From: an uncultured Verrucomicrobiota bacterium
GTDB lineage: Bacteria > Verrucomicrobiota > Verrucomicrobiia > Limisphaerales > MWDV01
Reading direction: 5' to 3'
Assembly (NCBI GenBank): GCA_964548925.1
Contig: CAZJTM010000003.1
Span: 16,155-80,154 of the forward strand
Length of the DNA stretch: 64,000 nucleotides
This document shows, in pieces, positions 1-64,000 of this stretch (positions within the stretch are counted from its first letter, which is position 1; every line of letters begins with the position of its first letter). The notes beneath the pieces were generated by a model. It was given only the letters and a program-made list of their open reading frames with translations, was not told the DNA's origin and searched no databases. Both the position numbers and the translations under genes were made by a program.

Positions 1-1
1 G

Positions 2-949
2 CCCGAAGGCGCGCCCACCGCAGCGGGTGTCCCGGTGCTGACCCCGCGGGGGGTGCGCGAATTGCGTCCGGCGGCGGACATTCGCCACGTGGACTTCCGG
101 CAATCCGGGTTTCTCGCCCCGAGCGAGCTGCGCCGCATCCGCTTGCGCCACGAGCAACTCGTCCGCTCGATGGCGGCGCGGTTGGCCATCTTTCTCCGGC
201 TTGAATTCACGATCGAACTGGGCAAGCTCCAGATCGTCGGGTATCAGAAGTTCATCGAGGGGTTGCCGAGCCCGACGCATATCACCCTGTTCAAGACGGA
301 TCCCTTGAAGGGCGTGGGTCTGCTGGTCATCCCGCCACGGCTCGGGTTGAGCCTGGTGGATCGGCTGCTCGGAGGCTCGGGCCAGAAGTCCGACCAGAAC
401 CGCGACCTCAGCGAATTGGAAACCGCGCTCTGCGACCAGGCCGCCATGATCGTGCTGAGCGAATGGTGCGGGCACTGGCACGAGATGCGCGATCTCCGCC
501 CGGCCATTCTCGGCCATGAGAGCAACAGCCGCTTTCTCCAAACCGCCCCCGCCGACACCGCGATGTTGATCATCACGCTCAACGCCGGCATGGGCGACTC
601 CCTCCAACCGGTTCACCTCGCCTTCCCTTACGCCACGATCGAGCCGCTGGTGCGCCTGCTCTGCCCGGTCGGCCTCCCGCATGCGGAGAGTTCTCCCGCC
701 GCGGGCGCGCGCCCGAAATGGAATCCCGAATTCGACGGCGTGCCCGTGCCGTTGACCGCGGAATGGAAGGGGCTGAAGCTCTCCGCCGGCGACATCACGC
801 GCCTGAAGCCGGGCGATGTGCTGATGCTCGATCCCGCGTGCGCCGCGCAGGTGGAACTGCGTCTGAGCCACGTCACCAAGTTTCTGGGCCGCCCCGGCAC
901 CCGCGGCGGCCGATGGGCCGTGCAATTGACCGCGCCCACGCCCGGATGA
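2..949 (+). CDS. fliM: Flagellar motor switch protein FliM (5' partial, frame open to window edge)
   Basis: Track ORF 35..949 starts at a GTG, but the frame continues upstream without a stop. It contains the FliM-like segment DFRQSGFL..SELRRIRLRHE and the LLGGSG loop. fliN follows directly. Confidence 0.85.
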   Translation, partial: PEGAPTAAGVPVLTPRGVRELRPAADIRHVDFRQSGFLAPSELRRIRLRHEQLVRSMAARLAIFLRLEFTIELGKLQIVGYQKFIEGLPSPTHITLFKTDPLKGVGLLVIPPRLGLSLVDRLLGGSGQKSDQNRDLSELETALCDQAAMIVLSEWCGHWHEMRDLRPAILGHESNSRFLQTAPADTAMLIITLNAGMGDSLQPVHLAFPYATIEPLVRLLCPVGLPHAESSPAAGARPKWNPEFDGVPVPLTAEWKGLKLSAGDITRLKPGDVLMLDPACAAQVELRLSHVTKFLGRPGTRGGRWAVQLTAPTPG

Positions 950-958
950 TCCCTTGCC

Positions 959-1228
959 ATGAACGCCACGCTCGAAACGCCCGCGAATTTGAACCTTGTT
1001 CTCGATGTGCCCGTGAGCCTGACCATCGAACTGGGCAGTTGCCAGATGCCAATGAAGGAAGTGCTCCAGCTCAACGTCGGCTCCGTCGTCCAGCTCGACA
1101 AAGCGGCCGATTCGCCCGTGGAGTTGAGCATTAACGGAAAGCTCATCGCCCGGGGTGAAGTCGTCGTCATCGAAGACCGCTTCGGGGTGAAGATCACCGA
1201 AGTGCTGGGCGGCGGCCTGCCCGCCTAA
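959..1228 (+). CDS. fliN: Flagellar motor switch protein FliN
   Basis: 89 aa with the SpoA/FliN C-terminal motif VGSVVQLDK..PVELSINGKLIARGEVVVIEDRFGVKITEV. It starts 9 nt after the fliM stop. Confidence 0.9.
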   Translation: MNATLETPANLNLVLDVPVSLTIELGSCQMPMKEVLQLNVGSVVQLDKAADSPVELSINGKLIARGEVVVIEDRFGVKITEVLGGGLPA

Positions 1229-1257
1229 GCCCCGGCCCGCGACCGGCATTGCCTCCC

Positions 1258-1722
1258 ATGAAACCGCGCTCCACTCGCTGCTGGTTCTGGACGCTCCTCC
1301 TACTGAGCGGCCTGGCCGCCAACGCGAGCGGGGCGCTGGAGGTGGGAACGAACGCCGCCGCGCTGCCGACCCCGCTGCCGGATGCCGGCGCGTCGTTGAT
1401 CCGGGTGTTCGGCGCGCTGGCGCTGGTCGTTGCGCTGTTCCTCGGCGGCGTCTGGCTATTTCGCAACTGGCAGCGTCTGACCTTGCGGCGGGGCGCCGCG
1501 CCGCGGTTGAACGTGCTCGAAGTGCGCTCGCTCGGCGGACGACACGCGCTTTATGTCGTGGGTTACGAGCAGGAGCGGTTTCTCCTGGCTTCCTCCCCCA
1601 GCGGCGTGAATCTCCTGAGCCATCTGCCCACCGCCGACGAAGTCGAGTCTCCCAACGCAGTTGAACCCGTGTCGCCGTCGTTTGCCGAGGCGCTCACGCA
1701 CGTCCTCCGAGGCCGGCGATGA
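1258..1722 (+). CDS. fliO: Flagellar biosynthesis protein FliO (start ATG 1258; track uses TTG 1249)
   Basis: One TM helix (LIRVFGALALVVALFLGGVWLF) is followed by the FliO-like segment LNVLEVRSLGGRHALYVV. The stop overlaps the fliP ATG (ATGA at 1719-1722). The gene sits in the canonical slot between fliN and fliP. Confidence 0.6.
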   Translation: MKPRSTRCWFWTLLLLSGLAANASGALEVGTNAAALPTPLPDAGASLIRVFGALALVVALFLGGVWLFRNWQRLTLRRGAAPRLNVLEVRSLGGRHALYVVGYEQERFLLASSPSGVNLLSHLPTADEVESPNAVEPVSPSFAEALTHVLRGRR

Positions 1723-2552
1723 ACGCGACCCCCACCCTCCAACATCGGATCTCACAACCCGCACGCCCGAGACACGCCGGGCGGTCGTCATTCGATGTTG
1801 GGTGTTGGGGGTTGCTGTTCCTCCTGTTGCTGGCCACCGCCGGCTCGGTGACGGCGCAAACGACGAATCTGACCACCGGCTTTGGCCCGGTACAGATCAC
1901 CCTCGGCGGTCAGCAGGGGCCGCAGGACGTGGATACCGGCATCAAGGTCCTGTTCGTCATCACGCTCTTGTCGCTCGCGCCGGGGATTCTGCTGCTGATG
2001 ACCTGCTTCACGCGGATCGTCATCGTCCTGTCGTTTGTGCGCACCGCGCTGCAATTGCAGGGGACGCCCGCCAACCAGATCATCGTCGGCCTGGCGCTGT
2101 TCATCACCTACTTCGTGATGGCCCCGGTGTGGGACAACATCCATCGCGAGGCGCTCGCGCCTTATCAGGCGCAGCAGATCAGCAGCGCGGAGGCGCTGGA
2201 ACGCACCTCCACGCAGGTGCGCACCTTCATGCTGCGGCAGGCCCGGCCGCGCGATGTCGAGCTCTTTGTCGCCATGGCCAAGCTCCCGCCCACCAAGCCG
2301 GAAGAACTGCCGCTGCGCGTCGTGATCCCCGGGTTCATCATCAGCGAACTGCGGACGGCGTTTCAAATGGGCTTCCTGATCTTTGTCCCCTTTATGCTGA
2401 TTGATCTCATCGTCGCGACCGTGCTGATGAGCATGGGCATGATGATGATGCCGCCGACGACATTCTCGCTGCCGCTCAAACTCCTCCTGTTCGTCCTGGT
2501 GGACGGCTGGGAGTTGGTGGTGCGGTCGTTGGTCCGCAGCTTTGGCATGTAA
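1719..2552 (+). CDS. fliP: Flagellar export apparatus protein FliP
   Basis: Strong FliP core: FTRIVIVLSFVRTALQLQGTPANQIIVGLALFITYFVMAPV and GFLIFVPFMLIDLIVATVLMSMGMMMMPP. Confidence 0.95.
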   Translation: MNATPTLQHRISQPARPRHAGRSSFDVGCWGLLFLLLLATAGSVTAQTTNLTTGFGPVQITLGGQQGPQDVDTGIKVLFVITLLSLAPGILLLMTCFTRIVIVLSFVRTALQLQGTPANQIIVGLALFITYFVMAPVWDNIHREALAPYQAQQISSAEALERTSTQVRTFMLRQARPRDVELFVAMAKLPPTKPEELPLRVVIPGFIISELRTAFQMGFLIFVPFMLIDLIVATVLMSMGMMMMPPTTFSLPLKLLLFVLVDGWELVVRSLVRSFGM

Positions 2553-2575
2553 CCTCAACCCTCATCGGAGTCACC

Positions 2576-2797
2576 ATGAAAACCCATCTCGCTCCACTGG
2601 ACATCGAAACCGATACCGGGCATCACGACTTGCGCCGGTATCGTGCCGAACACCGGGGCGGCGCCCGCCGCCGGACCAAACAGGCCTTGTCACATCTCTC
2701 CCACACCACCGCGCGGGGCTGGCCGTTCGCCGGCGAGGACGACACCGAAATCCTGCAATTGGCCGGCGCGCTGCCTGGGGACACCACCGTCGAGTAA
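2576..2797 (+). CDS. Hypothetical 73-aa protein in the fliP-fliQ gap
   Basis: This ORF fills most of an unusual 278-nt gap between fliP and fliQ. A GGAG lies 5 nt upstream of the ATG. No family was recognised. Confidence 0.25.
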   Translation: MKTHLAPLDIETDTGHHDLRRYRAEHRGGARRRTKQALSHLSHTTARGWPFAGEDDTEILQLAGALPGDTTVE

Positions 2798-2830
2798 CCG
2801 TCGCACAACCGCCTCCACTCTCCGACTGCC

Positions 2831-3100
2831 ATGAATCCCGAATTCGCCATCGAGCTTCTCAAAAACATGATGTACCAGGCGCTCACCGTGGCGTCCCCGT
2901 TTCTGGCCGCGGCCATGACCATCGGATTGTCCGTGAGCCTGTTTCAGGCGGTGACTTCCATTCATGAGCAAACGCTGACCTTCGTGCCCAAGGTGATTGG
3001 GATCGTGGGGGTGATGTTGGTGTCGCTGCCCTGGATCGTGCGCACGCTGGTGGAGTTCACCACGGCGGTCATCGAAAAGATGCCGCAGATGGTGCAGTGA
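2831..3100 (+). CDS. fliQ: Flagellar export apparatus protein FliQ
   Basis: 89 aa with two TM helices. FliQ-like sequence ASPFLAAAMTIGLSVSLFQAVTSIHEQTLTFVPK. Confidence 0.9.
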   Translation: MNPEFAIELLKNMMYQALTVASPFLAAAMTIGLSVSLFQAVTSIHEQTLTFVPKVIGIVGVMLVSLPWIVRTLVEFTTAVIEKMPQMVQ

Positions 3101-3185
3101 GGAAGAGCGCGGAATGAAGAACGCGCGGGGGGTGTCTCTACGCTCCCCTTTCCTCTCTCCCTGCTGCCCGCCTGGTCCGCTTTGA

Positions 3186-3950
3186 ATGGAACTGGATTTC
3201 TACAACTTCGCGCTGTGCTTCGTGCGCCTCGGGGCGTTTCTCTATGTGCTGCCGTTCTTCTCGGCCACGAACTTCCCGCACACGCTTCGGATTGCCCTCG
3301 GGTTGCTGACGGCGATGCTGTTGGCCCCGACGCTGCCACCGGTCGCGGTGGGGCAGGCGTCGGTCTTCGGGTTGCTGGGGATGCTGGCGCAGGAGGTGAG
3401 CATCGGCCTGCTGCTGGGCTTTGTCGCGCGCATGGTGTTCTACGCAGCGGACCTGGCGGGCGGCATCATTGCCACGGAAATCGGGCTGAACATGGGCACG
3501 ATTATGAATCCGCTCAACCGATCCGCCTCGCCCATCCCGGGCACAATCCTGTTCTTCCTCGCGGCCGTCGTGATGCTGACGCTGGACCTGCACCACTGGA
3601 TCTTGGCGGGCTTCCAGCAGACCTACCTGGTGTTGCCGGTGGGCGGGGCGCATCTGAACGAGACCTTGTTCCGAACCGTGCTGACGTCCACGAGCCGTAT
3701 CTTTGTGGTGGGCCTCCAAATCACCGCGCCCGTGATGGCCGTGTCGTTTGTGGTGACGCTGGTGTTCGCGGTGCTCAGCCGCGCGGTGCCGCAGATGAAC
3801 GTGTTCATCCTGAGTTTTTCCTTTCGGATCGTGGGCGGGTTGGCGGTGTTTGGGTTTACGCTGCACCTGACGGCCCAGCATGTGATGAACTACCTCCGCC
3901 GCCTGCCCGAGGACTTGATGGGACTGGCCCAGATTCTGGGCGCGGGCTGA
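3186..3950 (+). CDS. fliR: Flagellar export apparatus protein FliR
   Basis: 254-aa polytopic membrane protein in the canonical fliPQR position. FliR-like N terminus FVRLGAFLYVLPFF. Confidence 0.85.
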   Translation: MELDFYNFALCFVRLGAFLYVLPFFSATNFPHTLRIALGLLTAMLLAPTLPPVAVGQASVFGLLGMLAQEVSIGLLLGFVARMVFYAADLAGGIIATEIGLNMGTIMNPLNRSASPIPGTILFFLAAVVMLTLDLHHWILAGFQQTYLVLPVGGAHLNETLFRTVLTSTSRIFVVGLQITAPVMAVSFVVTLVFAVLSRAVPQMNVFILSFSFRIVGGLAVFGFTLHLTAQHVMNYLRRLPEDLMGLAQILGAG

Positions 3951-3966
3951 ACTTGAGTTACCCGCC

Positions 3967-5052
3967 ATGAGCGAACAAACCGGCGAGAAAACCGAACAAC
4001 CGACACCACGTCGGCTGGAAGAAGCGCTCAAGAAAGGCCAGATCGCGCGCAGCCCGGAGGTGCAGACGGCCTTCGTGCTGCTGGGTGGTTTGGGCGCCCT
4101 GTCGTTCACCGGCCGGGAGATTTGGAGTCAGCTTGTCGCGGCCACCACCACCTCGCTCGCGCATCTCCATGACACGCCCATTTCCCGCGACATGCTGCAA
4201 GGGTACGCCATTTCGGGCATGCTGCTGTTGCTGAAATGCACCGGGCCGGTGCTGTTGGGGACGTGTCTGGCGGGGCTGCTGGCGGGCACGATCCAGAACC
4301 GGTTCAACACCGCCTCCGAGGCGCTCACGCCGAACTGGAACCGGCTGAGTCCGGTGGAAGGCTTCAAACGGCTGTTCTCCGCCCGCATGATCATGCCCAC
4401 GGCCCTTTCGATGACGAAGCTGGGCATCATCATCGCGCTGACGTACTCGGAGGTGCGCAATATTCTGGACGATCCGATCTTCCGCACGTCGGTGGACATT
4501 GGTCGCATGGCGGGCTTCCTAGCGGGGGCAAGTTTGACAATCTTCCTGCGCGTGAGTCTGGCACTGCTGGTGGTGGCGGCGGCCGACTATAGTTACCAGT
4601 GGTGGCGGACGGCGCGGGACTTGATGATGACCAAGGAGGAGTTGAAGGAGGAAATGAAAAGCTCCGAAGGCAACCCGCAGGTGAAAGCCCGGCAACGCCG
4701 CCGGGGGCGCTCCGCCCGCAAGGCGCGCGAGCTGGCCGACGTGCCCAAAGCCGACGTGGTCCTCACGAACCCCACGCACATCGCCGTGGCCCTGCGCTAC
4801 GACCGCAAGACCATGCGCGCCCCGCAAGTCGTGGCGAAGGGCATCCGCCTGAATGCCCAGCGCATCCGCGAGATAGCGCGGCAACACCAAGTGCCCATCA
4901 TCGAGAACAAGCCCCTGGCGCGGATGCTCTTCAAGCACGGTCGCGTCGGCGGCGAGATCCCCGCGCAACTGTATGCGGCGGTTGCGGAGATTCTGGCGTG
5001 GGTTTATCGCGTGAACCGCTACCGCTATTACGCGGAACAGAACCAAGCCTGA
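3967..5052 (+). CDS. flhB: Flagellar export switch protein FlhB
   Basis: N terminus EKTEQPTPRRLEEALKKGQIARS, followed by TM segments. NPTH autocleavage site present (LTNPTHIAVAL). Confidence 0.95.
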   Translation: MSEQTGEKTEQPTPRRLEEALKKGQIARSPEVQTAFVLLGGLGALSFTGREIWSQLVAATTTSLAHLHDTPISRDMLQGYAISGMLLLLKCTGPVLLGTCLAGLLAGTIQNRFNTASEALTPNWNRLSPVEGFKRLFSARMIMPTALSMTKLGIIIALTYSEVRNILDDPIFRTSVDIGRMAGFLAGASLTIFLRVSLALLVVAAADYSYQWWRTARDLMMTKEELKEEMKSSEGNPQVKARQRRRGRSARKARELADVPKADVVLTNPTHIAVALRYDRKTMRAPQVVAKGIRLNAQRIREIARQHQVPIIENKPLARMLFKHGRVGGEIPAQLYAAVAEILAWVYRVNRYRYYAEQNQA

Positions 5053-5224
5053 CGAACAAGTCGCCGCGCTGGAGCCTCCCGACCTGCCGCCCTGCGGCGA
5101 AGTCTCGGTATTGGATGCGCCCGCCCGGAGGCTGCCGGCGCGTGGAGGGTAAGTGGGGTTAGCCGAACGCCGCCTGGTTGTTTGGCCTCGATGGTACGAA
5201 TTGGCAGGCGGGGGCGTCGCCAGT

Positions 5225-6715
5225 TCAAACCGGCCGGTGCTCTGCCGTCATCTGGCGCAAGGTCGTTTTGAGGATTTTTCCCGTGGCGTTCCGGGGCAGG
5301 GCTTCGACGAAAATGATCCGGCGCGGGAGCTTGTAGTCGGCCAGGCGCTGCTTGAGGAAGGTGAGAAGCTGCTTCTCGTCCAAGGTCGTTCCGTCCGCCG
5401 CCGCCACGTAGGCCAGCGGCTGCTCCCCTTTTCGCGCGTCATGCACCCCGATGACCGCCGCCTCCTTCACGCCGCCAAACTCGTACAGGACCTCCTCGAT
5501 CTCGCGGGGATAGACGTTGTTGCCGTTGACGAGCAGCATGTCCTTCTTGCGGTCGGTGATGTAGAAATAGCCTTCCGAATCCTGATAACCGACGTCGCCC
5601 GTGAGCAGCCAATCGCCGCGCATGGTTTTCGCGGTCGCCTCGGGTTGATTCCAATACCCCAGCATCACGTTGCCGCCGCGCACGCAAATCTCGCCGACGG
5701 TGTGATGGGGCAAGAGCTTGCCGTCGTCGTCCTGCACGCTGACTTCGACGTTGGGAATCGGCACCCCGATGGAACCGGGCTTGCGCCGGCCATCCAGCGG
5801 ATTCTTGGTGACCACCGGGCTGGCCTCGCTGAGGCCGTAGCCTTCGATCAGCGGGATGCCGAACTTCGTCTCGAAATCCTTGAGGACCTGCACCGGGAGC
5901 GGCGCCGCCCCGCTGATACAGGCGCGCAACGGCAGTGGCGGCTGGAGCGGGGAACTCACCATGCTGCGGTAAAACTGCGGGATGGCCGGCAAGATGGTGG
6001 CCTGGCGCTGCAAAATCTCCAACAGCGCGTTGCGTGGGGGATGCAACGAGCGCACCAACACAATGCTGCCTCCCACACTCAATGGCAGCAGCAACCCCAC
6101 CGTGAGCATGTAGCTGTGGAACATCGGCAGCAACACCGCAAACCGATCCGCGTTCACTGTGCGCAGCACCTGGCGGCAACTCTCCACGTTATGCAACAGG
6201 TTGCCGTGCGACAGCATCGCCCCCTTCGGCTTGCCCGTCGTGCCGGAGGTGTAAATGATGACCGCCAAATCCGATTCGCCGGCGGTTGACCCCGGAAACG
6301 CCGTCCCGGCTGGCAATGTCGGGAACGTCTCGACCAGCAACACCTGGAGCGACGGACGGGCCGCGACCAGTTTCGCCACCGCTTCATGCATGGACTTGTC
6401 CGTGATGAGCACGTTCGCGCCCGCGTCATTCAGAATGAAGCTCACTTCGTCCGGCTTGAGGAAGTTGTTGATCGGCACCACCACCGCGCCGGCTTGCAGG
6501 ATCCCAAACAAGGCGTCGAGAAACTCCGGGCAGTTCTTCAGCCACAGCCCCACACGGTCCCCGGGCTGGACCCCCAGCCGCCGCGTGAGATGCGCGGCGA
6601 CGGCGTTGGCCTGGCGCCACAACGCCGCGTAGGTGAATTCGTCCGGCCCCCAGAACACGGCAGTCTTCTCGGGCTGGTTGTGGACTGAGGCGGCAAAGGC
6701 GGTGGCCAGGTTCAT
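5225..6715 (-). CDS. AMP-dependent acyl-CoA synthetase/ligase (FadD-like)
   Basis: Adenylate-forming motifs YTSGTTGKPKG, EGYGLSE and TGDVGYQDSEGYFYITDRKKD. Confidence 0.9.
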   Translation of the reverse strand: MNLATAFAASVHNQPEKTAVFWGPDEFTYAALWRQANAVAAHLTRRLGVQPGDRVGLWLKNCPEFLDALFGILQAGAVVVPINNFLKPDEVSFILNDAGANVLITDKSMHEAVAKLVAARPSLQVLLVETFPTLPAGTAFPGSTAGESDLAVIIYTSGTTGKPKGAMLSHGNLLHNVESCRQVLRTVNADRFAVLLPMFHSYMLTVGLLLPLSVGGSIVLVRSLHPPRNALLEILQRQATILPAIPQFYRSMVSSPLQPPLPLRACISGAAPLPVQVLKDFETKFGIPLIEGYGLSEASPVVTKNPLDGRRKPGSIGVPIPNVEVSVQDDDGKLLPHHTVGEICVRGGNVMLGYWNQPEATAKTMRGDWLLTGDVGYQDSEGYFYITDRKKDMLLVNGNNVYPREIEEVLYEFGGVKEAAVIGVHDARKGEQPLAYVAAADGTTLDEKQLLTFLKQRLADYKLPRRIIFVEALPRNATGKILKTTLRQMTAEHRPV

Positions 6716-6985
6716 GCGCCGCTAACTATGGGCGAAAACCCCGGGTTGGCAAGCGGGCAATCGGCCAAGGCGGTCAAGCATCGCGGGAATCGCGGGAACC
6801 GTTCCCGCCGCGCCGCGCTTCCCGACACGCATTGCCTTCCGGGGAAACTGCGGGCGGTTCACGGAGTTGACGCTGGCTCCGGCGAGATTCCGGAGCGTTA
6901 CTGGTAAGCGGGGTTTCCGTGCGCCGTGCCACCGCAAGCCCTTGACGGGCGCAATCCGAAAACCCTGTTCCGCCGGAGGCGAGCC

Positions 6986-8476
6986 TTACTTCAAAACCGT
7001 CGTGGCGGTTTCCGCCCAGCGGAGCAGCGTGCCGGGAAAGAGGCCGAGCCAGAACATGCCCGCGATGCAGATCGCAATGGCTGCATGCATCGGGGCGGAG
7101 ACACAAATCCGTTCGCGTGGCGCCGCGTCCTTGCTCCAATAGATCGCGCGGATGACGCCGAAGTAGTAGTAAAGTGAGATCACCACACCTGCCAGCACCG
7201 TGAAGGCGAGGCAATAGTAGCCGGGGTTCGCCGGGCCCTGCAAAATGACCGCTTTGAGCAGAAGAAATTTTCCAAAGAATCCGGCGAGGGGCGGAATCCC
7301 GGCCAGCGAAACCATCGCCAGGGTCAAAGTGGCCGCGAGCAACGGTGAACGGTGGTTCAGACCCGCCAGACCGGAGACATCCTCCGAATCCAGATGCCGC
7401 ATCACAAGGGTGATGACTGTGAACGCCGCCAACACGGTGAACAGATAGCCGCTCAGGTAATAAAGCACCGCCGCGCCACCATCACTGGCCATCGGCCCTT
7501 TGCCATTGGCCATCGCGCCCGCAAACGCCGCCACGCCCAGCAGCACGTAGCCCGCGTGCGCGATGCTCGAATAGCCGAGCAGCCGCTTGAGGTTGCGTTG
7601 TGGCAGCGCACACAGATTGCCGTAGAGGATCGTGATGCCGGAAATGACGATGAGCAGATTCCGCCAGTCCGCCGTCACGTCCGGGATGGCGGAAAACAAA
7701 AAGCGTAGCAGCAACACGAACCCCGCGGCCTTCGAGCCAATGGCGAGGAACGCCGTCGTGGGCGTCGGCGCGCCCTGGTAAACATCCGGCGTCCAGAATT
7801 GAAATGGGAATGCGGCGATCTTGAAGCCGAGGCCGGCCAGGATGAATAGCACGCCGAACAAGAAAACCCTGTTGTTGGCAGCGGCAAACCTTCCCGAAAC
7901 CATCGCCAGTTCGCTGAAGTTGAACTTGCCCGTCGTTCCCCAAACCAGCGCAATGCCATACACCATGAACGCCGACGACAGCGCGCCCAGGATCAGGTAT
8001 TTCACGCCGGCTTCCAAAGAGAGAACTTTGCCGCGCGTGAAGCTGGTCAGCACATAAAACGTCACGGTGATCAGTTCGATGGACACAAACAGCAGCGCGA
8101 AGTCGTTGGCCGACGCGGCGAACAGCATTCCGGCCAGTGCGAAGATGATGAGCGCGTAGTATTCGGAAATGCCGGCGGCGACCCGGTCAGAAAACTCCAC
8201 AGCCATGACCAGCACGAGCACCGCCGCCAGCAGGAAGAGGCGCTTGAAAAAGACGCTCAGGGCATCCTGGACGAACATTCCGCCAAACGCCGACTGCCCC
8301 AACGAGGCGCAACTGCAATGGCCGGTGAAGGTGTTGACAAGCAGCAACGTCAGCGCGGCGGCGGCGGCGTAGCCGAGCATCCGCTTGCGTTCCGCCGGCA
8401 GCCACAAATCCGCCAGCAGCACCACCAAGCCAAGGGCCACGACCGAGATTTCCAATGACATCAATGAGAGGTTCAT
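6986..8476 (-). CDS. nuoN: NADH-quinone oxidoreductase subunit N
   Basis: 496-aa polytopic antiporter-like subunit and last gene of the nuo series. Its ATG overlaps the nuoM stop (ATGA at 8473-8476). Confidence 0.9.
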   Translation of the reverse strand: MNLSLMSLEISVVALGLVVLLADLWLPAERKRMLGYAAAAALTLLLVNTFTGHCSCASLGQSAFGGMFVQDALSVFFKRLFLLAAVLVLVMAVEFSDRVAAGISEYYALIIFALAGMLFAASANDFALLFVSIELITVTFYVLTSFTRGKVLSLEAGVKYLILGALSSAFMVYGIALVWGTTGKFNFSELAMVSGRFAAANNRVFLFGVLFILAGLGFKIAAFPFQFWTPDVYQGAPTPTTAFLAIGSKAAGFVLLLRFLFSAIPDVTADWRNLLIVISGITILYGNLCALPQRNLKRLLGYSSIAHAGYVLLGVAAFAGAMANGKGPMASDGGAAVLYYLSGYLFTVLAAFTVITLVMRHLDSEDVSGLAGLNHRSPLLAATLTLAMVSLAGIPPLAGFFGKFLLLKAVILQGPANPGYYCLAFTVLAGVVISLYYYFGVIRAIYWSKDAAPRERICVSAPMHAAIAICIAGMFWLGLFPGTLLRWAETATTVLK

Positions 8477-10230
8477 CGTTTGTCCGTAGCAGCCGACGTG
8501 AGGAGGCTCTGATTTTCTTTTGAAATGTCGGCACGCTCGCCCTCACCCTGGCCCTCTCCCCCGGGGAGAGGGCACAGCAGTTGTCCGCTCTGGATTGCGC
8601 CAAAGCCACCCTGCCTAATTCCATCTTCAGATGTGCCAAAAGACTGCGAACGATTCTCCCTCTCCTGGGGGAGAGGGCCGGGGTGAGGGCGGTCCAACGG
8701 ACCATTCTTTACAACCACTTCACGAGTTTTCATCGTCGACATCTTCACAATCTGCTCCGTCACGGGCTTGATCTTCTCTGTCAGCAGGCTCGGGAAGGAG
8801 CCGAAGAGGAGCAAGCTGGCGAGCAGCACTGCGTGGGGCAGCTTGCGCCAGAGACTCGCGTCCGCGAGGTTCGACCATTTCTCGGGCATCGGTCCGTGCA
8901 AGACCGTCCGCGCCATCCGCAACATGTAAACCGCCCCGATCAGCAGCGCACCCCAGACTGCCAGCACCGTCACGATCCGCAATGAGGGTTCCTTCCACGC
9001 GCCGAAAAACACCGTGACTTCGCCGACGAAATTGAGAAAGCCGGGCAAGCCGCATCCGGCCAGCGCCGCCATTGTCAGCGCCACGCCAATGAAACGCAGC
9101 TTCTTCGCCAGCCCCCCGAGGTCACTCATTTCCAACGTGCCGGTCTGGCTGTAAATATAGCCATTCAGACCGAAGAACAGCGCCGCCAGGAAGCCGTGGG
9201 CGACCATGATGACCACCGCGCCGGTCACACCGATGAGGTTCAGGCTTGCGATGCCGAGGAAGATCATGCCCATGTGCGCCACGCTGGAATTACCGATGAG
9301 CAGGTTGAGATTCTTCTGCCGCATCGCCACCCAGCCGACGTAGAGGATGTTGCCCAAGCACAGCCACGCTAGGATGTGCATCCAGCTTTGCGCGGCTTGC
9401 GGCATCAATGGCAGCGCCACGCGGATCAGACCGTAAAGCCCGAACTTCTTCAGCACGCCGGCGTGCAACATCGCCGTCGCGCTCGGCGCCGAGCCGTAAC
9501 CCAGTGCCGCCCACGAGTGGAACGGCCAGAGTGATACGAGAATTCCAAATCCGAACAGCAGCAGCGGGAAGATGAAGTTCTGCGCGCTCGCGGCCATCGT
9601 GTGTTCGGCGAAATACTTCGTCAGCGTCGGGATATCAAAGGTGCGGACGACCGCCGGCACTTGCAGGTAAAGCGCGATGAGGCCGATGAGCGCTAGCAAC
9701 GCACCAACGCTCAGGTAGAGCGTGATTTGGAACGTCGCGTAGTTCTTCCGCTCGCCGCGACCCCACACGCCGATCATGATGAAGGTCGGCACGAGCGCAA
9801 GTTCGTGGAAGAAATAGAAGAAAAACAGGTCAAGCGACATGAACGCGCCGAGGATGCCGCCGGACATCGTCAGCAGCAGGATGTAAAATTCCTTCTCGCG
9901 CGTTTTGATCTCGAACGAGCAACAGGCCGCCGCGAACGCGACAATCGCGCCCATCAACACCAGGCCAACGTTCAAGCCGTCCACGCCCAGTTTACAGGCA
10001 ATGCCGAGCGATTCCGCGCCCAGCCAGGGAATCATGCTGACGAATTTGTAGCCGCTGGCGTCTGCCGTCGCGCCGTTGAACTGGCAGAACATCAGCACGG
10101 CGAGCAGCATCGTGACGAACGTCACACCCAGCGCCACGGCGCGCATGATGACGGCAAAATTGCGCGGCACCAACGCCAGCGCGATTGCGGCGAGTAGCGG
10201 CAGCAGGAATATGAGTGGCAGGGTTGTCAT
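8473..10230 (-). CDS. nuoM: NADH-quinone oxidoreductase subunit M (ATG 10230 preferred over track start 10260)
   Basis: Antiporter-like subunit. The start MTTLPLIFLL is preferred because the 10 upstream codons translate a repeat arm. The last ~88 codons translate dispersed repeats (see findings). Confidence 0.88.
   Translation of the reverse strand: MTTLPLIFLLPLLAAIALALVPRNFAVIMRAVALGVTFVTMLLAVLMFCQFNGATADASGYKFVSMIPWLGAESLGIACKLGVDGLNVGLVLMGAIVAFAAACCSFEIKTREKEFYILLLTMSGGILGAFMSLDLFFFYFFHELALVPTFIMIGVWGRGERKNYATFQITLYLSVGALLALIGLIALYLQVPAVVRTFDIPTLTKYFAEHTMAASAQNFIFPLLLFGFGILVSLWPFHSWAALGYGSAPSATAMLHAGVLKKFGLYGLIRVALPLMPQAAQSWMHILAWLCLGNILYVGWVAMRQKNLNLLIGNSSVAHMGMIFLGIASLNLIGVTGAVVIMVAHGFLAALFFGLNGYIYSQTGTLEMSDLGGLAKKLRFIGVALTMAALAGCGLPGFLNFVGEVTVFFGAWKEPSLRIVTVLAVWGALLIGAVYMLRMARTVLHGPMPEKWSNLADASLWRKLPHAVLLASLLLFGSFPSLLTEKIKPVTEQIVKMSTMKTREVVVKNGPLDRPHPGPLPQERENRSQSFGTSEDGIRQGGFGAIQSGQLLCPLPGGEGQGEGERADISKENQSLLTSAATDKR
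8486..8691. repeat. Composite palindromic repeats inside the nuoM 3' coding tail (family D half-site plus family C double hairpin)
   Basis: Positions 8486-8515 (gtagcagccgacgtgaggaggctctgattt) are identical to 25031-25060. Positions 8538-8573 (cgccctcaccctggccctctcccccggggagagggc) and 8656-8691 (ctccctctcctgggggagagggccggggtgagggcg) are mutually inverted. Each also contains its own short palindrome. Confidence 0.85.
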
Positions 10231-10235
10231 TCTCT

Positions 10236-10320
10236 TTAACGCAAAGGCGCAAAGGGGCAAAGGCGCAAAGGAAAACCTTTTTGCTCTCCGCGTCTTTGCG
10301 TCTTTGCGTCTTTGCGTTTA
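10236..10320. repeat. Family A palindromic element, copy A1 (AACGCAAAGNCGCAAAG arms)
   Basis: Left arm ttaacgcaaaggcgcaaaggggcaaaggcgcaaagg. Right arm cgtctttgcgtctttgcgtctttgcgttta. It fills the GxxExxY-stop to nuoM-start gap. Confidence 0.9.
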
Positions 10321-10327
10321 TTCATGG

Positions 10328-10774
10328 TCATGGATTCTGGACGTTGTCCGTCTTGTCGTTCCGCTTCGGCTGGCGTTTGAAATCCACATCGTCCGGTAAT
10401 CCATTCACCACGCGATGAATTCCATTCTTCACGAGTCTTTCGCCAAAATTGATTACCAGTCCGAGCTTGAGACCGGTGAGTCGCAAGTAGGTTTGCATCT
10501 GCGCTTCGAAGATCGGATTCCATTCCGCAACAGCCTTGTTGTCCACCAGCACCAAACTTTCGACTTTCATGTCGAGCCGAAGCGGTTTGCTCAGAATGCG
10601 TCCCTTGTAGTTGATGCGGACGGGAAGTTGACGTTCCACTTTCAATCCGCGCAGCCCCATCTCTTCGGCTAGGGCTTCTTCATAAACATCCTCACGCAAA
10701 CCCGGCCCGCCGAGTTCACGATGCACTTCTATCGCGGCGTCCACGATGATCCTGGCGATTTCGTTCTCGGTCAT
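10328..10774 (-). CDS. GxxExxY family protein (PD-(D/E)XK-like)
   Basis: 148 aa with the typical N terminus EIARIIVDAAIEVHRELGGPGLREDVYEEAL, containing G-L-R-E-D-V-Y. Bracketed by family A copies A1 and A2. Lies between nuoL and nuoM. Confidence 0.8.
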   Translation of the reverse strand: MTENEIARIIVDAAIEVHRELGGPGLREDVYEEALAEEMGLRGLKVERQLPVRINYKGRILSKPLRLDMKVESLVLVDNKAVAEWNPIFEAQMQTYLRLTGLKLGLVINFGERLVKNGIHRVVNGLPDDVDFKRQPKRNDKTDNVQNP

Positions 10775-10797
10775 CGCGCACCGCCTTTCGCAAATTC

Positions 10798-10888
10798 TTT
10801 TAACGCAAAGTCGCTAAGACGCAAAGACGCCAAGGAAAAACAAAGTCTTCCCTCTTTGCGCCTTTGCGTCTTTGCGTCTTTGCGTTGA
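10798..10888. repeat. Family A palindromic element, copy A2
   Basis: Arms tttaacgcaaagtcgctaagacgcaaagacgccaagg and ctctttgcgcctttgcgtctttgcgtctttgcgttgaa. Confidence 0.9.
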
Positions 10889-10911
10889 ATTCTCATGTTA
10901 TTTCAAAAACA

Positions 10912-11330
10912 CTAGAGTTTGGAACGGTCCCGGATAGCGTCAACCAAACCGAGTTTGCGGAACTCTTCGTGAATCCAGATTTCAGTTCCTGCGACTGCTC
11001 CGCCCTTCCCTCCCGCAACGCCTTCTCCAACGCGCCGTCGTTCGTAGTAAATGTGAGCCATGTCCGGTGAATCCCAAGTCTTGGCGTCCAAGTCCAACAG
11101 AAGCTGTCGCAGGATTTCTTCTGAACATTTCACTTTGCTCGCAGCACATACAACGAAGATTTGCCCGCCGTCATCGCCTTCCATAACAACGACTCCGTCT
11201 GGCTGTGACTTGGCTTCTGCCAGCGACTTGAACGAGACGTAAGAAGATCCTTCGGCTTCTGCCATCATCTTCCGCACACCACTTTCATGGTCAGGAAGAT
11301 TGTCGCCGGTAAAAATGGTTTTCTTTGTGT

Positions 11331-11334
<4 letters not shown>
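10912..11334 (-). CDS. Hypothetical 140-aa protein translationally coupled to nuoL
   Basis: Internal ATG at 11334 (MNTKKTIFTGDN..) overlaps the nuoL stop as ATGA (11331-11334). The longer track ORF (to 11487) would overlap nuoL with an Arg-rich shadow. No family recognised. Visibly AT-richer than nuoL. Confidence 0.5.
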
Positions 11335-13205
<1,871 letters not shown>

Positions 13206-13213
13206 CCGGTTTC

Positions 13214-13400
13214 CTAACGCAAAGGCGCAAAGGCGCAAAGACGCAAAGCTTCGGAGCGCGACTGTGTGCGAAGCACCAGTCGCAGCACTTCCGCAACGCT
13301 GACGCGCTGCGGCTGGGTCTGCGACCACAGCCGCGCTCCGATAATTCGCAGCAGACTTTTGATTTTTCCGCGTCTTTGCGTCATTGCGTCTTTGCGTTGA
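13214..13400. repeat. Family A copy A3 with family B element (13250-13340) nested in its loop
   Basis: Arms ctaacgcaaaggcgcaaaggcgcaaagacgcaaagc and cgcgtctttgcgtcattgcgtctttgcgttga. The inner element cggagcgcgactgtgtgcgaagcaccagtcgcag...ctgcgaccacagccgcgctccg is self-complementary. Confidence 0.9.
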
Positions 13401-13419
13401 ATTGCTTGGCCTTTCACAA

Positions 13420-13725
13420 TCAAAGTTTCATCGAGGTCAAATCTTCCACGTGCGCGGACTGGCGCTTCCGATAAAGGGCAACGATCAACGCCAGACCGAC
13501 CGCCACTTCCGCCGCCGCCACGGTGATGATGAAGAACACCATCACCTGGCCGTTGAGGTTGTCGTTGAACCGCGAAAAGGAAACCAGCGCCAGGTTCGCC
13601 GAGTTGAGCATCAACTCCAGTGACATATACATCACGAGCAAGTTGCGCCGGGTGATGACGCCAAACAAACCCAGCGCGAACAGCAGCGCGCTCACGACCA
13701 AGTAATGTTCCAGCCCTACGTTCAT
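13420..13725 (-). CDS. nuoK: NADH-quinone oxidoreductase subunit K (ATG 13725 preferred)
   Basis: 101 aa, [45 protein letters not shown]. The upstream 48 track codons translate repeats. Confidence 0.92.
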
Positions 13726-13729
13726 GTTT

Positions 13730-13920
13730 CTTAACGCAAAAACGCAGAGACGCAAAAGCGCGAAGATTCGGAGCGCGACTGTATGCGAAGCACCAGTGGC
13801 AGCACCTCCGCAACGTCGCCGCGCTGCGGTCGGGTCTGCGACCACAGACGCCCATTGTTCAGTTCCCAATTCACATTCATTTCTTTGCGTCTTGCTGACT
13901 TGGCGCCTTTGCGTTCATTT
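13730..13920. repeat. Family A copy A4 with family B element (13767-13850) nested
   Basis: Arms cttaacgcaaaaacgcagagacgcaaaagcgcgaag and ttctttgcgtcttgctgacttggcgcctttgcgttca. The right arm overlaps the nuoJ stop codon (13915-13917). The inner element is about 85% similar by eye to 13250-13340. Confidence 0.85.
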
Positions 13921-14430
13921 CAAGTCCCTCTTGCTAAGCAAAATCACGCCCACCATCGCCACGAGGAGGAGGATGGAGACGATTTCAAACGGCAACAGGT
14001 AATTCGTAAACAGCATCCTGCCGAGCGCGGCGGGGTCGCCGACAGCGGTGGGGGCGGGCACGTTTTCGCCGGGCTTGGTCGCGAGCAGCGACCGAATGAA
14101 GATGGCGACGATGGCGCCCACGGAGATCAATCCAGCGACAAGCCCGAGCTTTTTGACCTTGCGACGCTCTTCCTCTTTCAAATCGAGCAGCATGATGACG
14201 AAGAGGAACAGCACCATCACCGCGCCGGCATAGACCAGCACCTGCACCGCCGCGAGAAAGAACGCGTGCAGCAAGACGAACAAGCCCGCCATCGAGATGA
14301 TCGTGAGCACGAGGAACATCGCGCTCGTGACCGGATTGCGGCTGAACGGGTTCGCGACGACCAGCGCCCCGCACGCGAGCGTCAGGAACGCGAAGACGTA
14401 AAACAAAATGTTGGGCAATTGATCCGGCAT
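13915..14430 (-). CDS. nuoJ: NADH-quinone oxidoreductase subunit J (ATG 14430 preferred)
   Basis: 171 aa, MPDQLPNILFYVFAFLTLACGALVVANPFSRNPVTSAM. The upstream 52 track codons translate repeat A5. Confidence 0.9.
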   Translation of the reverse strand: MPDQLPNILFYVFAFLTLACGALVVANPFSRNPVTSAMFLVLTIISMAGLFVLLHAFFLAAVQVLVYAGAVMVLFLFVIMLLDLKEEERRKVKKLGLVAGLISVGAIVAIFIRSLLATKPGENVPAPTAVGDPAALGRMLFTNYLLPFEIVSILLLVAMVGVILLSKRDLK

Positions 14431-14433
14431 TTT

Positions 14434-14514
14434 CTTTAACGCAAAGCCGCAAAGCCGCAACGACGGAGAGCAAAATCTCCTTTGCGACTTTGCGACTTTG
14501 CGTCTTTGCGTTGA
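14434..14514. repeat. Family A palindromic element, copy A5
   Basis: Arms ctttaacgcaaagccgcaaagccgcaacg and cctttgcgactttgcgactttgcgtctttgcgttga. It fills the nuoI-nuoJ gap. Confidence 0.9.
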
Positions 14515-14528
14515 TTCAGTTTCATCCG

Positions 14529-15071
14529 TCAGACCTTCACCGGGAAATTTTCCTGCGCCTTGGCCTCTTCCAGTTTGTGCTTCCACTTTTGCACACCCGC
14601 GTGGACGCCGCCGAGCGTGAGGAGTTTTTCCTTGTTGTAGATCATTTCCTGCCGGCTCGTGCCGGTAAGCGAATAATCCTTTTGCAGGAAGATGGCTTCC
14701 TCGGGGCAGACTTCCTGGCAGAAGCCGCAGAAGATGCAGCGGAGCATGTTGATCTCGAATTCGAGCGGCATCTTCTCAGCGTTCGGACGATCAGCCGAGG
14801 GGCCGGCTGGGCCGGGCGGCGTGATCTTGATGGCCTTGGGCGGGCAAACGAATTCGCAGAGCTGGCAGGAGACGCACTTGGTGTTGCCGTCCTGATCCCG
14901 CACGAGATACGGCGCGCCACGGTATCCGGGCGGCACGACCCATTTCTCTTCGGGATACTGCATCGTCACCTTCTTCTTGAAGAAGTGGCGCAGCGTGACC
15001 TTGAACCCGCCGATGATGGCCGGCAGGTAAAGCCGCTCCCAGAGATTCAAGGGTCTGCGTTTGACAATCAT
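14529..15071 (-). CDS. nuoI: NADH-quinone oxidoreductase subunit I
   Basis: Two 4Fe-4S ferredoxin motifs: CVSCQLCEFVCP and CIFCGFCQEVCP. Confidence 0.95.
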   Translation of the reverse strand: MIVKRRPLNLWERLYLPAIIGGFKVTLRHFFKKKVTMQYPEEKWVVPPGYRGAPYLVRDQDGNTKCVSCQLCEFVCPPKAIKITPPGPAGPSADRPNAEKMPLEFEINMLRCIFCGFCQEVCPEEAIFLQKDYSLTGTSRQEMIYNKEKLLTLGGVHAGVQKWKHKLEEAKAQENFPVKV

Positions 15072-15346
15072 GCGGCAACAGCCTCACGGCGCTGTTTGAG
15101 AAACTCGATGGAGGGTTTTCCGAGCGCCAGGCCTTTGGCGCTCAAATCCTCGTCCACCTCGGGCCAATGGACGCCGAAGCCCATGCCCAGCAGTTCATAA
15201 TGATCACGTTGTGCCTGCGTCGCCCGAAACAACCGCGGGAACCACATCAACGGCAACGCCACGGAGCGTCCGTCGTCGAAATCAACCTTCAACGTGTCCG
15301 GCGTGCTGCTCACGCGAACCACCCGAATCTCATCCAAAGTATTCAT
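15068..15346 (-). CDS. DUF2442-like small protein
   Basis: 92 aa. VRVSSTPDTLKVDFDDGRSVALPLMWFPRLFRATQAQRDHYELLGMGFGVHWPEVDEDLS matches the family pattern as I recall it. The stop overlaps the nuoI ATG (ATGA). Confidence 0.75.
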   Translation of the reverse strand: MNTLDEIRVVRVSSTPDTLKVDFDDGRSVALPLMWFPRLFRATQAQRDHYELLGMGFGVHWPEVDEDLSAKGLALGKPSIEFLKQRREAVAA

Positions 15347-15563
15347 GCCATGCTCTCAGCAGCTCAGGTTGGAATTGGGTCAGGATATCGTGGATCTCGT
15401 TGAGTTCATGCCGGGAAAAGCCCACGTTCCGCGCGAGCTGTACCGGCTCAATCCAGAACTTGGCTTGATGGCTGTCCTTGTCCGCGTGGACATGGGGTGG
15501 CTCGTCGCCATCGGCGCTGAAGAAGCCGATGCGATAGCCTTTGATGCGCAATACTGTTGGCAT
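15330..15563 (-). CDS. DUF4160-like small protein (ATG 15563 preferred)
   Basis: 77 aa. MPTVLRIKGYRIGFFSADGDEPPHVHADKDSHQAKFWI is the typical family N terminus. It starts 7 nt after the nuoH stop and overlaps the DUF2442 gene by 17 nt. Confidence 0.78.
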   Translation of the reverse strand: MPTVLRIKGYRIGFFSADGDEPPHVHADKDSHQAKFWIEPVQLARNVGFSRHELNEIHDILTQFQPELLRAWHEYFG

Positions 15564-15570
15564 TTCTTTA

Positions 15571-16641
15571 TCATCGTGCCAGCCACCACAACCATATCGC
15601 CGTGACCACGATGTTCGCCAGCGCGATCGGGATGAAGCGCAGCCAGCCAAGATTCATGAGTTGGTCATAACGAAAACGCGGCCACATCCAGCGCACCCAG
15701 ATGAACATCACCAGGAACGCGAAGACCTTGGCCAGGAAGATCGCGATATGCATCACCCCGCCGAGCAAGGTGGCTGCGGGTTGATCAAGGCCGAACCACG
15801 GCAGCGTCCAGCCGCCGAAGAACAGCGTCACCATCATGGCCGAGGCGAGGATCATGTTCGCGTATTCGCCCATGAAGAACAGGGCGAACTTGATGGAGCT
15901 GTATTCGATGTTGTAGCCGCCGGCGAGTTCCTGCTCGGCTTCGGGCAGGTCGAACGGCGTGCGGTTCGTTTCCGCAAATGCCGCGCCGAGGAAGATGACG
16001 AACGACAGGAACGTCATCGGGTTCTGGCAGACGAACCAGTTGGGCAGGAAGCGAAATTGCGTCCCGGTTTGCGCGCTGATGACTTCGCTCAAGTTGAGGC
16101 TGCCGACACACAGGAAGATCGGGATCACGCTCATGCCCATGGCGATTTCGTAGGAGATCATCTGCGCCGTCGAGCGGATGCCGCCGAGAAACGGATACTT
16201 GGAGTTCGCCGCGTAACCCGCCAGCACGATGCTATAGACCCCGAGCGAAACGATGCCGAACGTGTAAAGGATGCCGATGTTCAGGTCCGCCAGCACCATG
16301 CTTTGCTTGCCGATCTGCGAGCCGAACGGAATCACCGCGAGGTTCAGGATCGCCGGGATGAGCGCGAGGGCCGGCGCGAGGACGTAGAAAACCTTGCGGA
16401 CGTGTGCCGGCGTCATTTCTTCCTTGAAGAACGCCTTTACGGCATCGGCGGCGGGCTGGAGCAAGCCAAACGGCCCGGCGCGATTTGGTCCGATGCGGTC
16501 CTGGATGAACGCGCACACGCGCCGCTCCACCAGCACGATGTAAGCGACCATGAACATCAGCACACTGAACGCGGCCACGGCTTTCACGCCCGTGAAGATC
16601 ACGAACTGCGTTGTCGCATCCAGGTTGTTGAGCCAGTCCAT
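15571..16641 (-). CDS. nuoH: NADH-quinone oxidoreductase subunit H
   Basis: 356-aa ND1-like polytopic protein (ERRVCAFIQDRIGPNRAGPFGLLQP, YPFLGGIRSTAQMISYE). Confidence 0.95.
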   Translation of the reverse strand: MDWLNNLDATTQFVIFTGVKAVAAFSVLMFMVAYIVLVERRVCAFIQDRIGPNRAGPFGLLQPAADAVKAFFKEEMTPAHVRKVFYVLAPALALIPAILNLAVIPFGSQIGKQSMVLADLNIGILYTFGIVSLGVYSIVLAGYAANSKYPFLGGIRSTAQMISYEIAMGMSVIPIFLCVGSLNLSEVISAQTGTQFRFLPNWFVCQNPMTFLSFVIFLGAAFAETNRTPFDLPEAEQELAGGYNIEYSSIKFALFFMGEYANMILASAMMVTLFFGGWTLPWFGLDQPAATLLGGVMHIAIFLAKVFAFLVMFIWVRWMWPRFRYDQLMNLGWLRFIPIALANIVVTAIWLWWLAR

Positions 16642-17691
16642 CTAGTCTTTCTCCGAAAGCACCCGTTCCAATTCGGCCGGCGCGGGCAGCAGCTTGGCCA
16701 GAGGCTTTGGCAAGCGGTCCGTCAGCTTGTATTCCGCCACGCCGATGGGTTTGCGCAAGTCGCGCAACGCATACTCGACGACCGTGCGGCCTTTACCCTT
16801 GCACAGGATCAACCCGACCGACGGTTGGTCGTCCGGGTGCCGGACCTGTGCGTCGAGCGCCGACAAGTAGAAATTCATCTTGCCCGCGAACTCCGGCTCG
16901 AAATCACGCATCTTCAGGTCAATCGCGAAGAGGCAGCGCAGACGGTGATGAAAGAACAGCAAGTCCACGCGGAAATCCCGTCCGTCCACTTCGAGGCCAT
17001 ACTCGCTGCCGAGCAAGGCGAAGCCCGCGCCGAGTTCGAGCAGGAAATCTTTCAGCCGCTCCAGCAACGCGCGCTGGAGTTCCCGCTCCTTGGCCTGTTT
17101 CCTCACTTGCAGGAAATCGAAGACATAGGGGTCTTTCAAGGTCTGCGCGACCAACTCGGACTGTTTCGCGGGCAGCGTGTGCTTGAAGTTGTTTGCCTTG
17201 AGCGCGCCGGCCTGACGGCGATGCAAGCCGGTTTCAATCTGATGCACCAGCACCGCGCGCGACCAGCCGTTCGCGATCGTTTGCCGCGCATACCAGATGC
17301 GCTCGGCGGGGCTCTTAACGGAGTTCAACAGGACCAGATTGTGCCCCCACGGAATTTCTGCGACAAGCTGTCGCAGAATTTGGCGGTTGCGGTACGCCTC
17401 GAAGAAACGCCGCATGTCCCAGAGGTTGCGCGCGGAGAATCCCATCATCTCTGGAAACTCACGGCGCAAGTCCGCCGACAGTCTTTGAATCACGGCGTCG
17501 CCCCACCCAGCCGATTCCTGCCGTTCCATGATGCCCTTCCCGATTTCCCAATAGAGCACCACCATCTCGCGGTTCGCTGACAACGCAGCCTTGACCTGCG
17601 CCAAGCGGATACGCGACTTCAACTGCTGAAGCCAGGTCGCGTAACCCTTGGGCAGGGTTGGCGTCAAACTGCGTTGTTTCATTCGAGCCAT
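16642..17691 (-). CDS. DUF1016/YhcG-like PD-(D/E)XK nuclease (ATG 17691 preferred; track start 17805)
   Basis: YhcG-like N-terminal region (YWEIGKGIMERQ..WGDAVIQRLSADLRREFPEMMGFSARNLWDMRRFF). C-terminal nuclease core (FAIDLKMRDFEPEFAGKMNFYLSALD). The TAG stop abuts the nuoH ATG with a 0-nt spacer. Confidence 0.8.
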   Translation of the reverse strand: MARMKQRSLTPTLPKGYATWLQQLKSRIRLAQVKAALSANREMVVLYWEIGKGIMERQESAGWGDAVIQRLSADLRREFPEMMGFSARNLWDMRRFFEAYRNRQILRQLVAEIPWGHNLVLLNSVKSPAERIWYARQTIANGWSRAVLVHQIETGLHRRQAGALKANNFKHTLPAKQSELVAQTLKDPYVFDFLQVRKQAKERELQRALLERLKDFLLELGAGFALLGSEYGLEVDGRDFRVDLLFFHHRLRCLFAIDLKMRDFEPEFAGKMNFYLSALDAQVRHPDDQPSVGLILCKGKGRTVVEYALRDLRKPIGVAEYKLTDRLPKPLAKLLPAPAELERVLSEKD

Positions 17692-17823
17692 GTCTGGCAA
17701 ATCACCGCCGCACCGCTTGTCCAACAGCCTGTTGGACTTTTCGCCCGACGTCAGGCCAAATTCTGCGACAACCTGCCGCAGAATTAGTGCAACAAGCTGT
17801 TGCACAAATCAGCCTGCGCCGAT

Positions 17824-19509
17824 TCAAATCTTCACCGTCACGCCTGCGTCACCGAGACTGGCCCACGTCAGGCCATTGAACGCGGGCACATCCTTCGCCA
17901 TCTCGTTAAACAAACCCTCGATGGTCAGGAAACCGCCTTTGCCCAAGACGTTGAACACGAGGTCGTGCAGGAAATCCCATTCGGGCCGGGCGTCGCCCGG
18001 CGGCTCCACGGCTTTCATAAACTTCTGCACGCGACCTTTGGTGTTCGTGAACGTGCCGCGTTTCTCGGCGTGTGCGCAGCCGGGCAGGAGATAATGCGCC
18101 AACTTCGTTGTCGCGTTCGGCAAAATGTCGCTCACGACCAGCGTCTCCAGCTTGCCGAGCAAATCCGCGCCAAGGCCATGCTTCGTGACATCCTCACCGA
18201 AAGCGATCAGCGTCTTGATCTTCCCGCTCGCGATGCCGTCCGCGATCTTGGGCAGGTTGATGCCCATCTCGGTGAAGCACATCCCGGTCAGCCGCGCGCC
18301 ATTGGTGTTCGGATTCTTGTCGGCGCTCACGAGTAATTTGTCCGGCTCGCCGACGCGCTCGATGGAATCGCTGATCGCCCCCAGCTTCACCTTGAGCTTG
18401 CTCAACAGCCAGAGTTCTTCGTTCGTCTGCCGCGCGGAGGCGATGATGGCCACCGAACCCGCCGGAGCTTGCTTAAGTTTGTCGGCGATTTCGCTGAGCG
18501 CCTCGGTCCATGACGATTTCTCGCCGCGCACCAAAACGTCCTTCAAACGGTCATCGCGCTGAATCCACTTGTAGTTCAGGCGGCCGGAGTCGCACATCCA
18601 CGGGCCATTGACAGCGTCGTTCTCGCGCGGCGTGTAGCGGTAGATCCGTTCCTCGCGCGAGCCGATGACAATGTTGCAGCCCGTCCCACAACTCGTGCAG
18701 ACGCTCTTCGTTTCCTTCAGAAACCACACGCGCATCTGGAAACGAAAATCCTTCGATGTGAGCGCGCCCACGGGACAGATGTCCACGGTGTTGAGCGTGT
18801 AGTTGTTGTCGAACGGCATCCCCGGATACGTGGCGATGGTGTTGTAGCTGCCGCGATTGATGATGCCGAGGGCGTCGTCGCCCGCCACGTCCCTCGTGAA
18901 GCGAATGCAGCGCGAGCACAGGATGCAGCGCTCGGCGTCGAGCATGATGCGCGGGCCGAGATCAACGGCTTTGGGCTTGTGAACCTTCGCCTCGACGAAG
19001 CGGCTCGCGCTCTGGCCGTAGTCCACGGAATATTCCTGAAGCTTGCACTCGCCGGCCTGGTCGCAAATCGGGCAATCGAGCGGGTGATTGATTAGCAGGG
19101 ACTCCAGCACGCCTTCGCGCATGGCCTTCACGGTGGGCGTGTTCGTGTAAATCTCCATGCCCGGCGAAATCGGCGTGGCGCAGGCGATGGCCGGGCGTGG
19201 CGATTTGGCGATCTTCGGCGTGCCGTCGGGATTCAGGATGGGCTTGCGGTCCGGGCCGAGGGCGGGCGTGCCGAACTCGACGAGGCACATGCGGCAGTTG
19301 CCGGCGATTGGGAGCTTCGGATGATAGCAATAATGCGGCACCATCGCGCCCACGGCCTCAGCGGCTTGGATCATCGTCGTGGGCACGAGCTTGCCCTGCC
19401 AATCCGGCGAAAGCCGCGGCACTTCCACGTCGCGCCCGTCCACCGTCACCTTGATCTTTTCGATCGCGGGCGGCGCGGGCTTGGATTCAGTTGTAACGGC
19501 TGCTGACAT
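17824..19509 (-). CDS. nuoG: NADH-quinone oxidoreductase subunit G
   Basis: N-terminal 2Fe-2S region (CYHPKLPIAGNCRMCLV). 4Fe-4S motifs CPICDQAGEC and CILCSRCIRF. Followed by a molybdopterin-like domain. Confidence 0.93.
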   Translation of the reverse strand: MSAAVTTESKPAPPAIEKIKVTVDGRDVEVPRLSPDWQGKLVPTTMIQAAEAVGAMVPHYCYHPKLPIAGNCRMCLVEFGTPALGPDRKPILNPDGTPKIAKSPRPAIACATPISPGMEIYTNTPTVKAMREGVLESLLINHPLDCPICDQAGECKLQEYSVDYGQSASRFVEAKVHKPKAVDLGPRIMLDAERCILCSRCIRFTRDVAGDDALGIINRGSYNTIATYPGMPFDNNYTLNTVDICPVGALTSKDFRFQMRVWFLKETKSVCTSCGTGCNIVIGSREERIYRYTPRENDAVNGPWMCDSGRLNYKWIQRDDRLKDVLVRGEKSSWTEALSEIADKLKQAPAGSVAIIASARQTNEELWLLSKLKVKLGAISDSIERVGEPDKLLVSADKNPNTNGARLTGMCFTEMGINLPKIADGIASGKIKTLIAFGEDVTKHGLGADLLGKLETLVVSDILPNATTKLAHYLLPGCAHAEKRGTFTNTKGRVQKFMKAVEPPGDARPEWDFLHDLVFNVLGKGGFLTIEGLFNEMAKDVPAFNGLTWASLGDAGVTVKI

Positions 19510-19513
19510 TTTT

Positions 19514-19595
19514 AGTTAACGCAAAGGCGCAAAGACGCGGAGACGCAAAAGAAGAAACTCTTTGCGACTTGGCGACTTTGCATCTTGGCGTTGAA
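19514..19595. repeat. Family A palindromic element, copy A6
   Basis: Arms agttaacgcaaaggcgcaaagacgcggagacgcaaaag and ctctttgcgacttggcgactttgcatcttggcgttgaa. It fills the nuoF-nuoG gap. Confidence 0.88.
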
Positions 19596-19606
19596 ACAAT
19601 TTCATT

Positions 19607-21064
19607 TCACCTTGCAGCGGCGGGTTCTTCTTGCTCTGCCGCCGATGATTTCGAGACGACGGCATTTGGGGCGCGCTTCGCTTCGTCTGCTGCGCCTTTG
19701 GCTACAAACTCATCCTTGAACTTGGCAACGAAGCTCTGAACCGGCCACGAGCAGGCTTCGCCGAACGCGCAAATCGTGCGGCCGCCGGGGATGTTATCGG
19801 CAATCTTCGCCAGATACTCCGCGTCTTGGGCGCGCCCGCCACCGTGGGCGAGGCGATGCAGGGCCTTGCTCATCCAGAGCGAACCTTCCCGGCAGGGCGT
19901 GCATTGGCCGCAGCTTTCGTGCGCGTAAAACTCGGCGATGTTGGCCAGCGCTTCCACAATGTCCGTCGAGTCGTCCATCACGATGATCGCGCTCGAACCG
20001 CTCATCGAGCCCGCCTGAATGATGGTGTCGAAGTCGTAGGGCAGGTCGAGCATGTCCAACTCCTGCTCCACGTCCTTGCCGTCCACCTTGCGCTTGATTT
20101 TGAAGCGTTCGCCCGCCTTGAACACCTTGGCCGACGAGCCACCCGGGATCACAGCCTTCAACTGTCTCGGTGGCCCGCCCGGCTCGGGCTCCCGCAACCC
20201 ACCGCCAAATGCTGGATCGAAGATCAGATCGCGGAGTGTCACCTTGCCCGTTTCAACCTCGTAGTAGCCGGGCCGCTTGACGTGGCCGCTCAAGCTCACG
20301 ATGCGCGTGCCGGTGTTGTTCGGCGTGCCGAGCTTGGCGAATTCCGCGCCGCCCATCGCGACGATGTGCTTCACGTTGCAGAGCGTCTCGACGTTGTTCA
20401 CGATGGTCGGGCACATATAGAGGCCCAGCACCGCCGGGAAATACGGTGGCTTGATGCGCGGATACGGCCGCTTGCCTTCGAGCGATTCGATGAGGCCCGT
20501 TTCCTCGCCGCAGATGTAAGCGCCCGCACCGCGATGGACGTAGATTTCCAAATCGTAGCCACTGCCGAGAATGTTCTTGCCAAGAAAGTTCTTGGCGCGC
20601 GCTTCGGCCAAGGCCTTGTTGAGCAGCTTCGCTCCCTGCGGCATTTCGCCGCGGATGTAGATGTAGGCGAGCTTTACGTCGTTCGCGAAGCACGAGAGGA
20701 TCATGCCCTCGATGAGCTGGTGCGGATCCTTGTGGATGATTTGACGATCCTTGAATGTTCCTGGCTCGGATTCGTCGGCGTTGCAGATGAGATAGATCGG
20801 CTTGCCGCTCTTACGGTCCACGAAGCTCCACTTAAGCCCGCACGAGAAGCCCGCCCCGCCGCGACCGCGCAGGCCGGACTTCATGACTTCGTCCCGGATT
20901 TGCTCCTGTGGCGATTTCTGTTTGCCGTCGGGCAAAGCCATTGGCTGCATCGCCAGCACTTTCCTGAGCACCTCATAGCCGCCATGTCGCAAATAGCACT
21001 CGATGTCGGGCGTGTAACCCGGCTGATCGGCGTATTTGAGGATGAGGCGGTATTCGGAGGGCAT
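19607..21064 (-). CDS. nuoF: NADH-quinone oxidoreductase subunit F
   Basis: Motifs GRGGAGFSCGLKW and ESCGQCTPCREG. It carries an Ala/Glu-rich C-terminal tail of about 40 aa. Confidence 0.95.
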   Translation of the reverse strand: MPSEYRLILKYADQPGYTPDIECYLRHGGYEVLRKVLAMQPMALPDGKQKSPQEQIRDEVMKSGLRGRGGAGFSCGLKWSFVDRKSGKPIYLICNADESEPGTFKDRQIIHKDPHQLIEGMILSCFANDVKLAYIYIRGEMPQGAKLLNKALAEARAKNFLGKNILGSGYDLEIYVHRGAGAYICGEETGLIESLEGKRPYPRIKPPYFPAVLGLYMCPTIVNNVETLCNVKHIVAMGGAEFAKLGTPNNTGTRIVSLSGHVKRPGYYEVETGKVTLRDLIFDPAFGGGLREPEPGGPPRQLKAVIPGGSSAKVFKAGERFKIKRKVDGKDVEQELDMLDLPYDFDTIIQAGSMSGSSAIIVMDDSTDIVEALANIAEFYAHESCGQCTPCREGSLWMSKALHRLAHGGGRAQDAEYLAKIADNIPGGRTICAFGEACSWPVQSFVAKFKDEFVAKGAADEAKRAPNAVVSKSSAAEQEEPAAAR

Positions 21065-21074
21065 GTTAGCGTGG

Positions 21075-21095
21075 TGCGTGATGCGTAATGCGTGA
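21075..21095. repeat. Three tandem heptamers (tgcgtga tgcgtaa tgcgtga) just upstream of the nuoF start
   Basis: Read directly from the sequence. The minus-strand translation would be the ITHHA-type repeat peptide. Confidence 0.7.
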
Positions 21096-21153
21096 ACCCA
21101 AGGCCCGGCTTGACTGGGCGGGGAAAGGGTTTAGGCTTTCCACCGCTCCGGCT

Positions 21154-21227
21154 TGCCCGATGGTGTAACGGTAGCACAGCAGACTCTGGATCTGTTTGTC
21201 ATGGTTCAAATCCATGTCGGGCAGCCA
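21154..21227 (+). tRNA. tRNA-Gln (anticodon CTG), CCA encoded
   Basis: Manual cloverleaf. Acceptor TGCCCGA/TCGGGCA is 7/7 paired with U1-A72 and G73. D stem GTGT/GCAC. Anticodon stem GCAGA/TCTGT with loop CTCTGGA. T arm CATGG-TTCAAAT-CCATG. Total 74 nt. It lies on the strand opposite the surrounding nuo genes. Confidence 0.85.
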
Positions 21228-21271
21228 ACTTCCGTTTACGGGTCGAAGCTTGCGGATAGCGAACTTCTTTT

Positions 21272-21724
21272 TCATTTCGCCCTCCTCCGCAGTTTAAGCG
21301 TCTGGTCAATCGCGTGAATGTGAGCCGGATCTTTGTCCCGCATCACGGCGGCCTTACTCTTGCGGATGGACTCCAACGGCATGACGGGAATCTCGCAACC
21401 GTGGAATTTCAGTTTGTGCGCCTTTCGCATCTCAGTGCTGAACGTGTCGAGGCCGGTAACTTCGTAGATAAAATTCACCAGCATCCCGTCGCTCAATTCC
21501 ACGACGGTGTTGCGGACCATGGCTGCCCCCAAGCGCAAGGCGACGTTCACCGCGCGCATGTATTGGCGGGCGGGAAGGTCAATCCACAGGTCCACATCGT
21601 GCGTGACCACCGGAACACCTTGGAGGAGGGCTGCAGTCATGCCTATGAGCTGGAAGCGAATTTTTTCAGCGCGGAGCGCCCCCACAAGCCGAACGAGCGG
21701 AGATACGTCTCGTTTATCTGCCAA
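21272..21724 (-). CDS. Nucleotidyltransferase-fold protein (minimal NTase / DUF6036-like); start uncertain (TTG 21724, GTG 21685, or track ATG 21862)
   Basis: IRFQLIGMTAALLQGVPVVTHDVDLWIDLP resembles the G-x-A...T-x-D-x-D NTase core. The N-terminal 45 codons of the 196-aa track ORF are Arg-rich and overlap a better-looking small ORF in another frame. Confidence 0.5.
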   Translation of the reverse strand: MADKRDVSPLVRLVGALRAEKIRFQLIGMTAALLQGVPVVTHDVDLWIDLPARQYMRAVNVALRLGAAMVRNTVVELSDGMLVNFIYEVTGLDTFSTEMRKAHKLKFHGCEIPVMPLESIRKSKAAVMRDKDPAHIHAIDQTLKLRRRAK

Positions 21725-21843
21725 CGTTCGTCTGGTGTCGCCGCCAGACTTCGGGCGTAGAGGACCTTTTCGTGCTCGTCCAAGCCGCGCACGCGTTTGA
21801 TGCGTGCGTAAACTTTCCGCCAATCTTTGAGGCTTGTTTGCAT
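21643..21843 (-). CDS. Hypothetical 66-aa helical protein (possible partner of the NTase-like gene)
   Basis: MQTSLKDWRKVYARIKRVRGLDEHEKVLYARSLAATPDERWQINETYLRSFGLWG has balanced composition. It starts 29 nt after the nuoE stop and overlaps the start region of the downstream NTase-like ORF. Confidence 0.4.
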   Translation of the reverse strand: MQTSLKDWRKVYARIKRVRGLDEHEKVLYARSLAATPDERWQINETYLRSFGLWGRSALKKFASSS

Positions 21844-21872
21844 GTTTGCGCCTGGTTGCCATCCGGAATCGT

Positions 21873-22358
21873 CTATTTGCACTTGGCCACTATTTCGTCT
21901 GCTTTGGCGCGGCTGACGCCTTCATGGAAATCGTCGTTCACCATGATGACTGGCGCCGTGCCGCAACTGGCCAGGCATTCGACGAACTCAACCGTGAACT
22001 TGCCGTCCTTCGTCGTCTGCGGACCGTGTTTGTGCGCGTCGAGCCCCAACTTCTCGCAAAAGTGCTTGTGCAGTTGATATGAGCCGCCGAGCGCGCAGCT
22101 CAACGTGCGGCAAACCTTGATTTGATACTTTCCGACCGGCTGCTGCCGGAACATCGGGTAGAACGTGACCAGTTCGTAAACGTTGATCGGTTGCAGGCCG
22201 AGCTTCCTGGCCGTCCACTCGACGGCTTCCTGCGAAATCCAGCCGAAGTGTTCCTGAATCGCATGCAGCACCATGAGCGACGCGCTGCGCTTCACGGGAT
22301 AATGCGTGATCAGCTCGTCAATCTCGGCTTCCAAACTGGCTGGGATGGCGAAACTCAT
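21873..22358 (-). CDS. nuoE: NADH-quinone oxidoreductase subunit E
   Basis: 161-aa thioredoxin-like 2Fe-2S subunit (VCRTLSCALGG, ECLASCGTAPV). 4-nt overlap with nuoD. Confidence 0.93.
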   Translation of the reverse strand: MSFAIPASLEAEIDELITHYPVKRSASLMVLHAIQEHFGWISQEAVEWTARKLGLQPINVYELVTFYPMFRQQPVGKYQIKVCRTLSCALGGSYQLHKHFCEKLGLDAHKHGPQTTKDGKFTVEFVECLASCGTAPVIMVNDDFHEGVSRAKADEIVAKCK

Positions 22359-23629
22359 CGGTCACACTCCCCCATCACGAAGTCGAACGAGCCCAAGATC
22401 GCCGTTGTGTCGCTCATCATGTGGCCGGGCAAAAGGTGCGACAGGATGCTCAGGTTGCAGAAGGAAGGCGAACGAATCTTCATCCGATACGGCGTGCCGC
22501 CGCCGCGGCTGTGGATGTAGAAGCCCAATTCGCCCTTCGGATTCTCGTGCCCGAAGTAGATTTCGCCGGGCGGACAGTTCACGCCTTGCGTCACGAGCAT
22601 GAACTGGTGGATCAGTTCCTCCATGCTCGACATGACCTTGTGCTTGGGCGGCAACACGATCTTGCCATCGCTGACACACACTGGTTCTTTCGACTCGTTC
22701 TCAAAGCCACCGGGAATCTTATCGAGGCATTGATGGATAATCCGCACGCTTTGGCGCATTTCCTCCATGCGGACGAGGTAGCGGTCGTAGCTGTCGCCGA
22801 CTTCGCCGAGCGGCACGTCGAACTGCAAATCCGGGTAGCACAAATACGGCTGCGCCTTGCGCAAATCGTACTCCACCCCGCTGCCGCGCAGGTTCGGGCC
22901 GGTCAAGCCGTAGTCGAGCGCGTCTTCCTTCGAGATCACGCCGACATCCTTGGTCCGGTCAATCCAGATTCTGTTTCGCGTGAGCAACGTCTCGACCTCG
23001 GCGATGTTAACCACGACCTCGTTCAGAAACTTGCGCACGGCCGCGCACCAGCCGGGCGGCGTGTCGCGCGAAACCCCGCCGATGCGCGTGTAAGTGGTCG
23101 TGAACCGCGCGCCGGAGAGGGCCTCAGCCAGGTTGTGAATCTTTTCGCGCTCGGTGAACGTGATCAGGAACACCGTCATCGCGCCGACGTCCATGGCGAA
23201 GCAGCCAATGCCGAGCAAGTGCGACGAGATTCGGGCGAGTTCCGCGCAGATCACCCGGATGTATTGGCAGCGCGGCGGCAGCCCGTCGTGGATGCCGAGG
23301 AGCTTCTCGACCGCAAGCGCGTAGGCGACGTTGTTCGCGAGCGGCGCGAGGTAATCCAGCCGATCCGTATACGGGATGAACTGGGTGTAGGTCATGTTCT
23401 CGGCGATCTTCTCGTCGCCACGGTGGAGGTAGCCGATGTCGGGCGTCGCCTTGGTGATGACCTCGCCATCGAGTTCCAGCACGATGCGCAACACACCGTG
23501 CGTGGACGGATGCGACGGCCCCATGTTCAGGATCATCTTCTCGCCCTGAACGTCGGCAAGGTCTTCGACCGCGGCCTGGGCGGCGCGCCCGGCGCTGTCT
23601 TGGAACTCGATGTCGCGAACTTCAGGCAT
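22355..23629 (-). CDS. nuoD: NADH-quinone oxidoreductase subunit D
   Basis: 424-aa 49-kDa subunit (LNMGPSHPSTHGVLR, MEELIHQF, C-terminal DFVMGECDR). Confidence 0.95.
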   Translation of the reverse strand: MPEVRDIEFQDSAGRAAQAAVEDLADVQGEKMILNMGPSHPSTHGVLRIVLELDGEVITKATPDIGYLHRGDEKIAENMTYTQFIPYTDRLDYLAPLANNVAYALAVEKLLGIHDGLPPRCQYIRVICAELARISSHLLGIGCFAMDVGAMTVFLITFTEREKIHNLAEALSGARFTTTYTRIGGVSRDTPPGWCAAVRKFLNEVVVNIAEVETLLTRNRIWIDRTKDVGVISKEDALDYGLTGPNLRGSGVEYDLRKAQPYLCYPDLQFDVPLGEVGDSYDRYLVRMEEMRQSVRIIHQCLDKIPGGFENESKEPVCVSDGKIVLPPKHKVMSSMEELIHQFMLVTQGVNCPPGEIYFGHENPKGELGFYIHSRGGGTPYRMKIRSPSFCNLSILSHLLPGHMMSDTTAILGSFDFVMGECDR

Positions 23630-23660
23630 GGAACTGTTCAGACCGAATGGAACGGCGTTG

Positions 23661-24074
23661 TCATGGCTTCGCCTCCGGCGGAAGCAAATTCAGCACGAAA
23701 TCGTAAAGGGCTTGGGCATCTCGCAGTGCTGCGTCAAATTCCTCACGCGTTGGCATCGGGTCCTCGGTGAGTCCCGGATAACGGAAGGCAGAAACGTAAG
23801 GCGTGAGCCGTTCCGCGGTTCCGGTGAAAAGGGTGAAGTCAGTTCGCAACGCGGCGGCCTGTCGGATGAGCCGTCGGAGGTCATGCGTCTTTTCAAATGA
23901 AACATTCCGGGCCGCAAGCCAGCCTTTCACGGCCTTCTCCGCCGCCTGCTGGCAATGATAGATGGCGGTGTCAAGCGGCCCCCCGGCGGCGTTGGCTGTG
24001 ATGCGCGCCGTTTGCAGATCGTGCAGCGCCTTGGTCAACCATTCGCGCGTCAGCCTGGAAATGGCCTCATCCAT
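23661..24074 (-). CDS. HEPN domain protein (ATG 24074 preferred)
   Basis: MDEAISRLTREWLTKALHDLQTA...AIYHCQQAAEKAVKGWL...FEKTHDLRRLI shows the typical HEPN helix pattern. 8-nt overlap with the upstream MNT gene. Confidence 0.8.
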   Translation of the reverse strand: MDEAISRLTREWLTKALHDLQTARITANAAGGPLDTAIYHCQQAAEKAVKGWLAARNVSFEKTHDLRRLIRQAAALRTDFTLFTGTAERLTPYVSAFRYPGLTEDPMPTREEFDAALRDAQALYDFVLNLLPPEAKP

Positions 24075-24387
24075 AAAGTTTTCGCCCCCGGTGCAGGATG
24101 TCGTGCTGGATGGACGCGCGCAAATCCTTGTAGCGGTCAAATTCCTCCCGCGTTTGCACAAACACGTCCTTGCTCATGTCCAAGTCGCCCAGGCACCGAT
24201 GCGCGCGTTGCATCCGACGGATCGCTCGTTCGTTGCTTTCGGGGACAATCACCATCAAGTCCACATCGCTGTCCTCGTGCGGCGTGCCCCAGGCATGGGA
24301 GCCGAACAGGAATATCTGCTCCGGCTGGAACTCGGCTTTCAGCCGTTCCACGGCCTTCTCCAACAATCCTGCCGGGATTTCTTTCAT
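24067..24387 (-). CDS. Minimal nucleotidyltransferase (MNT) domain protein
   Basis: Pol-beta-type NTase motif LFGSHAWGTPHEDSDVDLMVIV. It starts 13 nt after the nuoC stop. Confidence 0.85.
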   Translation of the reverse strand: MKEIPAGLLEKAVERLKAEFQPEQIFLFGSHAWGTPHEDSDVDLMVIVPESNERAIRRMQRAHRCLGDLDMSKDVFVQTREEFDRYKDLRASIQHDILHRGRKLYG

Positions 24388-24400
24388 GGTTAATCCAAGA

Positions 24401-24979
24401 TCAGATTTCGGGCGTTCTTACCCGTGGCTCGCGCTCAATGGCATCCTTCCCGCCGGGCAAGGTCACGAACGGCCCGCCTTCGATGGGCGCGGCTTTCGTG
24501 AACGCCACGTCCGGCACTTCCGTCGGCTTGCCGGCGACAGGGAAGTCCTTGCGTAGTGGATGATACGGGTAGCCTTCCCACATGATGATTCGACGCAAAT
24601 CCGGGTGGTTGCGAAACCGGATTCCCATCATGTCGTAAATCTCGCGCTCGTGCCACTCAGCCGTGCGCCAGACGCCCGTGACGGTCGGCAGCTCGGATTT
24701 CTCTTCGCTTACGCGGGTCCGCAGGCGCAGGTAGCAGCGGTGCGCAACGCCATAAAGCTCATAGACGATCAGCCAGCGCGGGTCGTCGCCGTAGTTGTCC
24801 ACGCTCGAAATGTCCACGAGGAAATCGGAACCCAAGTCCTTCTTCGCAAAGGCGCACACCTCGACAATCCGCTCGGCATCCGCGACATCCATCGTCACTT
24901 CGCCGCGAAACTCCGCCGGCTCGGAGAGGGTTTCTCCGAACTTGGCGCGGAGTTGCTTGGCGAGTTCGAGGGCGGTCAC
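24401..24979 (-). CDS. nuoC: NADH-quinone oxidoreductase subunit C (GTG 24979 preferred over GTG 25021)
   Basis: 30-kDa subunit (WRTAEWHEREIYDMMGIRFRNHPDLRRI). The 14 extra track codons (SICVHPWFQFLF) translate the family E repeat arm. Confidence 0.9.
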   Translation of the reverse strand: MTALELAKQLRAKFGETLSEPAEFRGEVTMDVADAERIVEVCAFAKKDLGSDFLVDISSVDNYGDDPRWLIVYELYGVAHRCYLRLRTRVSEEKSELPTVTGVWRTAEWHEREIYDMMGIRFRNHPDLRRIIMWEGYPYHPLRKDFPVAGKPTEVPDVAFTKAAPIEGGPFVTLPGGKDAIEREPRVRTPEI

Positions 24980-24997
24980 AGTAAAAAGAAATTGAAA

Positions 24998-25137
24998 CCA
25001 CGGATGGACACAGATGGACACGGATAAGACGTAGCAGCCGACGTGAGGAGGCTCTGATTTCCTTTCAGTTTGAGCCTCGTTACCTCGGCTGCTACAGAAT
25101 CTCTTGTGAATCCGTGTTTATCCGTGTTCATCCGTGG
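24998..25137. repeat. Composite nested palindrome: family E arms flanking a family D hairpin
   Basis: E arms ccacggatggacacagatggacacggataag (24998-25028) and gtgaatccgtgtttatccgtgttcatccgtgg (25106-25137) are inverted copies. Inner hairpin gtagcagccgacgtgaggaggctc...gagcctcgttacctcggctgctac spans 25031-25095. The element fills the nuoB-nuoC gap. Confidence 0.88.
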
Positions 25138-25143
25138 TTGAAG

Positions 25144-25674
25144 CTACTTTCCGGGCGGCAACGCCGGGCCTGGTCGCTTCAGTGTTGCCAGCAACGGCTC
25201 GCGCATGAGTTTGCCCTGAAGCTTGAGCAGCGCGTCGAGCAACGCCTCGGGTCGCGGCGGACAACCGGCGACGTAGAAATCCACCGGGAGGATGTGGTCC
25301 ACGCCTTGCAGGACAGAATAGCTCCGATACATGCCTCCCGTGGACGCACACGCGCCCATGGCGATGACCCATTTCGGCTCGGCCATCTGGTCGTAGAGCC
25401 GCTTCACCACCGTGGCCATCTTGTAGGTCACCGTGCCGGCGACGATCATCACGTCCGATTGCCGCGGGGAAAAGCGCATCACCTCCATGCCGAAGCGGGA
25501 GATGTCGTAGCGGCTCGCGCCCGTGCCCATGAGTTCGATGGCACAGCAAGCCAACCCCATCGGCATCGGCCAGATGGAGTTCTTGCGAAACCAGTTCAAA
25601 GCGGCGTCCAGCCGAGTAACGACAACGTCGCCCTCGACCTTCGTGTTGTAGCCTATTTCGGTGGTGTTTTGCAC
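25144..25674 (-). CDS. nuoB: NADH-quinone oxidoreductase subunit B (GTG start)
   Basis: Motifs [20 protein letters not shown] and [11 protein letters not shown]. Confidence 0.95.
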
Positions 25675-25892
25675 AGGCTGCGCCGCGGTCGGTTTGCGCG
25701 TGGAACCTAGTGAGGCCCCCGAGGAGTCGCAAGGTGAAACTCCGCCATTTCAGGGCGGTTGTGGCGAAATTCCCGCCCCGACAGCAAAACTAAACAAGCG
25801 ATGCGCAACCGGAGTCAGTTCGTGCGGCCCAACTGCCAAAACATTGGGGTCAGCGAGAACTCACCGAAACCTCCCACCAGCCGCAATCAAGC

Positions 25893-26552
25893 TTAGTTCA
25901 GTCGCGACACGCGAAACTGGCTGAACCGCGCCCAATGTTCGGCGTCCGGCGGGCCTTGGTAACAATGCAGGCTGACCTTCGCCTGGCCTTGCGGTGAAGC
26001 GGGCATCTCGCCCGAACCCGCTTCACGCCACTTTTCCGCTCCTAGAGGCAAATACTCGCCGCGAATCTTCCGACCGGCCACAAGCAACCGCACCCGCACC
26101 GAGGTCACGGCGATGGGAATCTTGGCCAGCGTGCGCGTCTGGTCGGCCTCCTCGCGCCCCATGACGATGCACACCTCGCCATCCACGAGTTCCAAGCCCA
26201 GCTTCACCATGTGGCTGTCATCGTAATACCAGGCCAGGTTCGCCTGCTCGTACTGGTGCGTGGGGAAATTGGTGATGGTGACGGAAGCCTCGACTTCGCC
26301 GCCCTCCACAACCGGCGCGGGGCGGACAAGGACGTTTTTCGCGTTATTCGCCCCACCCCAGAGGTTGCCGGGCAACACGCGCATCTCAAGCCCTCGGCCC
26401 GTAATCCGCCAATTCGCCCGGTCTTCCCGCACCCACGACCACCCGTCACTGAGCTGGCTGGTGAAGTCGTCTTTGAACAGCACTTCCTCGGCAGCGCAAC
26501 TCAGGGCGAGGGGCAGGGTAACCAGGAAGAGTCCAAGGTGTTGGAGTTGCAT
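25893..26552 (-). CDS. Secreted concanavalin A-like lectin/glucanase-fold protein (GH43-C2/DUF1349-like)
   Basis: Signal peptide (LFLVTLPLALSCAAE). LFKDDFTS..GWSWVREDRANWRITGRGLEMRVLPGNLW and ANLAWYYDDSHMVKLGLE match the pattern as recalled. Confidence 0.5.
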   Translation of the reverse strand: MQLQHLGLFLVTLPLALSCAAEEVLFKDDFTSQLSDGWSWVREDRANWRITGRGLEMRVLPGNLWGGANNAKNVLVRPAPVVEGGEVEASVTITNFPTHQYEQANLAWYYDDSHMVKLGLELVDGEVCIVMGREEADQTRTLAKIPIAVTSVRVRLLVAGRKIRGEYLPLGAEKWREAGSGEMPASPQGQAKVSLHCYQGPPDAEHWARFSQFRVSRLN

Positions 26553-26574
26553 GGCTTCGGCCTCAAATGGCAGG

Positions 26575-27807
26575 TCAGGCTTTCAAGCCCTTCAGACTCA
26601 CCTCCCACTTCTCGTTCTTCTTCATCATCTGCTCCCAAGTCACTTCCGCGCGCTGGTACGCGGCGGTGCGGCCGAGGATGGTGGTGAGGTTGCTGCGGAC
26701 GCTCGGCGCGACCGTCGGGTTCGAGCAATCGCCGGTGGTGATGGCTTTGTGGAAGGTGGCGATGTTGTTGACCGCGCCGTCGGTGTAAAGGTTGGTCATT
26801 TCACCGCCGTTGAACAGGTCGTCGTTTGAGCGGACCATGACCTTGCCGAAGTAATGCGTGTCGGCCATGCCTTTCAGGCCGAACACGCGGCACAGAATGT
26901 CGTCAATGCCATGCCCGACCTGCTTCGAGTCGAAGCTCACGATCACGTCGTTCGGGAAGTAGTAGATCACGGCGAAGTGATCCCACACATCACCGCCGGG
27001 CGGGGTGATGCGCCCGCCGGTGCCGTAGGCGCGAAGGGGGTTGGCATTCAGGAACCAAGTGGCCACGTCCAAAGCATGGATGTTCTGCTCCGTGATGATG
27101 TCCCCGGAGAGCTTGCGGTCAGCGCCCCAGGCACGCAGCCGGGTTTCGGGGTCTTTGGGGTTCGCGCGCAACAACTCGTCCATCTTGCCCCACGTCGGGC
27201 CGCAGAGGTAGGACGCTTCCGCCAGGAAAACCTTGCCAATCATGCCGTCGTGGACGCGCTTGACCGCCTCTTGATATGAGGCGTGGGCGCGGGTCTGGAA
27301 GTCCACGAGGAAGCACAGCCGTTTGGCTGTGGCGCGCTTTCCGGATTCTTCCACCGACTTGCAGCCCGGCACGTCCACAGCGATGGGCTTGGCCAGATAG
27401 ACGTGTTTGCCGGCCTCCACAGCTTCGGCGGCTTGTTGCGGATGGAAATACGGCGGCGACTCGATGACCACGGCGTCCAGCTTTTGCTCCAGCATCCGCC
27501 GATAGCCATAGAGCCCGTTGAAGCGCATGTTCGCGGGCACACCGAACTTGTCGCCCGCCTCGGTGGTGCGATCCTCGAAATAATCAAACACCGCGCCAAG
27601 GTTGTAGCCGCCATGTTTGAGGAAGAGGTTGGCGATCCACTTGCCACGCCCGCCACAGCCGATGAGGCCGAGGTTGACCTTGGAGTTCGCCTCCGCGCCC
27701 AGGGCAAGCGCGGGCTTGAGCACGGTGAAGGAGAGCGCGGCAGCGCCGGCGCCGGCGACGAATTGGCGGCGGTTCATGCTTGAAGTCGGGGAAGGGGTTT
27801 CATTCAT
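26575..27807 (-). CDS. Gfo/Idh/MocA family oxidoreductase with TAT-like signal (ATG 27807 preferred)
   Basis: Twin-arginine motif NRRQFVAGAGAAALSF. Rossmann segment NLGLIGCGGRGKW. Confidence 0.8.
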   Translation of the reverse strand: MNETPSPTSSMNRRQFVAGAGAAALSFTVLKPALALGAEANSKVNLGLIGCGGRGKWIANLFLKHGGYNLGAVFDYFEDRTTEAGDKFGVPANMRFNGLYGYRRMLEQKLDAVVIESPPYFHPQQAAEAVEAGKHVYLAKPIAVDVPGCKSVEESGKRATAKRLCFLVDFQTRAHASYQEAVKRVHDGMIGKVFLAEASYLCGPTWGKMDELLRANPKDPETRLRAWGADRKLSGDIITEQNIHALDVATWFLNANPLRAYGTGGRITPPGGDVWDHFAVIYYFPNDVIVSFDSKQVGHGIDDILCRVFGLKGMADTHYFGKVMVRSNDDLFNGGEMTNLYTDGAVNNIATFHKAITTGDCSNPTVAPSVRSNLTTILGRTAAYQRAEVTWEQMMKKNEKWEVSLKGLKA

Positions 27808-27885
27808 GGTCAAACTCAGGTTGTTGGTTGCTGTTCGTGCGACTTGGCTTTTTTGTGGCGCGGGTTCACAGCGCGCCAAGGAGGT

Positions 27886-29271
27886 TTACACTGAGGCGGC
27901 CTGCCGCGCCAGCCTGCGTTGCTTGCGCGTGACCAGAAACATGCACACGCCGCCGCTGAAGGCGAACAGCACCATCAGCGGATACCAGGCGCTCCAGCCA
28001 AACTTGCCAAACAGTTTGCCGAACAAGAACAGGCTGAGGGCCGACCCGTAATACTGGAACGAATCAATCACCCCCAGCGCGAAGCCGGCCATCTTCTTAC
28101 CGCCAATGTCCATCGGCGCGGCGGCGCCCACGATCGAATGCGTGGAATTCACCGTCAACGAAACCAGCACCAGGAACATCCCCCCGAGAAAGACCCCGAG
28201 CGGGCCCGGGCGGATGAACCCCGAGAACATGGCGACGGCGGCGCAACTGATCACCGTCGCCTCCGTGAAATAGAGCGCCATGGCCACGGGCGAACGCGCG
28301 CCTTTGAAAAGCCGGTCCGAGATCATCCCCGCCCCGATGGATCCGAGGATCGCCGCGGCCGTCATCAAGTTCATGGTGATCAGCACCGACAGCGGTTTGG
28401 AATTCATGTCAATCAGCAGATGCTCCTTGAAAAACATCACCGCCATCTGGTCGGAACTGTGCCGCACCGCACCCGTGCTGGCATACGCCGCCGCGTAAAA
28501 CCACACCAGCGGATGCCGGAAGATGTACCGGAACGAGTCCCTCACGCTGACCCGCGTGCCGGGGCTGTCGTCAATCTCGTCGCGCACGGCCTCCGGATAG
28601 CCCGCCTGCGCCGGTTCTTCCTTCACAGTCAAAGCCATGAAGACGGCCATCAGGGCGGTGACAAACGGCGGCACGATGAACAGCAACCGCCAGTTGCCTG
28701 GCGCCACCGCCCAGGTGCCCAGCCCCCAACAGGTGATCGTGAATCCGGCGAGCAGCCACGGGGAGAGCGTGTTCGCTGCAAATTGGCCCAATTGGATCAT
28801 GATGCCGAAGATGCCGGTGAACGTGCCGCGCTCGGTGCGTCGGAACCACGCCGCGTTGATCTTCACGAACCCCGGCGCGCCGCACGATTGAAACCAGCCG
28901 TTCAACAACGCGATCAGCGCGAACGTCGCGAACGTCCCGACGAACGACGAGAAGCCGAAGATGAAGTTGCAGGCGATGGTGCCCGCCGCGCCCGCCAACA
29001 TCATCCATCTCCCCCCGATGCGATCCGCGATGAGGCCGTTAAACAACTGCCCCGTGCCGTACGCCAGCGACCACACCACCCAAAGGTTGGCCAGGTCGGC
29101 GGCATCAAACCCGAACTCCTTGTTCATGCCCGGGCCGGCGAACCGGAAGTTATACCGGCACATGTAATAGGAGGCGTAAAGCAGGCCCAGCGCGCCCCAG
29201 TTCAGCCCGCGCCGCGCCCGGAAGCCCGGCGGATACTTGGGACGCGCGGTGGTGGTGTGTGAGTCGTTCAT
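27886..29271 (-). CDS. MFS transporter, organophosphate:Pi antiporter (GlpT/UhpC-like) family
   Basis: Polytopic protein. YMCRYNF...GTGQLFNGLIADRIGGR...LLNGWFQSCGAPG...WFRRTERGT resembles OPA-family signatures. Confidence 0.7.
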   Translation of the reverse strand: MNDSHTTTARPKYPPGFRARRGLNWGALGLLYASYYMCRYNFRFAGPGMNKEFGFDAADLANLWVVWSLAYGTGQLFNGLIADRIGGRWMMLAGAAGTIACNFIFGFSSFVGTFATFALIALLNGWFQSCGAPGFVKINAAWFRRTERGTFTGIFGIMIQLGQFAANTLSPWLLAGFTITCWGLGTWAVAPGNWRLLFIVPPFVTALMAVFMALTVKEEPAQAGYPEAVRDEIDDSPGTRVSVRDSFRYIFRHPLVWFYAAAYASTGAVRHSSDQMAVMFFKEHLLIDMNSKPLSVLITMNLMTAAAILGSIGAGMISDRLFKGARSPVAMALYFTEATVISCAAVAMFSGFIRPGPLGVFLGGMFLVLVSLTVNSTHSIVGAAAPMDIGGKKMAGFALGVIDSFQYYGSALSLFLFGKLFGKFGWSAWYPLMVLFAFSGGVCMFLVTRKQRRLARQAASV

Positions 29272-29464
29272 CAACGATCGGCTTGCGCGCCGCGCCCGCC
29301 AGCTAACCAGACGCCTCCGCCCAGGTCAAAGTTTTCGCGCCCGGATACCCTCACGCCGAGTTGACTCAAGAAGAGAGTTTCCGCGAGGGTGAGCGTCTTT
29401 CCAACTGCAGGGACACGGCCGTGCCGTGCCGGAAACGGGCTCGCTTTGGACCGATCCGCGTCGC

Positions 29465-32400
29465 TCAACCCGGCTCGGCGGCGTTGGCGGCGGCGGCGAC
29501 GCTTTCGATCACGCGGGCGGCGCCGGGCAGGGTTTCGCGCAGCATTCCGACGCGACTGTTGAGCTGCACCACCGTTTCCACCGCCCGATAGGCCACCAAC
29601 CGCCGGTACCAGTCCACGAACGCGCGGCTGACGTTCAACTCCTCGGCGGCGCTTTGCGGGCACAAGCCCGGCTGCGCTTCGAGGGTCGCGCACAGGATGG
29701 CGGCGGCCACGGCGCGCGGCGGGCGCGCGCCGTTGCAGGCACGCTCCCAGAGCGGCTGCGCCTGGCGGGCCTGCTGGCTCAACAGCAGCGCCTCGGCACG
29801 TTGGCCAACGAGCGCCAAATCATCGGGAAAGAGGCGAACCGCCTCGTTCGTCCAATCGCGGGCGAACTCCAAAAAGGCCGGCTGGCTCAACGCAATCTCG
29901 CCGCCCAGCCGCCACGCCAGGGCGTGTTTCGCATTCTGTTGCACGACTTCATGCAGGCGTTGCAGCGCCTCCACCGGTCGTCCTTGCGCGACGAGGAAGC
30001 GGGCGTAATCCACCCGCAGATCTTCCGTCTTGGCGGCGGAGGCCAGCCCGGCTTGGAAGGCCTTCTCCGCGCCTGCGGCGTCGTTCAGTTTCGCCAACGA
30101 CAGTGCCAGGCAATGGTGGGGCGCGGCAGTGAGAATGTCCGTGTTGATCGGCGAGAGCGCGGGCTGTTTCAGCTTGGCGAGGCACTGGCGCATCTGCTCG
30201 GCGGCTTCGCGCGGCTGCTTCAATTCGTAATGCGACAATCCCAAGGCAAAGTGCATGGATGCCGTGAGCCCGCCGCCGCTCCGGGCCAGTGAGGAATTCA
30301 GGACCTGCACCACTTCGTCGTGGGCGCGAATCTTGTAGAGATGCGAGGTGAACTGGGTGAGCAGGACCTCGCGCAACTCGGGCACGACTTCGTTGGGCTT
30401 TTGCGCGGACATGAGCCGGAAGGCGTCGCGGTATTTCGCGATGCCCGACTCCACTTCACCCGAGCGGGCGAGTTCGAGCCCGAGATTCAGCGTGAGGTTG
30501 ATGTCGGTTGGGCGTTCCTCCAAACCGAGCCGGAGCAGGCGCAGGTTGCGCTCGATCTTGTTCCGGTCTCTGACCAGCTCCTTGCTGTAGCCGTGATGCA
30601 ACAGGCAGGCGGTGCCGAGCGCGGTGTCCATGCCGAATGTCTTGCAGAGCGGCAGCAGGCTGGGAAACACCTGCTCGTGAATCCGGCCGTAGTAGTAAGC
30701 GCCGGGGGCGTTGCGGAAGAGCCGCGGGATGAAGCTGCGGCCCTCGGCTTCCTGGCCGCGGTTGACCAGCGGCAGGCGGAAGGCGATGGCGTCGGCCTTG
30801 CGCAGGTCCGCGCGCAAGGCGGCGTGCTGATCGCCGGGCAATTCCTCGTCGGCGTCGAGCATCAGAATCCAATCGCCCGTGGCGTGCTCCAGGATCCGGT
30901 TGCGCGGCGCGCTGAAGTCGTCATTCCAGGTCGTCGTGTAAACCTCCGCGCCGAGCGACTTCGCAATTTCGATCGTGCGATCCGTCGAGCCGGTGTCCAC
31001 GACGATGATCTGGTCGGCCAGCCCCTTGACCGAGTTGAGGCACTGCGTGATGAACTGTTCCTCGTTCCGGGTGAGGACGCCGACGGTCAGCCGACTTCGG
31101 ATTTCGGATTTCGGATTTCGGATTTGCTCCGGCAACGCCAGCCACTCCGGCTTCGCGCCGCCCTTGAGCGGCTTCTTCAGAAATTGCTTCGGTGCGTTCC
31201 AGCGAGGTGCCAGTTCAGCAGCGCGGTGGGCGCAGCTTTTTGCCGAAGCGGCATCGCCGGCGGCCAGGGCGATTTCGGCAAGCAGCAGGCAGGCTTCGGG
31301 ATGGAAGGGGCGGACTTGAAGCGCGGTGCAGGCGGCTTGCCACGCGGCGGCGAACTCGCGGCGGCCAAACGCCCCGCGGGCTTCATCCAGTTGCCCCAAC
31401 TTGGCTGCTCCGGCCCCGGCTCGTGAGAGCGGGGATTCGCCGGTCACCACTCGCGAACTCATGCTCGCGGCTACCGGTTGCCAGAAGCGTTCACTGTTGC
31501 CTTTGTGCGTCAGTGTGAGCGCGGAGAGTGGAATGTTGAGCGAGACGCCGGCGGGCAGTTGCTGCGGGATGGGATAGCCCTTTTCGAGCGCCACGTCGGC
31601 GGGCAGTTGCCACTTGGCGCGGAACAAATCCCAGTTGCGCAGCATGGCGGAGCGATAGTCAATCTTCGCGCCTTTGAAGGTTTGACTGCCAGTGTGGTGA
31701 ATGAAGACATCCTTCGCAATGCGGATGCGGAAGCCGGCGAGCCGCGCGCGAATGCAGAAATCATCGTCCTCGAAATTGCCGCTGCCGAACCGCTCATCCA
31801 ATCCGCCGATGCGCTCGATGACTTCGCGCCGCGCCAGCAGGCAGAAGCCCACCGCGCGCCCGACCTCGAACGATTGGCCGGCGTGAGTCTGCGCCCACTG
31901 CTTGGCGAAGGCCGGCAAGCCCGACAAATCCGTGTAGCCGACTTCGCTCACGAACTGCGGCCCAGAGACGCGATTGGACATCGGGCCGACAACCCCGGTG
32001 TCCGGCTCGCGCCGGAGCACATCCAACATGCCTTCGAGCCAGCCAGCGGTGACGACCGTGTCATTGTTCAACAGCACCACGTTCTGACCGCGGGCGAGGG
32101 CCAAGCCCTGGTTGTTACCGGCGGCAAAGCCCAGATTCGTCTCGTTGTGGATGACGATGCCGTGGGGCGTCTTGGCCAGCCACTCGCGCAGAAACTCCGG
32201 CGTGCCGTCGTTCGAACCGTTGTCCACCACGATGATCTCATGTGGCAGCGGGGTGTGGGCGGCGAGACTCTCCAGACACCTGCGCGTATGCTCAAGCTGA
32301 TTCAGCACGAGAAGGATGACCGAGGCCATCGGCTTACCGGCGGCGGACGCCGGAGCAGCTTCCCCAGCCGGAGTTGAGACCGCCGGGCTTCCCAAGAGAT

Positions 32401-35158
32401 TTTTTGCCCACGCCGCAAAAGACGCGTGCGTCCGCTCCAAGTTCCGCAGATCGCTTGCGGGCAGTGAACTGTCGCCGCCGGTGAGGTCGGCGAATGCAGG
32501 CGTGGCTACGCGCGCCTGCCAGTTCAACTCGCGGAGTTGTGCGGCCAGATGCCAGAGAGCACCGGCAGGTGACAGATCGCCGGAGAGTCCAAGGCCCTCG
32601 ATAAAGGCGGCCCGGCGGAAGGCCACACAGCGGGCGGCCCTGCCCAACGCCTGCGGCAACGATTCAGCGGCATCGTTCGTCGCTCCGCTCGGGAAGAGCA
32701 GCGCGGTTGTTGGATTCCGCAAGCTGGCGAGCACCTGTTCATCCCAACCGCGCCGCGCACGCACCCCGTCGTCCGTGAAGAGCAGCGCGAAGGACGGCGA
32801 GCGGTCGGCCTGACTGTTGAGACACTGAGAAAGCGAATCTGCGGACTGACGTTGGACCGCCCACGCGCGGAAGACATTGTTGGTATGCCGCAGCGTGAGC
32901 GTCTTCAGTTCGTCGGTGATCTTGGCGACGATGGTAACTACTTCGATTCCGCGACCGGGCGCCGCGTTTTCCTTCAGGCGTGTCAGGCACTCTTCAAAGC
33001 GGGCGAGATCATTGCCCGCCTGGACGATCACAGTGATCTCAGGCGGCACGCCTTCGGCCACTTCGCCCACACCGGACAGCAACATCGCGCGACTGTAGGA
33101 AAAGAAATCGTCGGTGGCCTTGGGGCTTTCGAGTTGATGCACCGCCTGGGGCCAAAGCACGCCCTGCGCCGCAAGCAGGCGCGCATAACCTCCCTTGCGC
33201 CATTGCTCGCGGTCGCTGGTGGCGCAGATGGTTTTAACGCCCTCCGCGAAGTAGTAGTCATCCAGGGGAATGGTGGCGAAGTGGCGGAGTTCGGCCTGCA
33301 ACGGGAACGCGCTGGCCCGGCCGAGGATCATCGCTCCGGCACGGTCAATGTCCGTCAGCACGCGCGCGCCAAGCGCCGAGTCGCCTCCCAGTGATGCAGG
33401 CTTCTGCGCCCGCGTCCAGAGCCAGAGCTTCTGGAAGGCAAGCACCCCGTCCTTGAAGGCGCGCTGGCGGCGGAGCAGTTCCGGCGCGAAGCGCATTTCA
33501 TCGAGCACCGGGGCGACGCTGCCGTCGGGCTGGCGTTGGTAGCCGAGGGTGGTGCCGATCGGCGCGGTCAGACATTGCTCGACAAACGCGGGCGAGCGGA
33601 TGAAGGAGGCGAAGTGGAAATCGGGCTTGCCAAACGAGCCGAGGAAATGCCGGACGTCCAGACCGTCCAAGACGCGACTGGCCGCGCGTTCGCAGGTGAC
33701 CAGATAGCAGCCCACCATCGGCACGCGGATTCCTTCCATCTCCAGGATGCGGGCCATCTGCATCTGAGCCGACGCGTTATAGCCAATGTCGCACACGCCA
33801 AACGCCGCGCCGCTCTCGAGCCACGGCCGCAGATAGTCCACCACCTTGCGGCGTTCTTCGGCGCTGCGGGCCTCAATGCGCTGGGCAATCTCCGGGGTGA
33901 ACAAATGCTTCGCCAATTGGTGCAGCCGGTCGGGGCCGTTCACGCGCTCGTCGGCCGAAAACGGCAGGCCGCGCAGGTGTTCTGCCCCGAGGCCGAAATG
34001 CTTGAGAATGGTCTTCACCGGCAGCGTTTCGCGGCGGCCCAGCCAGTCCAGCAGATTTTCCGCGCTGAGCCGGCCAATCGCAGCGAGGTCGGTGGATTTC
34101 CGATTGACGAACAGCGGTTCAATGGTCAGGGGCAAGCCTTGGTGGTTTGCCTCCGCTTGCAGCAGTTGCCCAAACAGGTCGCCTTCGCGCATGAACGCGC
34201 CGACCTTGCGGACGCCGCTGGCGGTGAACTGCTCACACGCCCAGGTGGCAAATCGGGACAGCAACGGCCCCAGCAACAGCGCGCCGGATCGGGCAAAAAA
34301 GGCTTCCGCAGTTTCTCCCGGGAACTGGCGGGCGGCCAGCAACCGCAGCGAGTTGATGCTGAACGCCGGCTCGCTTCCTCCCAGCAGTGCCGCTTCGCGC
34401 GCCAGCACAGTCTGCGCGGTGGGCGCCGCCTGAACGTATTGGCAGGCGCGCACGCCGGCCTTGCGGGCACCCGCAACATCCGCCCCCGGATTGTCGCCGA
34501 GGTGCAGGAGTTCCTCCGGCTTCAGCTGTAAGGTTTTCAGGGCGGCGCGAAAAAGGTTGCCCGTGCCTTTGCAAACCCCGCAATCGCTGGAAGTGAAGAT
34601 GTGCTCAAAGAAACCGGGGTCGCAATGATTGGCCCGGAGGATTTCTCGCAGCGCGTCCGCCGCAAGATAGATGTCCGAAATGATCACGGTGCGCAGGCCG
34701 CGTTCGCGGGCGTGGCGGGCGAACGCCAGCACGCTCGGATTGAGCACACAAAGGTCCGCCTCGGCGGCCACTTCAAACTGGGCAGCCAGTGCGCCGTCCT
34801 TGACGAGCGTGCGCATTTGGGCATAAACGGCTTCCAACCGAACGTCCTCGACCGCCTTGTCCCGGCTGTGTTGGGCTTGGCGGGCCTTGCCCTCGGCCAC
34901 GCGCCGCAAGGTGGCGAAATCCGCCGGCGTGACGTGAGCAGGGATCAATTGTTGTTCCTTCAACCGGCGGCCGATTTCTGGAAAGACATCCGTGGGCCGT
35001 GTCGTCAGCCGCCAGACCAACGTATCAAAGAAGTCAAACGAGACGGCGCGCACCCGACCGGCGCTCAACTCGATCAATTCCGCGGCGCGGCGGAGGGATT
35101 CTTCATTGCGCCAGAGATCAGCGGGAAGTGGCAAGGCAGGGTTCATGGGAGCATTCAC
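29465..35158 (-). CDS. Giant multidomain protein: HAD-like hydrolase + unknown ~480-aa region + three GT-A/GT2-like modules + TPR regions (GTG 35158 or ATG 35146)
   Basis: HAD motifs SFDFFDTLV, IISD and LGDNPGADVAGA (nt ~34420-35050). Divergent GT-A-like module ~32450-33045 (EITVIVQAGND..). Canonical GT2 module 31680-32330 (VVDNGSNDGT, NLGFAAGNNQG, LLNNDT, EDDDFCIRA). Short TPR region ~31200-31400. Second GT2 module ~30600-31090 (VVDTGSTDRT, MLDADEEL). C-terminal TPR-like helical repeats 29465-30560. Confidence 0.8.
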   Translation of the reverse strand: MNAPMNPALPLPADLWRNEESLRRAAELIELSAGRVRAVSFDFFDTLVWRLTTRPTDVFPEIGRRLKEQQLIPAHVTPADFATLRRVAEGKARQAQHSRDKAVEDVRLEAVYAQMRTLVKDGALAAQFEVAAEADLCVLNPSVLAFARHARERGLRTVIISDIYLAADALREILRANHCDPGFFEHIFTSSDCGVCKGTGNLFRAALKTLQLKPEELLHLGDNPGADVAGARKAGVRACQYVQAAPTAQTVLAREAALLGGSEPAFSINSLRLLAARQFPGETAEAFFARSGALLLGPLLSRFATWACEQFTASGVRKVGAFMREGDLFGQLLQAEANHQGLPLTIEPLFVNRKSTDLAAIGRLSAENLLDWLGRRETLPVKTILKHFGLGAEHLRGLPFSADERVNGPDRLHQLAKHLFTPEIAQRIEARSAEERRKVVDYLRPWLESGAAFGVCDIGYNASAQMQMARILEMEGIRVPMVGCYLVTCERAASRVLDGLDVRHFLGSFGKPDFHFASFIRSPAFVEQCLTAPIGTTLGYQRQPDGSVAPVLDEMRFAPELLRRQRAFKDGVLAFQKLWLWTRAQKPASLGGDSALGARVLTDIDRAGAMILGRASAFPLQAELRHFATIPLDDYYFAEGVKTICATSDREQWRKGGYARLLAAQGVLWPQAVHQLESPKATDDFFSYSRAMLLSGVGEVAEGVPPEITVIVQAGNDLARFEECLTRLKENAAPGRGIEVVTIVAKITDELKTLTLRHTNNVFRAWAVQRQSADSLSQCLNSQADRSPSFALLFTDDGVRARRGWDEQVLASLRNPTTALLFPSGATNDAAESLPQALGRAARCVAFRRAAFIEGLGLSGDLSPAGALWHLAAQLRELNWQARVATPAFADLTGGDSSLPASDLRNLERTHASFAAWAKNLLGSPAVSTPAGEAAPASAAGKPMASVILLVLNQLEHTRRCLESLAAHTPLPHEIIVVDNGSNDGTPEFLREWLAKTPHGIVIHNETNLGFAAGNNQGLALARGQNVVLLNNDTVVTAGWLEGMLDVLRREPDTGVVGPMSNRVSGPQFVSEVGYTDLSGLPAFAKQWAQTHAGQSFEVGRAVGFCLLARREVIERIGGLDERFGSGNFEDDDFCIRARLAGFRIRIAKDVFIHHTGSQTFKGAKIDYRSAMLRNWDLFRAKWQLPADVALEKGYPIPQQLPAGVSLNIPLSALTLTHKGNSERFWQPVAASMSSRVVTGESPLSRAGAGAAKLGQLDEARGAFGRREFAAAWQAACTALQVRPFHPEACLLLAEIALAAGDAASAKSCAHRAAELAPRWNAPKQFLKKPLKGGAKPEWLALPEQIRNPKSEIRSRLTVGVLTRNEEQFITQCLNSVKGLADQIIVVDTGSTDRTIEIAKSLGAEVYTTTWNDDFSAPRNRILEHATGDWILMLDADEELPGDQHAALRADLRKADAIAFRLPLVNRGQEAEGRSFIPRLFRNAPGAYYYGRIHEQVFPSLLPLCKTFGMDTALGTACLLHHGYSKELVRDRNKIERNLRLLRLGLEERPTDINLTLNLGLELARSGEVESGIAKYRDAFRLMSAQKPNEVVPELREVLLTQFTSHLYKIRAHDEVVQVLNSSLARSGGGLTASMHFALGLSHYELKQPREAAEQMRQCLAKLKQPALSPINTDILTAAPHHCLALSLAKLNDAAGAEKAFQAGLASAAKTEDLRVDYARFLVAQGRPVEALQRLHEVVQQNAKHALAWRLGGEIALSQPAFLEFARDWTNEAVRLFPDDLALVGQRAEALLLSQQARQAQPLWERACNGARPPRAVAAAILCATLEAQPGLCPQSAAEELNVSRAFVDWYRRLVAYRAVETVVQLNSRVGMLRETLPGAARVIESVAAAANAAEPG
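31098..31125. repeat. (cggattt)x4 heptanucleotide tract inside the giant gene
   Basis: Read directly. It translates on the minus strand as QIRNPKSEIRS in the linker between a TPR region and the last GT2 module. The same heptamer family occurs at 58085-58111. Confidence 0.9.
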
Positions 35159-35167
35159 GGCGGCAGA

Positions 35168-36496
35168 TTAATTCGGGGGGCGAGCGCGCAACTCGTTAAG
35201 CGCGGCTTCGACCGCCGCCAGACGATCGGCAACCGGCGGCAGGTGACGGCCGTCGGCCGCGATGCGCGCAATGAACTGGGCCAAGTCACGCAGGTTGCGC
35301 CGGGCCGGCACGTCTGGTGTGCAGCCAATAAGAAACTGATCCATGATCCAAGTGAGAAAGGCCCGGGCATTGGCCCGCTTCTCCTCCCAGCCCTCCCGCC
35401 GCAGCGCCGCGCGCAAGACGGCGGGAAGTTGTTCCCGGCGATCCACTTCGTAGGCGGCATTGCGCCCCCACCAAGCACTGTGGCCGAGCAGAACGACCGG
35501 CTTGTCATAAAGGGCGGCCTCGAATTGCAGCGTGGTGAATTGCGCCACCACCACATCCGCCAGGTCAATCAAGGCGTGCGGGTTCACATCCCGGACCACC
35601 TGCACGCCCTCGACCTTGGCTACGGCATAGGGATCCTGGTCAATCGGGTGGGGTTTGAACACGACTGCCACGCTCGGATCGTTTTCCACGTGCGCCCAAA
35701 CTCCCATGAGCGCGTCTTGGGTGGAAACGAACTCCGGCGAGTGATAGCGCCGCCCGGGACTATTCCGAGGCTGAAGACCACAACTGTCGAATTGACCCAG
35801 GACGACCACGACCTTTTTCGAGCCCAGTTCGAGCTTTGTACGCAACGCCGCGCCGCCGCCTTCAAAATCTGGGTGCTCGTATTTCTGCGGGCGAGCCTTG
35901 AGGTAATAGTCACGGATTCGCTCGAAGGCGGACAGGTCGCGCGCGGATGCCGGCAGGTCTTGAGCCAGCCAGTGCGTTCGGAGGTCTGACCAGGCGTGCA
36001 AACCGCGACTTTCCATCATGAGCGTGTCCGGCAGCAAGCCGCGCTCAATCCCGGTGAAAGGGATTTCCCGTTCCAAGCATGGCTCGCGAAGCACTGTCGC
36101 CAAAGGTGAAGAGGGATCCCATGCCAACACGCAACCCGGTTGCAGCGTGTTGATCAAATTCCTCGCAACCTGGCGACATGCGATCAAGCCAGCCAACCCC
36201 TCATGGGCCGACCCCGCACCTTGCGTCCGGCTCCGATCATTCTCGATCAAATCGAAGTCCCGCGGAGTGACACAGCCCCCCAGTGTCACCGCCGCTGGAA
36301 ACTGTTGCGCGTAGTCACGGAAGAGATACGGAATGGGGATCAAGTGATACGACCGCGCGACCTCGGGCACGGTGGTGCTCAACAGGACCAACTGGCAGCC
36401 GACCTCATTCAGCCGCGCCCCCATATCCTCCCACATCCGCCTCGTCGGCTCGGTCATGAGGAGATAGTTGGTCGCCAGGCAAATGGTAGTGCTCAT
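35168..36496 (-). CDS. KpsS/KpsC-like (Capsule_synth family) putative glycosyltransferase (ATG 36496 preferred)
   Basis: VVVVLGQFDSCGL...AVVFKPHPIDQ...ALIDLADVVVAQFTTLQFEAALYDKPVVLLGHSAWWG follows the LQ..D / K.HP / V.T.nS..g.EAl..gkPV..G pattern of that family as I recall it. Confidence 0.5.
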   Translation of the reverse strand: MSTTICLATNYLLMTEPTRRMWEDMGARLNEVGCQLVLLSTTVPEVARSYHLIPIPYLFRDYAQQFPAAVTLGGCVTPRDFDLIENDRSRTQGAGSAHEGLAGLIACRQVARNLINTLQPGCVLAWDPSSPLATVLREPCLEREIPFTGIERGLLPDTLMMESRGLHAWSDLRTHWLAQDLPASARDLSAFERIRDYYLKARPQKYEHPDFEGGGAALRTKLELGSKKVVVVLGQFDSCGLQPRNSPGRRYHSPEFVSTQDALMGVWAHVENDPSVAVVFKPHPIDQDPYAVAKVEGVQVVRDVNPHALIDLADVVVAQFTTLQFEAALYDKPVVLLGHSAWWGRNAAYEVDRREQLPAVLRAALRREGWEEKRANARAFLTWIMDQFLIGCTPDVPARRNLRDLAQFIARIAADGRHLPPVADRLAAVEAALNELRARPPN

Positions 36497-36634
36497 GAGC
36501 GGCAGGGCTTTGTCAGCTTGCGCCGCTGGCCCGCGTTTAATGTGGAGGCATGCCAAAACCACCTGAAGGCGGTTTGGTGGATGGGCCGCTGTCGCTCTGG
36601 GGCAAGTTCCGTCATGGGCCGTGGGAGGGACGCG

Positions 36635-38011
36635 TCAGAAGAGCCCGAACTTCTTGACGAGTTCGTCGGTGCGGATGCCTTGAGCAATGGCCAGCAGGAT
36701 GCCGCCTTCGTTGCCGCGACGGCGCAACGCTTCCTCCAGAATCGCCGTCTCCTGCTTCTTGGGGATGACGACGATGCCGTCGCAATCGGCGAAGATCAGG
36801 TCGTCTTTGTGGACGCTGATGCCGTCAATGACAATGGTCTTGTTCCGCGAGGTGACGACGCCGCGCTTGCGGGTGTCCTTGCAGTGATGGCCCTTGGCGA
36901 AGACCGGGAAGCCCATACGCCGCGTGTCCGGCCAGTCGCGCGTGACGCCGTCAATGATCGCTCCCACCGCGCCGGCGCGAATGGCGAGGTTGGCATTCAA
37001 CTCGCCGAAGAACGCGAAGCCGGGGGCGTGGTTGGCAACGACAATAACATCGTTGCTTACGACGTGATCGTAAAGATGGAGGCTGTCGTAAATTTTGCGG
37101 AAATCCTCGTCGTCGGAGCAGAGATCAATCTGCAGGGTCTTGGCGCGCCCAAGGATCTTCTGGTCGGGGAGGTTCAGTTGGAACTCCCGGGAAAGGACGC
37201 CGCTCACGCCCAGATCGTCCATCACGTCGGAGAGCAGCGGGCTGTTGAGCTGGAGCTTGAGGTTGGCGAAGAGGCGGCGCTCCTGTTCGCGCAGGCCGAT
37301 GGCGATGAGATTGGCCATCTCGAAATCCACGGGCCAGTTCACGTCCACGCTTTCGAGCGGGTCAATCTCCAGCAGGAACGGCCGGTCGCCGATGCGGCGT
37401 TTGGTGGCGAGCGCGGCGTCGCGCCGGACGGCATAGAGGCCCATGGACTCGATGATGTTGTCTTCGAGGTCCACGCTGTTGGGGATGTGGTTGAGGTCGT
37501 AACGCGGTCGGCCGTTCTCCCAGCGGTATTGCTTCTCCTTGCGGACGGCAACCACCGAATCATAGCGGTCGTCCGTCTTGAGAATCTCGATGGCCTTCTC
37601 GATCGTCTCGGTTCTGATGAAAGGCGACGTGCCGAGCAACTGCACGCAGATGTCAGCGTCGCAGTTGACGACCTCGTTGAGGAACAATTGGTGGCCGTCG
37701 GTCTTGTTCGAGGCGAGCGTGGGGTCGCGGCGCAGGATGCGGCATTTGACCTCAGAGGCGAGGCTGATGATCTCGTGCGACTCGGTGTCGAGCCAGACCT
37801 CATCCACGGAGGGGCAGGCGGCGAGTTTCTTCAGGCTGCGCAGGAAGAGCGGCTCGCCGTCCAGCAACATCGTATTCTTGTTGGGCACGCGCTGGCTGGA
37901 GCCCTTGGCCGGGAGGAAGGCGGCAACCGTCATGGTCTTGGGCTGCGCCTGCCGCTCCGTTGTGAATTCAGGGGCTTCGCCCACTGAGGTGGCAGCGACG
38001 GCAGCGCTCAT
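36635..38011 (-). CDS. Fusion protein: N-terminal CMP-sugar (NeuA/KdsB-type) cytidylyltransferase + C-terminal RraA/HMG-aldolase-like domain
   Basis: N-terminal part: AAFLPAKGSSQRVPNKN, VWLDTESHEI, VQLLGTSPF. C-terminal part: GRAKT, NDVIVVA..AFFGELNANLAIRAGAVGAIIDGVTRD, GFPVFAKG, DDLIFADCDGIVVIP. Confidence 0.75.
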   Translation of the reverse strand: MSAAVAATSVGEAPEFTTERQAQPKTMTVAAFLPAKGSSQRVPNKNTMLLDGEPLFLRSLKKLAACPSVDEVWLDTESHEIISLASEVKCRILRRDPTLASNKTDGHQLFLNEVVNCDADICVQLLGTSPFIRTETIEKAIEILKTDDRYDSVVAVRKEKQYRWENGRPRYDLNHIPNSVDLEDNIIESMGLYAVRRDAALATKRRIGDRPFLLEIDPLESVDVNWPVDFEMANLIAIGLREQERRLFANLKLQLNSPLLSDVMDDLGVSGVLSREFQLNLPDQKILGRAKTLQIDLCSDDEDFRKIYDSLHLYDHVVSNDVIVVANHAPGFAFFGELNANLAIRAGAVGAIIDGVTRDWPDTRRMGFPVFAKGHHCKDTRKRGVVTSRNKTIVIDGISVHKDDLIFADCDGIVVIPKKQETAILEEALRRRGNEGGILLAIAQGIRTDELVKKFGLF

Positions 38012-38029
38012 GGTGCAAGGATTCCAAAC

Positions 38030-38689
38030 TTAGGCGGCACGAATCGCCATGAGGTTCTCGCGGGCGATGTCGTTGGTCGGGTCCAGCTTGAGCACGCGCT
38101 CGAAGCAGGCTTGGGCGGCGTGCCGGTCGTTGGTTCTGGCGCAACAAACGCCCAGACGCATCAGCAATTCGAGGTCGTCCGGCCGGTCTTCCAAGGCGCC
38201 TTCGACGTATTCGCGGGCCTCGTCGTAGCGCTCGCGGGTGAAGAGGAAACCGCTGAACAGGCTCTGGGCCAGAGGATTCTCGGGGCTCAAGGTGATCGCG
38301 TGCCGGAAGATGTTCTCGGCTTCGCGGTCCTGTCCGAGTTGCTGGTGGGTCAGGGCCAGTTGCAGGAAGATTTCGCCATCAGTGGGGTCCAGCTCGCCGG
38401 CTTTCACGAAGGCCAGTCCGGCCCGCTCGTATTCGCCCAGTTGGTAGTGCAGGCTGCCAAGGGCGACCCAGATGTGGGCGTCGTGCGGGTCCACGTCGGC
38501 GGCTTGTTTGAGGAAATCGCGGGCGGCGCCAAGTTCGCCGCGCGCGTACCATTCGTCAGCGCGGCGGAGACACCAGTCGCGGATGCTGGCGATTTCCCGG
38601 GCGGCCTGGGGGTTGGAGGTGGCCGCGGGACTGAAGTCGAGGTTAAAGAGTTGGTGCTTGTGGTTGGAAACGGAAGCGGTGGTTTTCAT
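38030..38689 (-). CDS. TPR repeat protein
   Basis: 219 aa with several TPR-like helix pairs (AHIWVALGSLHYQLGEYERAGLAFVKAGELDP etc.). It lies immediately downstream of flagellin. Confidence 0.8.
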   Translation of the reverse strand: MKTTASVSNHKHQLFNLDFSPAATSNPQAAREIASIRDWCLRRADEWYARGELGAARDFLKQAADVDPHDAHIWVALGSLHYQLGEYERAGLAFVKAGELDPTDGEIFLQLALTHQQLGQDREAENIFRHAITLSPENPLAQSLFSGFLFTRERYDEAREYVEGALEDRPDDLELLMRLGVCCARTNDRHAAQACFERVLKLDPTNDIARENLMAIRAA

Positions 38690-38792
38690 GTTGTGTTTGG
38701 TCGGCCCGGCTCAACCGGCAGCGGGTCGGGTTTCGGTTCGGCGCGTTGGCCGCTGCCCGGTTACGCAGCGGCGGCAAACTTGGTTTTGGTTG

Positions 38793-38825
38793 ACGGGCGG
38801 GCCGATGTGGGGTCGGCCCGCCCGT
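38793..38825 (-). terminator. Perfect 13-bp GC-rich stem-loop about 60 nt downstream of the flagellin stop (terminator or mRNA-stabilising hairpin)
   Basis: acgggcgggccga / tcggcccgcccgt with a 7-nt loop. No U tract follows on the minus-strand transcript, so it is not a canonical intrinsic terminator. Confidence 0.35.
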
Positions 38826-38882
38826 GGAAGGAGCCAGCGGTCTCGGCGTTTTGGTGGGCGACGATCTTCGCTGGACAGCGTG

Positions 38883-39686
38883 TTATTGCAGCAGCCGGAG
38901 CACGGACTGCGGCATGGAATTGGCCTGCGCCAGCATCGCGGTGCCGGACTGGACGAGGATGTTCTGCTTCGCGTATTGGGTGCTTTCCTCGGCCACGTCC
39001 ACATCTTGGATGCGGGAGCTGGCGGCGGTGAGGTTCTCTTTGCTCACCATCAGTTGTTGGACCGTCGAGTTCATGCGGGCCTGGTAGGCGCCGATGGTCG
39101 CGCGGTCCTCCGAAAGTTTGGTAATCGCGGCCTTGATCTTGGTCAGCGTGTCCTGCGCTTCGGTGTTCGTCGCCACGCTGCCATTGAAGGCCTCGGTGTA
39201 AACGGCCGCGCCGAGGCTGATGCCCTGCATGGCGAAATTGTTGCCGTCCGAGTCAATGACCACGTTGAGGCTGTCGCCGGTGAACAGGCTGACCCCGTTG
39301 AAGTCCTTGGTGGCGGCGCTGGTGATGTAGGCGCTCAACTGGCCGAATTCACTTTGGTAGAGCTGGCGGTCGTTGTCGGACTTGGTAACGTCCTGCGCGA
39401 GGATCGAGAGTTCGCTCATCCGGTCCAGCGCCTTGGCGATGGTCTTGAGATAGCCATCCTGGGTCTGGGTGTAGGAGATGGCGTTGCCCACGTTGTCGCG
39501 CGCGGCGTCGAGCCGGCGGATTTGGGCGTCCAGGCGGGAAGCGACGGCCAGCCCGGCGGCGTCGTCTCCCGGTTGGATGATCTTGCTGCCGGAGCTGAGG
39601 CGCGAGAGTGAGCGGCTCAACATGGCTTGGTTGGTCTGCAGGTTGTGCGAGGAAACCTGCGCGGCGATGTTCGTGTTGATGATCAT
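38883..39686 (-). CDS. fliC: Flagellin (short, D0/D1-only type)
   Basis: MIINTNIAAQVSSHNLQTNQAMLSRSLSRLSSGSKI..DDAAGLAV at the N terminus. TAMLAQANSMPQSVLRLLQ at the C terminus. 267 aa. Confidence 0.95.
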   Translation of the reverse strand: MIINTNIAAQVSSHNLQTNQAMLSRSLSRLSSGSKIIQPGDDAAGLAVASRLDAQIRRLDAARDNVGNAISYTQTQDGYLKTIAKALDRMSELSILAQDVTKSDNDRQLYQSEFGQLSAYITSAATKDFNGVSLFTGDSLNVVIDSDGNNFAMQGISLGAAVYTEAFNGSVATNTEAQDTLTKIKAAITKLSEDRATIGAYQARMNSTVQQLMVSKENLTAASSRIQDVDVAEESTQYAKQNILVQSGTAMLAQANSMPQSVLRLLQ

Positions 39687-39707
39687 AGAACGGGCGGTTG
39701 GATGGAG

Positions 39708-39989
39708 TTACTGGACTGGAGAGATGGGGGTGGCCGGCGCCTTTTGGGGCTTCATTTTGGCGGTGGTTGGCAGGCGGAGCGGCAGTTTGGGCAGCGGCCC
39801 GCGCGGGCGGGTCAGCGCGGCCTGGTTGTTGCGCTGGATTTCCTCATAGACCTCGCGCCGATGCACGGGAACGTCTGCCGGCGCGTCAATGCCCACCTTC
39901 ACCACTTCGCCCTCCACGCGAACGATCTTCACGTGGATGCGCCCATCAATCACGATGCTTTCGCCGGTTTTGCGGGAGAGAATAAGCAT
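39708..39989 (-). CDS. csrA: Carbon storage regulator CsrA with extended Pro/Lys-rich C-terminal tail
   Basis: MLILSRKTGESIVIDGRIHVKIVRVEGEVVKVGIDAPADVPVHRREVYEEI. 93 aa in total. Confidence 0.93.
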   Translation of the reverse strand: MLILSRKTGESIVIDGRIHVKIVRVEGEVVKVGIDAPADVPVHRREVYEEIQRNNQAALTRPRGPLPKLPLRLPTTAKMKPQKAPATPISPVQ

Positions 39990-40006
39990 GGCAGGCGCGG
40001 TTGAGG

Positions 40007-40444
40007 TTATTCAGCGTCGGCCAGCGGCAACGGATGTTGCACCGAGTAGGCGGACGCATTGGCGATGACCACCTGCTTGCCGACCCCGGAGTGGCGGTTC
40101 ACAACGATGGGCCCCTTCAGATTGACCGTGGCGCGGTTGGGGCCGTGCAAGGTCACGATATTGAGCAACTGCGCGTCCTCGGGGGCGGTGATGCCGAGGA
40201 ATTCCACATCGGGCGGCGGGAGGTTGGGCTGATAATCCGGCACGACCAGGAACGGATCCACCACGATAAAGGCCAGGGCGGGATTATTTCTGACCTCCAG
40301 CCAGCGGAAGGGTTCCTCGCCGGGGTTGGTGATGAGCACGTAGTCTTTGATCTGCTCAAACCCCAGAAGCCCCATCGGCAGCCTCAATCCGTGGCTGGTG
40401 GCCTTTTCAGGCGTGTCCGTTACTGTCGGGCTATCGCATTTCAT
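40007..40444 (-). CDS. fliW: Flagellar assembly factor FliW
   Basis: LPMGLLGFEQIKDYVLI..PFRWLEV..PALAFIVVDPFLVVPDY is FliW-like. It sits directly upstream of csrA, the same order as fliW-csrA-hag in B. subtilis. Confidence 0.88.
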   Translation of the reverse strand: MKCDSPTVTDTPEKATSHGLRLPMGLLGFEQIKDYVLITNPGEEPFRWLEVRNNPALAFIVVDPFLVVPDYQPNLPPPDVEFLGITAPEDAQLLNIVTLHGPNRATVNLKGPIVVNRHSGVGKQVVIANASAYSVQHPLPLADAE

Positions 40445-41277
40445 TCCGCAGAACGTTTAGCAACGGATATGCCAGCACCCGGGGCGACGACTTCTGCTGG
40501 CGTAACTTGCGGGAAATCAACTCGGCAAACCCCTTTGCAGAGGAGCGCGGCTCAGTCTCGCTTGGTTGAGGCATCCCTTCACCGGCAAAAAAGGTCGGCG
40601 TGGGGATGAAATTGCCCGGTGCGGGATCGCGCCCGAGAGCCTGGTGTCGCAACCGAGGCGATGGAGGTAATGGGGTTGGCGTTGAGCCGTTCGCGGAGTT
40701 TAGCCCGAGCGGCCCGCCGATGTTTTGGCGGTTACGCAGGAGCAACCCGCCATCACTCTTGACCCCGGCGCGGGCCGGTTTGTCTTGCCGGAGCCGGTGG
40801 GCTTTCTCTTCGCGTCCGCGTCCCCTCCCGCCGACCCAGAATCCCTGTTGATGGCGAGGCTTGATACCGACCATGGCGTAACGCGGTCCCGGTGGCATGG
40901 CGAACGCATCTGGGGCCAAGAGCTTGACCGGCGACTCGTCCACCGGTCCGCGCGTCGTTGCTCAAGAGCACTTATCGAGGGCTTTGGTCGTCCCGCAAGG
41001 CAAGCCAGACCCAATTCATCGCCGTTCCGGCCTCCGCACAGTTCGGCAAACTCTACCCGCCTCAACAGTGGCGGATGATCCGCAGTCGGTTCTCGGTTCA
41101 CCCGGCCATCTTCTCGTTTTCTTCTTCGGATTCCACAGGGTGGAAATCCCGGCCGGTTCGCGTGGTGATGCCTGTTTTCTCTGGAAAAGAGTCGTTTCTG
41201 TGACAGAACGGTGACGTTTTGGCAACACGGCCAGTCTGCGTTTGACTCGCCTCGCTCCCCTTTTGGATAAAGTAGGC

Positions 41278-42276
41278 ATGCGACTTTTCTCAGTTGTCTT
41301 GTTGGCGGTGCTGGTCTGCGGCTGCGCGGGCGCGAAAAAGCGCGGGGCCAGCATGAAAGACCCCTATGACGCGGTGCGCGTGGACCAGATGACCGGCAAC
41401 CACGTGTCCGGCCAGGTCTTCGAGCGAACGATCGTTTGCCTGAACGCCCGCCGCGAGACGCGCGCCCTGACCGTGCTGACCAACCAAACCGTGGCGCTCG
41501 TCACGAACGTGTCGCTGAGCTACGTCACCAACCTGAGCTTCACCCTCTCAACGAACCAGCAAACAGCCTTCGCCACCAACGAGGTCGCCGCCCTGCCCCC
41601 GCTGGCGGCGGCGGAGGCCAACGAGACAGGTGAAGCTGTGGCAGTTGCCTCCGCGCCCCTGCCGCCTCCCAGCACCAATGTCAGCCTGACCGCCGCCCAC
41701 AACGCCGTGCTGTCGAAGGCTGGCAGCCAAACCGTGCTCACGGCCAGCGCCCAGCAGCAGCGCAGCCGGCAAGTCACGACGACCCACGGCAACTTCACCG
41801 TGACGGCGGCAGATAACGAGAACACCTCCGCCGAAACCAACACAGTGGTGACGGTGGTGACGAACCTGACCGTCACGGCGGTCACAAATGTCACCGTCAC
41901 GCTCACGAATCAGCCGCTGCACGACTACTTCCTGACGGTGGAATACACCCCACCGCCGGACTTCGCGCTGCAATCGGGCGAATCCTTGGTGCTGTTGGTG
42001 GATGGCGTGCGGCATCCGTTGACGCAGGCGACTTCGCCCTCCGTGCTGGTGCCGCGCCGCGGTTTCTCCGTCGTCCTCTACCGCGCCACGCCGCAGTTGT
42101 TCGTGGACATCGCCAATGCCAAGCAGGTGAGCTTGCGGCTCAAAGGCGCAACGGCGGTCATCGAAAAGAAGATGAACGCCAGCAGCCGCGCCAACTTCCG
42201 CAAATTCCTGGTCAAGTATTTCACCCCGGAGTCATCGCAATGCGCCACGGCTGAATCCCCTCAACCGAACTCCTGA
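41278..42276 (+). CDS. Putative lipoprotein with Thr/Val/Asn-rich repeats carrying 10 N-X-S/T sequons (ATG 41278 preferred)
   Basis: Signal peptide with a lipobox-like LVCGC. Repeats such as TNQTVALVTNVSLSYVTNLSFTLSTN and VVTVVTNLTVTAVTNVTVTLTN. No family recognised. Confidence 0.6.
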   Translation: MRLFSVVLLAVLVCGCAGAKKRGASMKDPYDAVRVDQMTGNHVSGQVFERTIVCLNARRETRALTVLTNQTVALVTNVSLSYVTNLSFTLSTNQQTAFATNEVAALPPLAAAEANETGEAVAVASAPLPPPSTNVSLTAAHNAVLSKAGSQTVLTASAQQQRSRQVTTTHGNFTVTAADNENTSAETNTVVTVVTNLTVTAVTNVTVTLTNQPLHDYFLTVEYTPPPDFALQSGESLVLLVDGVRHPLTQATSPSVLVPRRGFSVVLYRATPQLFVDIANAKQVSLRLKGATAVIEKKMNASSRANFRKFLVKYFTPESSQCATAESPQPNS

Positions 42277-42277
42277 C

Positions 42278-42988
42278 ATGAAGAAAGCGGTCATTGTCCT
42301 CGCTATTCTCGCCGCCGCGTTCGCTTTCGCGTTGTTCCGCGCCAAGCAGAGCGCCGGTGTGGCGGCGCAACAGGCACAAGCCCAACTCGGTGCGGTATCC
42401 AACCGCATCAGCGAATTGGAGATGAAGCTCAACCACCAGGAACAGCTTGCTCGCTCGCTCGGCAGCCAGGTCACGAACCGGGTTGAGGAACTGAGCCAGC
42501 GCGCCGCCGAGATCAACCGGCTGCGCACGGCCCTCACGCGGGCCGAATCGGAAACGGGCGAGGTCCAAACCCGTCTGGCGGCCACCGAACCGGTTCGGCA
42601 GCGGCTCGAAACGGACATCGCCGGACTGAAATCCCGCATCGCGGAACTGGAGTCTTCTCTGGCACAGAGCGCCACGGAAAGTCATGCCCTCAAGGATCAG
42701 TTGGCCGCGCTCCACACGCAGCGCAACGCCCTGGCCCTGCAACTGGCGCACGCGCGGCAGGAAACCGCCACTTTGGGGGGGCGGCTGGAGAACCCCGATT
42801 TCCTGAAGGCCCAAAAGAACGCGCTCGCCCGCGCCGACAAGAGTTCTGCTTCGACCAACCGCGTCCCTCCGGTAACGTCTCCTCGTTTCCAAGCCGCGGC
42901 GGTCTCCAAGCCCCCCGCAGTCCCGCGGGTTTCCACATCGCTCGAGCTGCAGCCCGACGGTTCTGTTCGCAACGTGCCGGCCAACTGA
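42278..42988 (+). CDS. Membrane-anchored coiled-coil protein
   Basis: N-terminal TM helix (AVIVLAILAAAFAFALF). About 150 aa of heptad-like Q/E/L/R-rich sequence follow, then a Pro-rich tail. It starts 1 nt after the lipoprotein stop. Confidence 0.6.
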   Translation: MKKAVIVLAILAAAFAFALFRAKQSAGVAAQQAQAQLGAVSNRISELEMKLNHQEQLARSLGSQVTNRVEELSQRAAEINRLRTALTRAESETGEVQTRLAATEPVRQRLETDIAGLKSRIAELESSLAQSATESHALKDQLAALHTQRNALALQLAHARQETATLGGRLENPDFLKAQKNALARADKSSASTNRVPPVTSPRFQAAAVSKPPAVPRVSTSLELQPDGSVRNVPAN

Positions 42989-43308
42989 ATCGGCACGCTG
43001 CTGAGTTGATCGCAGCCGGCCGGCCGGGGTTGCAGCAGAACTCCGCCTCAGCAAATCGTCCACGTTCCATCGGCTCGACCACGAGCAGTTGCTCCACATG
43101 ATTGATAGCCGCGCCACGCAGCGCCATTGAGCCAGGTTGGCCGGAGGCGGATTGGATTGTAACAATTGGCGGCTTGCGCGGACCGTAACGCGCCCATTAT
43201 ACACCTCCGGAGCGCGTGCGTCGCGGTTGGCCGCGGCGTGGGGGCGCTTGCGCCCTGCCGTCCGGTTGGAAAGCGGAGCAAACTGCCGGGCGGACGGGCG
43301 ATGAACTT

Positions 43309-44451
43309 GTGACCCAAGCCAGACACAATCACTTGAATCCGCCAACACATTTTGAGGCCTCCCTCCAGCGGGCGATGGATGCCATCCGCGCGAAGGTCAC
43401 GCAAATGGCCGGGTTGGATGAGCGCGCCTTGAAGGCCAGCTTGCAGGCGTTCGTGGAGCGCAATCGGCAGTTGGCCTACTCGGTCATTCTGCGCGACCAG
43501 TATCTGGACGAGTTGGAAACGGAACTGGACCGGCTTTGCCTGGAATTCCTCGTGCGGCAGCAACCCGCCGCCGGCCCGCTGCGATTCGTTTTCACCACCA
43601 TCAAGATTAACAAGGAACTGGAGCGGATCGGGGATTACGCCGAGAGCGTCGCCCGCCAGGCGCTGAAGCTCAGTCCACTGGCGACGCCCCTGCCGCAGGA
43701 GAAGTTCGTCGAACTGGGCAACCTCGCCGTCCACATGCTGCGCGACGCGGTCCAGGCGTTTCTGGATCAGGACGCGGAGCTGGCGCGCCGGACGATGCTG
43801 ATCGAGGAGCGCGGGAATACCTTGCGCAACCAACTGAACGCGGAACTCTCCGCCCTGCACGATGCCGGGAAGCTGCCGACGGAGGCGTTGACCCCGCTGC
43901 TGACCATCGCCCGGCGTTTCGAGCGCGTCACGGATCAGACGAAGAACATCTGCGAGGAAGTGCTTTACCTTTGCACGGGCGAGTTCACCCATCATCCCGG
44001 CGCGGAGGCGTTCCGGATTTTGTTCGTGGATGCCGACAACTGCTGGCTCAGTCAGATGGCGGAGGGCATTGGCAATTCGCTGGGCGTGCCCGGGTTTGTT
44101 TTCAGCAGCGCGGGCATTGCGCCCCGGCCGGTGGACGCGCGGGTGGTGGAGTTCATGTCCCGGAAGGGCATTGATCTCTCGCGCCACACGAGCAAGACCC
44201 GTGAGCAAGTGCCGAACTGGGATCACTACCAAGTCGTGATCGCGCTGTGCGAGGAAGCGCAAAAAGTTTTCCCCGCAGCGCCCACGAAGACGATTTGCCT
44301 CACGTGGTCCCCGCCCGTCCCGGCCAGTACCGAGGGCAGTCTGGAGACGGTGCAAGCTGCTTTCACTTCCGCGTTCAACTTTCTTCAGGATCAAATCCAG
44401 GTTTTGGTGGAGGCGATCCGCGGAGAACCTCAACAACAAACGACCTCATGA
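43309..44451 (+). CDS. PhoU-domain protein fused to a degenerate LMW phosphatase/ArsC-like domain (GTG 43309 suggested; track start 43216)
   Basis: Two PhoU repeats (KELERIGDYAESVARQ and RRFERVTDQTKNICEEV). The C-terminal domain aligns by eye to LMW-PTP, but the P-loop reads V-D-A-D-N-C-W-L-S (44026-44052) instead of V-C-x-G-N-x-C-R-S. Confidence 0.75.
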   Translation: MTQARHNHLNPPTHFEASLQRAMDAIRAKVTQMAGLDERALKASLQAFVERNRQLAYSVILRDQYLDELETELDRLCLEFLVRQQPAAGPLRFVFTTIKINKELERIGDYAESVARQALKLSPLATPLPQEKFVELGNLAVHMLRDAVQAFLDQDAELARRTMLIEERGNTLRNQLNAELSALHDAGKLPTEALTPLLTIARRFERVTDQTKNICEEVLYLCTGEFTHHPGAEAFRILFVDADNCWLSQMAEGIGNSLGVPGFVFSSAGIAPRPVDARVVEFMSRKGIDLSRHTSKTREQVPNWDHYQVVIALCEEAQKVFPAAPTKTICLTWSPPVPASTEGSLETVQAAFTSAFNFLQDQIQVLVEAIRGEPQQQTTS

Positions 44452-45377
44452 AACCGAACACGATTATTTCAAATTTCATCCGCCCTGGCGTGGGCGTCAC
44501 CGGTGCGGTCGCCCTGGCTTTGGGACTGGCGGGTTGCGGTCCGAAAGGCGACGGCGGCTCAGGCGGCGGCACCGCGGCGAAACCGGCAGAAATCCGCGTC
44601 AAAGGCTCGGACACGATGATCCAGCTCGCGACCGCGTGGGCCGAAGCCTACCGGAAGGTGCGGCCGAACGTGTATGTCAACGCCAACGGCGGCGGCAGCG
44701 GCACCGGCATCGCCGCCCTCCAGAACAACAACACGGACCTCTGCAACGCCTCGCGCGAGATCAAGCCCGAGGAACGGGAGAAGGTCAAAGCCGCCACCGG
44801 CAAGGAAGTGAAGGAATTCGTCGTGGCCTACGACGCCTTGGCCGTTTATTCCCATCCTTCGAATCCCATCAAGGAGATTACGATCGAAGACCTCCGCGAA
44901 ATTTGGGCCGAGGGCGGCACGATCACGCAGTGGGAGCAAGTCAGTCCGGCGTTCAAGGGCAAGATCGTGCTCTTTGGCCGGCAGAATAATTCCGGCACGT
45001 ACGACTATTTCCGCGAGCACGTCTGCGGCAAGACTGCGGACAAGAAACAGCGGGAGTTTCGCGGCGGCATCAGCGAGATGAACGGTTCGGCCGAAGTGGT
45101 CGAAAACATCGCGCGCACGCCCACAGCCCTGGGCTACAGCGGCATGGGTTACAAGACGCCGCATGTCAACTGGCTGAAGGTGGCGCACAAGAAAGGCGAG
45201 CCGAGCGTTGAGCCCGGCGTCGAAGCGGCGCGCTCCGGCAAGTATCCCATCTCGCGCAAGCTTTACATCTACTGCGCCGGCGAGCCGGAGGGCGAAGTGA
45301 AGGCCTTCATTGACTGGGTGCTTTCGCCGGAAGGACAAAAGATCGTCGAGAAGGAAGGCTTCGTGCCGGTGCATTGA
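44448..45377 (+). CDS. pstS: Phosphate ABC transporter substrate-binding lipoprotein PstS (ATG 44448)
   Basis: Lipobox LAGC. Motifs KGSDTMIQLA and GGGSGTGIAAL. The ATG overlaps the stop of the PhoU fusion (ATGA). Confidence 0.9.
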   Translation: MKPNTIISNFIRPGVGVTGAVALALGLAGCGPKGDGGSGGGTAAKPAEIRVKGSDTMIQLATAWAEAYRKVRPNVYVNANGGGSGTGIAALQNNNTDLCNASREIKPEEREKVKAATGKEVKEFVVAYDALAVYSHPSNPIKEITIEDLREIWAEGGTITQWEQVSPAFKGKIVLFGRQNNSGTYDYFREHVCGKTADKKQREFRGGISEMNGSAEVVENIARTPTALGYSGMGYKTPHVNWLKVAHKKGEPSVEPGVEAARSGKYPISRKLYIYCAGEPEGEVKAFIDWVLSPEGQKIVEKEGFVPVH

Positions 45378-45453
45378 CCGGCCCGGGGCTGCGCGCGATA
45401 CGAGTTCCGCCGGCAACCTGCGGCGGAGCCGCAAGTTCGGCGGCCCGCCTTGA

Positions 45454-46452
45454 ATGATGCCCAAACCCAATTCCTCCAAACCACGTCGCAGGTTCAACCT
45501 CCTCGACGCCCTTGAAGTCCCCACCGAATGGCTGATTCGGTTCTGTGGCTGGAGCGGCATCATTGCGGTTGCGGCCATCTTCCTGTTCATCTTCAAGGAA
45601 GCGGCGCCGATGGTGCCCAAGCTGGACTGGGTGCATTTCTTCACCAGCTCGCGCTGGATTCCAGAGCCCGGCGGCGATAATCCGGCCAGCTTTGGCGCGC
45701 TGGCGCTGATCACCGGAACGGTCGCCACCACGTTCCTCGCGCTCCTCTTCGCCGTGCCGATTGGACTCGGCGCCGCGGTTTACATCTCCGAGTTCGCCCA
45801 GGGCAAGGTGAAGGAGACGTTGAAGGTGCTGATCGAAATGCTCGCGGCGATCCCGTCCATCGTGTGGGGATTCATTGGCTTGATGGTGCTGGGGCCGATC
45901 ATCACAACAATCTTCAGCGCCGAGCCGGGAAGCTGGTGGGGGCACACCATGGTCGCGCTGCGCATCGCCAGTTCGGAAACCGGCGCGGCGCAGGGCACCA
46001 ACCTCCTCACTGGCAGCATCGTGCTCGCGCTGATGAGCGTGCCGCTGATCGTGTCGCTCTCGGAAGACGCGCTGCGGGCCGTGCCGGATTCGTTTCGCGA
46101 GGCGGCGCTGGCACTTGGGGCGAACCCTTGGGAAACCGTGCGGCGTGTGCTGTTTCCGGCCGCGCGGAACGGCTTGCTCGCCGCCTGCATGCTGGGCATG
46201 GGACGCGCCATCGGCGAAACCATGGCCGTGCTGCTGGCTGCCGGCCACAGCAACCGCATCCCCGCCTTCCTCACCGATCCGGTGCGAACCATGACCGCCA
46301 CCATCGCCGCGGAAATGGGGGAAACGGTGCATGGCAGCGATCACTACCGGGTGTTGTTCATTCTCGGCATCGTGCTGTTCGCCGTCACTTGCGCCATCAA
46401 CGTCGCCGCCGACTTCATCATCAAGGGCGTCAAGAACCAGGAGCATTCGTGA
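45454..46452 (+). CDS. pstC: Phosphate ABC transporter permease PstC
   Basis: Polytopic permease with the EAA-type loop (SEDALRAVPDSFREAALALGANPWETVRRV). Confidence 0.9.
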   Translation: MMPKPNSSKPRRRFNLLDALEVPTEWLIRFCGWSGIIAVAAIFLFIFKEAAPMVPKLDWVHFFTSSRWIPEPGGDNPASFGALALITGTVATTFLALLFAVPIGLGAAVYISEFAQGKVKETLKVLIEMLAAIPSIVWGFIGLMVLGPIITTIFSAEPGSWWGHTMVALRIASSETGAAQGTNLLTGSIVLALMSVPLIVSLSEDALRAVPDSFREAALALGANPWETVRRVLFPAARNGLLAACMLGMGRAIGETMAVLLAAGHSNRIPAFLTDPVRTMTATIAAEMGETVHGSDHYRVLFILGIVLFAVTCAINVAADFIIKGVKNQEHS

Positions 46453-47426
46453 CCGCCGCCCCTCCAGCCCCGTTTGCTGAAAACCCCTTTGCGCCGGGAG
46501 AATTTGAGCGTCGCAAGGCGCGCCGGGCCAACCGGAACAAATGGTTGCTTTTCGTTTGCTGCCTCCTGCTGGTGCTGCCGATCCTCGCCATCCTGATCTA
46601 CATCTTCATTCGCGCCGCGCCGATTCTCTCGCCCGAATACATCTGGTTGAATCCCGCCGACAAGGGCAAGACCGGGGGACTGTGGGCGCCGCTGGTCGGC
46701 ACCTTCTATCTGGTTGTCGGATCGCTGGTGGTCGTGGCGCCGGTCGGCATTCTCGCCGCCATCTACTTGAACGAATACGCCCGCGAAGGCTGGTTCAAAC
46801 GGATGGTCAGCATCACGGTGACCACGCTGGCCGGCGTGCCCAGTATCGTGCATGCGTTGTTTGGGCTCGGCGCGTTCGTGCTCGGAATGCTGCCGGCGCT
46901 CAATCGCGTGCTGGCGGATCCGAACGACCTGACCACGCGGTGGCAGGCGGGGCTTTTGACCGCCTCCCTGACCATCGCCGTGATGACGTTGCCGGTGATC
47001 ATCACCGCCGCGCGCGAGGCCCTGAACGCCGTGCCGCACGCCTTCCGCGAGGCGTGCTGGAACCTCGGCGCCAGCCGCTGGCAGACCATCCGCACCATCG
47101 TGCTCCCCAATTCCTTCGGCGGCATCCTTACGGGCGTGATTTTGGAAGTGTGTCGCGCGGCGGGCGAGACGGCCCCGATCTTGTTTACCGGCGCCACGTT
47201 CTTCAAGTTCGTCGCCGATCAAGGGCTGGCGAAGTTCTTTCCGTATCACATCGGTGAGCCGTTCATGGCCATGTCCATGCACCTGCACGTGATCTCCAGC
47301 CAGATTTCGCAGATGCCCGAAGTCATGAAATTCGGCGCGGCGGCGGTGCTCATCGGACTGATCCTGTTTGTCAACAGCTTCGCCATCGTCCTGCGCATCT
47401 GGCTGCGTAGCCGCAAACGCTGGTAG
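46449..47426 (+). CDS. pstA: Phosphate ABC transporter permease PstA (GTG 46449, GTGA overlap with pstC)
   Basis: The C-terminal two thirds of track ORF 45864..47426 is permease-like (AAREALNAVPHAFREACWNLGASRWQTIRTIVLP). The upstream part of that ORF is an out-of-frame shadow of pstC. Confidence 0.88.
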   Translation: MTAAPPAPFAENPFAPGEFERRKARRANRNKWLLFVCCLLLVLPILAILIYIFIRAAPILSPEYIWLNPADKGKTGGLWAPLVGTFYLVVGSLVVVAPVGILAAIYLNEYAREGWFKRMVSITVTTLAGVPSIVHALFGLGAFVLGMLPALNRVLADPNDLTTRWQAGLLTASLTIAVMTLPVIITAAREALNAVPHAFREACWNLGASRWQTIRTIVLPNSFGGILTGVILEVCRAAGETAPILFTGATFFKFVADQGLAKFFPYHIGEPFMAMSMHLHVISSQISQMPEVMKFGAAAVLIGLILFVNSFAIVLRIWLRSRKRW

Positions 47427-47436
47427 CCCGGCGGTT

Positions 47437-48201
47437 ATGACGGACACCCGCACGCACATCGAGTTCCGCAACGTCTCGGCCTTCTATGGCTCGAAACAGG
47501 TGCTCCGGGAGGTTGGCTTCAGCGTGCCGCGCAACACCATCTTCGGCATCATTGGTCCGGCCAACTCGGGCAAGACCACGCTGCTCAAGACGATCAACCG
47601 CACGCTGGAGTTCGTGGGCGGCGCGCGGTCGAGCGGGCAGGTATTGCTCAACGGCGCGGACGTGGCCGCCGTGCGCAATCCAACCGAACTGCGCCGGCGC
47701 ATCGGCATGGTCTTTCCGCTGCCGGTGGGACTGCCATTGACGGTTTATGAAAACGTGGCCTATGCGCCCCGCCGGATGGGCATCGCTGACAAAGCGCAGT
47801 TGGACGAAATCGTGGAGCGGTCACTGCGGCAGGCGGTCTTGTGGGACGAAGTGAAGGACCGCTTGGGCTCGCTCGGCACACGGCTCTCGGGCGGCCAGCA
47901 ACAACGCCTCACGCTGGCCCGCGCCCTGTCGCTCTCGCCGGAGGTGCTTTGCCTGGATGAATTCAGCATCGCGATTGATCCGGTCACCACCATGCGCATC
48001 GAGGAGGTGCTGAAGGAGTTGAAAACGACGCTCACGATCATCCTCGTCACCAATCTCCTCCAGCAGGCCCGGCGGATTGCCGACAACACATTGTTCCTGT
48101 GGCGCGGCGAGGTGATCGAACTCGGCCCGACGTCGGTTGTGTTCAGCGACACGCCAAAAGATAAACGCACCTACGACTACGTGAACGGGATTTTCGGATG
48201 A
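47437..48201 (+). CDS. pstB: Phosphate ABC transporter ATP-binding protein, paralog 1 (canonical LSGGQ; Q-loop Gln and H-loop His missing)
   Basis: Walker A GPANSGKTT. Signature LSGGQQQR (47884-47898). Walker B LCLDEF. The Q-loop position reads MVFPLP. The H-loop position reads VTNLLQQ (Asn codon at 48052-48054). Confidence 0.85.
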   Translation: MTDTRTHIEFRNVSAFYGSKQVLREVGFSVPRNTIFGIIGPANSGKTTLLKTINRTLEFVGGARSSGQVLLNGADVAAVRNPTELRRRIGMVFPLPVGLPLTVYENVAYAPRRMGIADKAQLDEIVERSLRQAVLWDEVKDRLGSLGTRLSGGQQQRLTLARALSLSPEVLCLDEFSIAIDPVTTMRIEEVLKELKTTLTIILVTNLLQQARRIADNTLFLWRGEVIELGPTSVVFSDTPKDKRTYDYVNGIFG

Positions 48202-48971
48202 GCGAGGAGCGTTACTGCATCACGACGCACGGGCTGAACTTGTGGTACGCCAAGTTCCAGGCGCTGCTCAACGTGTCGGTGAACATCAAGCACGGCATCA
48301 TCACTTCGCTCATCGGTCCGTCTGGCTGCGGCAAGACCACGCTCCTGCGCTGTTTCAACCGGGTGAACGAGCGCTACGGCTACGTCACCACCACGGGCGA
48401 GATCAAGATTCTCGGGAAGAACATTTACGATCCGGACGTCTCCCTCATCGAACTGCGCAAGTCGGTCGGGATGGTGTTCCAGCGCCCCAACCCGCTGCCC
48501 ATTTCCGTCTATGAGAACGTGGTCTTTGGCCTGCGCCTGCATCGCGAGTCGAAGGACACCAAACGCGCGATCCTCGACCAGGCCGTCGAGCAAGCCCTGA
48601 CCGAGGTCGGCCTCTGGAGCGAACTCAAGGACCGGTTGGACACCAAGGCCACCCGGCTGCAACTGGAGCAGCAGCAAAAACTCTGCATCGCCCGACTCCT
48701 GCCGCTCAAGCCGCAGATCATTCTCATGGACGAACCCTGTTCCGCGCTGGATGTCGAAGGCACGCGCGCCATCGAGGAACTGATGTTCAGTCTGAAGGGC
48801 CGTTACAGCATCGTCATCGTGACGCACAACATGGCTCAAGCCCGCCGCGCGAGCGACGAGTGCCTGTTCATGCTGCTGGGCGAGGTGGTCGAGCATGCCC
48901 GCACCGAGCAACTGTTCCTTGCCCCCAAGCATCCCAAGACCGCCGAGTACATCGAAGGCCGCTACGCGTAG
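48198..48971 (+). CDS. pstB: Phosphate ABC transporter ATP-binding protein, paralog 2 (canonical Walker A/B, Q- and H-loops; degenerate signature)
   Basis: Walker A GPSGCGKTT. Q-loop MVFQRPNP. Walker B ILMDEPCSALD. H-loop VTHNM. The signature position reads LQLEQQQK (48657-48671) instead of LSGGQ. Confidence 0.85.
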   Translation: MSEERYCITTHGLNLWYAKFQALLNVSVNIKHGIITSLIGPSGCGKTTLLRCFNRVNERYGYVTTTGEIKILGKNIYDPDVSLIELRKSVGMVFQRPNPLPISVYENVVFGLRLHRESKDTKRAILDQAVEQALTEVGLWSELKDRLDTKATRLQLEQQQKLCIARLLPLKPQIILMDEPCSALDVEGTRAIEELMFSLKGRYSIVIVTHNMAQARRASDECLFMLLGEVVEHARTEQLFLAPKHPKTAEYIEGRYA

Positions 48972-49093
48972 GCCGACGACAGGGCATCCTCCGGGGCGGG
49001 GTGCTTTTCTTGCCGCCAACGCCACTCGAATCCTGAGCGACTTGCGGCGTGGTTTGGAGTCGCCCAGGTCGTTCCCCGGTGCCACATTGGGGC

Positions 49094-49774
49094 ATGATTG
49101 AAAACTCGGAGACTGTGAAACTTGCGGCGTCCCCCGAGACGGGCGCGCCCGGGCAAGCAGCCCCGGCCTTGTCCGCCGACCTGCGGGTGCTGGCGGAACA
49201 CTTCAAGGACGGGCCGGTGCGGCTGGCGGAGATCGTGGACGTGCTGCGCGGGCGGGGGTACCGCTTGTTCATCGTGCTGCTCTGCCTGCCTTTTCTGACT
49301 CCGATTCCGCTGCCGGGGTTGTCCACGGTGTTTGGCTTGGTCATCGCGCTCATCGGCTTTCGCCTCGCGTTGGGACGGAAGCCGCGTCTGCCGCGTCGGC
49401 TGTTGCAGAGGGAACTTCCGCCGCGCCTTTTGCCCAAGGTGCTGCGTGCCAGCAGCCGGCTGGTGGGCGCCTTCGAGCGGCTCTCGAAACCGCGTCTCCG
49501 GTTCTTCTACCGGAATGCCGCGTTTCAATGTCTCGGGGGCGCGCTGATCGCGCTCTGCGGGCTGAAACTCCTGCTGCCGATTCCCGTGCCGATGAGCAAC
49601 TTCTTTCCCGGCCTCGCGGCTGCGCTGCTGGCGGCGGGCTCGTTCGAGGAGGATGGGCTGGTGTTTCTCGCGGGAATCGTGACGTTTGCCGCGTCGCTCG
49701 GCTATTTCACGCTGTTGGCGTTCGGCGGCGTGGCGGCTGTGGGGCAGATCTGGCAACGGTTCTTCGGGGGCTGA
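49094..49774 (+). CDS. ExoD-like exopolysaccharide synthesis membrane protein (ATG 49094)
   Basis: LAEIVDVLRGRGYRLFIVLLCLPFLTPIPLPGLSTVFGLVIALIGFRLALG matches the ExoD family pattern as recalled. Confidence 0.65.
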   Translation: MIENSETVKLAASPETGAPGQAAPALSADLRVLAEHFKDGPVRLAEIVDVLRGRGYRLFIVLLCLPFLTPIPLPGLSTVFGLVIALIGFRLALGRKPRLPRRLLQRELPPRLLPKVLRASSRLVGAFERLSKPRLRFFYRNAAFQCLGGALIALCGLKLLLPIPVPMSNFFPGLAAALLAAGSFEEDGLVFLAGIVTFAASLGYFTLLAFGGVAAVGQIWQRFFGG

Positions 49775-49901
49775 GCCGGGCCAACCAATTCGCGGCCAAC
49801 CTCCACTCGAAAACTTTGTTGCAGGTGCAACAAAGTTTGAACGTGGGCGCGTGTCCGCCTTCTCGGCTTGCAAACCCGCACGAACAGTGTTTGCTGGCGG
49901 C

Positions 49902-51047
49902 ATGCAACGCCTCTCCCTGATGTCCTGCTTGCTGCTGACCTTCTGGTCCATCCTGCAAGCCGCGCCCGCGCGTTACCTCGTTTACTTCGGCACGTACACC
50001 GGGCCGAAGAGCCAGGGCATCTATGTGGCCCGCTTTGACGCCACCACGGGGAAGCTCGGCATGCCGGAACTGGCGGCTGAGACGAAAAGCCCATCCTTCC
50101 TCGCCGTCCATCCCAACGAGCGCTTCCTGTACGCCGTGGGTGAAGGGACAATGCTGGAGGGCACGCGCTCGGGCGCCGTGAGCGCGTTCGCGTTGAACAA
50201 GCGGTCCGGGCAACTCTCCCTCCTCAACCAGCAACCGTCGGGCGGACTCGGCCCATGCCATCTCGCGCTGGAGTCGAAGGGCCGCTGCCTTCTGGCCGCG
50301 AACTACGGCAGCGGGAGCGTTACCTCATTGCCGGTGCGCAAGGACGGCTCGCTCGGCGAACCGGTGTCCACGATTCAACATATCGGTGCCAGTGTGAACC
50401 CACAGCGCCAGGCCGGACCGCACGCGCATTTCATCACGGCCGATCCGCGTGATCGTTTCGCACTGTGCTGCGACCTCGGCCTCGATCAGGTTTTGGTGTA
50501 TCGCTTGGACCCAAAGCGCGCCACGCTCATTGCCAACGATCCGCCCTTCGCCACGGTCAAACCTGGTGCCGGTCCGCGCCACTTGGCGTTCTCGCCGAAC
50601 GGCAGGTTCGTCTTCGTCATTAACGAACTGGCCTCCACGGTCGCCGTGTTTGCTTACGATGCGAGGCGCGGCACGCTCGCGGAGCGCCAGACGGTTTCCA
50701 CGTTGCCGGCGGGGCATCCCGGCACAAACACCACCTGCGCCGAGATCGCGGTGCATCCGTCCGGAAAGTTTGTCTTCGGCTCGAACCGCGGGCATGAGAG
50801 CATCGTCACCTTTGCCGTGGATACGAAGACCGGCGTGCTCAGCCACGTGGCGCATCAACCCACGGGCGGCAGGACGCCGCGGCATTTCGTGATAGATCCG
50901 ACGGGGCAATGGTTGCTCGCGGAGAACCAGGCGTCCGACACCGTGACCGTGTTTCGCATTGATCCACGGTCGGGCCGGCTCGCGCCCACCGGACAAACCG
51001 CGGCGGTGCCGTCGCCGGTGTGCGCGGTGTTTGTCGCGGCGGAGTGA
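49902..51047 (+). CDS. Lactonase-type 7-bladed beta-propeller protein (6-phosphogluconolactonase-like), secreted (ATG 49902)
   Basis: Signal peptide. Motifs YFGTYTG..SQGIYV, NPSFLAVHPNERFLYAV, GPCHLALES, ANYGSGSV and GPRHLAFSPNGRFVFVINE. Confidence 0.8.
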   Translation: MQRLSLMSCLLLTFWSILQAAPARYLVYFGTYTGPKSQGIYVARFDATTGKLGMPELAAETKSPSFLAVHPNERFLYAVGEGTMLEGTRSGAVSAFALNKRSGQLSLLNQQPSGGLGPCHLALESKGRCLLAANYGSGSVTSLPVRKDGSLGEPVSTIQHIGASVNPQRQAGPHAHFITADPRDRFALCCDLGLDQVLVYRLDPKRATLIANDPPFATVKPGAGPRHLAFSPNGRFVFVINELASTVAVFAYDARRGTLAERQTVSTLPAGHPGTNTTCAEIAVHPSGKFVFGSNRGHESIVTFAVDTKTGVLSHVAHQPTGGRTPRHFVIDPTGQWLLAENQASDTVTVFRIDPRSGRLAPTGQTAAVPSPVCAVFVAAE

Positions 51048-51053
51048 CGCTGC

Positions 51054-53984
51054 TCACCGCAGGCGCGGCGTCAGGAACTCCAGCAGATCCGCCACGGCGT
51101 GGGGCGCGAGATTCGTCTCCAGCCCTTCGGGCATCGCGGAGAGGTTCAGGTTTTGGAGGTCGAGCACGGCGCTTTGGGGAATGGCGATTCGCCCGTTGAG
51201 CGGTTGTCGCAGGACCACGCCCGCCGTGGTTTCATTTTCGATCACGCCCAGCAGACTTCCAAGATGCCGAGTCTCGATGACGTGGCACAGCCATTCCGGG
51301 GACACATAACCGTTCGGGTCCACGAACTGCGTCAAGACCCACTCCGCGCCGCGACCGACCGCGCTTTCGAGGTCGGGACCGAATTCCGCGCCTTCGCCCC
51401 GGAAACGATGACATTCCGCGCAGCGCGTCAGGAAGAGCTGTCGCCCCCGCGCGGCATCTCCGCGCCGGGACAAGGCCGGGCGCAGGCGCTGGATGGCTTC
51501 CGCGCGATCCTCCGTGGGCGGACCGAACAGGTCCTTCGCGCGCCGCGAAACCGCCGTTGCGGGATGCAACCGCAAGAAGGCGACCTGTGGAGCGGACAAG
51601 GCATCGCGCGGGATCACTCCGTCTTGCACGGCGGTCAACAGGGCCTGGCATCCCTCGGTTCGCGCCAGCAAGGCATCGAGCGCGACCAGCCGCACCGGTT
51701 CCGGCATCTCGCTCCAGCGTTGCGTCAGACCCGGGCCCACGCGGGCGTCGCTGAACCGGGCCAGTGACTGGACCGCCGCCAACTGGACCATTTCCGTTTG
51801 CGCCGGGGCGATCAGCCCGAACAGCGTCTCGCTGACTTCCTCGAAAGGGGCCGCCGCGAGCAGGCGAATGCCCTCCACGCGCACCGACTCCTGGCCGCCC
51901 TTCGCCGCCACCAAGGCTTCCCGAAAGAGCGGGCGCAACTCGGTGTCGAGCACCACTCGGGACAGTTGGCTGCCGGCGCCGCGCAGGCCCTCGTCGAGCC
52001 GGTGGAGCAAGGCGAGCCGGAGCCGGGCTTCGGGCAGTCGTTCGAGGGTCACAAAGGTCCGGGAGACTTCCGCGCGGACATTCCGTGAGCCGAGCAGCAG
52101 CGTGAGTTCCCGCAGGAACGCCTCGCCGCCATCGGAGCGCCGCAGCACCGGATCACCCAGCACCAGCCGCAGAGTATCGCCCGGCTCCGTGGCCAGCGCA
52201 TTCAAGACAGCAGCGCGCACCCATGGTTGCTCCGGCTCGCGGCTCAACACTTCCACCAACGCCGCGTCCCGTTCGGGGCCGAGAATGTCGCGGCAAGCCA
52301 GCGTGAACTCGAAGCGAACCGCCGGGGAAGCATCGGAGGCCAACGATCGCAGCGCCGGCCAGAAAGCGTTCAGCGCGGCCTCGTCGCGGTGCCCGAGTTG
52401 ATCCGCCAAGCGGATGGCGAGCATGCAAACCCGGTCGTCGTCGTCCCGCAATCCCTGCTCGACGTGCCGCGCGTCCAGGGCGTCCAGCGCGTCCAAGGTC
52501 GCCAGCGCGTGCAGGCGGGCCAGCGGACTTCCGGCCCGAAAGAGCATGTTGCTCAGGAGCGGCGGAGTGGCCGGATGCCGCTGCTCACAGAGCAGGCGGG
52601 CGGCGGTATCGCGATGCCAGCGATTGGAGTGGGCCAGGTTCGCGGCGAGGTCCACCAGCTTGGCCTTCGCGAGTTGCGGGGCGGAGGGTTGTTTGAAGTT
52701 GTCCGGCACGATGCGGTAGAGGCGGCCACGGTCACTGCCGCGCCGCCGCGCCGCCGCCACCCGCTGCGATTCCGGCAGCCGGGGCCACGGATCCAGGAAC
52801 TCGCGATGGAGGTCCGCAATGTAGAGCGCGCCGTCCGGCCCGACGGTGAGATGCATCGGGCGAAACCAGGTGTTCGTCGTGGCCAGAAACTCCGCGCCCA
52901 ATTCGTCCGCCGGCCGGCTGGCGCTGAGGACGACACCATTAGTGCGCAGCTTGAAGCGGTGAATCACGTTCGCCCGCGCGTCGGCCACGAACACGTCTCC
53001 CCGGAACGCCGGCGGGAAGGCGTGGCCGTCATAGACGACCAAGCTGGACGCCGCGGAGAAATGCTCGGTGATGCGTTTTGTCGCGGTAGTCTGGCCGCCG
53101 GCGCCTCCCGGGACGGCGACTTCGCGCAACGCCAGGAGCGGCGTGGCGGACGCCGGCCCGGAGAGGTCCACGAGCGGCGGCGGCAGGACGAACGCGTTGG
53201 TGTGCGCCGCGTGGCGGGTCTCCCACATCACCTGCCGCAGCGGACGGGCGGGGGCACAGACGAGCCGGCGGCCGAGCGCGTCGAAGCCCACGCCCGTTGA
53301 GCCCCCGCTGCTTTCCGCGTCGAAGACCTGCGTGCGCGGGTCGAAGGCAAAGTCGTGTCCGTCCAACTGGAACTCGCTCCCCGTTCCGCGCGAGCGGCGG
53401 GCGGCGCCGCTGAAGGCGGCGTGAATCCGGTGGTCCAATCCCCAGACGAAGCCGCGGATGGGGAGCGGGTTTTCCGCGCCCCGGAAGTTCTGTGCGTCCC
53501 CGGCGAACAGGGTCTTACGCTCATCCGCACGCCCGTCATCGTCCGTGTCCTTGCAGTGGAGGATTTCCGTGCCCGCCGCCACAATGACGCCGTGGTCCCA
53601 GCAGAGGAGCGCGGACGGCGCGGGCAGGTCCTCCACGAAATCCTTGCTCGTGTCGAAGCGGCCATCACCGTCCTGGTCCTCCAACAACCGCACGCGCCCG
53701 CGATGTGGCGGGCCGGCGTCCGGCCCGGGGTAATCGCGATGTTCCGCGACGAAGAGCCGCCCCTCGGCGTCGAAGGCCATAGCGACGGGGTCAAACACCA
53801 GCGGTTCGGCGGCGACGAGTTCGAGGCGGAAGCCTTTCTTGAGTTGGAAGCCGGCAAGATCGTTGGTCGCCGGCTCGGCGACGCCGCGCGGCGCCGCAAG
53901 GAGAAGGCCGGCGAGCCCAAGGCGGATGGCGAAGTTTCGTTTCACGTCGCGGAGAGCATGACGCAGGGCTATTGCCGTGTCCAT
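51054..53984 (-). CDS. PVC-type putative membrane-bound dehydrogenase domain / HEAT-repeat / c-type heme-binding protein (ATG 53984 preferred)
   Basis: The N-terminal region looks like a beta-propeller. The central region has HEAT-like helical repeats. The C-terminal region has a CAECH heme c motif (LFLTRCAECHRFRGEG). The architecture is common in Planctomycetes/Verrucomicrobia by recollection. Confidence 0.65.
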   Translation of the reverse strand: MDTAIALRHALRDVKRNFAIRLGLAGLLLAAPRGVAEPATNDLAGFQLKKGFRLELVAAEPLVFDPVAMAFDAEGRLFVAEHRDYPGPDAGPPHRGRVRLLEDQDGDGRFDTSKDFVEDLPAPSALLCWDHGVIVAAGTEILHCKDTDDDGRADERKTLFAGDAQNFRGAENPLPIRGFVWGLDHRIHAAFSGAARRSRGTGSEFQLDGHDFAFDPRTQVFDAESSGGSTGVGFDALGRRLVCAPARPLRQVMWETRHAAHTNAFVLPPPLVDLSGPASATPLLALREVAVPGGAGGQTTATKRITEHFSAASSLVVYDGHAFPPAFRGDVFVADARANVIHRFKLRTNGVVLSASRPADELGAEFLATTNTWFRPMHLTVGPDGALYIADLHREFLDPWPRLPESQRVAAARRRGSDRGRLYRIVPDNFKQPSAPQLAKAKLVDLAANLAHSNRWHRDTAARLLCEQRHPATPPLLSNMLFRAGSPLARLHALATLDALDALDARHVEQGLRDDDDRVCMLAIRLADQLGHRDEAALNAFWPALRSLASDASPAVRFEFTLACRDILGPERDAALVEVLSREPEQPWVRAAVLNALATEPGDTLRLVLGDPVLRRSDGGEAFLRELTLLLGSRNVRAEVSRTFVTLERLPEARLRLALLHRLDEGLRGAGSQLSRVVLDTELRPLFREALVAAKGGQESVRVEGIRLLAAAPFEEVSETLFGLIAPAQTEMVQLAAVQSLARFSDARVGPGLTQRWSEMPEPVRLVALDALLARTEGCQALLTAVQDGVIPRDALSAPQVAFLRLHPATAVSRRAKDLFGPPTEDRAEAIQRLRPALSRRGDAARGRQLFLTRCAECHRFRGEGAEFGPDLESAVGRGAEWVLTQFVDPNGYVSPEWLCHVIETRHLGSLLGVIENETTAGVVLRQPLNGRIAIPQSAVLDLQNLNLSAMPEGLETNLAPHAVADLLEFLTPRLR

Positions 53985-54126
53985 TCCGACGGAATCCACG
54001 TTCACTCTTCCCAAGAACCGCATGCTCCCAAGGATTCAAAGCGTTCAAGGATGGCGGCAAGCGGATTCCTGAACGCTCTGGGTTTCTGGTGGAACTCGAA
54101 AGGGCGGCGCGGCGCGGGTCAGGGGC

Positions 54127-55533
54127 TCAGGGCTTCAGTCCCAGAAACCGCTCCGCGTTGCCGTAGCAGATATTGCGGAGCATCGGGCCGAGCAGCGTCT
54201 CTTCCCCCGGCAGTTCGTTGTTTTCCACATCCCGCCCGATGAGGTTGCACAGCACGCGGCGGAAATACTCGTGGCGCGGATACGACATGAAGGAGCGCGA
54301 ATCGGTGACCATCCCGACGAACCGCGAAAGCAGGCCGAGGTTGGACAGCGCGTTGAGCTGCCACTCCATGCCTTCCTTTTGGTCGAGAAACCACCAGCCG
54401 CTGCCGAGCTGCAGCTTGCCCGGGATCGTGCCGTCCTGAAAATTGCCCAGCATCGTGGCAAAGGCGTAGTTGTCCGCCGGGTTCAAGTTGTAGAGAATCG
54501 TGCGCGGCAGCGCGTTCTCGGAATCGAGCCGGTCCAGGAACGCCGCCAACGAGCGGGTCTGCGGAAAGTCGCCGACGGAATCGAAGCCCGTGTCCGGGCC
54601 GAGTTGCTTCAGCAGGCGTGAGTTGTTGTTCCGCTGCGCGCCGAGGTGAAGCTGCATCACCCAACCCTTCTGCGCGTTGAGCCGGCCCACGAAGAGCAGG
54701 ATGAACGTGGCGAACTGATCGCGCTCTTTGGGCGAAACCGGCTTGCCGGCCCGGGCCTTGCGGAAGATCGCTTTCGCCTCGGCATCGGTGCAGAAGTCGG
54801 CGACGGCCTGCTCCAACCCGTGGTCCGTCATGCGCGCGCCCATCTCGGCGAAAAAATCGTGGCGGCGCTTCAACGCGTCGAGCAGCGCGTCGAGCGACCG
54901 GATGTCCACGTCCGCTGCGGCGGCCAGCTTGTCCACCCAGGCATTCCACGCCTCGGGCTGGTGGATGGCGAGCGCCCGGTCAGGCCGGAACGTGGGCAGG
55001 ACCTTCGTCTCCAACGTGGACCGGGCGAGGAGCGCGTGGGGTTTCAGGTCGTCGGTCGGATCATCGGTGGTGCCGACGACCTTGACCTTGAACCGCTTGA
55101 GGAGGCCCTGCGCGGTGAACTCCGGCAGAGCGAGTTTGGCGTTCGCGCGCTCCCAGATGTTCTTCGCCGTGCGCTCGTCGAGGAGGTCGTTGATGCCGAA
55201 ATAGCGCTTCAGTTCCAAATGAGTCCAATGATAGAGCGGATTGCGGAGCGTGTGCGGCACGGTCCGCGCCCAAGCCATGAATTTCTCGAACGGCTCGGCG
55301 TCGCCGGTGCAGAACCGTTCGGGCACCCCGTTGGACCGCATGGCGCGCCATTTGTAGTGGTCGCCTTCGAGCCAGATTTCGAACAGGTTGTTGAAACGGC
55401 GATTCTCCGCGAGGTCCTTGGGGGGCAGGTGGCAATGATAATCACAGATGGGTTCGGCCTCGACGAACCGGTGATAAAGCCGGCGGGCGGTGCGGGTGTG
55501 GAGCAGGAAGTTATCGTAGATGAACGGCTTCAT
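54127..55533 (-). CDS. uxaC: Glucuronate isomerase
   Basis: MKPFIYDNFLLHTRTARRLYH..PICDYHCHLPPKDLAENRRF..LEGDHYKWRAMR. ATG 55533 is preferred over the track start. Confidence 0.92.
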   Translation of the reverse strand: MKPFIYDNFLLHTRTARRLYHRFVEAEPICDYHCHLPPKDLAENRRFNNLFEIWLEGDHYKWRAMRSNGVPERFCTGDAEPFEKFMAWARTVPHTLRNPLYHWTHLELKRYFGINDLLDERTAKNIWERANAKLALPEFTAQGLLKRFKVKVVGTTDDPTDDLKPHALLARSTLETKVLPTFRPDRALAIHQPEAWNAWVDKLAAAADVDIRSLDALLDALKRRHDFFAEMGARMTDHGLEQAVADFCTDAEAKAIFRKARAGKPVSPKERDQFATFILLFVGRLNAQKGWVMQLHLGAQRNNNSRLLKQLGPDTGFDSVGDFPQTRSLAAFLDRLDSENALPRTILYNLNPADNYAFATMLGNFQDGTIPGKLQLGSGWWFLDQKEGMEWQLNALSNLGLLSRFVGMVTDSRSFMSYPRHEYFRRVLCNLIGRDVENNELPGEETLLGPMLRNICYGNAERFLGLKP

Positions 55534-56495
55534 GCGCCCAGCAAACCGGAATGTCCCGCCCGGAGGCAAGCCGCATTTCGCCGGCGGTGGGGGTGGGGTT
55601 TGGAAATCCATAACCCGCCCGAAGCTGCGGCGGACCTTCCACTCCTTGCCAGACGCGAGGTGTCCGCGCCAGGATTTGGCGGCGGGGCGGCTACTTCACC
55701 GGCCGGCGAGGGGCTACACGACCCGAAGGGTGCATCTCAGCTTCTGGAGGGGACGTGGGCGGTGTGAGGGAAGAGGAGGGTTCAGCGTTCCTGGCGCCAG
55801 AAGGTTTCGCGGCACAGGAGGGCTTCGCGGCCCGTCGTACTCCAGAATTGCCCGGTCCGCTTGAAGCGGCACCGGCCCTGCCGACCGGGCGCTTCCACGG
55901 GACCGCTACCGATGGGTTCGCCCACTCGTCGTGCCGCGCGGCAGTTCGGCCGGGGTTGGGGTTTGTGGAAGTCGGCGACTTCCTTGGCCACGGCTTCCCG
56001 TGCGGGGCTCGCCGGCAAGCCGGCACGGGCCACGTCCAGTTGCAGGATGGTTTTCGCCGCGGACTCGTGCTTGAGCGAGTGCCCCAACGGGTTGCGCCAC
56101 GCCTTGAATGGCGCTTTCTCCTCGTCTCCCCAACGCCGTGTCCCCCGCGACGAGACGTTGCACGGCGTGATCCAGGTCCAAGTGTTGTTGCGCCTGCGGC
56201 CAACGGTCGGCGGCCCGCCGCCCAATCCACCCCGCGCTGTCGCCAGCTTACACAACCTTGTAAGAAACTGAGATGCGCGCAAATCAAGCTGTCCTGAAAA
56301 CTCACGTCAGCGGTGACGCGTGACGACTCGGGGGCGTGGGCCGTAGAGCTTGCATGCGCCCCAGCATTTTTCCATGCCGTGTGAACAATCTCCCACCAGG
56401 GGCGAACGGTTCCATCGGCGCGCCCGCGGGACGCATCTTCGGGGTTGAAAACGCCGCCGGTTGCGGCATCGTTGGCCTCAACCAAAGCTCTGACT

Positions 56496-57308
56496 ATGAA
56501 AACGTGGTTGCGCCAACGATTCTCCGCACTCGGCCTGTGGGCCTCTTTGTTCTTCTTCGTGGCGGGTTGCGCCATTGTGCCCGAGACCGGGCGCAAGCAA
56601 GTCATGCTGGTCTCCGGAGAACAGGAAACGCAACTCGGCCTGAGCAGTTTCAATCAGTTGAAGAAGGAGCAGCCGATCAGCAAGGACGCGGCGGCAACCG
56701 CCCTCGTGCAGAAGGTGGGTAAGCGCATCGCTGCCGTGGCCCCCCTGCCGAACGCCCAGTGGGAGTTCGTCTTGTTCGAGAGCCCGGAAGCCAATGCGTT
56801 CTGTCTGCCGGGCGGCAAAGTGGGCGTGTACACTGGGTTGCTGCCCATCACGCGCGACGAGGCCGGGCTGGCGACGGTCATCGGCCACGAGGTCGCCCAC
56901 GCCGTGGCGCATCACGGCGCGGAACGCATGAGCCAGGAGATGCTGCGGCAGACCGGCGGTCAATTGCTGGCGAGCGGCGTGTCCAATGCCGATCCGAGGG
57001 TCCAGGCGTTGGCCACGATGGCCTACGGTCTCGGCACGCAAATCGGCGCGATCCTGCCCTACAGCCGCCTGCACGAATCCGAGGCGGACAATATGGGGCT
57101 GACCTACATGGCGCGGGCGGGTTACGACCCGGAAGCAGCGGTGGCGTTCTGGCAGCGGTTTGCCCAACACAGCAAACAAAGCGGCGGCGCCTCCACCCCT
57201 GGCTTCTTGCGCACCCATCCGGTGGACGAAACCCGCATCAAGCAACTTCAGGAACTGATGCCGCGCGCCAAGGCGGAGTATCAAAAGGCCATCGGCGCCG
57301 CGCGCTAG
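56496..57308 (+). CDS. M48 family metallopeptidase lipoprotein (ATG 56496)
   Basis: Lipobox VAGC. Zinc motif VIGHEVAHAVAHH, plus a downstream SRLHESEAD. Confidence 0.85.
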   Translation: MKTWLRQRFSALGLWASLFFFVAGCAIVPETGRKQVMLVSGEQETQLGLSSFNQLKKEQPISKDAAATALVQKVGKRIAAVAPLPNAQWEFVLFESPEANAFCLPGGKVGVYTGLLPITRDEAGLATVIGHEVAHAVAHHGAERMSQEMLRQTGGQLLASGVSNADPRVQALATMAYGLGTQIGAILPYSRLHESEADNMGLTYMARAGYDPEAAVAFWQRFAQHSKQSGGASTPGFLRTHPVDETRIKQLQELMPRAKAEYQKAIGAAR

Positions 57309-58078
57309 ATTGTTGCCGCAGTCGCCTGTTCCTGATTTGCCGCCCAGGTCAACCGCAGCCCCTCCAGTGTCAGCAACGGATCCACGACCGCGATCTCCGG
57401 CAGCTTCGCTGCCATGAGTTTCGCGTAGCCGCCGGTGGCCACCACGGGCAGCCGCCTGGCGTTCAACTCCCGTTTCAATTCCAGGAGCAATTCGCGGATC
57501 AAGCCGCGATAGCCATGCACCGCGCCCACCAGCATCGCTTCCTCCGTGCTTCGGCCAATGGCGCGGTTGAACTCCCGAATCCGGATGCGCGGGAGCAGCG
57601 CTGTCTTGTCATGCAGATAATCGGTCATGGCCGCCAGCCCGGGCGCAATGATGCCGCCGACGTAATTGCCGCGGCGATCCACCACGTCGAGCGTGACGGC
57701 CGTGCCGAAATCCAGCACCACGACCGGCGCGCCGAAGCGATGCCGCGCGGCAACGGCGTTGGCCAGACGGTCCGGACCGATGGTGTCCGGCTTGGGATAG
57801 TCAAGGCCCACGCCGCGCAAGGTTCGCGGGGTGAGCTCGAGACAAGGCAGTCCGCACAGCCCGCGTACGGCGCGCTGGACCCGCGGGGTGGCGCGCGGCA
57901 CCACGCTGCAAAGCGCCGCGCCATCCACGGAAACAGTCTTCACCAGGCGTGCCAGGCGTGCCCGTGCTTGGCCGCCAAACCACGCGGCGGTGGGGATGTC
58001 GGTTTGTCGAACCACGCGGTAGGCGTTCGCCAGGCCAACGTGGGTGTTTGTGTTGCCGATGTCGAAGAGCAGGATCAT
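57305..58078 (-). CDS. coaX: Type III pantothenate kinase (ATG 58078 preferred)
   Basis: MILLFDIGNTNTHVGLAN, VVLDFGTAVTLDVV and GGIIAPG. The upstream 41 track codons translate the heptamer repeat. Confidence 0.9.
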   Translation of the reverse strand: MILLFDIGNTNTHVGLANAYRVVRQTDIPTAAWFGGQARARLARLVKTVSVDGAALCSVVPRATPRVQRAVRGLCGLPCLELTPRTLRGVGLDYPKPDTIGPDRLANAVAARHRFGAPVVVLDFGTAVTLDVVDRRGNYVGGIIAPGLAAMTDYLHDKTALLPRIRIREFNRAIGRSTEEAMLVGAVHGYRGLIRELLLELKRELNARRLPVVATGGYAKLMAAKLPEIAVVDPLLTLEGLRLTWAANQEQATAATI

Positions 58079-58083
58079 GGGGA

Positions 58084-58256
58084 CAAATCCGAAATCCGAA
58101 ATCCGAAATCCAAAACAACACCGAAGCTCGAAACCCGAAACCGCCGCTGTTCCATGCCCGGGAAGTGAGTCGGGCGGGTGGCAGTCGCTCCGACCGTCCA
58201 CCGTCGGTTTTCGGAATCCAGGATTCTCTTGGAGTTCGGGTTTCGGATTTTGAATT
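58084..58256. repeat. Palindromic element built on ccgaaat heptamers (family F) between birA and coaX
   Basis: Left arm caaatccgaaatccgaaatccgaaatccaaaac..gctcgaaacccgaaacc. Right arm ggttttcggaatcc..gagttcgggtttcggattttgaatttc. The right arm ends at the birA stop codon. Confidence 0.85.
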
Positions 58257-59237
58257 TCACTTTTCCACCGTTACATCCCCGCCGACGATATGTTCGATGA
58301 CACCGTGCTCGGTGCGCAACAGGAGCGCGCCGTCGTCATCCAACGCCTCAGCCCGGCCCCGCACGCGGCGCTCGCCCACGCCGATGGTCACGTGCTGGCC
58401 CAGCGTGGCGCAGTGCGCCGCCCACTCGTCCGCGATGGCGGCAAACTCCCCGGCGCGCAAACGCGCGTAATCGCGGTCCAACTCGCGCAGGATTCCTGCG
58501 GCCAACGCTGGCCGAGCGACGGCGTGGCCGGCTTCGGCCTTGAGCGAGGTTGCCAGCCGGCGCAACTCCGCGGGGAACTCGTTGGCCGCCAGGTTCACAT
58601 CCACGCCGATGCCGAGGATGACGTGTTTTATCCGATCCAACTCAGCACTCAATTCGGTGAGAATGCCGGCGACCTTCCGTCCGCGCAGCAAGATGTCGTT
58701 CGGCCACTTGATGTCGGGGCTCAGGCCGGTTTCCTGGTGAATGGCCCGACGGAGCGCGGTGGCGGCGGTAAGCGTTAGTTGCGTAGCTTGTTGTGGACGC
58801 AACTCCGGGCGCAGGAGCACGGAGAACCAGAGTCCCTTGCCCGGCGGCGAAAGCCACCGGCGCCCCAGCCGGCCGCGGCCTTTGGTTTGCGACTCCGCGA
58901 ACACCACCACGCCCTCCCCCACGCCGTCCCGGCCCAGCTTCTCGATCACGTCGTTGGTCGAGGTGGTTTCCGCAAACACGCGGATGTCGCGTCCGATCAC
59001 ACGGGCCGCCTCCAGGCGCGTGAGCAAGTCGTCGGCGTGCAACACGTCCGGCGTGCCCACCAAGCGATACCCGGCATGCGGGCTGGCCTCGATCTCGTAG
59101 CCCAGCCGCCGTAATTCCTCGACGCGCGCCCAAATGGCGGCCCGCGTGAGACCGAGCCGCTGCGAAAGCTCCGCGCCCGACACCGTGCCCTCGCCCGCCG
59201 CCCGCAGCGCCGCGAGAATCTGCGCGTCTGTCGTCAT
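58257..59237 (-). CDS. birA: Bifunctional biotin-protein ligase / bio operon repressor BirA
   Basis: N-terminal wHTH (VSGAELSQRLGLTRAAIWARVEELRRLGYEI). Biotin ligase motif QTKGRGRLGRRW. Confidence 0.9.
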   Translation of the reverse strand: MTTDAQILAALRAAGEGTVSGAELSQRLGLTRAAIWARVEELRRLGYEIEASPHAGYRLVGTPDVLHADDLLTRLEAARVIGRDIRVFAETTSTNDVIEKLGRDGVGEGVVVFAESQTKGRGRLGRRWLSPPGKGLWFSVLLRPELRPQQATQLTLTAATALRRAIHQETGLSPDIKWPNDILLRGRKVAGILTELSAELDRIKHVILGIGVDVNLAANEFPAELRRLATSLKAEAGHAVARPALAAGILRELDRDYARLRAGEFAAIADEWAAHCATLGQHVTIGVGERRVRGRAEALDDDGALLLRTEHGVIEHIVGGDVTVEK

Positions 59238-60085
59238 GCGAAATCCAGCCCGAGGTCCACCGCCGGCGCCGAGTGGGTCAGCGCCCCGACGGAAATGTAA
59301 TCCACCCCGGTTGCGGCGATGGCGCGAACCGTTTTCAAATTCACCCCGCCGCTGGCCTCGGTTTTGGCCCGACCGCCGATTAGCTTCACCGCCTGGCGCA
59401 ACTGCGCCGGCGGCATGTTGTCGAGCAGGATGAGGTCCGCGCCCGCCGCCACCGCTTGGGCGACCTGCTCCAGCGTGTCCGCCTCAACTTCGATTCTGAG
59501 CTTTGGAAACTGCCTTCGCGCGCGGGCAACGGCGGCGGCGATAGCGTTTGGCTTGGCCTCGCGCAGGGCGGCAAGGTGGTTGTCCTTGATGAGCACCATG
59601 TCGAACAGCCCAAGGCGGTGGTTCTGTCCGCCGCCACACCTCACAGCGTATTTCTCGAACCGCCGCCAGCCGGGCGTGGTCTTGCGCGTGTCGAGGATTT
59701 GCGCCCGTGTGCCCTTCACCGCCTCTACAAACCGGGCCGTCAACGTAGCCACGCCGGAGAGGCGCTGAACGAAATTCAGTGCGACGCGCTCCGCGCCCAA
59801 CAACGCGCGAGCCGGGCCGGAGACCTCCAACACCTCCTGGCCCGCCTCGACGCGTTGGCCATCCCGGGCGCGGCGCTTGATTCTCACAGCGGGCGAAAGT
59901 TGGCGGAACGCGCTCTCCGCAAATGCCAACCCCGCCACGACGACCGGCTCCCGGGCGCGCATCGTTGCCAAGGCTCTGGCGGCGCGCGGCACGGTGGCCA
60001 GCGTCGTGACATCGCCACGACCGATGTCCTCGGCCAGAGCGGCGCGGACGGCACGGCGCACCTCAACACTGTTGAGCGGCTGCAT
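59234..60085 (-). CDS. nadC: Nicotinate-nucleotide pyrophosphorylase (quinolinate phosphoribosyltransferase)
   Basis: 283 aa. Motifs LDTRKTTPGWR, GGGQNHRLGLFD, ILLDNM and SGGV. 4-nt overlap with birA. Confidence 0.9.
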   Translation of the reverse strand: MQPLNSVEVRRAVRAALAEDIGRGDVTTLATVPRAARALATMRAREPVVVAGLAFAESAFRQLSPAVRIKRRARDGQRVEAGQEVLEVSGPARALLGAERVALNFVQRLSGVATLTARFVEAVKGTRAQILDTRKTTPGWRRFEKYAVRCGGGQNHRLGLFDMVLIKDNHLAALREAKPNAIAAAVARARRQFPKLRIEVEADTLEQVAQAVAAGADLILLDNMPPAQLRQAVKLIGGRAKTEASGGVNLKTVRAIAATGVDYISVGALTHSAPAVDLGLDFA

Positions 60086-60250
60086 GGTCGCAGCATGTCG
60101 TCAACAACTGGCTCAAGAAAGAAAAATTGAGGCATTATTCCACACAGTTTTTTCCTTTGACACCGGGCTGCTTTGCGAGTGCCATTTGGCGGAAACGAAA
60201 ACGCAATGCCCGTCCACAAGGCGGGCCGAATTCTGAAATCTGTAATAGCC

Positions 60251-61129
60251 ATGTTCTCATCGCATACCATCATTCGCTCGTTCAGCCTCGCCGCCGCCAG
60301 CCTCGCCGTCACCCTGGCCGCCACGGCCGAAACCAAGATTCCCGACGAATTCAAGACCGGCGGATTCGCCATCGGCTGCCAAGCCTACACCTTCAACCGG
60401 TTCACGGCCTTCGAGGCCATTGAGAAGTGCGCCCAAGCGGGCGGCAAGGTCATCGAGTTCTACCCGGGCCAGAAACTCAGCAAGGAAGAGCCGGGGTTGA
60501 GCGTGGATCACAATTCCCCGCAAGTGGACACCATCATCGCCAAGCTTCAGGCCAAGCTGGCTCAGCACAAGATGAAGGCAGTGAATTACGGTGTGGTGGG
60601 CGTGCCCGCGGATGAAGCGGGCGCCCGCAAGGTGTTCGAGTTCGCGAAGAAGATGGGCATGCGGGCCATCAGCACCGAATCGGTGGAGGCCATCAACACC
60701 ATCGAGAAACTGGTCAAGGAATACGACATCTGTGTGGGCTATCACAATCACCCGGGCAGCTTCAGCCAGCCCGACTACAAGGTCTGGAATCCGTATTTCA
60801 TTGCCGGCTTGGTGGCGGGACGCGATCCGCGCATTGGTGCGGCGGCCGACACCGGCCACTGGTGTACGTCCAAGCTCACGCCGGTCGAATGCCTGCGGGT
60901 CCTCAAGGGCCGGATCATCAGTGTTCACCTCAAAGACAAGAAGGAGTTCGGCCAGAGCCACGATGTGCCTTACGGCGAAGGCGTGGCTGACATCAAAGGT
61001 TGCCTGGATGAGCTCAAGGCGCAGGGGTTTGAGGGCAACATTTCGATCGAATATGAATACAACTGGGACAACAACGTCCCAGAGGTGACGAAGTGCATTG
61101 ACTTCGTCCGCAATTACGGCGGGAAGTAG
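60251..61129 (+). CDS. Xylose isomerase-like TIM-barrel (sugar phosphate isomerase/epimerase) protein with signal peptide (ATG 60251)
   Basis: Signal peptide SLAAASLAVTLAATAE. Motifs GYHNHPGSF, DTGHW, HLKD and ISIEYE. Confidence 0.75.
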   Translation: MFSSHTIIRSFSLAAASLAVTLAATAETKIPDEFKTGGFAIGCQAYTFNRFTAFEAIEKCAQAGGKVIEFYPGQKLSKEEPGLSVDHNSPQVDTIIAKLQAKLAQHKMKAVNYGVVGVPADEAGARKVFEFAKKMGMRAISTESVEAINTIEKLVKEYDICVGYHNHPGSFSQPDYKVWNPYFIAGLVAGRDPRIGAAADTGHWCTSKLTPVECLRVLKGRIISVHLKDKKEFGQSHDVPYGEGVADIKGCLDELKAQGFEGNISIEYEYNWDNNVPEVTKCIDFVRNYGGK

Positions 61130-61294
61130 CCTTCGCCGAGGCGGTACGCGGCGGCGGTCCGGAGGCGATGTGCCCGGTTCATCCGGGCGACATCGTGAGG
61201 CTGGACGTGCCGTCTGTCATTCCGCTCGACGAACACCTGGCCGCCGCATATTCTTGCGTGCCAGTGATCCGGCGGCCCGCGGGGCCGCGCCAAT

Positions 61295-62701
61295 ATGACC
61301 ATAGCAACAACCATGAAAACCAGTTCCTTGACTCGTCGTCAGTTTCTTAAACGCACCTCGCTCGCGGCCAGCGTCGCGGGCCTCAGCTTCCCCTTCGTCG
61401 GCCGCGTGCTCGGCGCCAACGAGAAGATCCGTGTCGCCTGCATCGGCGTCGGTGGCAAGGGAGACAGCGACAGCAGTGATGCCGCAAGATGCGGGGGCGA
61501 GATCATCGCTCTCTGCGACGTGGACCAGCGCACCCTCGACAAGAAGGGCCAGCAGTTCCCACAAGCGAAGAAGTATCGCGACTACCGCAAGCTTTTGGAC
61601 GAGGTGGGCAAGGACATTGACGCCGTCACCGTTTCAACGCCCGACCACAATCATGGCGTGGCCGCCATCCGCGCCATGAAGATGGGCAAGCACTGCTTCT
61701 GCCAGAAGCCGCTGGTGCAGAACGTGGAGGAAGCCCGCATCATGCGGAAGCTGGCGAACGAAAAGAAGCTCGCCACTCAGATGGGCAACCAGGGTAGCGC
61801 CGAGAACGGCCTGCGTCGCGCGGTGGAAGTCATTCAGGCCGGGGTGATCGGCAAGCCGCTCGAACTTCATGTCTGGAGCAACCGCCCAGTGTGGGCGCAA
61901 GGCTACGACCGCCCCGCCGGAAGCGATCCCGTGCCGGATTACCTGGATTGGGATTGCTGGCTCGGACCGGCCGCCAACCGTCCCTACAAGAAGGATGTCT
62001 ATCACACCTTCCAATGGCGCGGTTGGTATGAGTTCGGCACGGGCGCGCTCGGCGACATGGCCTGTCACACTGTCAACATGCCGTTCCGCGCGTTGAAGCT
62101 GGGCTACCCCAACGTGGTCGAGTGCGAACTCGCCTCGCGCGTCTATCCCGAAACCTTCCCGAAGACCTCGCGCATCCGGTTCGAGTTCCCCGAGCGCGAG
62201 GGCCTGCCGCCGCTCAAGTTCTGGTGGTACGACGGCAACCCCGGCGACGCGCTCAAGCCGTTGCGTCCAGACGCTGAGACGACCAAGGAAATCCTGTCGA
62301 CCATGGGCACGCTGCCCGGCTCGGGCGCGCTCATCATCGGCGAGAAGGGCAAGCTGTTCTCGCCGGACGACTACGGCGCCCGGTTCTACGTGGCGATGAA
62401 GGGCAAGGAAGAAATGGTCCAAGGCGACAAGGACGAGGCCTGCAAGGCGGTGACGGAATCCATCCCACGCTCGCCCGGTCACATGCAGGAATGGTTCCGC
62501 ATGATGAAGGAAGGCACGCCCGCCTACTCCAACTTCGACATCGCGGCCTACCTGACGGAGATCATCCTCCTTGGCTGTATCGCGCTGCGTGTGGGCGAAG
62601 GCCGCCGCATGGAATGGGACGGCCCGAATATGAAGTCCACCAACCTGCCGGAAGCCGCGCAGTTTGTGAAACGCGCCAACCGGAAAGGGTGGGAGGCGTA
62701 A
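61295..62701 (+). CDS. Gfo/Idh/MocA family oxidoreductase with TAT signal
   Basis: Twin-arginine motif LTRRQFLKRTSLAASVAG. Rossmann segment IRVACIGVGGKG. Also VSTPDHNH. ATG at 61295 or 61313. Confidence 0.85.
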   Translation: MTIATTMKTSSLTRRQFLKRTSLAASVAGLSFPFVGRVLGANEKIRVACIGVGGKGDSDSSDAARCGGEIIALCDVDQRTLDKKGQQFPQAKKYRDYRKLLDEVGKDIDAVTVSTPDHNHGVAAIRAMKMGKHCFCQKPLVQNVEEARIMRKLANEKKLATQMGNQGSAENGLRRAVEVIQAGVIGKPLELHVWSNRPVWAQGYDRPAGSDPVPDYLDWDCWLGPAANRPYKKDVYHTFQWRGWYEFGTGALGDMACHTVNMPFRALKLGYPNVVECELASRVYPETFPKTSRIRFEFPEREGLPPLKFWWYDGNPGDALKPLRPDAETTKEILSTMGTLPGSGALIIGEKGKLFSPDDYGARFYVAMKGKEEMVQGDKDEACKAVTESIPRSPGHMQEWFRMMKEGTPAYSNFDIAAYLTEIILLGCIALRVGEGRRMEWDGPNMKSTNLPEAAQFVKRANRKGWEA

Positions 62702-62861
62702 AACTGGCGACACCCTGACTGGCTTTGCCGGTCGGGATTCGGAGAAATTCATCAAACTGCCGGTCCGGGTGACCCCGGGCCGGCAGTTTGCGTTTTTGCC
62801 GAGCCTGTGTTCGCTGGAAACTGCTTCTCGCAATGCACTGTTTCTGCCAGCATCGCACGCA

Positions 62862-63581
62862 ATGAGAAACCGGATTCAAATGCGCTGGCTTGCCCCTCTG
62901 CTCCTCACCTGGGTCCTCACCCCGCTTGATTGTACGGTTGCCGTGGAAACGAATGCCCCACCCCACGCGCGGTGGGAGAAGGACATAGCGGCTTTCGAGG
63001 CGGCGGACAAGACCAACCCACCGCCCACCGGCGCCGTCGTGTTCGTGGGCAGTTCGAGCATCCGGCTCTGGAAGATGGCTGCGGAACAGTTCCCCAGTCA
63101 CCGGATCATCAACCGCGGCTTTGGGGGCTCGCATCTCTCCGATTCCGTGGCGTTTGCCGGGCGGATCGTGATCCCCTACCGGCCAAAGCTTGTTGTGCTC
63201 TACGCGGGAGATAACGACATCGCCTCGGGCAAGACGCCGGAGCAGGTGCGCGATGATTTCAAGGCCTTCGTGGCGAAAGTGCGGGAGGCCCTGCCCGAAA
63301 CCCGGGTCGCCTACCTCGCCATCAAGCCCAGCTCTTCCCGGCTGAAGTTTTTCGACCGGCACAAGGCGACGAACGACCTCATCCGCGAAGTCATCGCCAC
63401 CGATCCCAAGCTCATCTACGTGGATACCTGGACACCGATCCTCGATGCCGAGGGGAAACCGCGCGACGAGTTTTTCCTCCCGGACCGCCTGCACCTGAAT
63501 GACGCGGGCTACAAACTGTGGGCTGGCATTGTAGGCCCGGTGCTCGACAAATTCGTCCCGCCAAGCCCGGAGAGCCGGTAA
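62862..63581 (+). CDS. SGNH/GDSL-type hydrolase (ATG 62862)
   Basis: Block I VVFVGSSSI. Block II GFGGS. Block III YAGDNDI. Block V DRLHLNDAGY. Confidence 0.85.
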   Translation: MRNRIQMRWLAPLLLTWVLTPLDCTVAVETNAPPHARWEKDIAAFEAADKTNPPPTGAVVFVGSSSIRLWKMAAEQFPSHRIINRGFGGSHLSDSVAFAGRIVIPYRPKLVVLYAGDNDIASGKTPEQVRDDFKAFVAKVREALPETRVAYLAIKPSSSRLKFFDRHKATNDLIREVIATDPKLIYVDTWTPILDAEGKPRDEFFLPDRLHLNDAGYKLWAGIVGPVLDKFVPPSPESR

Positions 63582-63602
63582 CGGCGGGAAGAAAGACGAG
63601 AC

Positions 63603-64000
63603 ATGAGCGGCGGCGGCATTCTGATCTTCATTTTCATTGCGGCGCTGGTGATCGCCGCGGCGATCTGCGGAGCGCTGGCGGCAAAGAAACGGCGGGAGGA
63701 GATGTCGGCCCTGGCCGCCCGGCTTGGCCTGTCGTTCAATCCGGGAACCGACCGCGCGTTGGCAAGCCGATTCGGTTTCCTGGACAAGCTGGCGCAGGGC
63801 AGCAACCGCTATGCGTTCAATGCGCTCTCCGGCGAATACCAGCGGGAGCCGGTGCTGGTCTTCGATTACCACTACGAAACCCACTCGACCAGTTCCAAGG
63901 GCCATCGCCAGACACACCATCACTACTTCTCGTTCTTCATCCTGCTCCTGCCGCGGAGCTTTCCGGAGTTGACCATCGTCCGCGAGGGTATGTTCTCGAA
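63603..64000 (+). CDS. Membrane protein of unknown function, 3' partial (possibly DUF3137-like)
   Basis: My own translation: ATG at 63603, and the frame stays open to the window end. N-terminal TM helix (ILIFIFIAALVIAAAICGAL), then FGFLDKLAQGSNRYAFNALSGEY..VLVFDYHYET. This ORF is not in the supplied track because it is truncated. Confidence 0.5.
   Translation, partial: MSGGGILIFIFIAALVIAAAICGALAAKKRREEMSALAARLGLSFNPGTDRALASRFGFLDKLAQGSNRYAFNALSGEYQREPVLVFDYHYETHSTSSKGHRQTHHHYFSFFILLLPRSFPELTIVREGMFS

Follow-up and report, generated by a model that had tools for sequence, protein, structure and literature searches.

A PhoU protein fused to a degenerate ArsC-fold domain heads a conserved six-gene phosphate importer operon with complementarily degenerate PstB ATPases

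PhoU of Escherichia coli binds the PstB ATPase, the metals bound by it are Mn2+/Mg2+, and to our knowledge the way in which PhoU reads the phosphate status and relays it to PstB/PhoR is unsettled decades after its discovery. Canonical PhoU proteins (e.g., of E. coli, A. aeolicus 1T72 or P. aeruginosa 4Q25) comprise two repeats forming a six-helix bundle with E/D-x-x-x-D motifs, and their gene is the last of the operon, after pstB. Transporter-specific regulators of the PhoU family, namely the PhoU/PitR clades, each with its own phosphate importer, have been described (mBio 2026; PMC13170248). That survey left out PhoU proteins with additional Pfam domains, and the fusion clade considered here is consequently not covered by it (PMC13170248).

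The window, i.e., the whole stretch of 64,000 nucleotides from an uncultured Verrucomicrobiota bacterium, contains such a fusion, here called phoU* (Table 1). Its product has the two repeats, the six-helix bundle and the acidic motifs in common with canonical PhoU, but differs by an additional ~150-aa domain, by a gene position at the head of the operon before pstS, by its pairing with a predicted heterodimeric, asymmetric PstB and, in some genomes, by its coexistence with an ordinary pstSCAB-phoU operon. The reading frame is open from GTG 43309 to the TGA at 44449-44451, with an alternative GTG upstream at 43216; residues before M23 are kept in homologues, which places the start upstream of ATG 43375, and the true start possibly lies a few codons to either side of GTG 43309. 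As the original prediction had claimed, the gene precedes pstS rather than following pstB, and the pstS start codon (44448-44450) overlaps its stop codon by 4 nt (ATGA).

Table 1. Features of the phoU*-pst locus (positions within the window).
Feature	Position	Strand	Remarks
Candidate operator / Pho-box-like half-site ATTGTAACAATTGG	43156..43169	+	upstream of phoU*; suggestive only
phoU* (PhoU fused to pseudo-ArsC domain)	43309..44451	+	380 aa counted from GTG 43309
PhoU repeat 1	43396..43659	+	aa 30-117; Pfam PF01895 stretch; E-x-x-x-D motif ELERIGDYAES at 43615-43647
PhoU repeat 2	43699..43977	+	~aa 131-223; second PF01895 stretch; RFERVTDQ at 43915-43938
Interdomain linker	43978..44010	+	aa 224-234, G-E-F-T-H-H-P-G...; pLDDT <50 at residues 228-232
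ArsC/LMW-PTP-fold pseudoenzyme domain	44011..44421	+	aa 235-371; Pfam LMWPc, TIGR02691 partial, PDB phmmer, Foldseek
Degenerate P-loop D241-A-D-N-C-W-L-S248	44029..44052	+	canonical C-x-x-N-x-x-R-S
W333-S-P-P-V-P338	44305..44322	+	V-P at general-acid D-P motif
pstS, lipoprotein-type phosphate-binding protein	44448..45377	+	TIGR02136 242 bits vs cutoff 207; PBP_like_2
pstC permease	45454..46452	+	BPD_transp_1; position conserved across loci
pstA permease	46449..47426	+	GTGA overlap with pstC stop
pstB1	47437..48201	+	Walker A, LSGGQQQR intact; Q-loop Gln to Pro (47701-47724), H-loop His to Asn (48046-48069)
pstB2	48198..48971	+	Walker A/B, Q-loop, H-loop canonical; LSGGQ to LQLEQQQK (48657-48680); ATGA overlap with pstB1

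The N-terminal half, in which both PhoU repeats had been recognized from the sequence, is PhoU by every measure applied: two PF01895 stretches were found (E 1.2e-35, 122 bits vs a cutoff of 23.5), the NCBIfam model TIGR02135 phoU_full scored 159.2 bits against a curated cutoff of 130.25, and the bundle fold, the acidic motifs and the pst operon setting all agree. Invariant across a 58-sequence alignment are E105, D109 and E112 of the first repeat as well as E205 and D209 of the second. An AlphaFold2 model built from this alignment (the single-sequence model, with a pLDDT of 41, was not used) has an overall pLDDT of 89.2, with helices 14-50, 53-84, 89-121, 131-152, 156-185 and 191-223 forming the six-helix bundle, and Foldseek matched this half to the PhoU structures 1T72/4Q25 at a target-normalised TM of 0.95. 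The linker matches the C-terminal tail normal for stand-alone PhoU, e.g., that of the stand-alone PhoU of locus L057, which ends ...EGKSIKHHVEDGG. It is the only part of the model with low confidence, and together with a pTM of 0.60 this leaves no defined pose between the two domains. In existing annotation, the fused proteins are labelled just “PhoU”.

The C-terminal ~150 aa, which the original prediction had likened to low-molecular-weight phosphatases and ArsC, indeed belong to this fold according to HMM, PDB and structure comparisons alike. Pfam LMWPc (PF01451) was matched with an E-value of 3.8e-6 (27.6 bits vs a gathering score of 23.2), phmmer retrieved Synechocystis ArsC (6e-10) and S. 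aureus pI258 ArsC (1e-8) from the PDB, and Foldseek aligned this half with the ArsC structures 1JL3/1JF8 at a TM of 0.84-0.86, the P-loop block being modelled at a pLDDT of about 94. TIGR02691 (the arsC_pI258 family) gave an E-value of 8e-16, yet only 58.4 bits vs an equivalog cutoff of 174.3, and this shortfall, together with the replaced catalytic residues, argues that the domain is not an arsenate reductase. In the PDB alignment, D241 takes the place of Cys10, L247 that of Arg16, F321 that of Cys89 and V337-P338 that of Asp105-Pro106, while the Cys82 position still holds a Cys (C314); the usual Cys15 is also absent from the pocket. The domain thus has the fold, but neither the equivalog score nor the C-x5-R motif, the Cys82/Cys89 relay or the acid Asp, and the loss of the P-loop Cys and Arg and of the DP motif, which had been read from the letters by eye, stands, as no Cys/Arg pair emerged in the P-loop upon alignment to the ArsC sequences of the PDB. 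Compared with thioredoxin-coupled ArsC (S. aureus pI258 1LJL, B. subtilis 1JL3, Synechocystis 2L17), with which it has the fold and 25-30% identity, the domain retains N13, S17-Q-M-A-E, S-A-G and the W...(D)P framework, whereas Cys10, Arg16, Cys89 and Asp105 are exchanged for Asp, Leu, Phe and Val, respectively. Judged by these residues, it cannot perform Cys-based phosphatase or arsenate reductase catalysis.

A survey across genomes revealed that the fusion recurs in at least 120 homologues with 59-99% identity and in 50 species-level genomes; all of these homologues have the PF01895+PF01451 architecture, and the fusion is therefore not a chance event. At position 10, the 50 species-level fused domains carry D in 39 cases, G in 9, S in 1 and C in 1, and they keep Cys82 in one and Cys89 in none. 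The P-loop Arg16 is retained in 32/50 and the DP acid Asp105 in 42/50, and both persist next to a missing nucleophile in 30/50. In stand-alone ArsC neighbours, on the other hand, C10, R16, C82, C89 and D105 were all present (27/27), and the same split between fused and stand-alone domains was seen in a search of 1.84 billion representatives. Among 120 close homologues, D occupies position 10 in 116, L position 16 in 102, Cys the Cys82 position in 6 and the acid D its own position in 110; the DP Asp is lost in 6 of the 26 nearest relatives vs 3 of 93 others. The exchange of Cys10 for Asp (or Gly/Ser) and the loss of Cys82/Cys89 are the ancient, family-defining change, the Arg16 loss is specific to the Limisphaerales-like clade of the window, and the loss of the DP Asp is a late, sporadic event. 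A relocation of the Arg within the P-loop of the Leu16 proteins (position 12 or 14) was considered and rejected as a general compensation, Arg/Lys being found there in only ~30/120.

In a neighbour-joining tree, 96 of 97 fused domains fell into one clade, and the family has a single origin. Some loci probably represent evolutionary intermediates on a path from an arsC neighbour via fusion to the loss of catalysis: in L057, phoU and arsC are separate, adjacent genes, and in P0196/L081 the fusion partner is a fully canonical ArsC. P0196 was also considered as the immediate forerunner of the family and rejected, since it lies outside the fused clade and its gene is located after pstB, i.e., it is an independent fusion. 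Within the fused clade, L049, P0134 and P0178 keep the nucleophile Cys and the DP motif, L049 and P0134 also Arg16, and these Cys-bearing members make an active ancestor likely.

The original prediction did not take in the wider unit, namely a conserved six-gene module with complementarily degenerate PstB ATPases. The gene order phoU*-pstS-pstC-pstA-pstB1-pstB2 is fixed in 50 species-level genomes and throughout loci L001-L053 and L056, and the module was found in at least seven phyla, i.e., Verrucomicrobiota, Myxococcota, Acidobacteriota, Calditrichota, KSB1, Fibrobacterota and Bacteroidota. In all 37 of 37 loci the two ATPases are complementarily degenerate: PstB1 combines an intact LSGGQ with MVFPLP at the Q-loop and VTN at the H-loop, and PstB2 is canonical except for its signature, which reads LQLEQ. 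When metagenomic loci were chosen by the degenerate PstB2 signature alone, 14 of the 15 with enough upstream DNA began with the fusion; locus L110 has the degenerate PstB pair without it. Fusion genes and complementarily degenerate PstB1/PstB2 pairs co-occur almost always. A canonical pstSCAB-phoU operon adjoins the module in L045, L047, L083 and L086, which points to the fusion as a second, system-specific regulator. Clustering of flanking ORFs at 55 loci revealed nothing conserved past the six-gene operon and no phoR/phoB linkage; at the present locus, no second PhoU was found in the window, and a scan of the neighbouring genes between 35.2 and 57.3 kb revealed neither PhoR nor PhoB.

The signature defect on one nucleotide-binding domain and the Q/H-loop defects on its partner are the arrangement expected for a single degenerate site, and imply a putative PstB1-PstB2 pair with one working and one degenerate ATP site. 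Heterodimeric ABC transporters such as TM287/288, BmrCD, TAP and CFTR, and among importers RbsA, likewise have one degenerate nucleotide-binding site, and the PstB1/PstB2 defects would map to one composite ATP site, leaving one consensus site as in these transporters. Unlike them, the present pair belongs to a type I phosphate importer and has the catalytic Walker B Glu in both domains. Tandem pstB genes within a single pst operon are also present in Firmicutes (E. faecalis, B. subtilis PstBA/PstBB), and those of E. faecalis have non-overlapping functions (PMC12096839); in the module, however, the pair is complementarily degenerate and phoU is first and fused. Our literature searches retrieved no paper describing a six-gene phosphate importer module headed by the fusion, and nothing relevant on PhoU together with LMWPc, arsenate reductase, ArsC or tyrosine phosphatase, or on PstB with degenerate sites.

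On balance, we lean towards the view that the phoU* product is a PhoU-type accessory regulator dedicated to the downstream Pst importer, with a non-catalytic regulatory or docking domain, which fits the concept of importer-specific PhoU-family regulators (PMC13170248). The PhoU bundle would bind the PstB ATPase, as PhoU of E. coli does, and the pseudo-ArsC domain would provide a second, non-catalytic input, either as a docking surface or as a ligand-gated switch, which could tune transport and/or Pho signalling. A contact of the pseudo-ArsC domain with PstB1/PstB2 is part of the mechanism we infer; in its docking version, the surface would fix one PhoU* per asymmetric PstB1-PstB2 dimer. For this protein, which has lost Arg, the acid Asp and also the usual Cys15, a structural or docking role is favoured, in which Asp241 would serve as an internal anion and so maintain the fold of the P-loop. 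With regard to its origin, an arsC gene beside phoU in a pst operon would have been fused first and lost catalysis afterwards.

With a phosphatase fold, replaced catalytic residues and a conserved domain, the C-terminal half is a predicted pseudophosphatase. Eukaryotic pseudophosphatases such as STYX (Cys to Gly) or the D2 domain of Drosophila PTP99A (Cys to Asp) have likewise replaced the nucleophile, and their fold is kept by selection as a regulatory or binding module; a Cys-to-Asp PTP domain is described in PMC3172300 (citing Romsicki 2003) as binding substrate while being catalytically deficient. These examples are of the classical or dual-specificity PTP class, whereas the pseudo-ArsC domain is a bacterial member of the LMW-PTP/ArsC class attached to a transporter regulator, and in the present copy the Arg is missing as well. 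We believe that this bacterial pseudoenzyme of the LMW-PTP/ArsC fold has not been described previously.

Alternatively, the C-terminal domain of this protein could be a cytoplasmic phosphate/arsenate sensor, in which oxyanion binding at the P-loop alters the action of PhoU on PstB/PhoR, an option that we regard as rather doubtful. Most of the family has a pocket that lacks the nucleophile but retains Arg and the acid Asp, and such a pocket resembles a natural substrate trap in which phosphate or arsenate could be bound; conservation extends to the P-loop backbone, Asn244 and Ser248, the precedent in PMC3172300 leaves substrate binding intact after a Cys-to-Asp exchange, and descent from a pst-linked arsenate-binding enzyme (L057, P0196) suits oxyanion sensing. 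The persistence of Asn13, Ser17 and mostly Asp105 further suggests that the pocket still matters, which favours a ligand over pure docking and thus speaks against the reading preferred above. This protein, however, has neither Arg16 (L247) nor the acid Asp (V337) and has a carboxylate sitting in the middle of the anion hole, its Limisphaerales-like clade mostly shares the Leu at position 16, and the erosion of the acid Asp among its nearest relatives is unexpected if the pocket were selected for oxyanion binding. Direct sensing is hence a plausible option for the family, yet a doubtful one in the case of this protein, and the originally predicted phosphate-sensing pseudoenzyme holds up best for the 30 species with the trap-like pocket and worst for the very protein from which it was proposed.

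A conversion of the anion pocket into a cation site, with Asp241, Asn244 and Ser248 (plus Asp337 in relatives) binding Mg2+/Mn2+, is very unlikely. Most of the clade combines D10, L16 and D105, i.e., has a pocket with two carboxylates but without an Arg, the PhoU half has intact E-x-x-x-D motifs, and E. coli PhoU, in work attributed to Gardner et al. 2014, reportedly interacts with metals; the idea is nevertheless purely geometric speculation, position 337 is Val in this protein and Arg-type relatives would not fit. Marginally less probable still is that the domain is a neutral relic of the ArsC fusion, kept for folding or expression only and with no regulatory role. It is less conserved than the PhoU half (mean pairwise identity of 60% vs 72% among the 120 homologues) and its catalytic residues decay stepwise in this lineage. 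Without a function, however, a domain of 150 aa should have disappeared or become scrambled across at least seven phyla, whereas it is kept at full length, no shortened versions occurred among the complete fused genes surveyed, and D241, N244, S248, Q-M-A-E, S-A-G and W333 are near-invariant; conservation of its core over such a span indicates a functional pseudoenzyme domain rather than debris. Persisting catalysis with altered chemistry, by Asp241 as acyl-phosphate nucleophile or Cys245 as displaced nucleophile of a phosphatase or phosphotransferase, is the least probable option, as the prevalence of Asp at the nucleophile position and the probably active ancestor are outweighed by whole sub-clades with Gly/Ser instead, which imply that the family function needs no nucleophile, by the missing Arg16 and general acid of this protein and by the catalytic deficiency of the Cys-to-Asp precedent (PMC3172300).

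For the module as a whole, a far-reaching reading would be that it constitutes a distinct, widespread class of phosphate importers, in which PhoU, with the pseudo-ArsC domain as its own cytoplasmic oxyanion sensor, gates both transport and signalling via the single degenerate ATP site of PstB1 and PstB2 as obligate heterodimer partners. We consider this combination unlikely as it stands; if true, it would provide the first physically identifiable ligand input to PhoU/Pst signalling, which has long been sought. The family offers handles for testing models of phosphate sensing and transport gating: its pocket is a candidate site for a ligand, its asymmetric partner would be engaged 1:1, and variants with and without the Arg occur naturally. 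The path from an active arsC next to phoU via fusion to catalysis loss can moreover be traced. The module was also found in phyla that are abundant in soil and freshwater (Verrucomicrobiota, Acidobacteriota, Myxococcota), where the limitation of phosphorus is of ecological importance.

With respect to expression, scans of positions 42800-49300 gave no match to a sigma-70 promoter and terminator-like matches at chance level (10 vs 6.9 ± 2.6 expected), and Rfam detected no RNA element near the phoU* locus. Upstream of the fused gene, TGTAACA was observed at 9 loci vs 0.45 expected, and this type of element could represent a candidate operator, although the signal is suggestive only. A near-identical copy of the element at the present locus occurs in L001, and direct repeats with 11 bp phasing precede the fused gene in L015, L019, L008, L048 and L052.

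The gene at 43309-44451 on the forward strand encodes a PhoU protein with a degenerate C-terminal ArsC-like domain, and the observation to this effect in the original prediction was confirmed in all particulars. The two PhoU repeats expected in the N-terminal half were recovered with Pfam (E 1.2e-35) and NCBIfam (159 bits vs. a PhoU equivalog cutoff of 130), and Foldseek aligned this half to PhoU structures with a TM score of 0.95. The C-terminal half proved to have the claimed LMW-PTP/ArsC fold, with an LMWPc domain above the gathering score (Pfam, E 3.8e-6), phmmer matches of the last 155 aa to PDB entries of Synechocystis ArsC (6e-10) and S. aureus pI258 ArsC (1e-8) and Foldseek TM scores of 0.84-0.86 against ArsC structures; the NCBIfam match to pI258-type ArsC reached only 58 bits vs. 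a cutoff of 174. In the AlphaFold2 model, built from 58 homologues (pLDDT 89.2), disorder was confined to the linker 228-232. The phmmer alignment to the PDB places D241 on Cys10, L247 on Arg16, F321 on Cys89 and V337-P338 on Asp105-Pro106, bearing out the loss of the nucleophilic Cys, the Arg and the acid DP motif; both motifs (P-loop and WSPPVP) lie exactly where they had been located. Since the protein agrees with PhoU in every testable feature and keeps the ArsC/LMW-PTP fold without its defining catalytic features, it represents a PhoU with a pseudo-ArsC domain; an identity as arsenate reductase is ruled out by the same missing features.

The reading frame is open from 43216 and ends with TGA at 44449-44451. 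A start at the in-frame GTG 43309 yields a 380-aa product, and the conservation of residues 14-22 among homologues argues for a start upstream of the ATG at 43375. As foreseen, the gene precedes pstS, whose ATG at 44448 overlaps its stop codon (ATGA, 44448-44451), one of three 4-nt start/stop overlaps in the operon besides pstC/pstA (GTGA) and pstB1/pstB2 (ATGA).

At least 120 homologues with 59-99% identity were obtained from the protein database; all of those listed share the PF01895+PF01451 architecture, and the named ones, labelled "PhoU", stem from Limisphaerales or Verrucomicrobiae. The P-loop consensus of 120 close homologues is D-x-x-N-A-C-L-S (D in 116/120, N in 115, C in 102, L in 102 with R in 13, S in 117), Cys82 and Cys89 are absent and the D-P acid motif is retained in 110/120. 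Against this consensus, D-A-D-N-C-W-L-S together with V-P shows the window protein to be eroded to an unusual degree. The acid Asp has been lost chiefly among its nearest relatives (6/26 vs. 3/93 others), and mean identity amounts to 60% in the pseudo-ArsC domain vs. 72% in the PhoU half.

Scanning one genome per GTDB species with a C-terminal profile gave 426 confirmed relatives, the best 80 of which were kept and annotated with phmmer and hmmalign. Among these best 80 of 426, the survey revealed 50 full fused domains in seven phyla (Verrucomicrobiota, Myxococcota, Acidobacteriota, Calditrichota, KSB1, Fibrobacterota and Bacteroidota). The nucleophile position is occupied by D in 39, G in 9, S in 1 and C in 1 of them, and Arg16 persists in 32, Asp105 in 42, Cys82 in 1 and Cys89 in none, whereas all 27 stand-alone neighbour domains carry C10, R16, C82, C89 and D105; the same split emerged when 1.84 billion cluster representatives were searched with a profile. 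Neighbour-joining grouped 96 of 97 fused domains in a single clade. The outlier, protein P0196, combines PhoU with a fully canonical ArsC, and its gene follows a pstB-like gene; together with its placement in the tree, this marks it as an independent fusion. In the Gemmatimonadales locus L057, pstC-pstA-pstB-pstB-phoU is followed by a separate canonical arsC, indicating that an arsC adjoining phoU in a pst operon is a real starting state. This locus (3858-8387) and that of P0196 on a different contig (L081, 2201-4077) might be evolutionary intermediates.

Here and in the related loci L001-L053 and L056, the order downstream of the fusion gene is invariably pstS, pstC, pstA and two pstB genes, and no further conserved flanking gene was found beside this six-gene module across the loci. 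PstB1 has an intact LSGGQQQR and carries Pro for the Q-loop Gln and Asn for the H-loop His, while PstB2 has canonical Walker A/B, Q-loop and H-loop and LQLEQQQK instead of LSGGQ; this complementary degeneracy is present in the window and in 37/37 related loci. In ABC dimers, one subunit contributes Walker A/B, Q-loop and H-loop to each ATP site and its partner the signature, and the complementary defects thus predict a phosphate importer in which one ATP site is consensus and the other degenerate. In a reverse test, metagenomes were scanned for DNA encoding LxLEQQQK, and of the 15 PstB2-type loci that extended 4.5 kb or more upstream, 14 started with the PhoU fusion, which at the sequence level points to a nearly exceptionless link between pseudo-ArsC fusion and asymmetric Pst importer. 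The exception, L110 (7245-11429), has the degenerate PstB pair without a PhoU fusion upstream of pstS, and its pstB1 is apparently split over two frames. An ordinary pstSCAB-phoU operon adjoins the fusion operon in four loci. The organisms concerned thus have a separate PhoU for each of two Pst systems, the fusion being the additional, system-specific one.

The sequence shows an intact PhoU half next to a pseudo-ArsC domain that is incapable of Cys-based catalysis, yet conserved. The fusion protein probably serves as dedicated accessory regulator of the downstream asymmetric Pst importer, with the pseudo-ArsC domain supplying a non-catalytic input. For the window protein, we favour a docking or structural role, in which Asp241 would stabilise the P-loop. 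The original prediction holds in that the domain is stripped of Cys-based catalysis; its further proposal, phosphate sensing, is disfavoured here. In the family at large, 30/50 fused domains (best 80 of 426 relatives) keep Arg and acid Asp without a nucleophile, a pattern corresponding to a substrate-trap configuration, and a natural Cys-to-Asp PTP domain reportedly binds substrate in the absence of catalysis (PMC3172300). By this analogy, oxyanion sensing is plausible family-wide, but direct Pi or arsenate sensing by the window protein is rather doubtful, as its pocket has Leu in place of Arg, Val in place of the acid Asp and its Cys displaced. Cryptic catalysis is improbable, since entire sub-clades have Gly or Ser instead of Asp, and so is a neutral relic, since the domain is retained across phyla.

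No description of a PhoU-LMWPc/ArsC fusion or of a degenerate PstB pair was found in the literature searched, and PhoU proteins with additional domains were expressly left out of a 2026 survey of PhoU-family regulators (PMC13170248). The PF01895+PF01451 architecture is present in precomputed Pfam annotations and is thus uncharacterised but already visible in databases. Of greater interest than the fusion protein alone is the cross-phylum module of phoU-pseudoArsC, pstSCA and complementarily degenerate pstB1/pstB2, which makes the coupling of phosphate status to transport by PhoU accessible to testing.

The motif TGT[A/G]ACA is overrepresented in the region preceding the fusion gene (9 loci vs. 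0.45 expected), and in several loci (L015, L019, L008, L048, L052) it is arranged as direct repeats with 11-bp phasing; its resemblance to a Pho box is only suggestive. The lipoprotein-like protein further upstream had no Pfam match, and neither its gene nor the following coiled-coil ORF is conserved beside the module in other loci. The 464-aa ORF adjoins genes for a TPR protein, flagellin (38883-39707) and FliW (40007-40444).

Features of the window and of related loci
Feature	Position	Strand	Remark
tRNA gene	21154-21224	+	sole Rfam match in window
1900-aa ORF, no assigned nature	29465-35167	-	
464-aa ORF, cytidylyltransferase (CTP_transf_3) and RraA-like/aldolase domain	36635-38029	-	
Lipoprotein-like protein, Thr/Asn-rich repeats (VTNLTVTAVTNVTVTLTN)	41242-42276	+	just upstream of fusion gene
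Membrane-anchored coiled-coil protein ORF	42278-42988	+	just upstream of fusion gene, same strand
Candidate Pho-box-like element ATTGTAACAATTGG	43156-43169		upstream of fusion gene; near-identical copy in related locus L001
pstC/pstA overlap, GTGA	46449-46452	+	4-nt start/stop overlap
pstB1/pstB2 overlap, ATGA	48198-48201	+	4-nt start/stop overlap
Ordinary pstSCAB-phoU neighbour operon	L045 1-6518; L047 1270-3001; L083 5357-7780; L086		several Acidobacteriota and metagenomic contigs

Follow-up and report, generated by a model that had tools for sequence, protein, structure and literature searches.

The Pst phosphate importer of E. coli is a type I ABC importer in which two identical PstB subunits supply the ATPase activity, one seated on PstA and one on PstC (PMC12976172). 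In the window examined here, a 64-kb stretch of DNA, a pst operon ends in two adjacent genes, termed B1 and B2, whose products are both PstB-like and neither of which holds the full canonical motif set (Walker A/B, Q-loop Gln, LSGGQ signature and H-loop His). This raises the question of how two such proteins could serve as the ATPase module of an importer. The six genes lie on one strand, with B1 and B2 at the 3' end of the operon:

43375..44451, + strand: PhoU-ArsC/LMW-phosphatase-like fusion, 358 aa, likely ATG at 43375; first gene of the operon
44448..45377, + strand: pstS, phosphate-binding lipoprotein of the TIGR02136 type with PBP_like_2 domain and lipobox
45454..46452, + strand: pstC permease (TIGR02138, Pfam BPD_transp_1)
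46449..47426, + strand: pstA permease (TIGR00974)
47437..48201, + strand: B1, PstB paralogue, signature intact but cis elements degenerate, 254 aa
48198..48971, + strand: B2, PstB paralogue, cis elements canonical but signature degenerate, 257 aa
48989..49011, + strand: terminator-like hairpin with T-rich tail from a consensus scan, just 3' of B2

PstS (TIGR02136, 242.5 against a cut-off of 206.6), PstC (TIGR02138, 294.8 against 196.45), PstA (TIGR00974, 234.0 against 193.45) and the PhoU fusion (TIGR02135, 158.9 against 130.25) all pass curated NCBIfam cut-offs, which argues for a genuine Pst importer, and the operon is thus predicted to encode a high-affinity phosphate importer of the Pst type with the binding protein PstS, a PstC/PstA channel and two ATPase subunits. 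The PstS translation, which also matches Pfam PBP_like_2, shows the lipobox LAGC, and PstC matches Pfam BPD_transp_1. The stop codon of the PhoU fusion overlaps the ATG of pstS, pstA begins with a GTG that overlaps the TGA of pstC, the ATG of B1 lies 10 nt past the pstA stop, and the ATG of B2 overlaps the TGA of B1 (ATGA). No further pstB gene was found in the window besides B1 and B2. The hairpin downstream of B2 possibly marks the end of the operon, in a region where the consensus scan returned nine terminator-like sites versus 5.9 expected.

The longest version of the first open reading frame begins at 43216, with the ATG at 43375 as the probable start. Its product contains two Pfam PhoU domains and an LMWPc match, ArsC models score under their cut-offs, and the catalytic Cys of the ArsC/LMW-phosphatase-like domain is replaced by Asp. 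Members of the corresponding protein cluster are 358-372 aa long and one of them carries the name PhoU. In 64 related loci, too, the gene for the fusion precedes pstS.

For both B1 and B2 the best NCBIfam model is TIGR00972 (PstB), although their scores of 283.9 and 315.5, respectively, fall under the equivalog cut-off of 343.2 bits, and the best PDB match for each is E. coli PstB. This protein (PDB 9k3x/9k3s; PMC12976172) is their nearest solved relative; they match it in length and domain layout, and its operon partners too are PstS, PstC, PstA and PhoU. The two window proteins are 37% identical to each other, and public records name them merely 'phosphate ABC transporter ATP-binding protein'. 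To place the motifs, both were aligned with HMMER to 9k3x_C, which gave end-to-end matches that are gap-free across the motifs for B1 (E=1.5e-60) and B2 (E=1.3e-71) and located the following elements:

47554-47577, + strand: B1 Walker A, GPANSGKT (canonical GPSGCGKS; central Gly lost)
47704-47724, + strand: B1 Q-loop, GMVFPLP, with Pro94 at 47716-47718
47884-47898, + strand: B1 signature, LSGGQ, intact
47944-47979, + strand: B1 Walker B and D-loop, VLCLDEF-SIAID
48046-48060, + strand: B1 H-loop, VTNLL, with Asn206 at 48052-48054
48315-48338, + strand: B2 Walker A, GPSGCGKT
48468-48488, + strand: B2 Q-loop, GMVFQRP
48657-48671, + strand: B2 signature, LQLEQ, degenerate
48717-48737, + strand: B2 Walker B, IILMDEP
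48741-48752, + strand: B2 D-loop, SALD
48819-48833, + strand: B2 H-loop, VTHNM

Pro94 of B1 aligns with Gln98 of E. coli PstB and Asn206 with His210, while Q155-L156-E157 of B2 take the positions of Ser155-Gly156-Gly157. The first-pass annotation of this DNA had described the pair as PstB paralogs, B1 with an intact LSGGQ, Pro for the Q-loop Gln and Asn for the H-loop His, and B2 with canonical Walker A/B, Q-loop and H-loop and an LQLEQ signature; the database matches bear out the family assignment, the coordinates are exact, and the gap-free alignment to a characterised PstB leaves no sign that a motif had been misplaced. B1 also carries changes that the annotation had passed over, in Walker A, at Walker B+2 (LDEP to LDEF, a Pro-to-Phe change) and in the D-loop (SALD to IAID). 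It retains Lys-Thr in Walker A, Tyr in the A-loop and Asp-Glu in Walker B, and the motifs of B2 are canonical apart from the signature.

The pair is not confined to this genome. From 80 retrieved genome loci with B2, one of which was ended by a contig edge, 79 could be assessed, and a B1-type gene lies just upstream of B2 in 78 of them. Counting the window apart, at least 78 further genomes thereby carry the B1-B2 pair, and their record titles place them in several phyla (Verrucomicrobiota, Acidobacteriota, Myxococcota, Fibrobacterota, KSB1 and Desulfobacterota). The two reading frames abut or overlap in many loci and are often translationally coupled, and B1 and B2 are the sole ATPase genes of their operon. 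At the single locus without B1 (L075), B2 follows pstC and neither pstA nor B1 is nearby, while three loci (L068, L072 and L078) have an extra canonical pstB in the vicinity.

Motif conservation was assessed in the best 120 database homologues of each protein and, position by position, in 72 full-length B1/B2 pairs (the window and 71 loci) against 22 canonical PstB sequences. Among the best B1 homologues the Q-loop Pro is present in 119/120, the H-loop Asn in 120/120 and an unchanged LSGGQ in 120/120; among those of B2, 118/120 have LQLEQ and all 120 have Leu-Glu at signature positions 3-4. In the 72 pairs Q98P, H210N, G156L and G157E (E. coli numbering) are each found at 100%, and the B1 signature and the B2 cis motifs are 100% canonical, so that the complementarity noticed in the window holds in 72/72 tandem pairs. 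The family-specific conserved substitutions of B1 all lie within its own cis elements and D-loop (S45A, G46Q, C47S, F97A, Q98P, L176C, P180F, S182I, L184I, H210N and N211L), and those of B2 lie mostly in the signature helix (S155Q, G156L, G157E and R161K), with four positions outside it (E142D, V143L, A169P and P186V). The sampled B1 sequences are only about 70% identical overall. Identity to the window protein at the other loci is about 58-81% for B1 and about 75-86% for B2, versus only about 45-55% in most loci for PstS, PstC and PstA. B1 and B2 are thus under strong constraint, and the motif pattern is far beyond what chance would produce.

The ATP sites of ABC proteins are composite and built from both ATPase domains, an established architecture (PMC7756269). 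Combined with the motif states described above, this architecture implies that a B1:B1 or B2:B2 dimer would have two defective sites and that only a B1:B2 dimer would have one consensus site. We consider it probable that B1 and B2 form an obligate heterodimer that serves as the ATPase module, with one of its two sites catalytic and the other degenerate. In a head-to-tail dimer the consensus site would be formed by Walker A, Walker B, Q-loop and H-loop of B2 and the LSGGQ of B1, and would hydrolyse the ATP that powers transport. The other site would bring together the altered Walker A, Gln-less Q-loop and Asn H-loop of B1 with the LQLEQ of B2; as had been proposed from the first reading of the DNA, the cis changes of B1 and the signature change of B2 do fall in the same composite site. 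This degenerate site would probably hydrolyse slowly or not at all. Since the Walker A Lys-Thr, A-loop Tyr and Walker B Asp-Glu are kept, we infer from the motif states that it probably still binds nucleotide within the heterodimer, and it may have a structural or allosteric role as in asymmetric ABC exporters, in which case about one ATP would be used per pump cycle.

Three other accounts of the pair were weighed against this one. Both sites of a B1:B2 heterodimer could be active and use two ATP per cycle, with Asn standing in for His and the Glu of LQLEQ aiding catalysis or Mg binding, and B1 does have a Walker A Lys-Thr and a Walker B Asp-Glu, while the replacements (Pro, Asn and Leu-Glu) are specific and invariant in a manner suggestive of selected function. 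On its own, a missing Q-loop Gln need not inactivate a site, as a single-copy PstB-like gene (P0360, locus L085) has Pro in its Q-loop, and in MRP1 exchange of the consensus-site H-loop His for Asn or Gln leaves transport wild-type-like (PMC7756269), so the B1 site could keep some activity. We nevertheless regard two active sites as unlikely, as five motifs of a single site deviate together and invariance is equally expected of a site tuned to bind nucleotide without hydrolysis. In addition, the similarly deviant LNVEQ site of yeast Pdr5 is regarded as non-catalytic, and activity was lost when its motifs were returned to the canonical state (PMC7756269). Quite unlikely in our judgement is a functional B2 homodimer that tolerates LQLEQ, with B1 as a pseudo-ATPase in an accessory or regulatory role, such as that of a partner of the PhoU fusion in phosphate signalling. 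There is a precedent in E. faecalis, where PstB2 is required, PstB1 is accessory only and surplus PstB2 substitutes for it (PMC12096839), L075 carries B2 without B1, the special PhoU fusion is conserved alongside the pair, and E. coli PhoU reportedly touches PstB according to a reference cited in PMC12976172. Such a homodimer would, however, place Gln-Leu-Glu at both sites in the position of Ser-Gly-Gly, residues that contact the gamma-phosphate (PMC7756269). PstC and PstA each require one bound ATPase subunit (PMC12976172), and B1 is found at 78/79 assessable loci. The invariance of the B1 LSGGQ (120/120 homologues, 72/72 pairs) would also be hard to explain if B1 completed no catalytic site.

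The third account, in which the pair is a decaying duplicate drifting towards pseudogenes while a canonical PstB elsewhere powers the transporter, draws on the scores of B1 and B2 below the curated PstB equivalog cut-off and on the additional canonical pstB near the pair in L068, L072 and L078. Both genes are nonetheless intact, full-length open reading frames with 58-86% identity across phyla, above that of the permeases of the same operon, and conservation of this kind, together with the invariant substitutions and conserved synteny, is incompatible with neutral decay, so that this reading is effectively refuted. The E. faecalis precedent does bear on the B1:B2 heterodimer in one respect: as surplus PstB2 can replace PstB1 there, tandem PstB genes alone are not proof of an obligate heterodimer.

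The Firmicutes PstB1/PstB2 proteins (E. faecalis; PstBA/PstBB in B. subtilis) are likewise encoded by an adjacent pair that ends the pst operon, and for B. subtilis there is a model of a complex of PstBA, PstBB, PstC, PstA and PstS (PMC11466899). In E. faecalis the two copies are functionally non-equivalent, yet their motifs are identical to those of canonical PstB and overexpressed PstB2 alone can suffice (PMC12096839). The Firmicutes pair thus lacks the complementary degeneracy of B1 and B2, and its members share about 60% identity in E. faecalis versus 37% for B1 and B2. As both of its copies are canonical, the Firmicutes tandem pair is a different case. The first-pass annotation had also set the window pair apart from the classical homodimeric PstB, and this holds for E. 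coli, whose two identical subunits form two consensus sites, whereas here there are two genes that each lack a different half-site.

The closer parallel lies with TM287/288, TAP1/2, MRP1, CFTR and Pdr5, in which one composite site is consensus and the other degenerate, as proposed here for B1:B2. In these exporters, a domain with deviant cis motifs has a partner domain whose signature deviates (PMC3971661; PMC7756269), and the degenerate-site signature of Pdr5, LNVEQ (PMC7756269), shares with the LQLEQ of B2 a Gly-to-Glu change at signature position 4. The ATPase domains of the asymmetric exporters are fused to membrane domains, whereas B1 and B2 would be subunits in their own right, in a type I importer that depends on a binding protein, and the missing Q-loop Gln is a hallmark of B1 when set against these exporters. 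The Walker B catalytic Glu is replaced in degenerate ABC sites frequently but not universally. Asymmetric exporters usually lose it as well, whereas in B1 it is kept and invariant (Glu175, in LDEF), an observation that counts against a single-site reading. Among importers, RbsA and NupO of B. subtilis have one non-competent ATP site by sequence analysis (PMC11466899); unlike B1 and B2, they have fused ATPase domains, belong to another importer family, have lost the Walker A Lys and transport substrates other than phosphate.

It is an old question whether an ABC importer uses two ATP per cycle or only one, and it has mostly been addressed with engineered single-site mutants of homodimeric importers such as HisP and MalK (PMC3971661). 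A naturally asymmetric, conserved PstB pair would be a natural test system for single-site operation in a classical type I importer and would allow the role of a degenerate site to be studied beyond exporters. Literature searches returned no description of degenerate or heterodimeric PstB pairs, and those on type I importers with a degenerate site, on copies of pstB in Verrucomicrobia and on fusions of PhoU with ArsC returned nothing on this system, although their coverage was incomplete and absence from them is not proof. Current annotation hides that neither B1 nor B2 would be expected to work as a homodimer, and it masks a distinct Pst subtype in many soil and freshwater Verrucomicrobiota, Acidobacteriota and Myxococcota, sometimes beside a canonical one. 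More tentatively, the six genes (the PhoU fusion with its Cys-to-Asp change, PstS, PstC, PstA, B1 and B2) may constitute a so far unrecognised multi-phylum Pst subtype with a single catalytic site, in which a degenerate B1/B2 site that is always filled with nucleotide has a regulatory function and links the state of the transporter to the PhoU fusion as sensor; we offer such a natural type I importer, which would spend one ATP per cycle and have signalling built in, as a speculative possibility.

In a neighbour-joining bootstrap tree, constructed from sequences that did not include those of Firmicutes, B1 and B2 form separate clades with 100% bootstrap support each. Together with their low mutual identity of 37%, this points to an old, stable pair and not a recent duplicate. 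Three proteins that resembled natural B1-B2 fusions (P0243, P0246 and P0374) were rejected as frameshifted, low-quality gene calls, and three PstB-like proteins whose motifs are unusual (P0378, P0360 and P0275) were rejected as further pairs, being encoded by single genes and not in tandem. A second lineage that follows the same logic was found in Sorangium and Gemmatimonadaceae, with bootstrap support as low as 15% for a shared origin of its B1 (type 2) and that of the window (type 1). One Sorangium with a pair, sp. So ce260 (CP150320.1, locus L082), is a cultured organism. Its B1' proteins have VFATP, VTNN and LSGGQ, and the signature of its B2' proteins reads LTSEQ, LSAEQ or LTEEQ.

Two tandem genes encoding PstB-type ATPases, here termed B1 and B2, close a co-directional, closely packed cluster at 43.2-49.0 kb on the + strand, as delineated from the ORFs and sequence of the window:

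43216-44451 (longest ORF; likely start ATG at 43375), + strand: PhoU fused to an ArsC/low-molecular-weight-phosphatase-like domain
44448-45377, + strand: pstS
45454-46452, + strand: pstC
46449-47426, + strand: pstA, whose GTG start overlaps the pstC stop
47437-48201, + strand: B1, PstB paralogue
48198-48971, + strand: B2, PstB paralogue, whose ATG overlaps the B1 TGA

As PstS, PstC, PstA and the PhoU part all exceed their curated NCBIfam cut-offs, the operon encodes a genuine Pst phosphate importer. The top NCBIfam match for both B1 and B2 is the PstB equivalog TIGR00972, with scores of 283.9 and 315.5 bits, respectively, each below the cut-off of 343.2. The operon has no other ATPase gene, and no further pstB was found in the 64-kb window. 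Proteins identical to B1 and B2 are deposited in GenBank (HEY9174783.1 and HEY9174784.1; Verrucomicrobiae metagenome-assembled genome), both annotated merely as 'phosphate ABC transporter ATP-binding protein'. The ORF listing also contains a 989-aa ORF on the minus strand (51054-54023) that has no connection with the pst operon and carries a CAECH haem-binding motif close to its C-terminal end.

A first-pass annotation, made from the sequence alone, had proposed that B1 and B2 have lost complementary motifs and form an asymmetric heterodimer with one competent ATP site. Motif positions were set by aligning each protein end to end with the solved E. coli PstB (PDB 9k3x_C; E=1.5e-60 for B1 and 1.3e-71 for B2), with no gaps falling in the motifs. 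This revealed that the Q-loop GMVFQKP reads GMVFPLP in B1 (E. coli Gln98 is B1 Pro94) and the H-loop VTHNM reads VTNLL (His210 is Asn206), with the signature LSGGQ unchanged; in B2 the Walker A, Q-loop, Walker B, D-loop and H-loop are all canonical, and the signature is LQLEQ instead of LSGGQ. The alignment thus bears out the motif states first read for both proteins, and their nucleotide coordinates proved exact on re-check against the window. The B1 deviations originally listed were correct but incomplete, as three had been overlooked: the Walker A (GPANSGKT versus GPSGCGKS), in which the central Gly of GxxGxGK is gone, Phe instead of Pro after the catalytic Glu, and the D-loop (IAID versus SALD). 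Other elements survive in B1: the aromatic residue of the A-loop, Lys-Thr in Walker A and Asp-Glu in Walker B.

In the 120 top-ranking database matches to each protein (79-95% identity for B1, 82-99% for B2), Q-loop Pro is present in 119 B1 homologues, and both VTN or VSN and LSGGQ in all 120; LQLEQ is present in 118 of the B2 homologues, and canonical Walker A, Q-loop Gln and H-loop His in 120 of 120 each. A locus scan with B2 as query and one genome per species yielded 80 loci at 75-86% identity, 78 of which have, immediately upstream of B2, a B1-type gene carrying V[AFS]PLP, VTNL, FSIA[IV]D and LSGGQ; the remaining two are L074, cut by a contig end, and L075, which lacks B1. By record title, the loci derive from Verrucomicrobiota, Acidobacteriota (Thermoanaerobaculia, Holophagae), Fibrobacterota, KSB1, Desulfobacterota and Myxococcota (Polyangiaceae, Sorangium, Haliangiales), several on contigs of 0.3-10 Mb; binning errors probably account for the titles Bifidobacteriaceae and Heliobacteriaceae. 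In L015, L052, L070 and L028 (3740-6001), B1 and B2 do not abut but lie 0.6-2.3 kb apart, with a 2.3-kb insert in L028.

Comparing alignment columns between 72 B1/B2 pairs (the window and 71 loci) and 22 canonical PstB sequences revealed that the fixed non-canonical residues of B1 (E. coli numbering: S45A, G46Q, C47S, F97A, Q98P, L176C, P180F, S182I, L184I, H210N and N211L) all fall within its own cis elements or D-loop. The fixed differences of B2 lie in the signature helix (S155Q, G156L, G157E and R161K) and elsewhere (E142D, V143L, A169P and P186V). As Q98P, H210N, G156L and G157E are invariant in 72/72 pairs, and the B1 signature and B2 cis motifs canonical in 72/72, the complementary states recognized in the window's pair recur without exception in the pairs compared. 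Across the other loci, B1 and B2 are 58-81% and 75-86% identical to those of the window, respectively, with PstS, PstC and PstA at ~45-55% in most loci; constraint is thus stronger on the ATPases than on the other transporter components, a pattern that excludes pseudogene drift of B1 and B2.

The ATP sites of ABC proteins are composite, with the Walker A/B motifs and the A-, Q- and H-loops contributed by one subunit and the signature by the other (PMC7756269). Pairing B1 with itself would therefore leave both sites without Q-loop Gln and H-loop His, and pairing B2 with itself would put Gln-Leu-Glu at both sites in place of the Ser-Gly-Gly that contacts the γ-phosphate; only B1:B2 would give one full consensus site, built from the B2 cis elements and the B1 LSGGQ. 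In favour of this logic, precisely these halves are retained without variation, synteny is strict, translational coupling is frequent and the operon lacks an alternative ATPase gene. Taken together, our comparative analysis provides strong support for the asymmetric-heterodimer interpretation, and an obligate B1:B2 heterodimer with one catalytic site is likely the best explanation for these sequences. In E. coli PstSCAB, PstA and PstC each dock one PstB (PMC12976172); in the putative heterodimer each ATPase would sit on its own permease, the particular partner being presumed. The B1 site is predicted not to hydrolyse ATP; this degenerate site would probably still bind nucleotide and may play a structural or allosteric role, by analogy with asymmetric exporters, where ATP remains at the degenerate site and holds the two domains together (PMC7756269; PMC3971661). 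One such exporter, Pdr5, shares a Gly-to-Glu change with B2 (LNVEQ and LQLEQ), and restoring its canonical motifs abolished function (PMC7756269; PMC3971661). A transport cycle would cost approximately one ATP. The system gives direct access to the question of whether a cycle takes one ATP or two.

Several observations call for caution. B1 retains the catalytic Glu, the consensus site of MRP1 tolerated a His-to-Asn change (PMC7756269), and excess PstB2 replaces PstB1 in E. faecalis (PMC12096839). L075 (2843-6771), the sole assessable locus without B1 among the 80, is ordered PhoU fusion, pstS, pstC, a ~190-nt gap and B2 with LQLEQ kept, and lacks pstA as well; the arrangement could reflect genuine gene loss, relocation or misassembly and, if real, counts against an obligate pair. 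A further caution is the PstB-like P0360 (L085, 1638-2486), with Q-loop Pro and the signature LSPGQ. Other PstB-like homologues are P0378 (L084, 402-1463), with Walker A Lys replaced by Met, the signature LTADA and an adjoining PhoU gene, and P0275 (L086, 800-1813), whose signature is LSIGQ and which has a TusA-like extension at its C-terminus. All three are single-copy and were rejected as tandem pairs.

By descent and context B1 and B2 are members of the PstB family, falling short of it in the curated score cut-off and the complete motif set, and they would work like an asymmetric ABC dimer. The principle of such ATPases is already established: degenerate sites are well documented in exporters (PMC3971661; PMC7756269) and are on record for importers whose ATPase domains are fused, such as RbsA and NupO (PMC11466899). 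Tandem pstB genes are known from Firmicutes (E. faecalis pstB1/pstB2 and B. subtilis pstBA/pstBB), and according to a 2025 study of E. faecalis, such paralogues had not been addressed before (PMC12096839). Our literature searches, in which journal coverage was incomplete, found nothing relevant on degenerate or heterodimeric PstB or on degenerate sites in type I importers. A natural, widespread type I phosphate importer with a single consensus site and a co-conserved, unusual PhoU fusion thus appears undescribed in the literature searched.

B1 and B2 share only 37% identity, and each shares ~43-46% with canonical PstB; their clades each receive 100% bootstrap by neighbour-joining. An exhaustive search with B1 over representatives revealed a second PstB-like set (B1'), with Q-loop Gln replaced by Ala (VFATP), H-loop His by Asn (VTNN), and LSGGQ and a canonical D-loop kept, as well as B2-like proteins (B2') with the signature LTEEQ or LSAEQ. 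The Q-loop Ala and H-loop Asn are fixed across 119 B1'-type homologues. B1' and B2', too, are encoded in tandem, in Sorangium sp. So ce260 (CP150320.1, L082; 7001-7801 and 7811-8566; B2' signature LTSEQ) and in a Gemmatimonadaceae locus (L083, 7001-8559; LSAEQ); L081 also belongs to this lineage. B2 and B2' group at a moderate 60% bootstrap and B1 and B1' at only 15%, so the paired design may have had one origin or two. Both lineages share the Gly-to-Glu change at signature position 4. In the second lineage an ordinary PhoU is encoded downstream, and the Sorangium operon has pstC fused to pstA.

The PhoU-ArsC-like fusion lies upstream of pstS in 64 loci (homologues within L002-L078; L079 is the one clear exception), placing it within the module, which is conserved as a whole. 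Literature on such a fusion was searched for and none found. Almost every homologue has Asp where the CX5R P-loop would carry its nucleophilic Cys (consensus VLFVDEHNSCRSQMAEA versus MFVCKRNSSRSQMAEG in Synechocystis ArsC), and the window's fusion (ILFVDADNCWLSQMAEG) has lost the Arg as well. Judged by these residues, the domain is probably neither a reductase nor a phosphatase; we speculate that it might be a phosphate-binding sensor. Canonical pstB genes with LSGGQ, Q-loop Gln and H-loop His, 45-53% identical to B2, occur near the variant operon at L068 (7538-8278, minus strand) and directly upstream of it at L072 (2-643) and L078 (3-641). Some genomes thus hold classical and asymmetric Pst side by side, which suggests that the variant coexists with classical Pst rather than replacing it.
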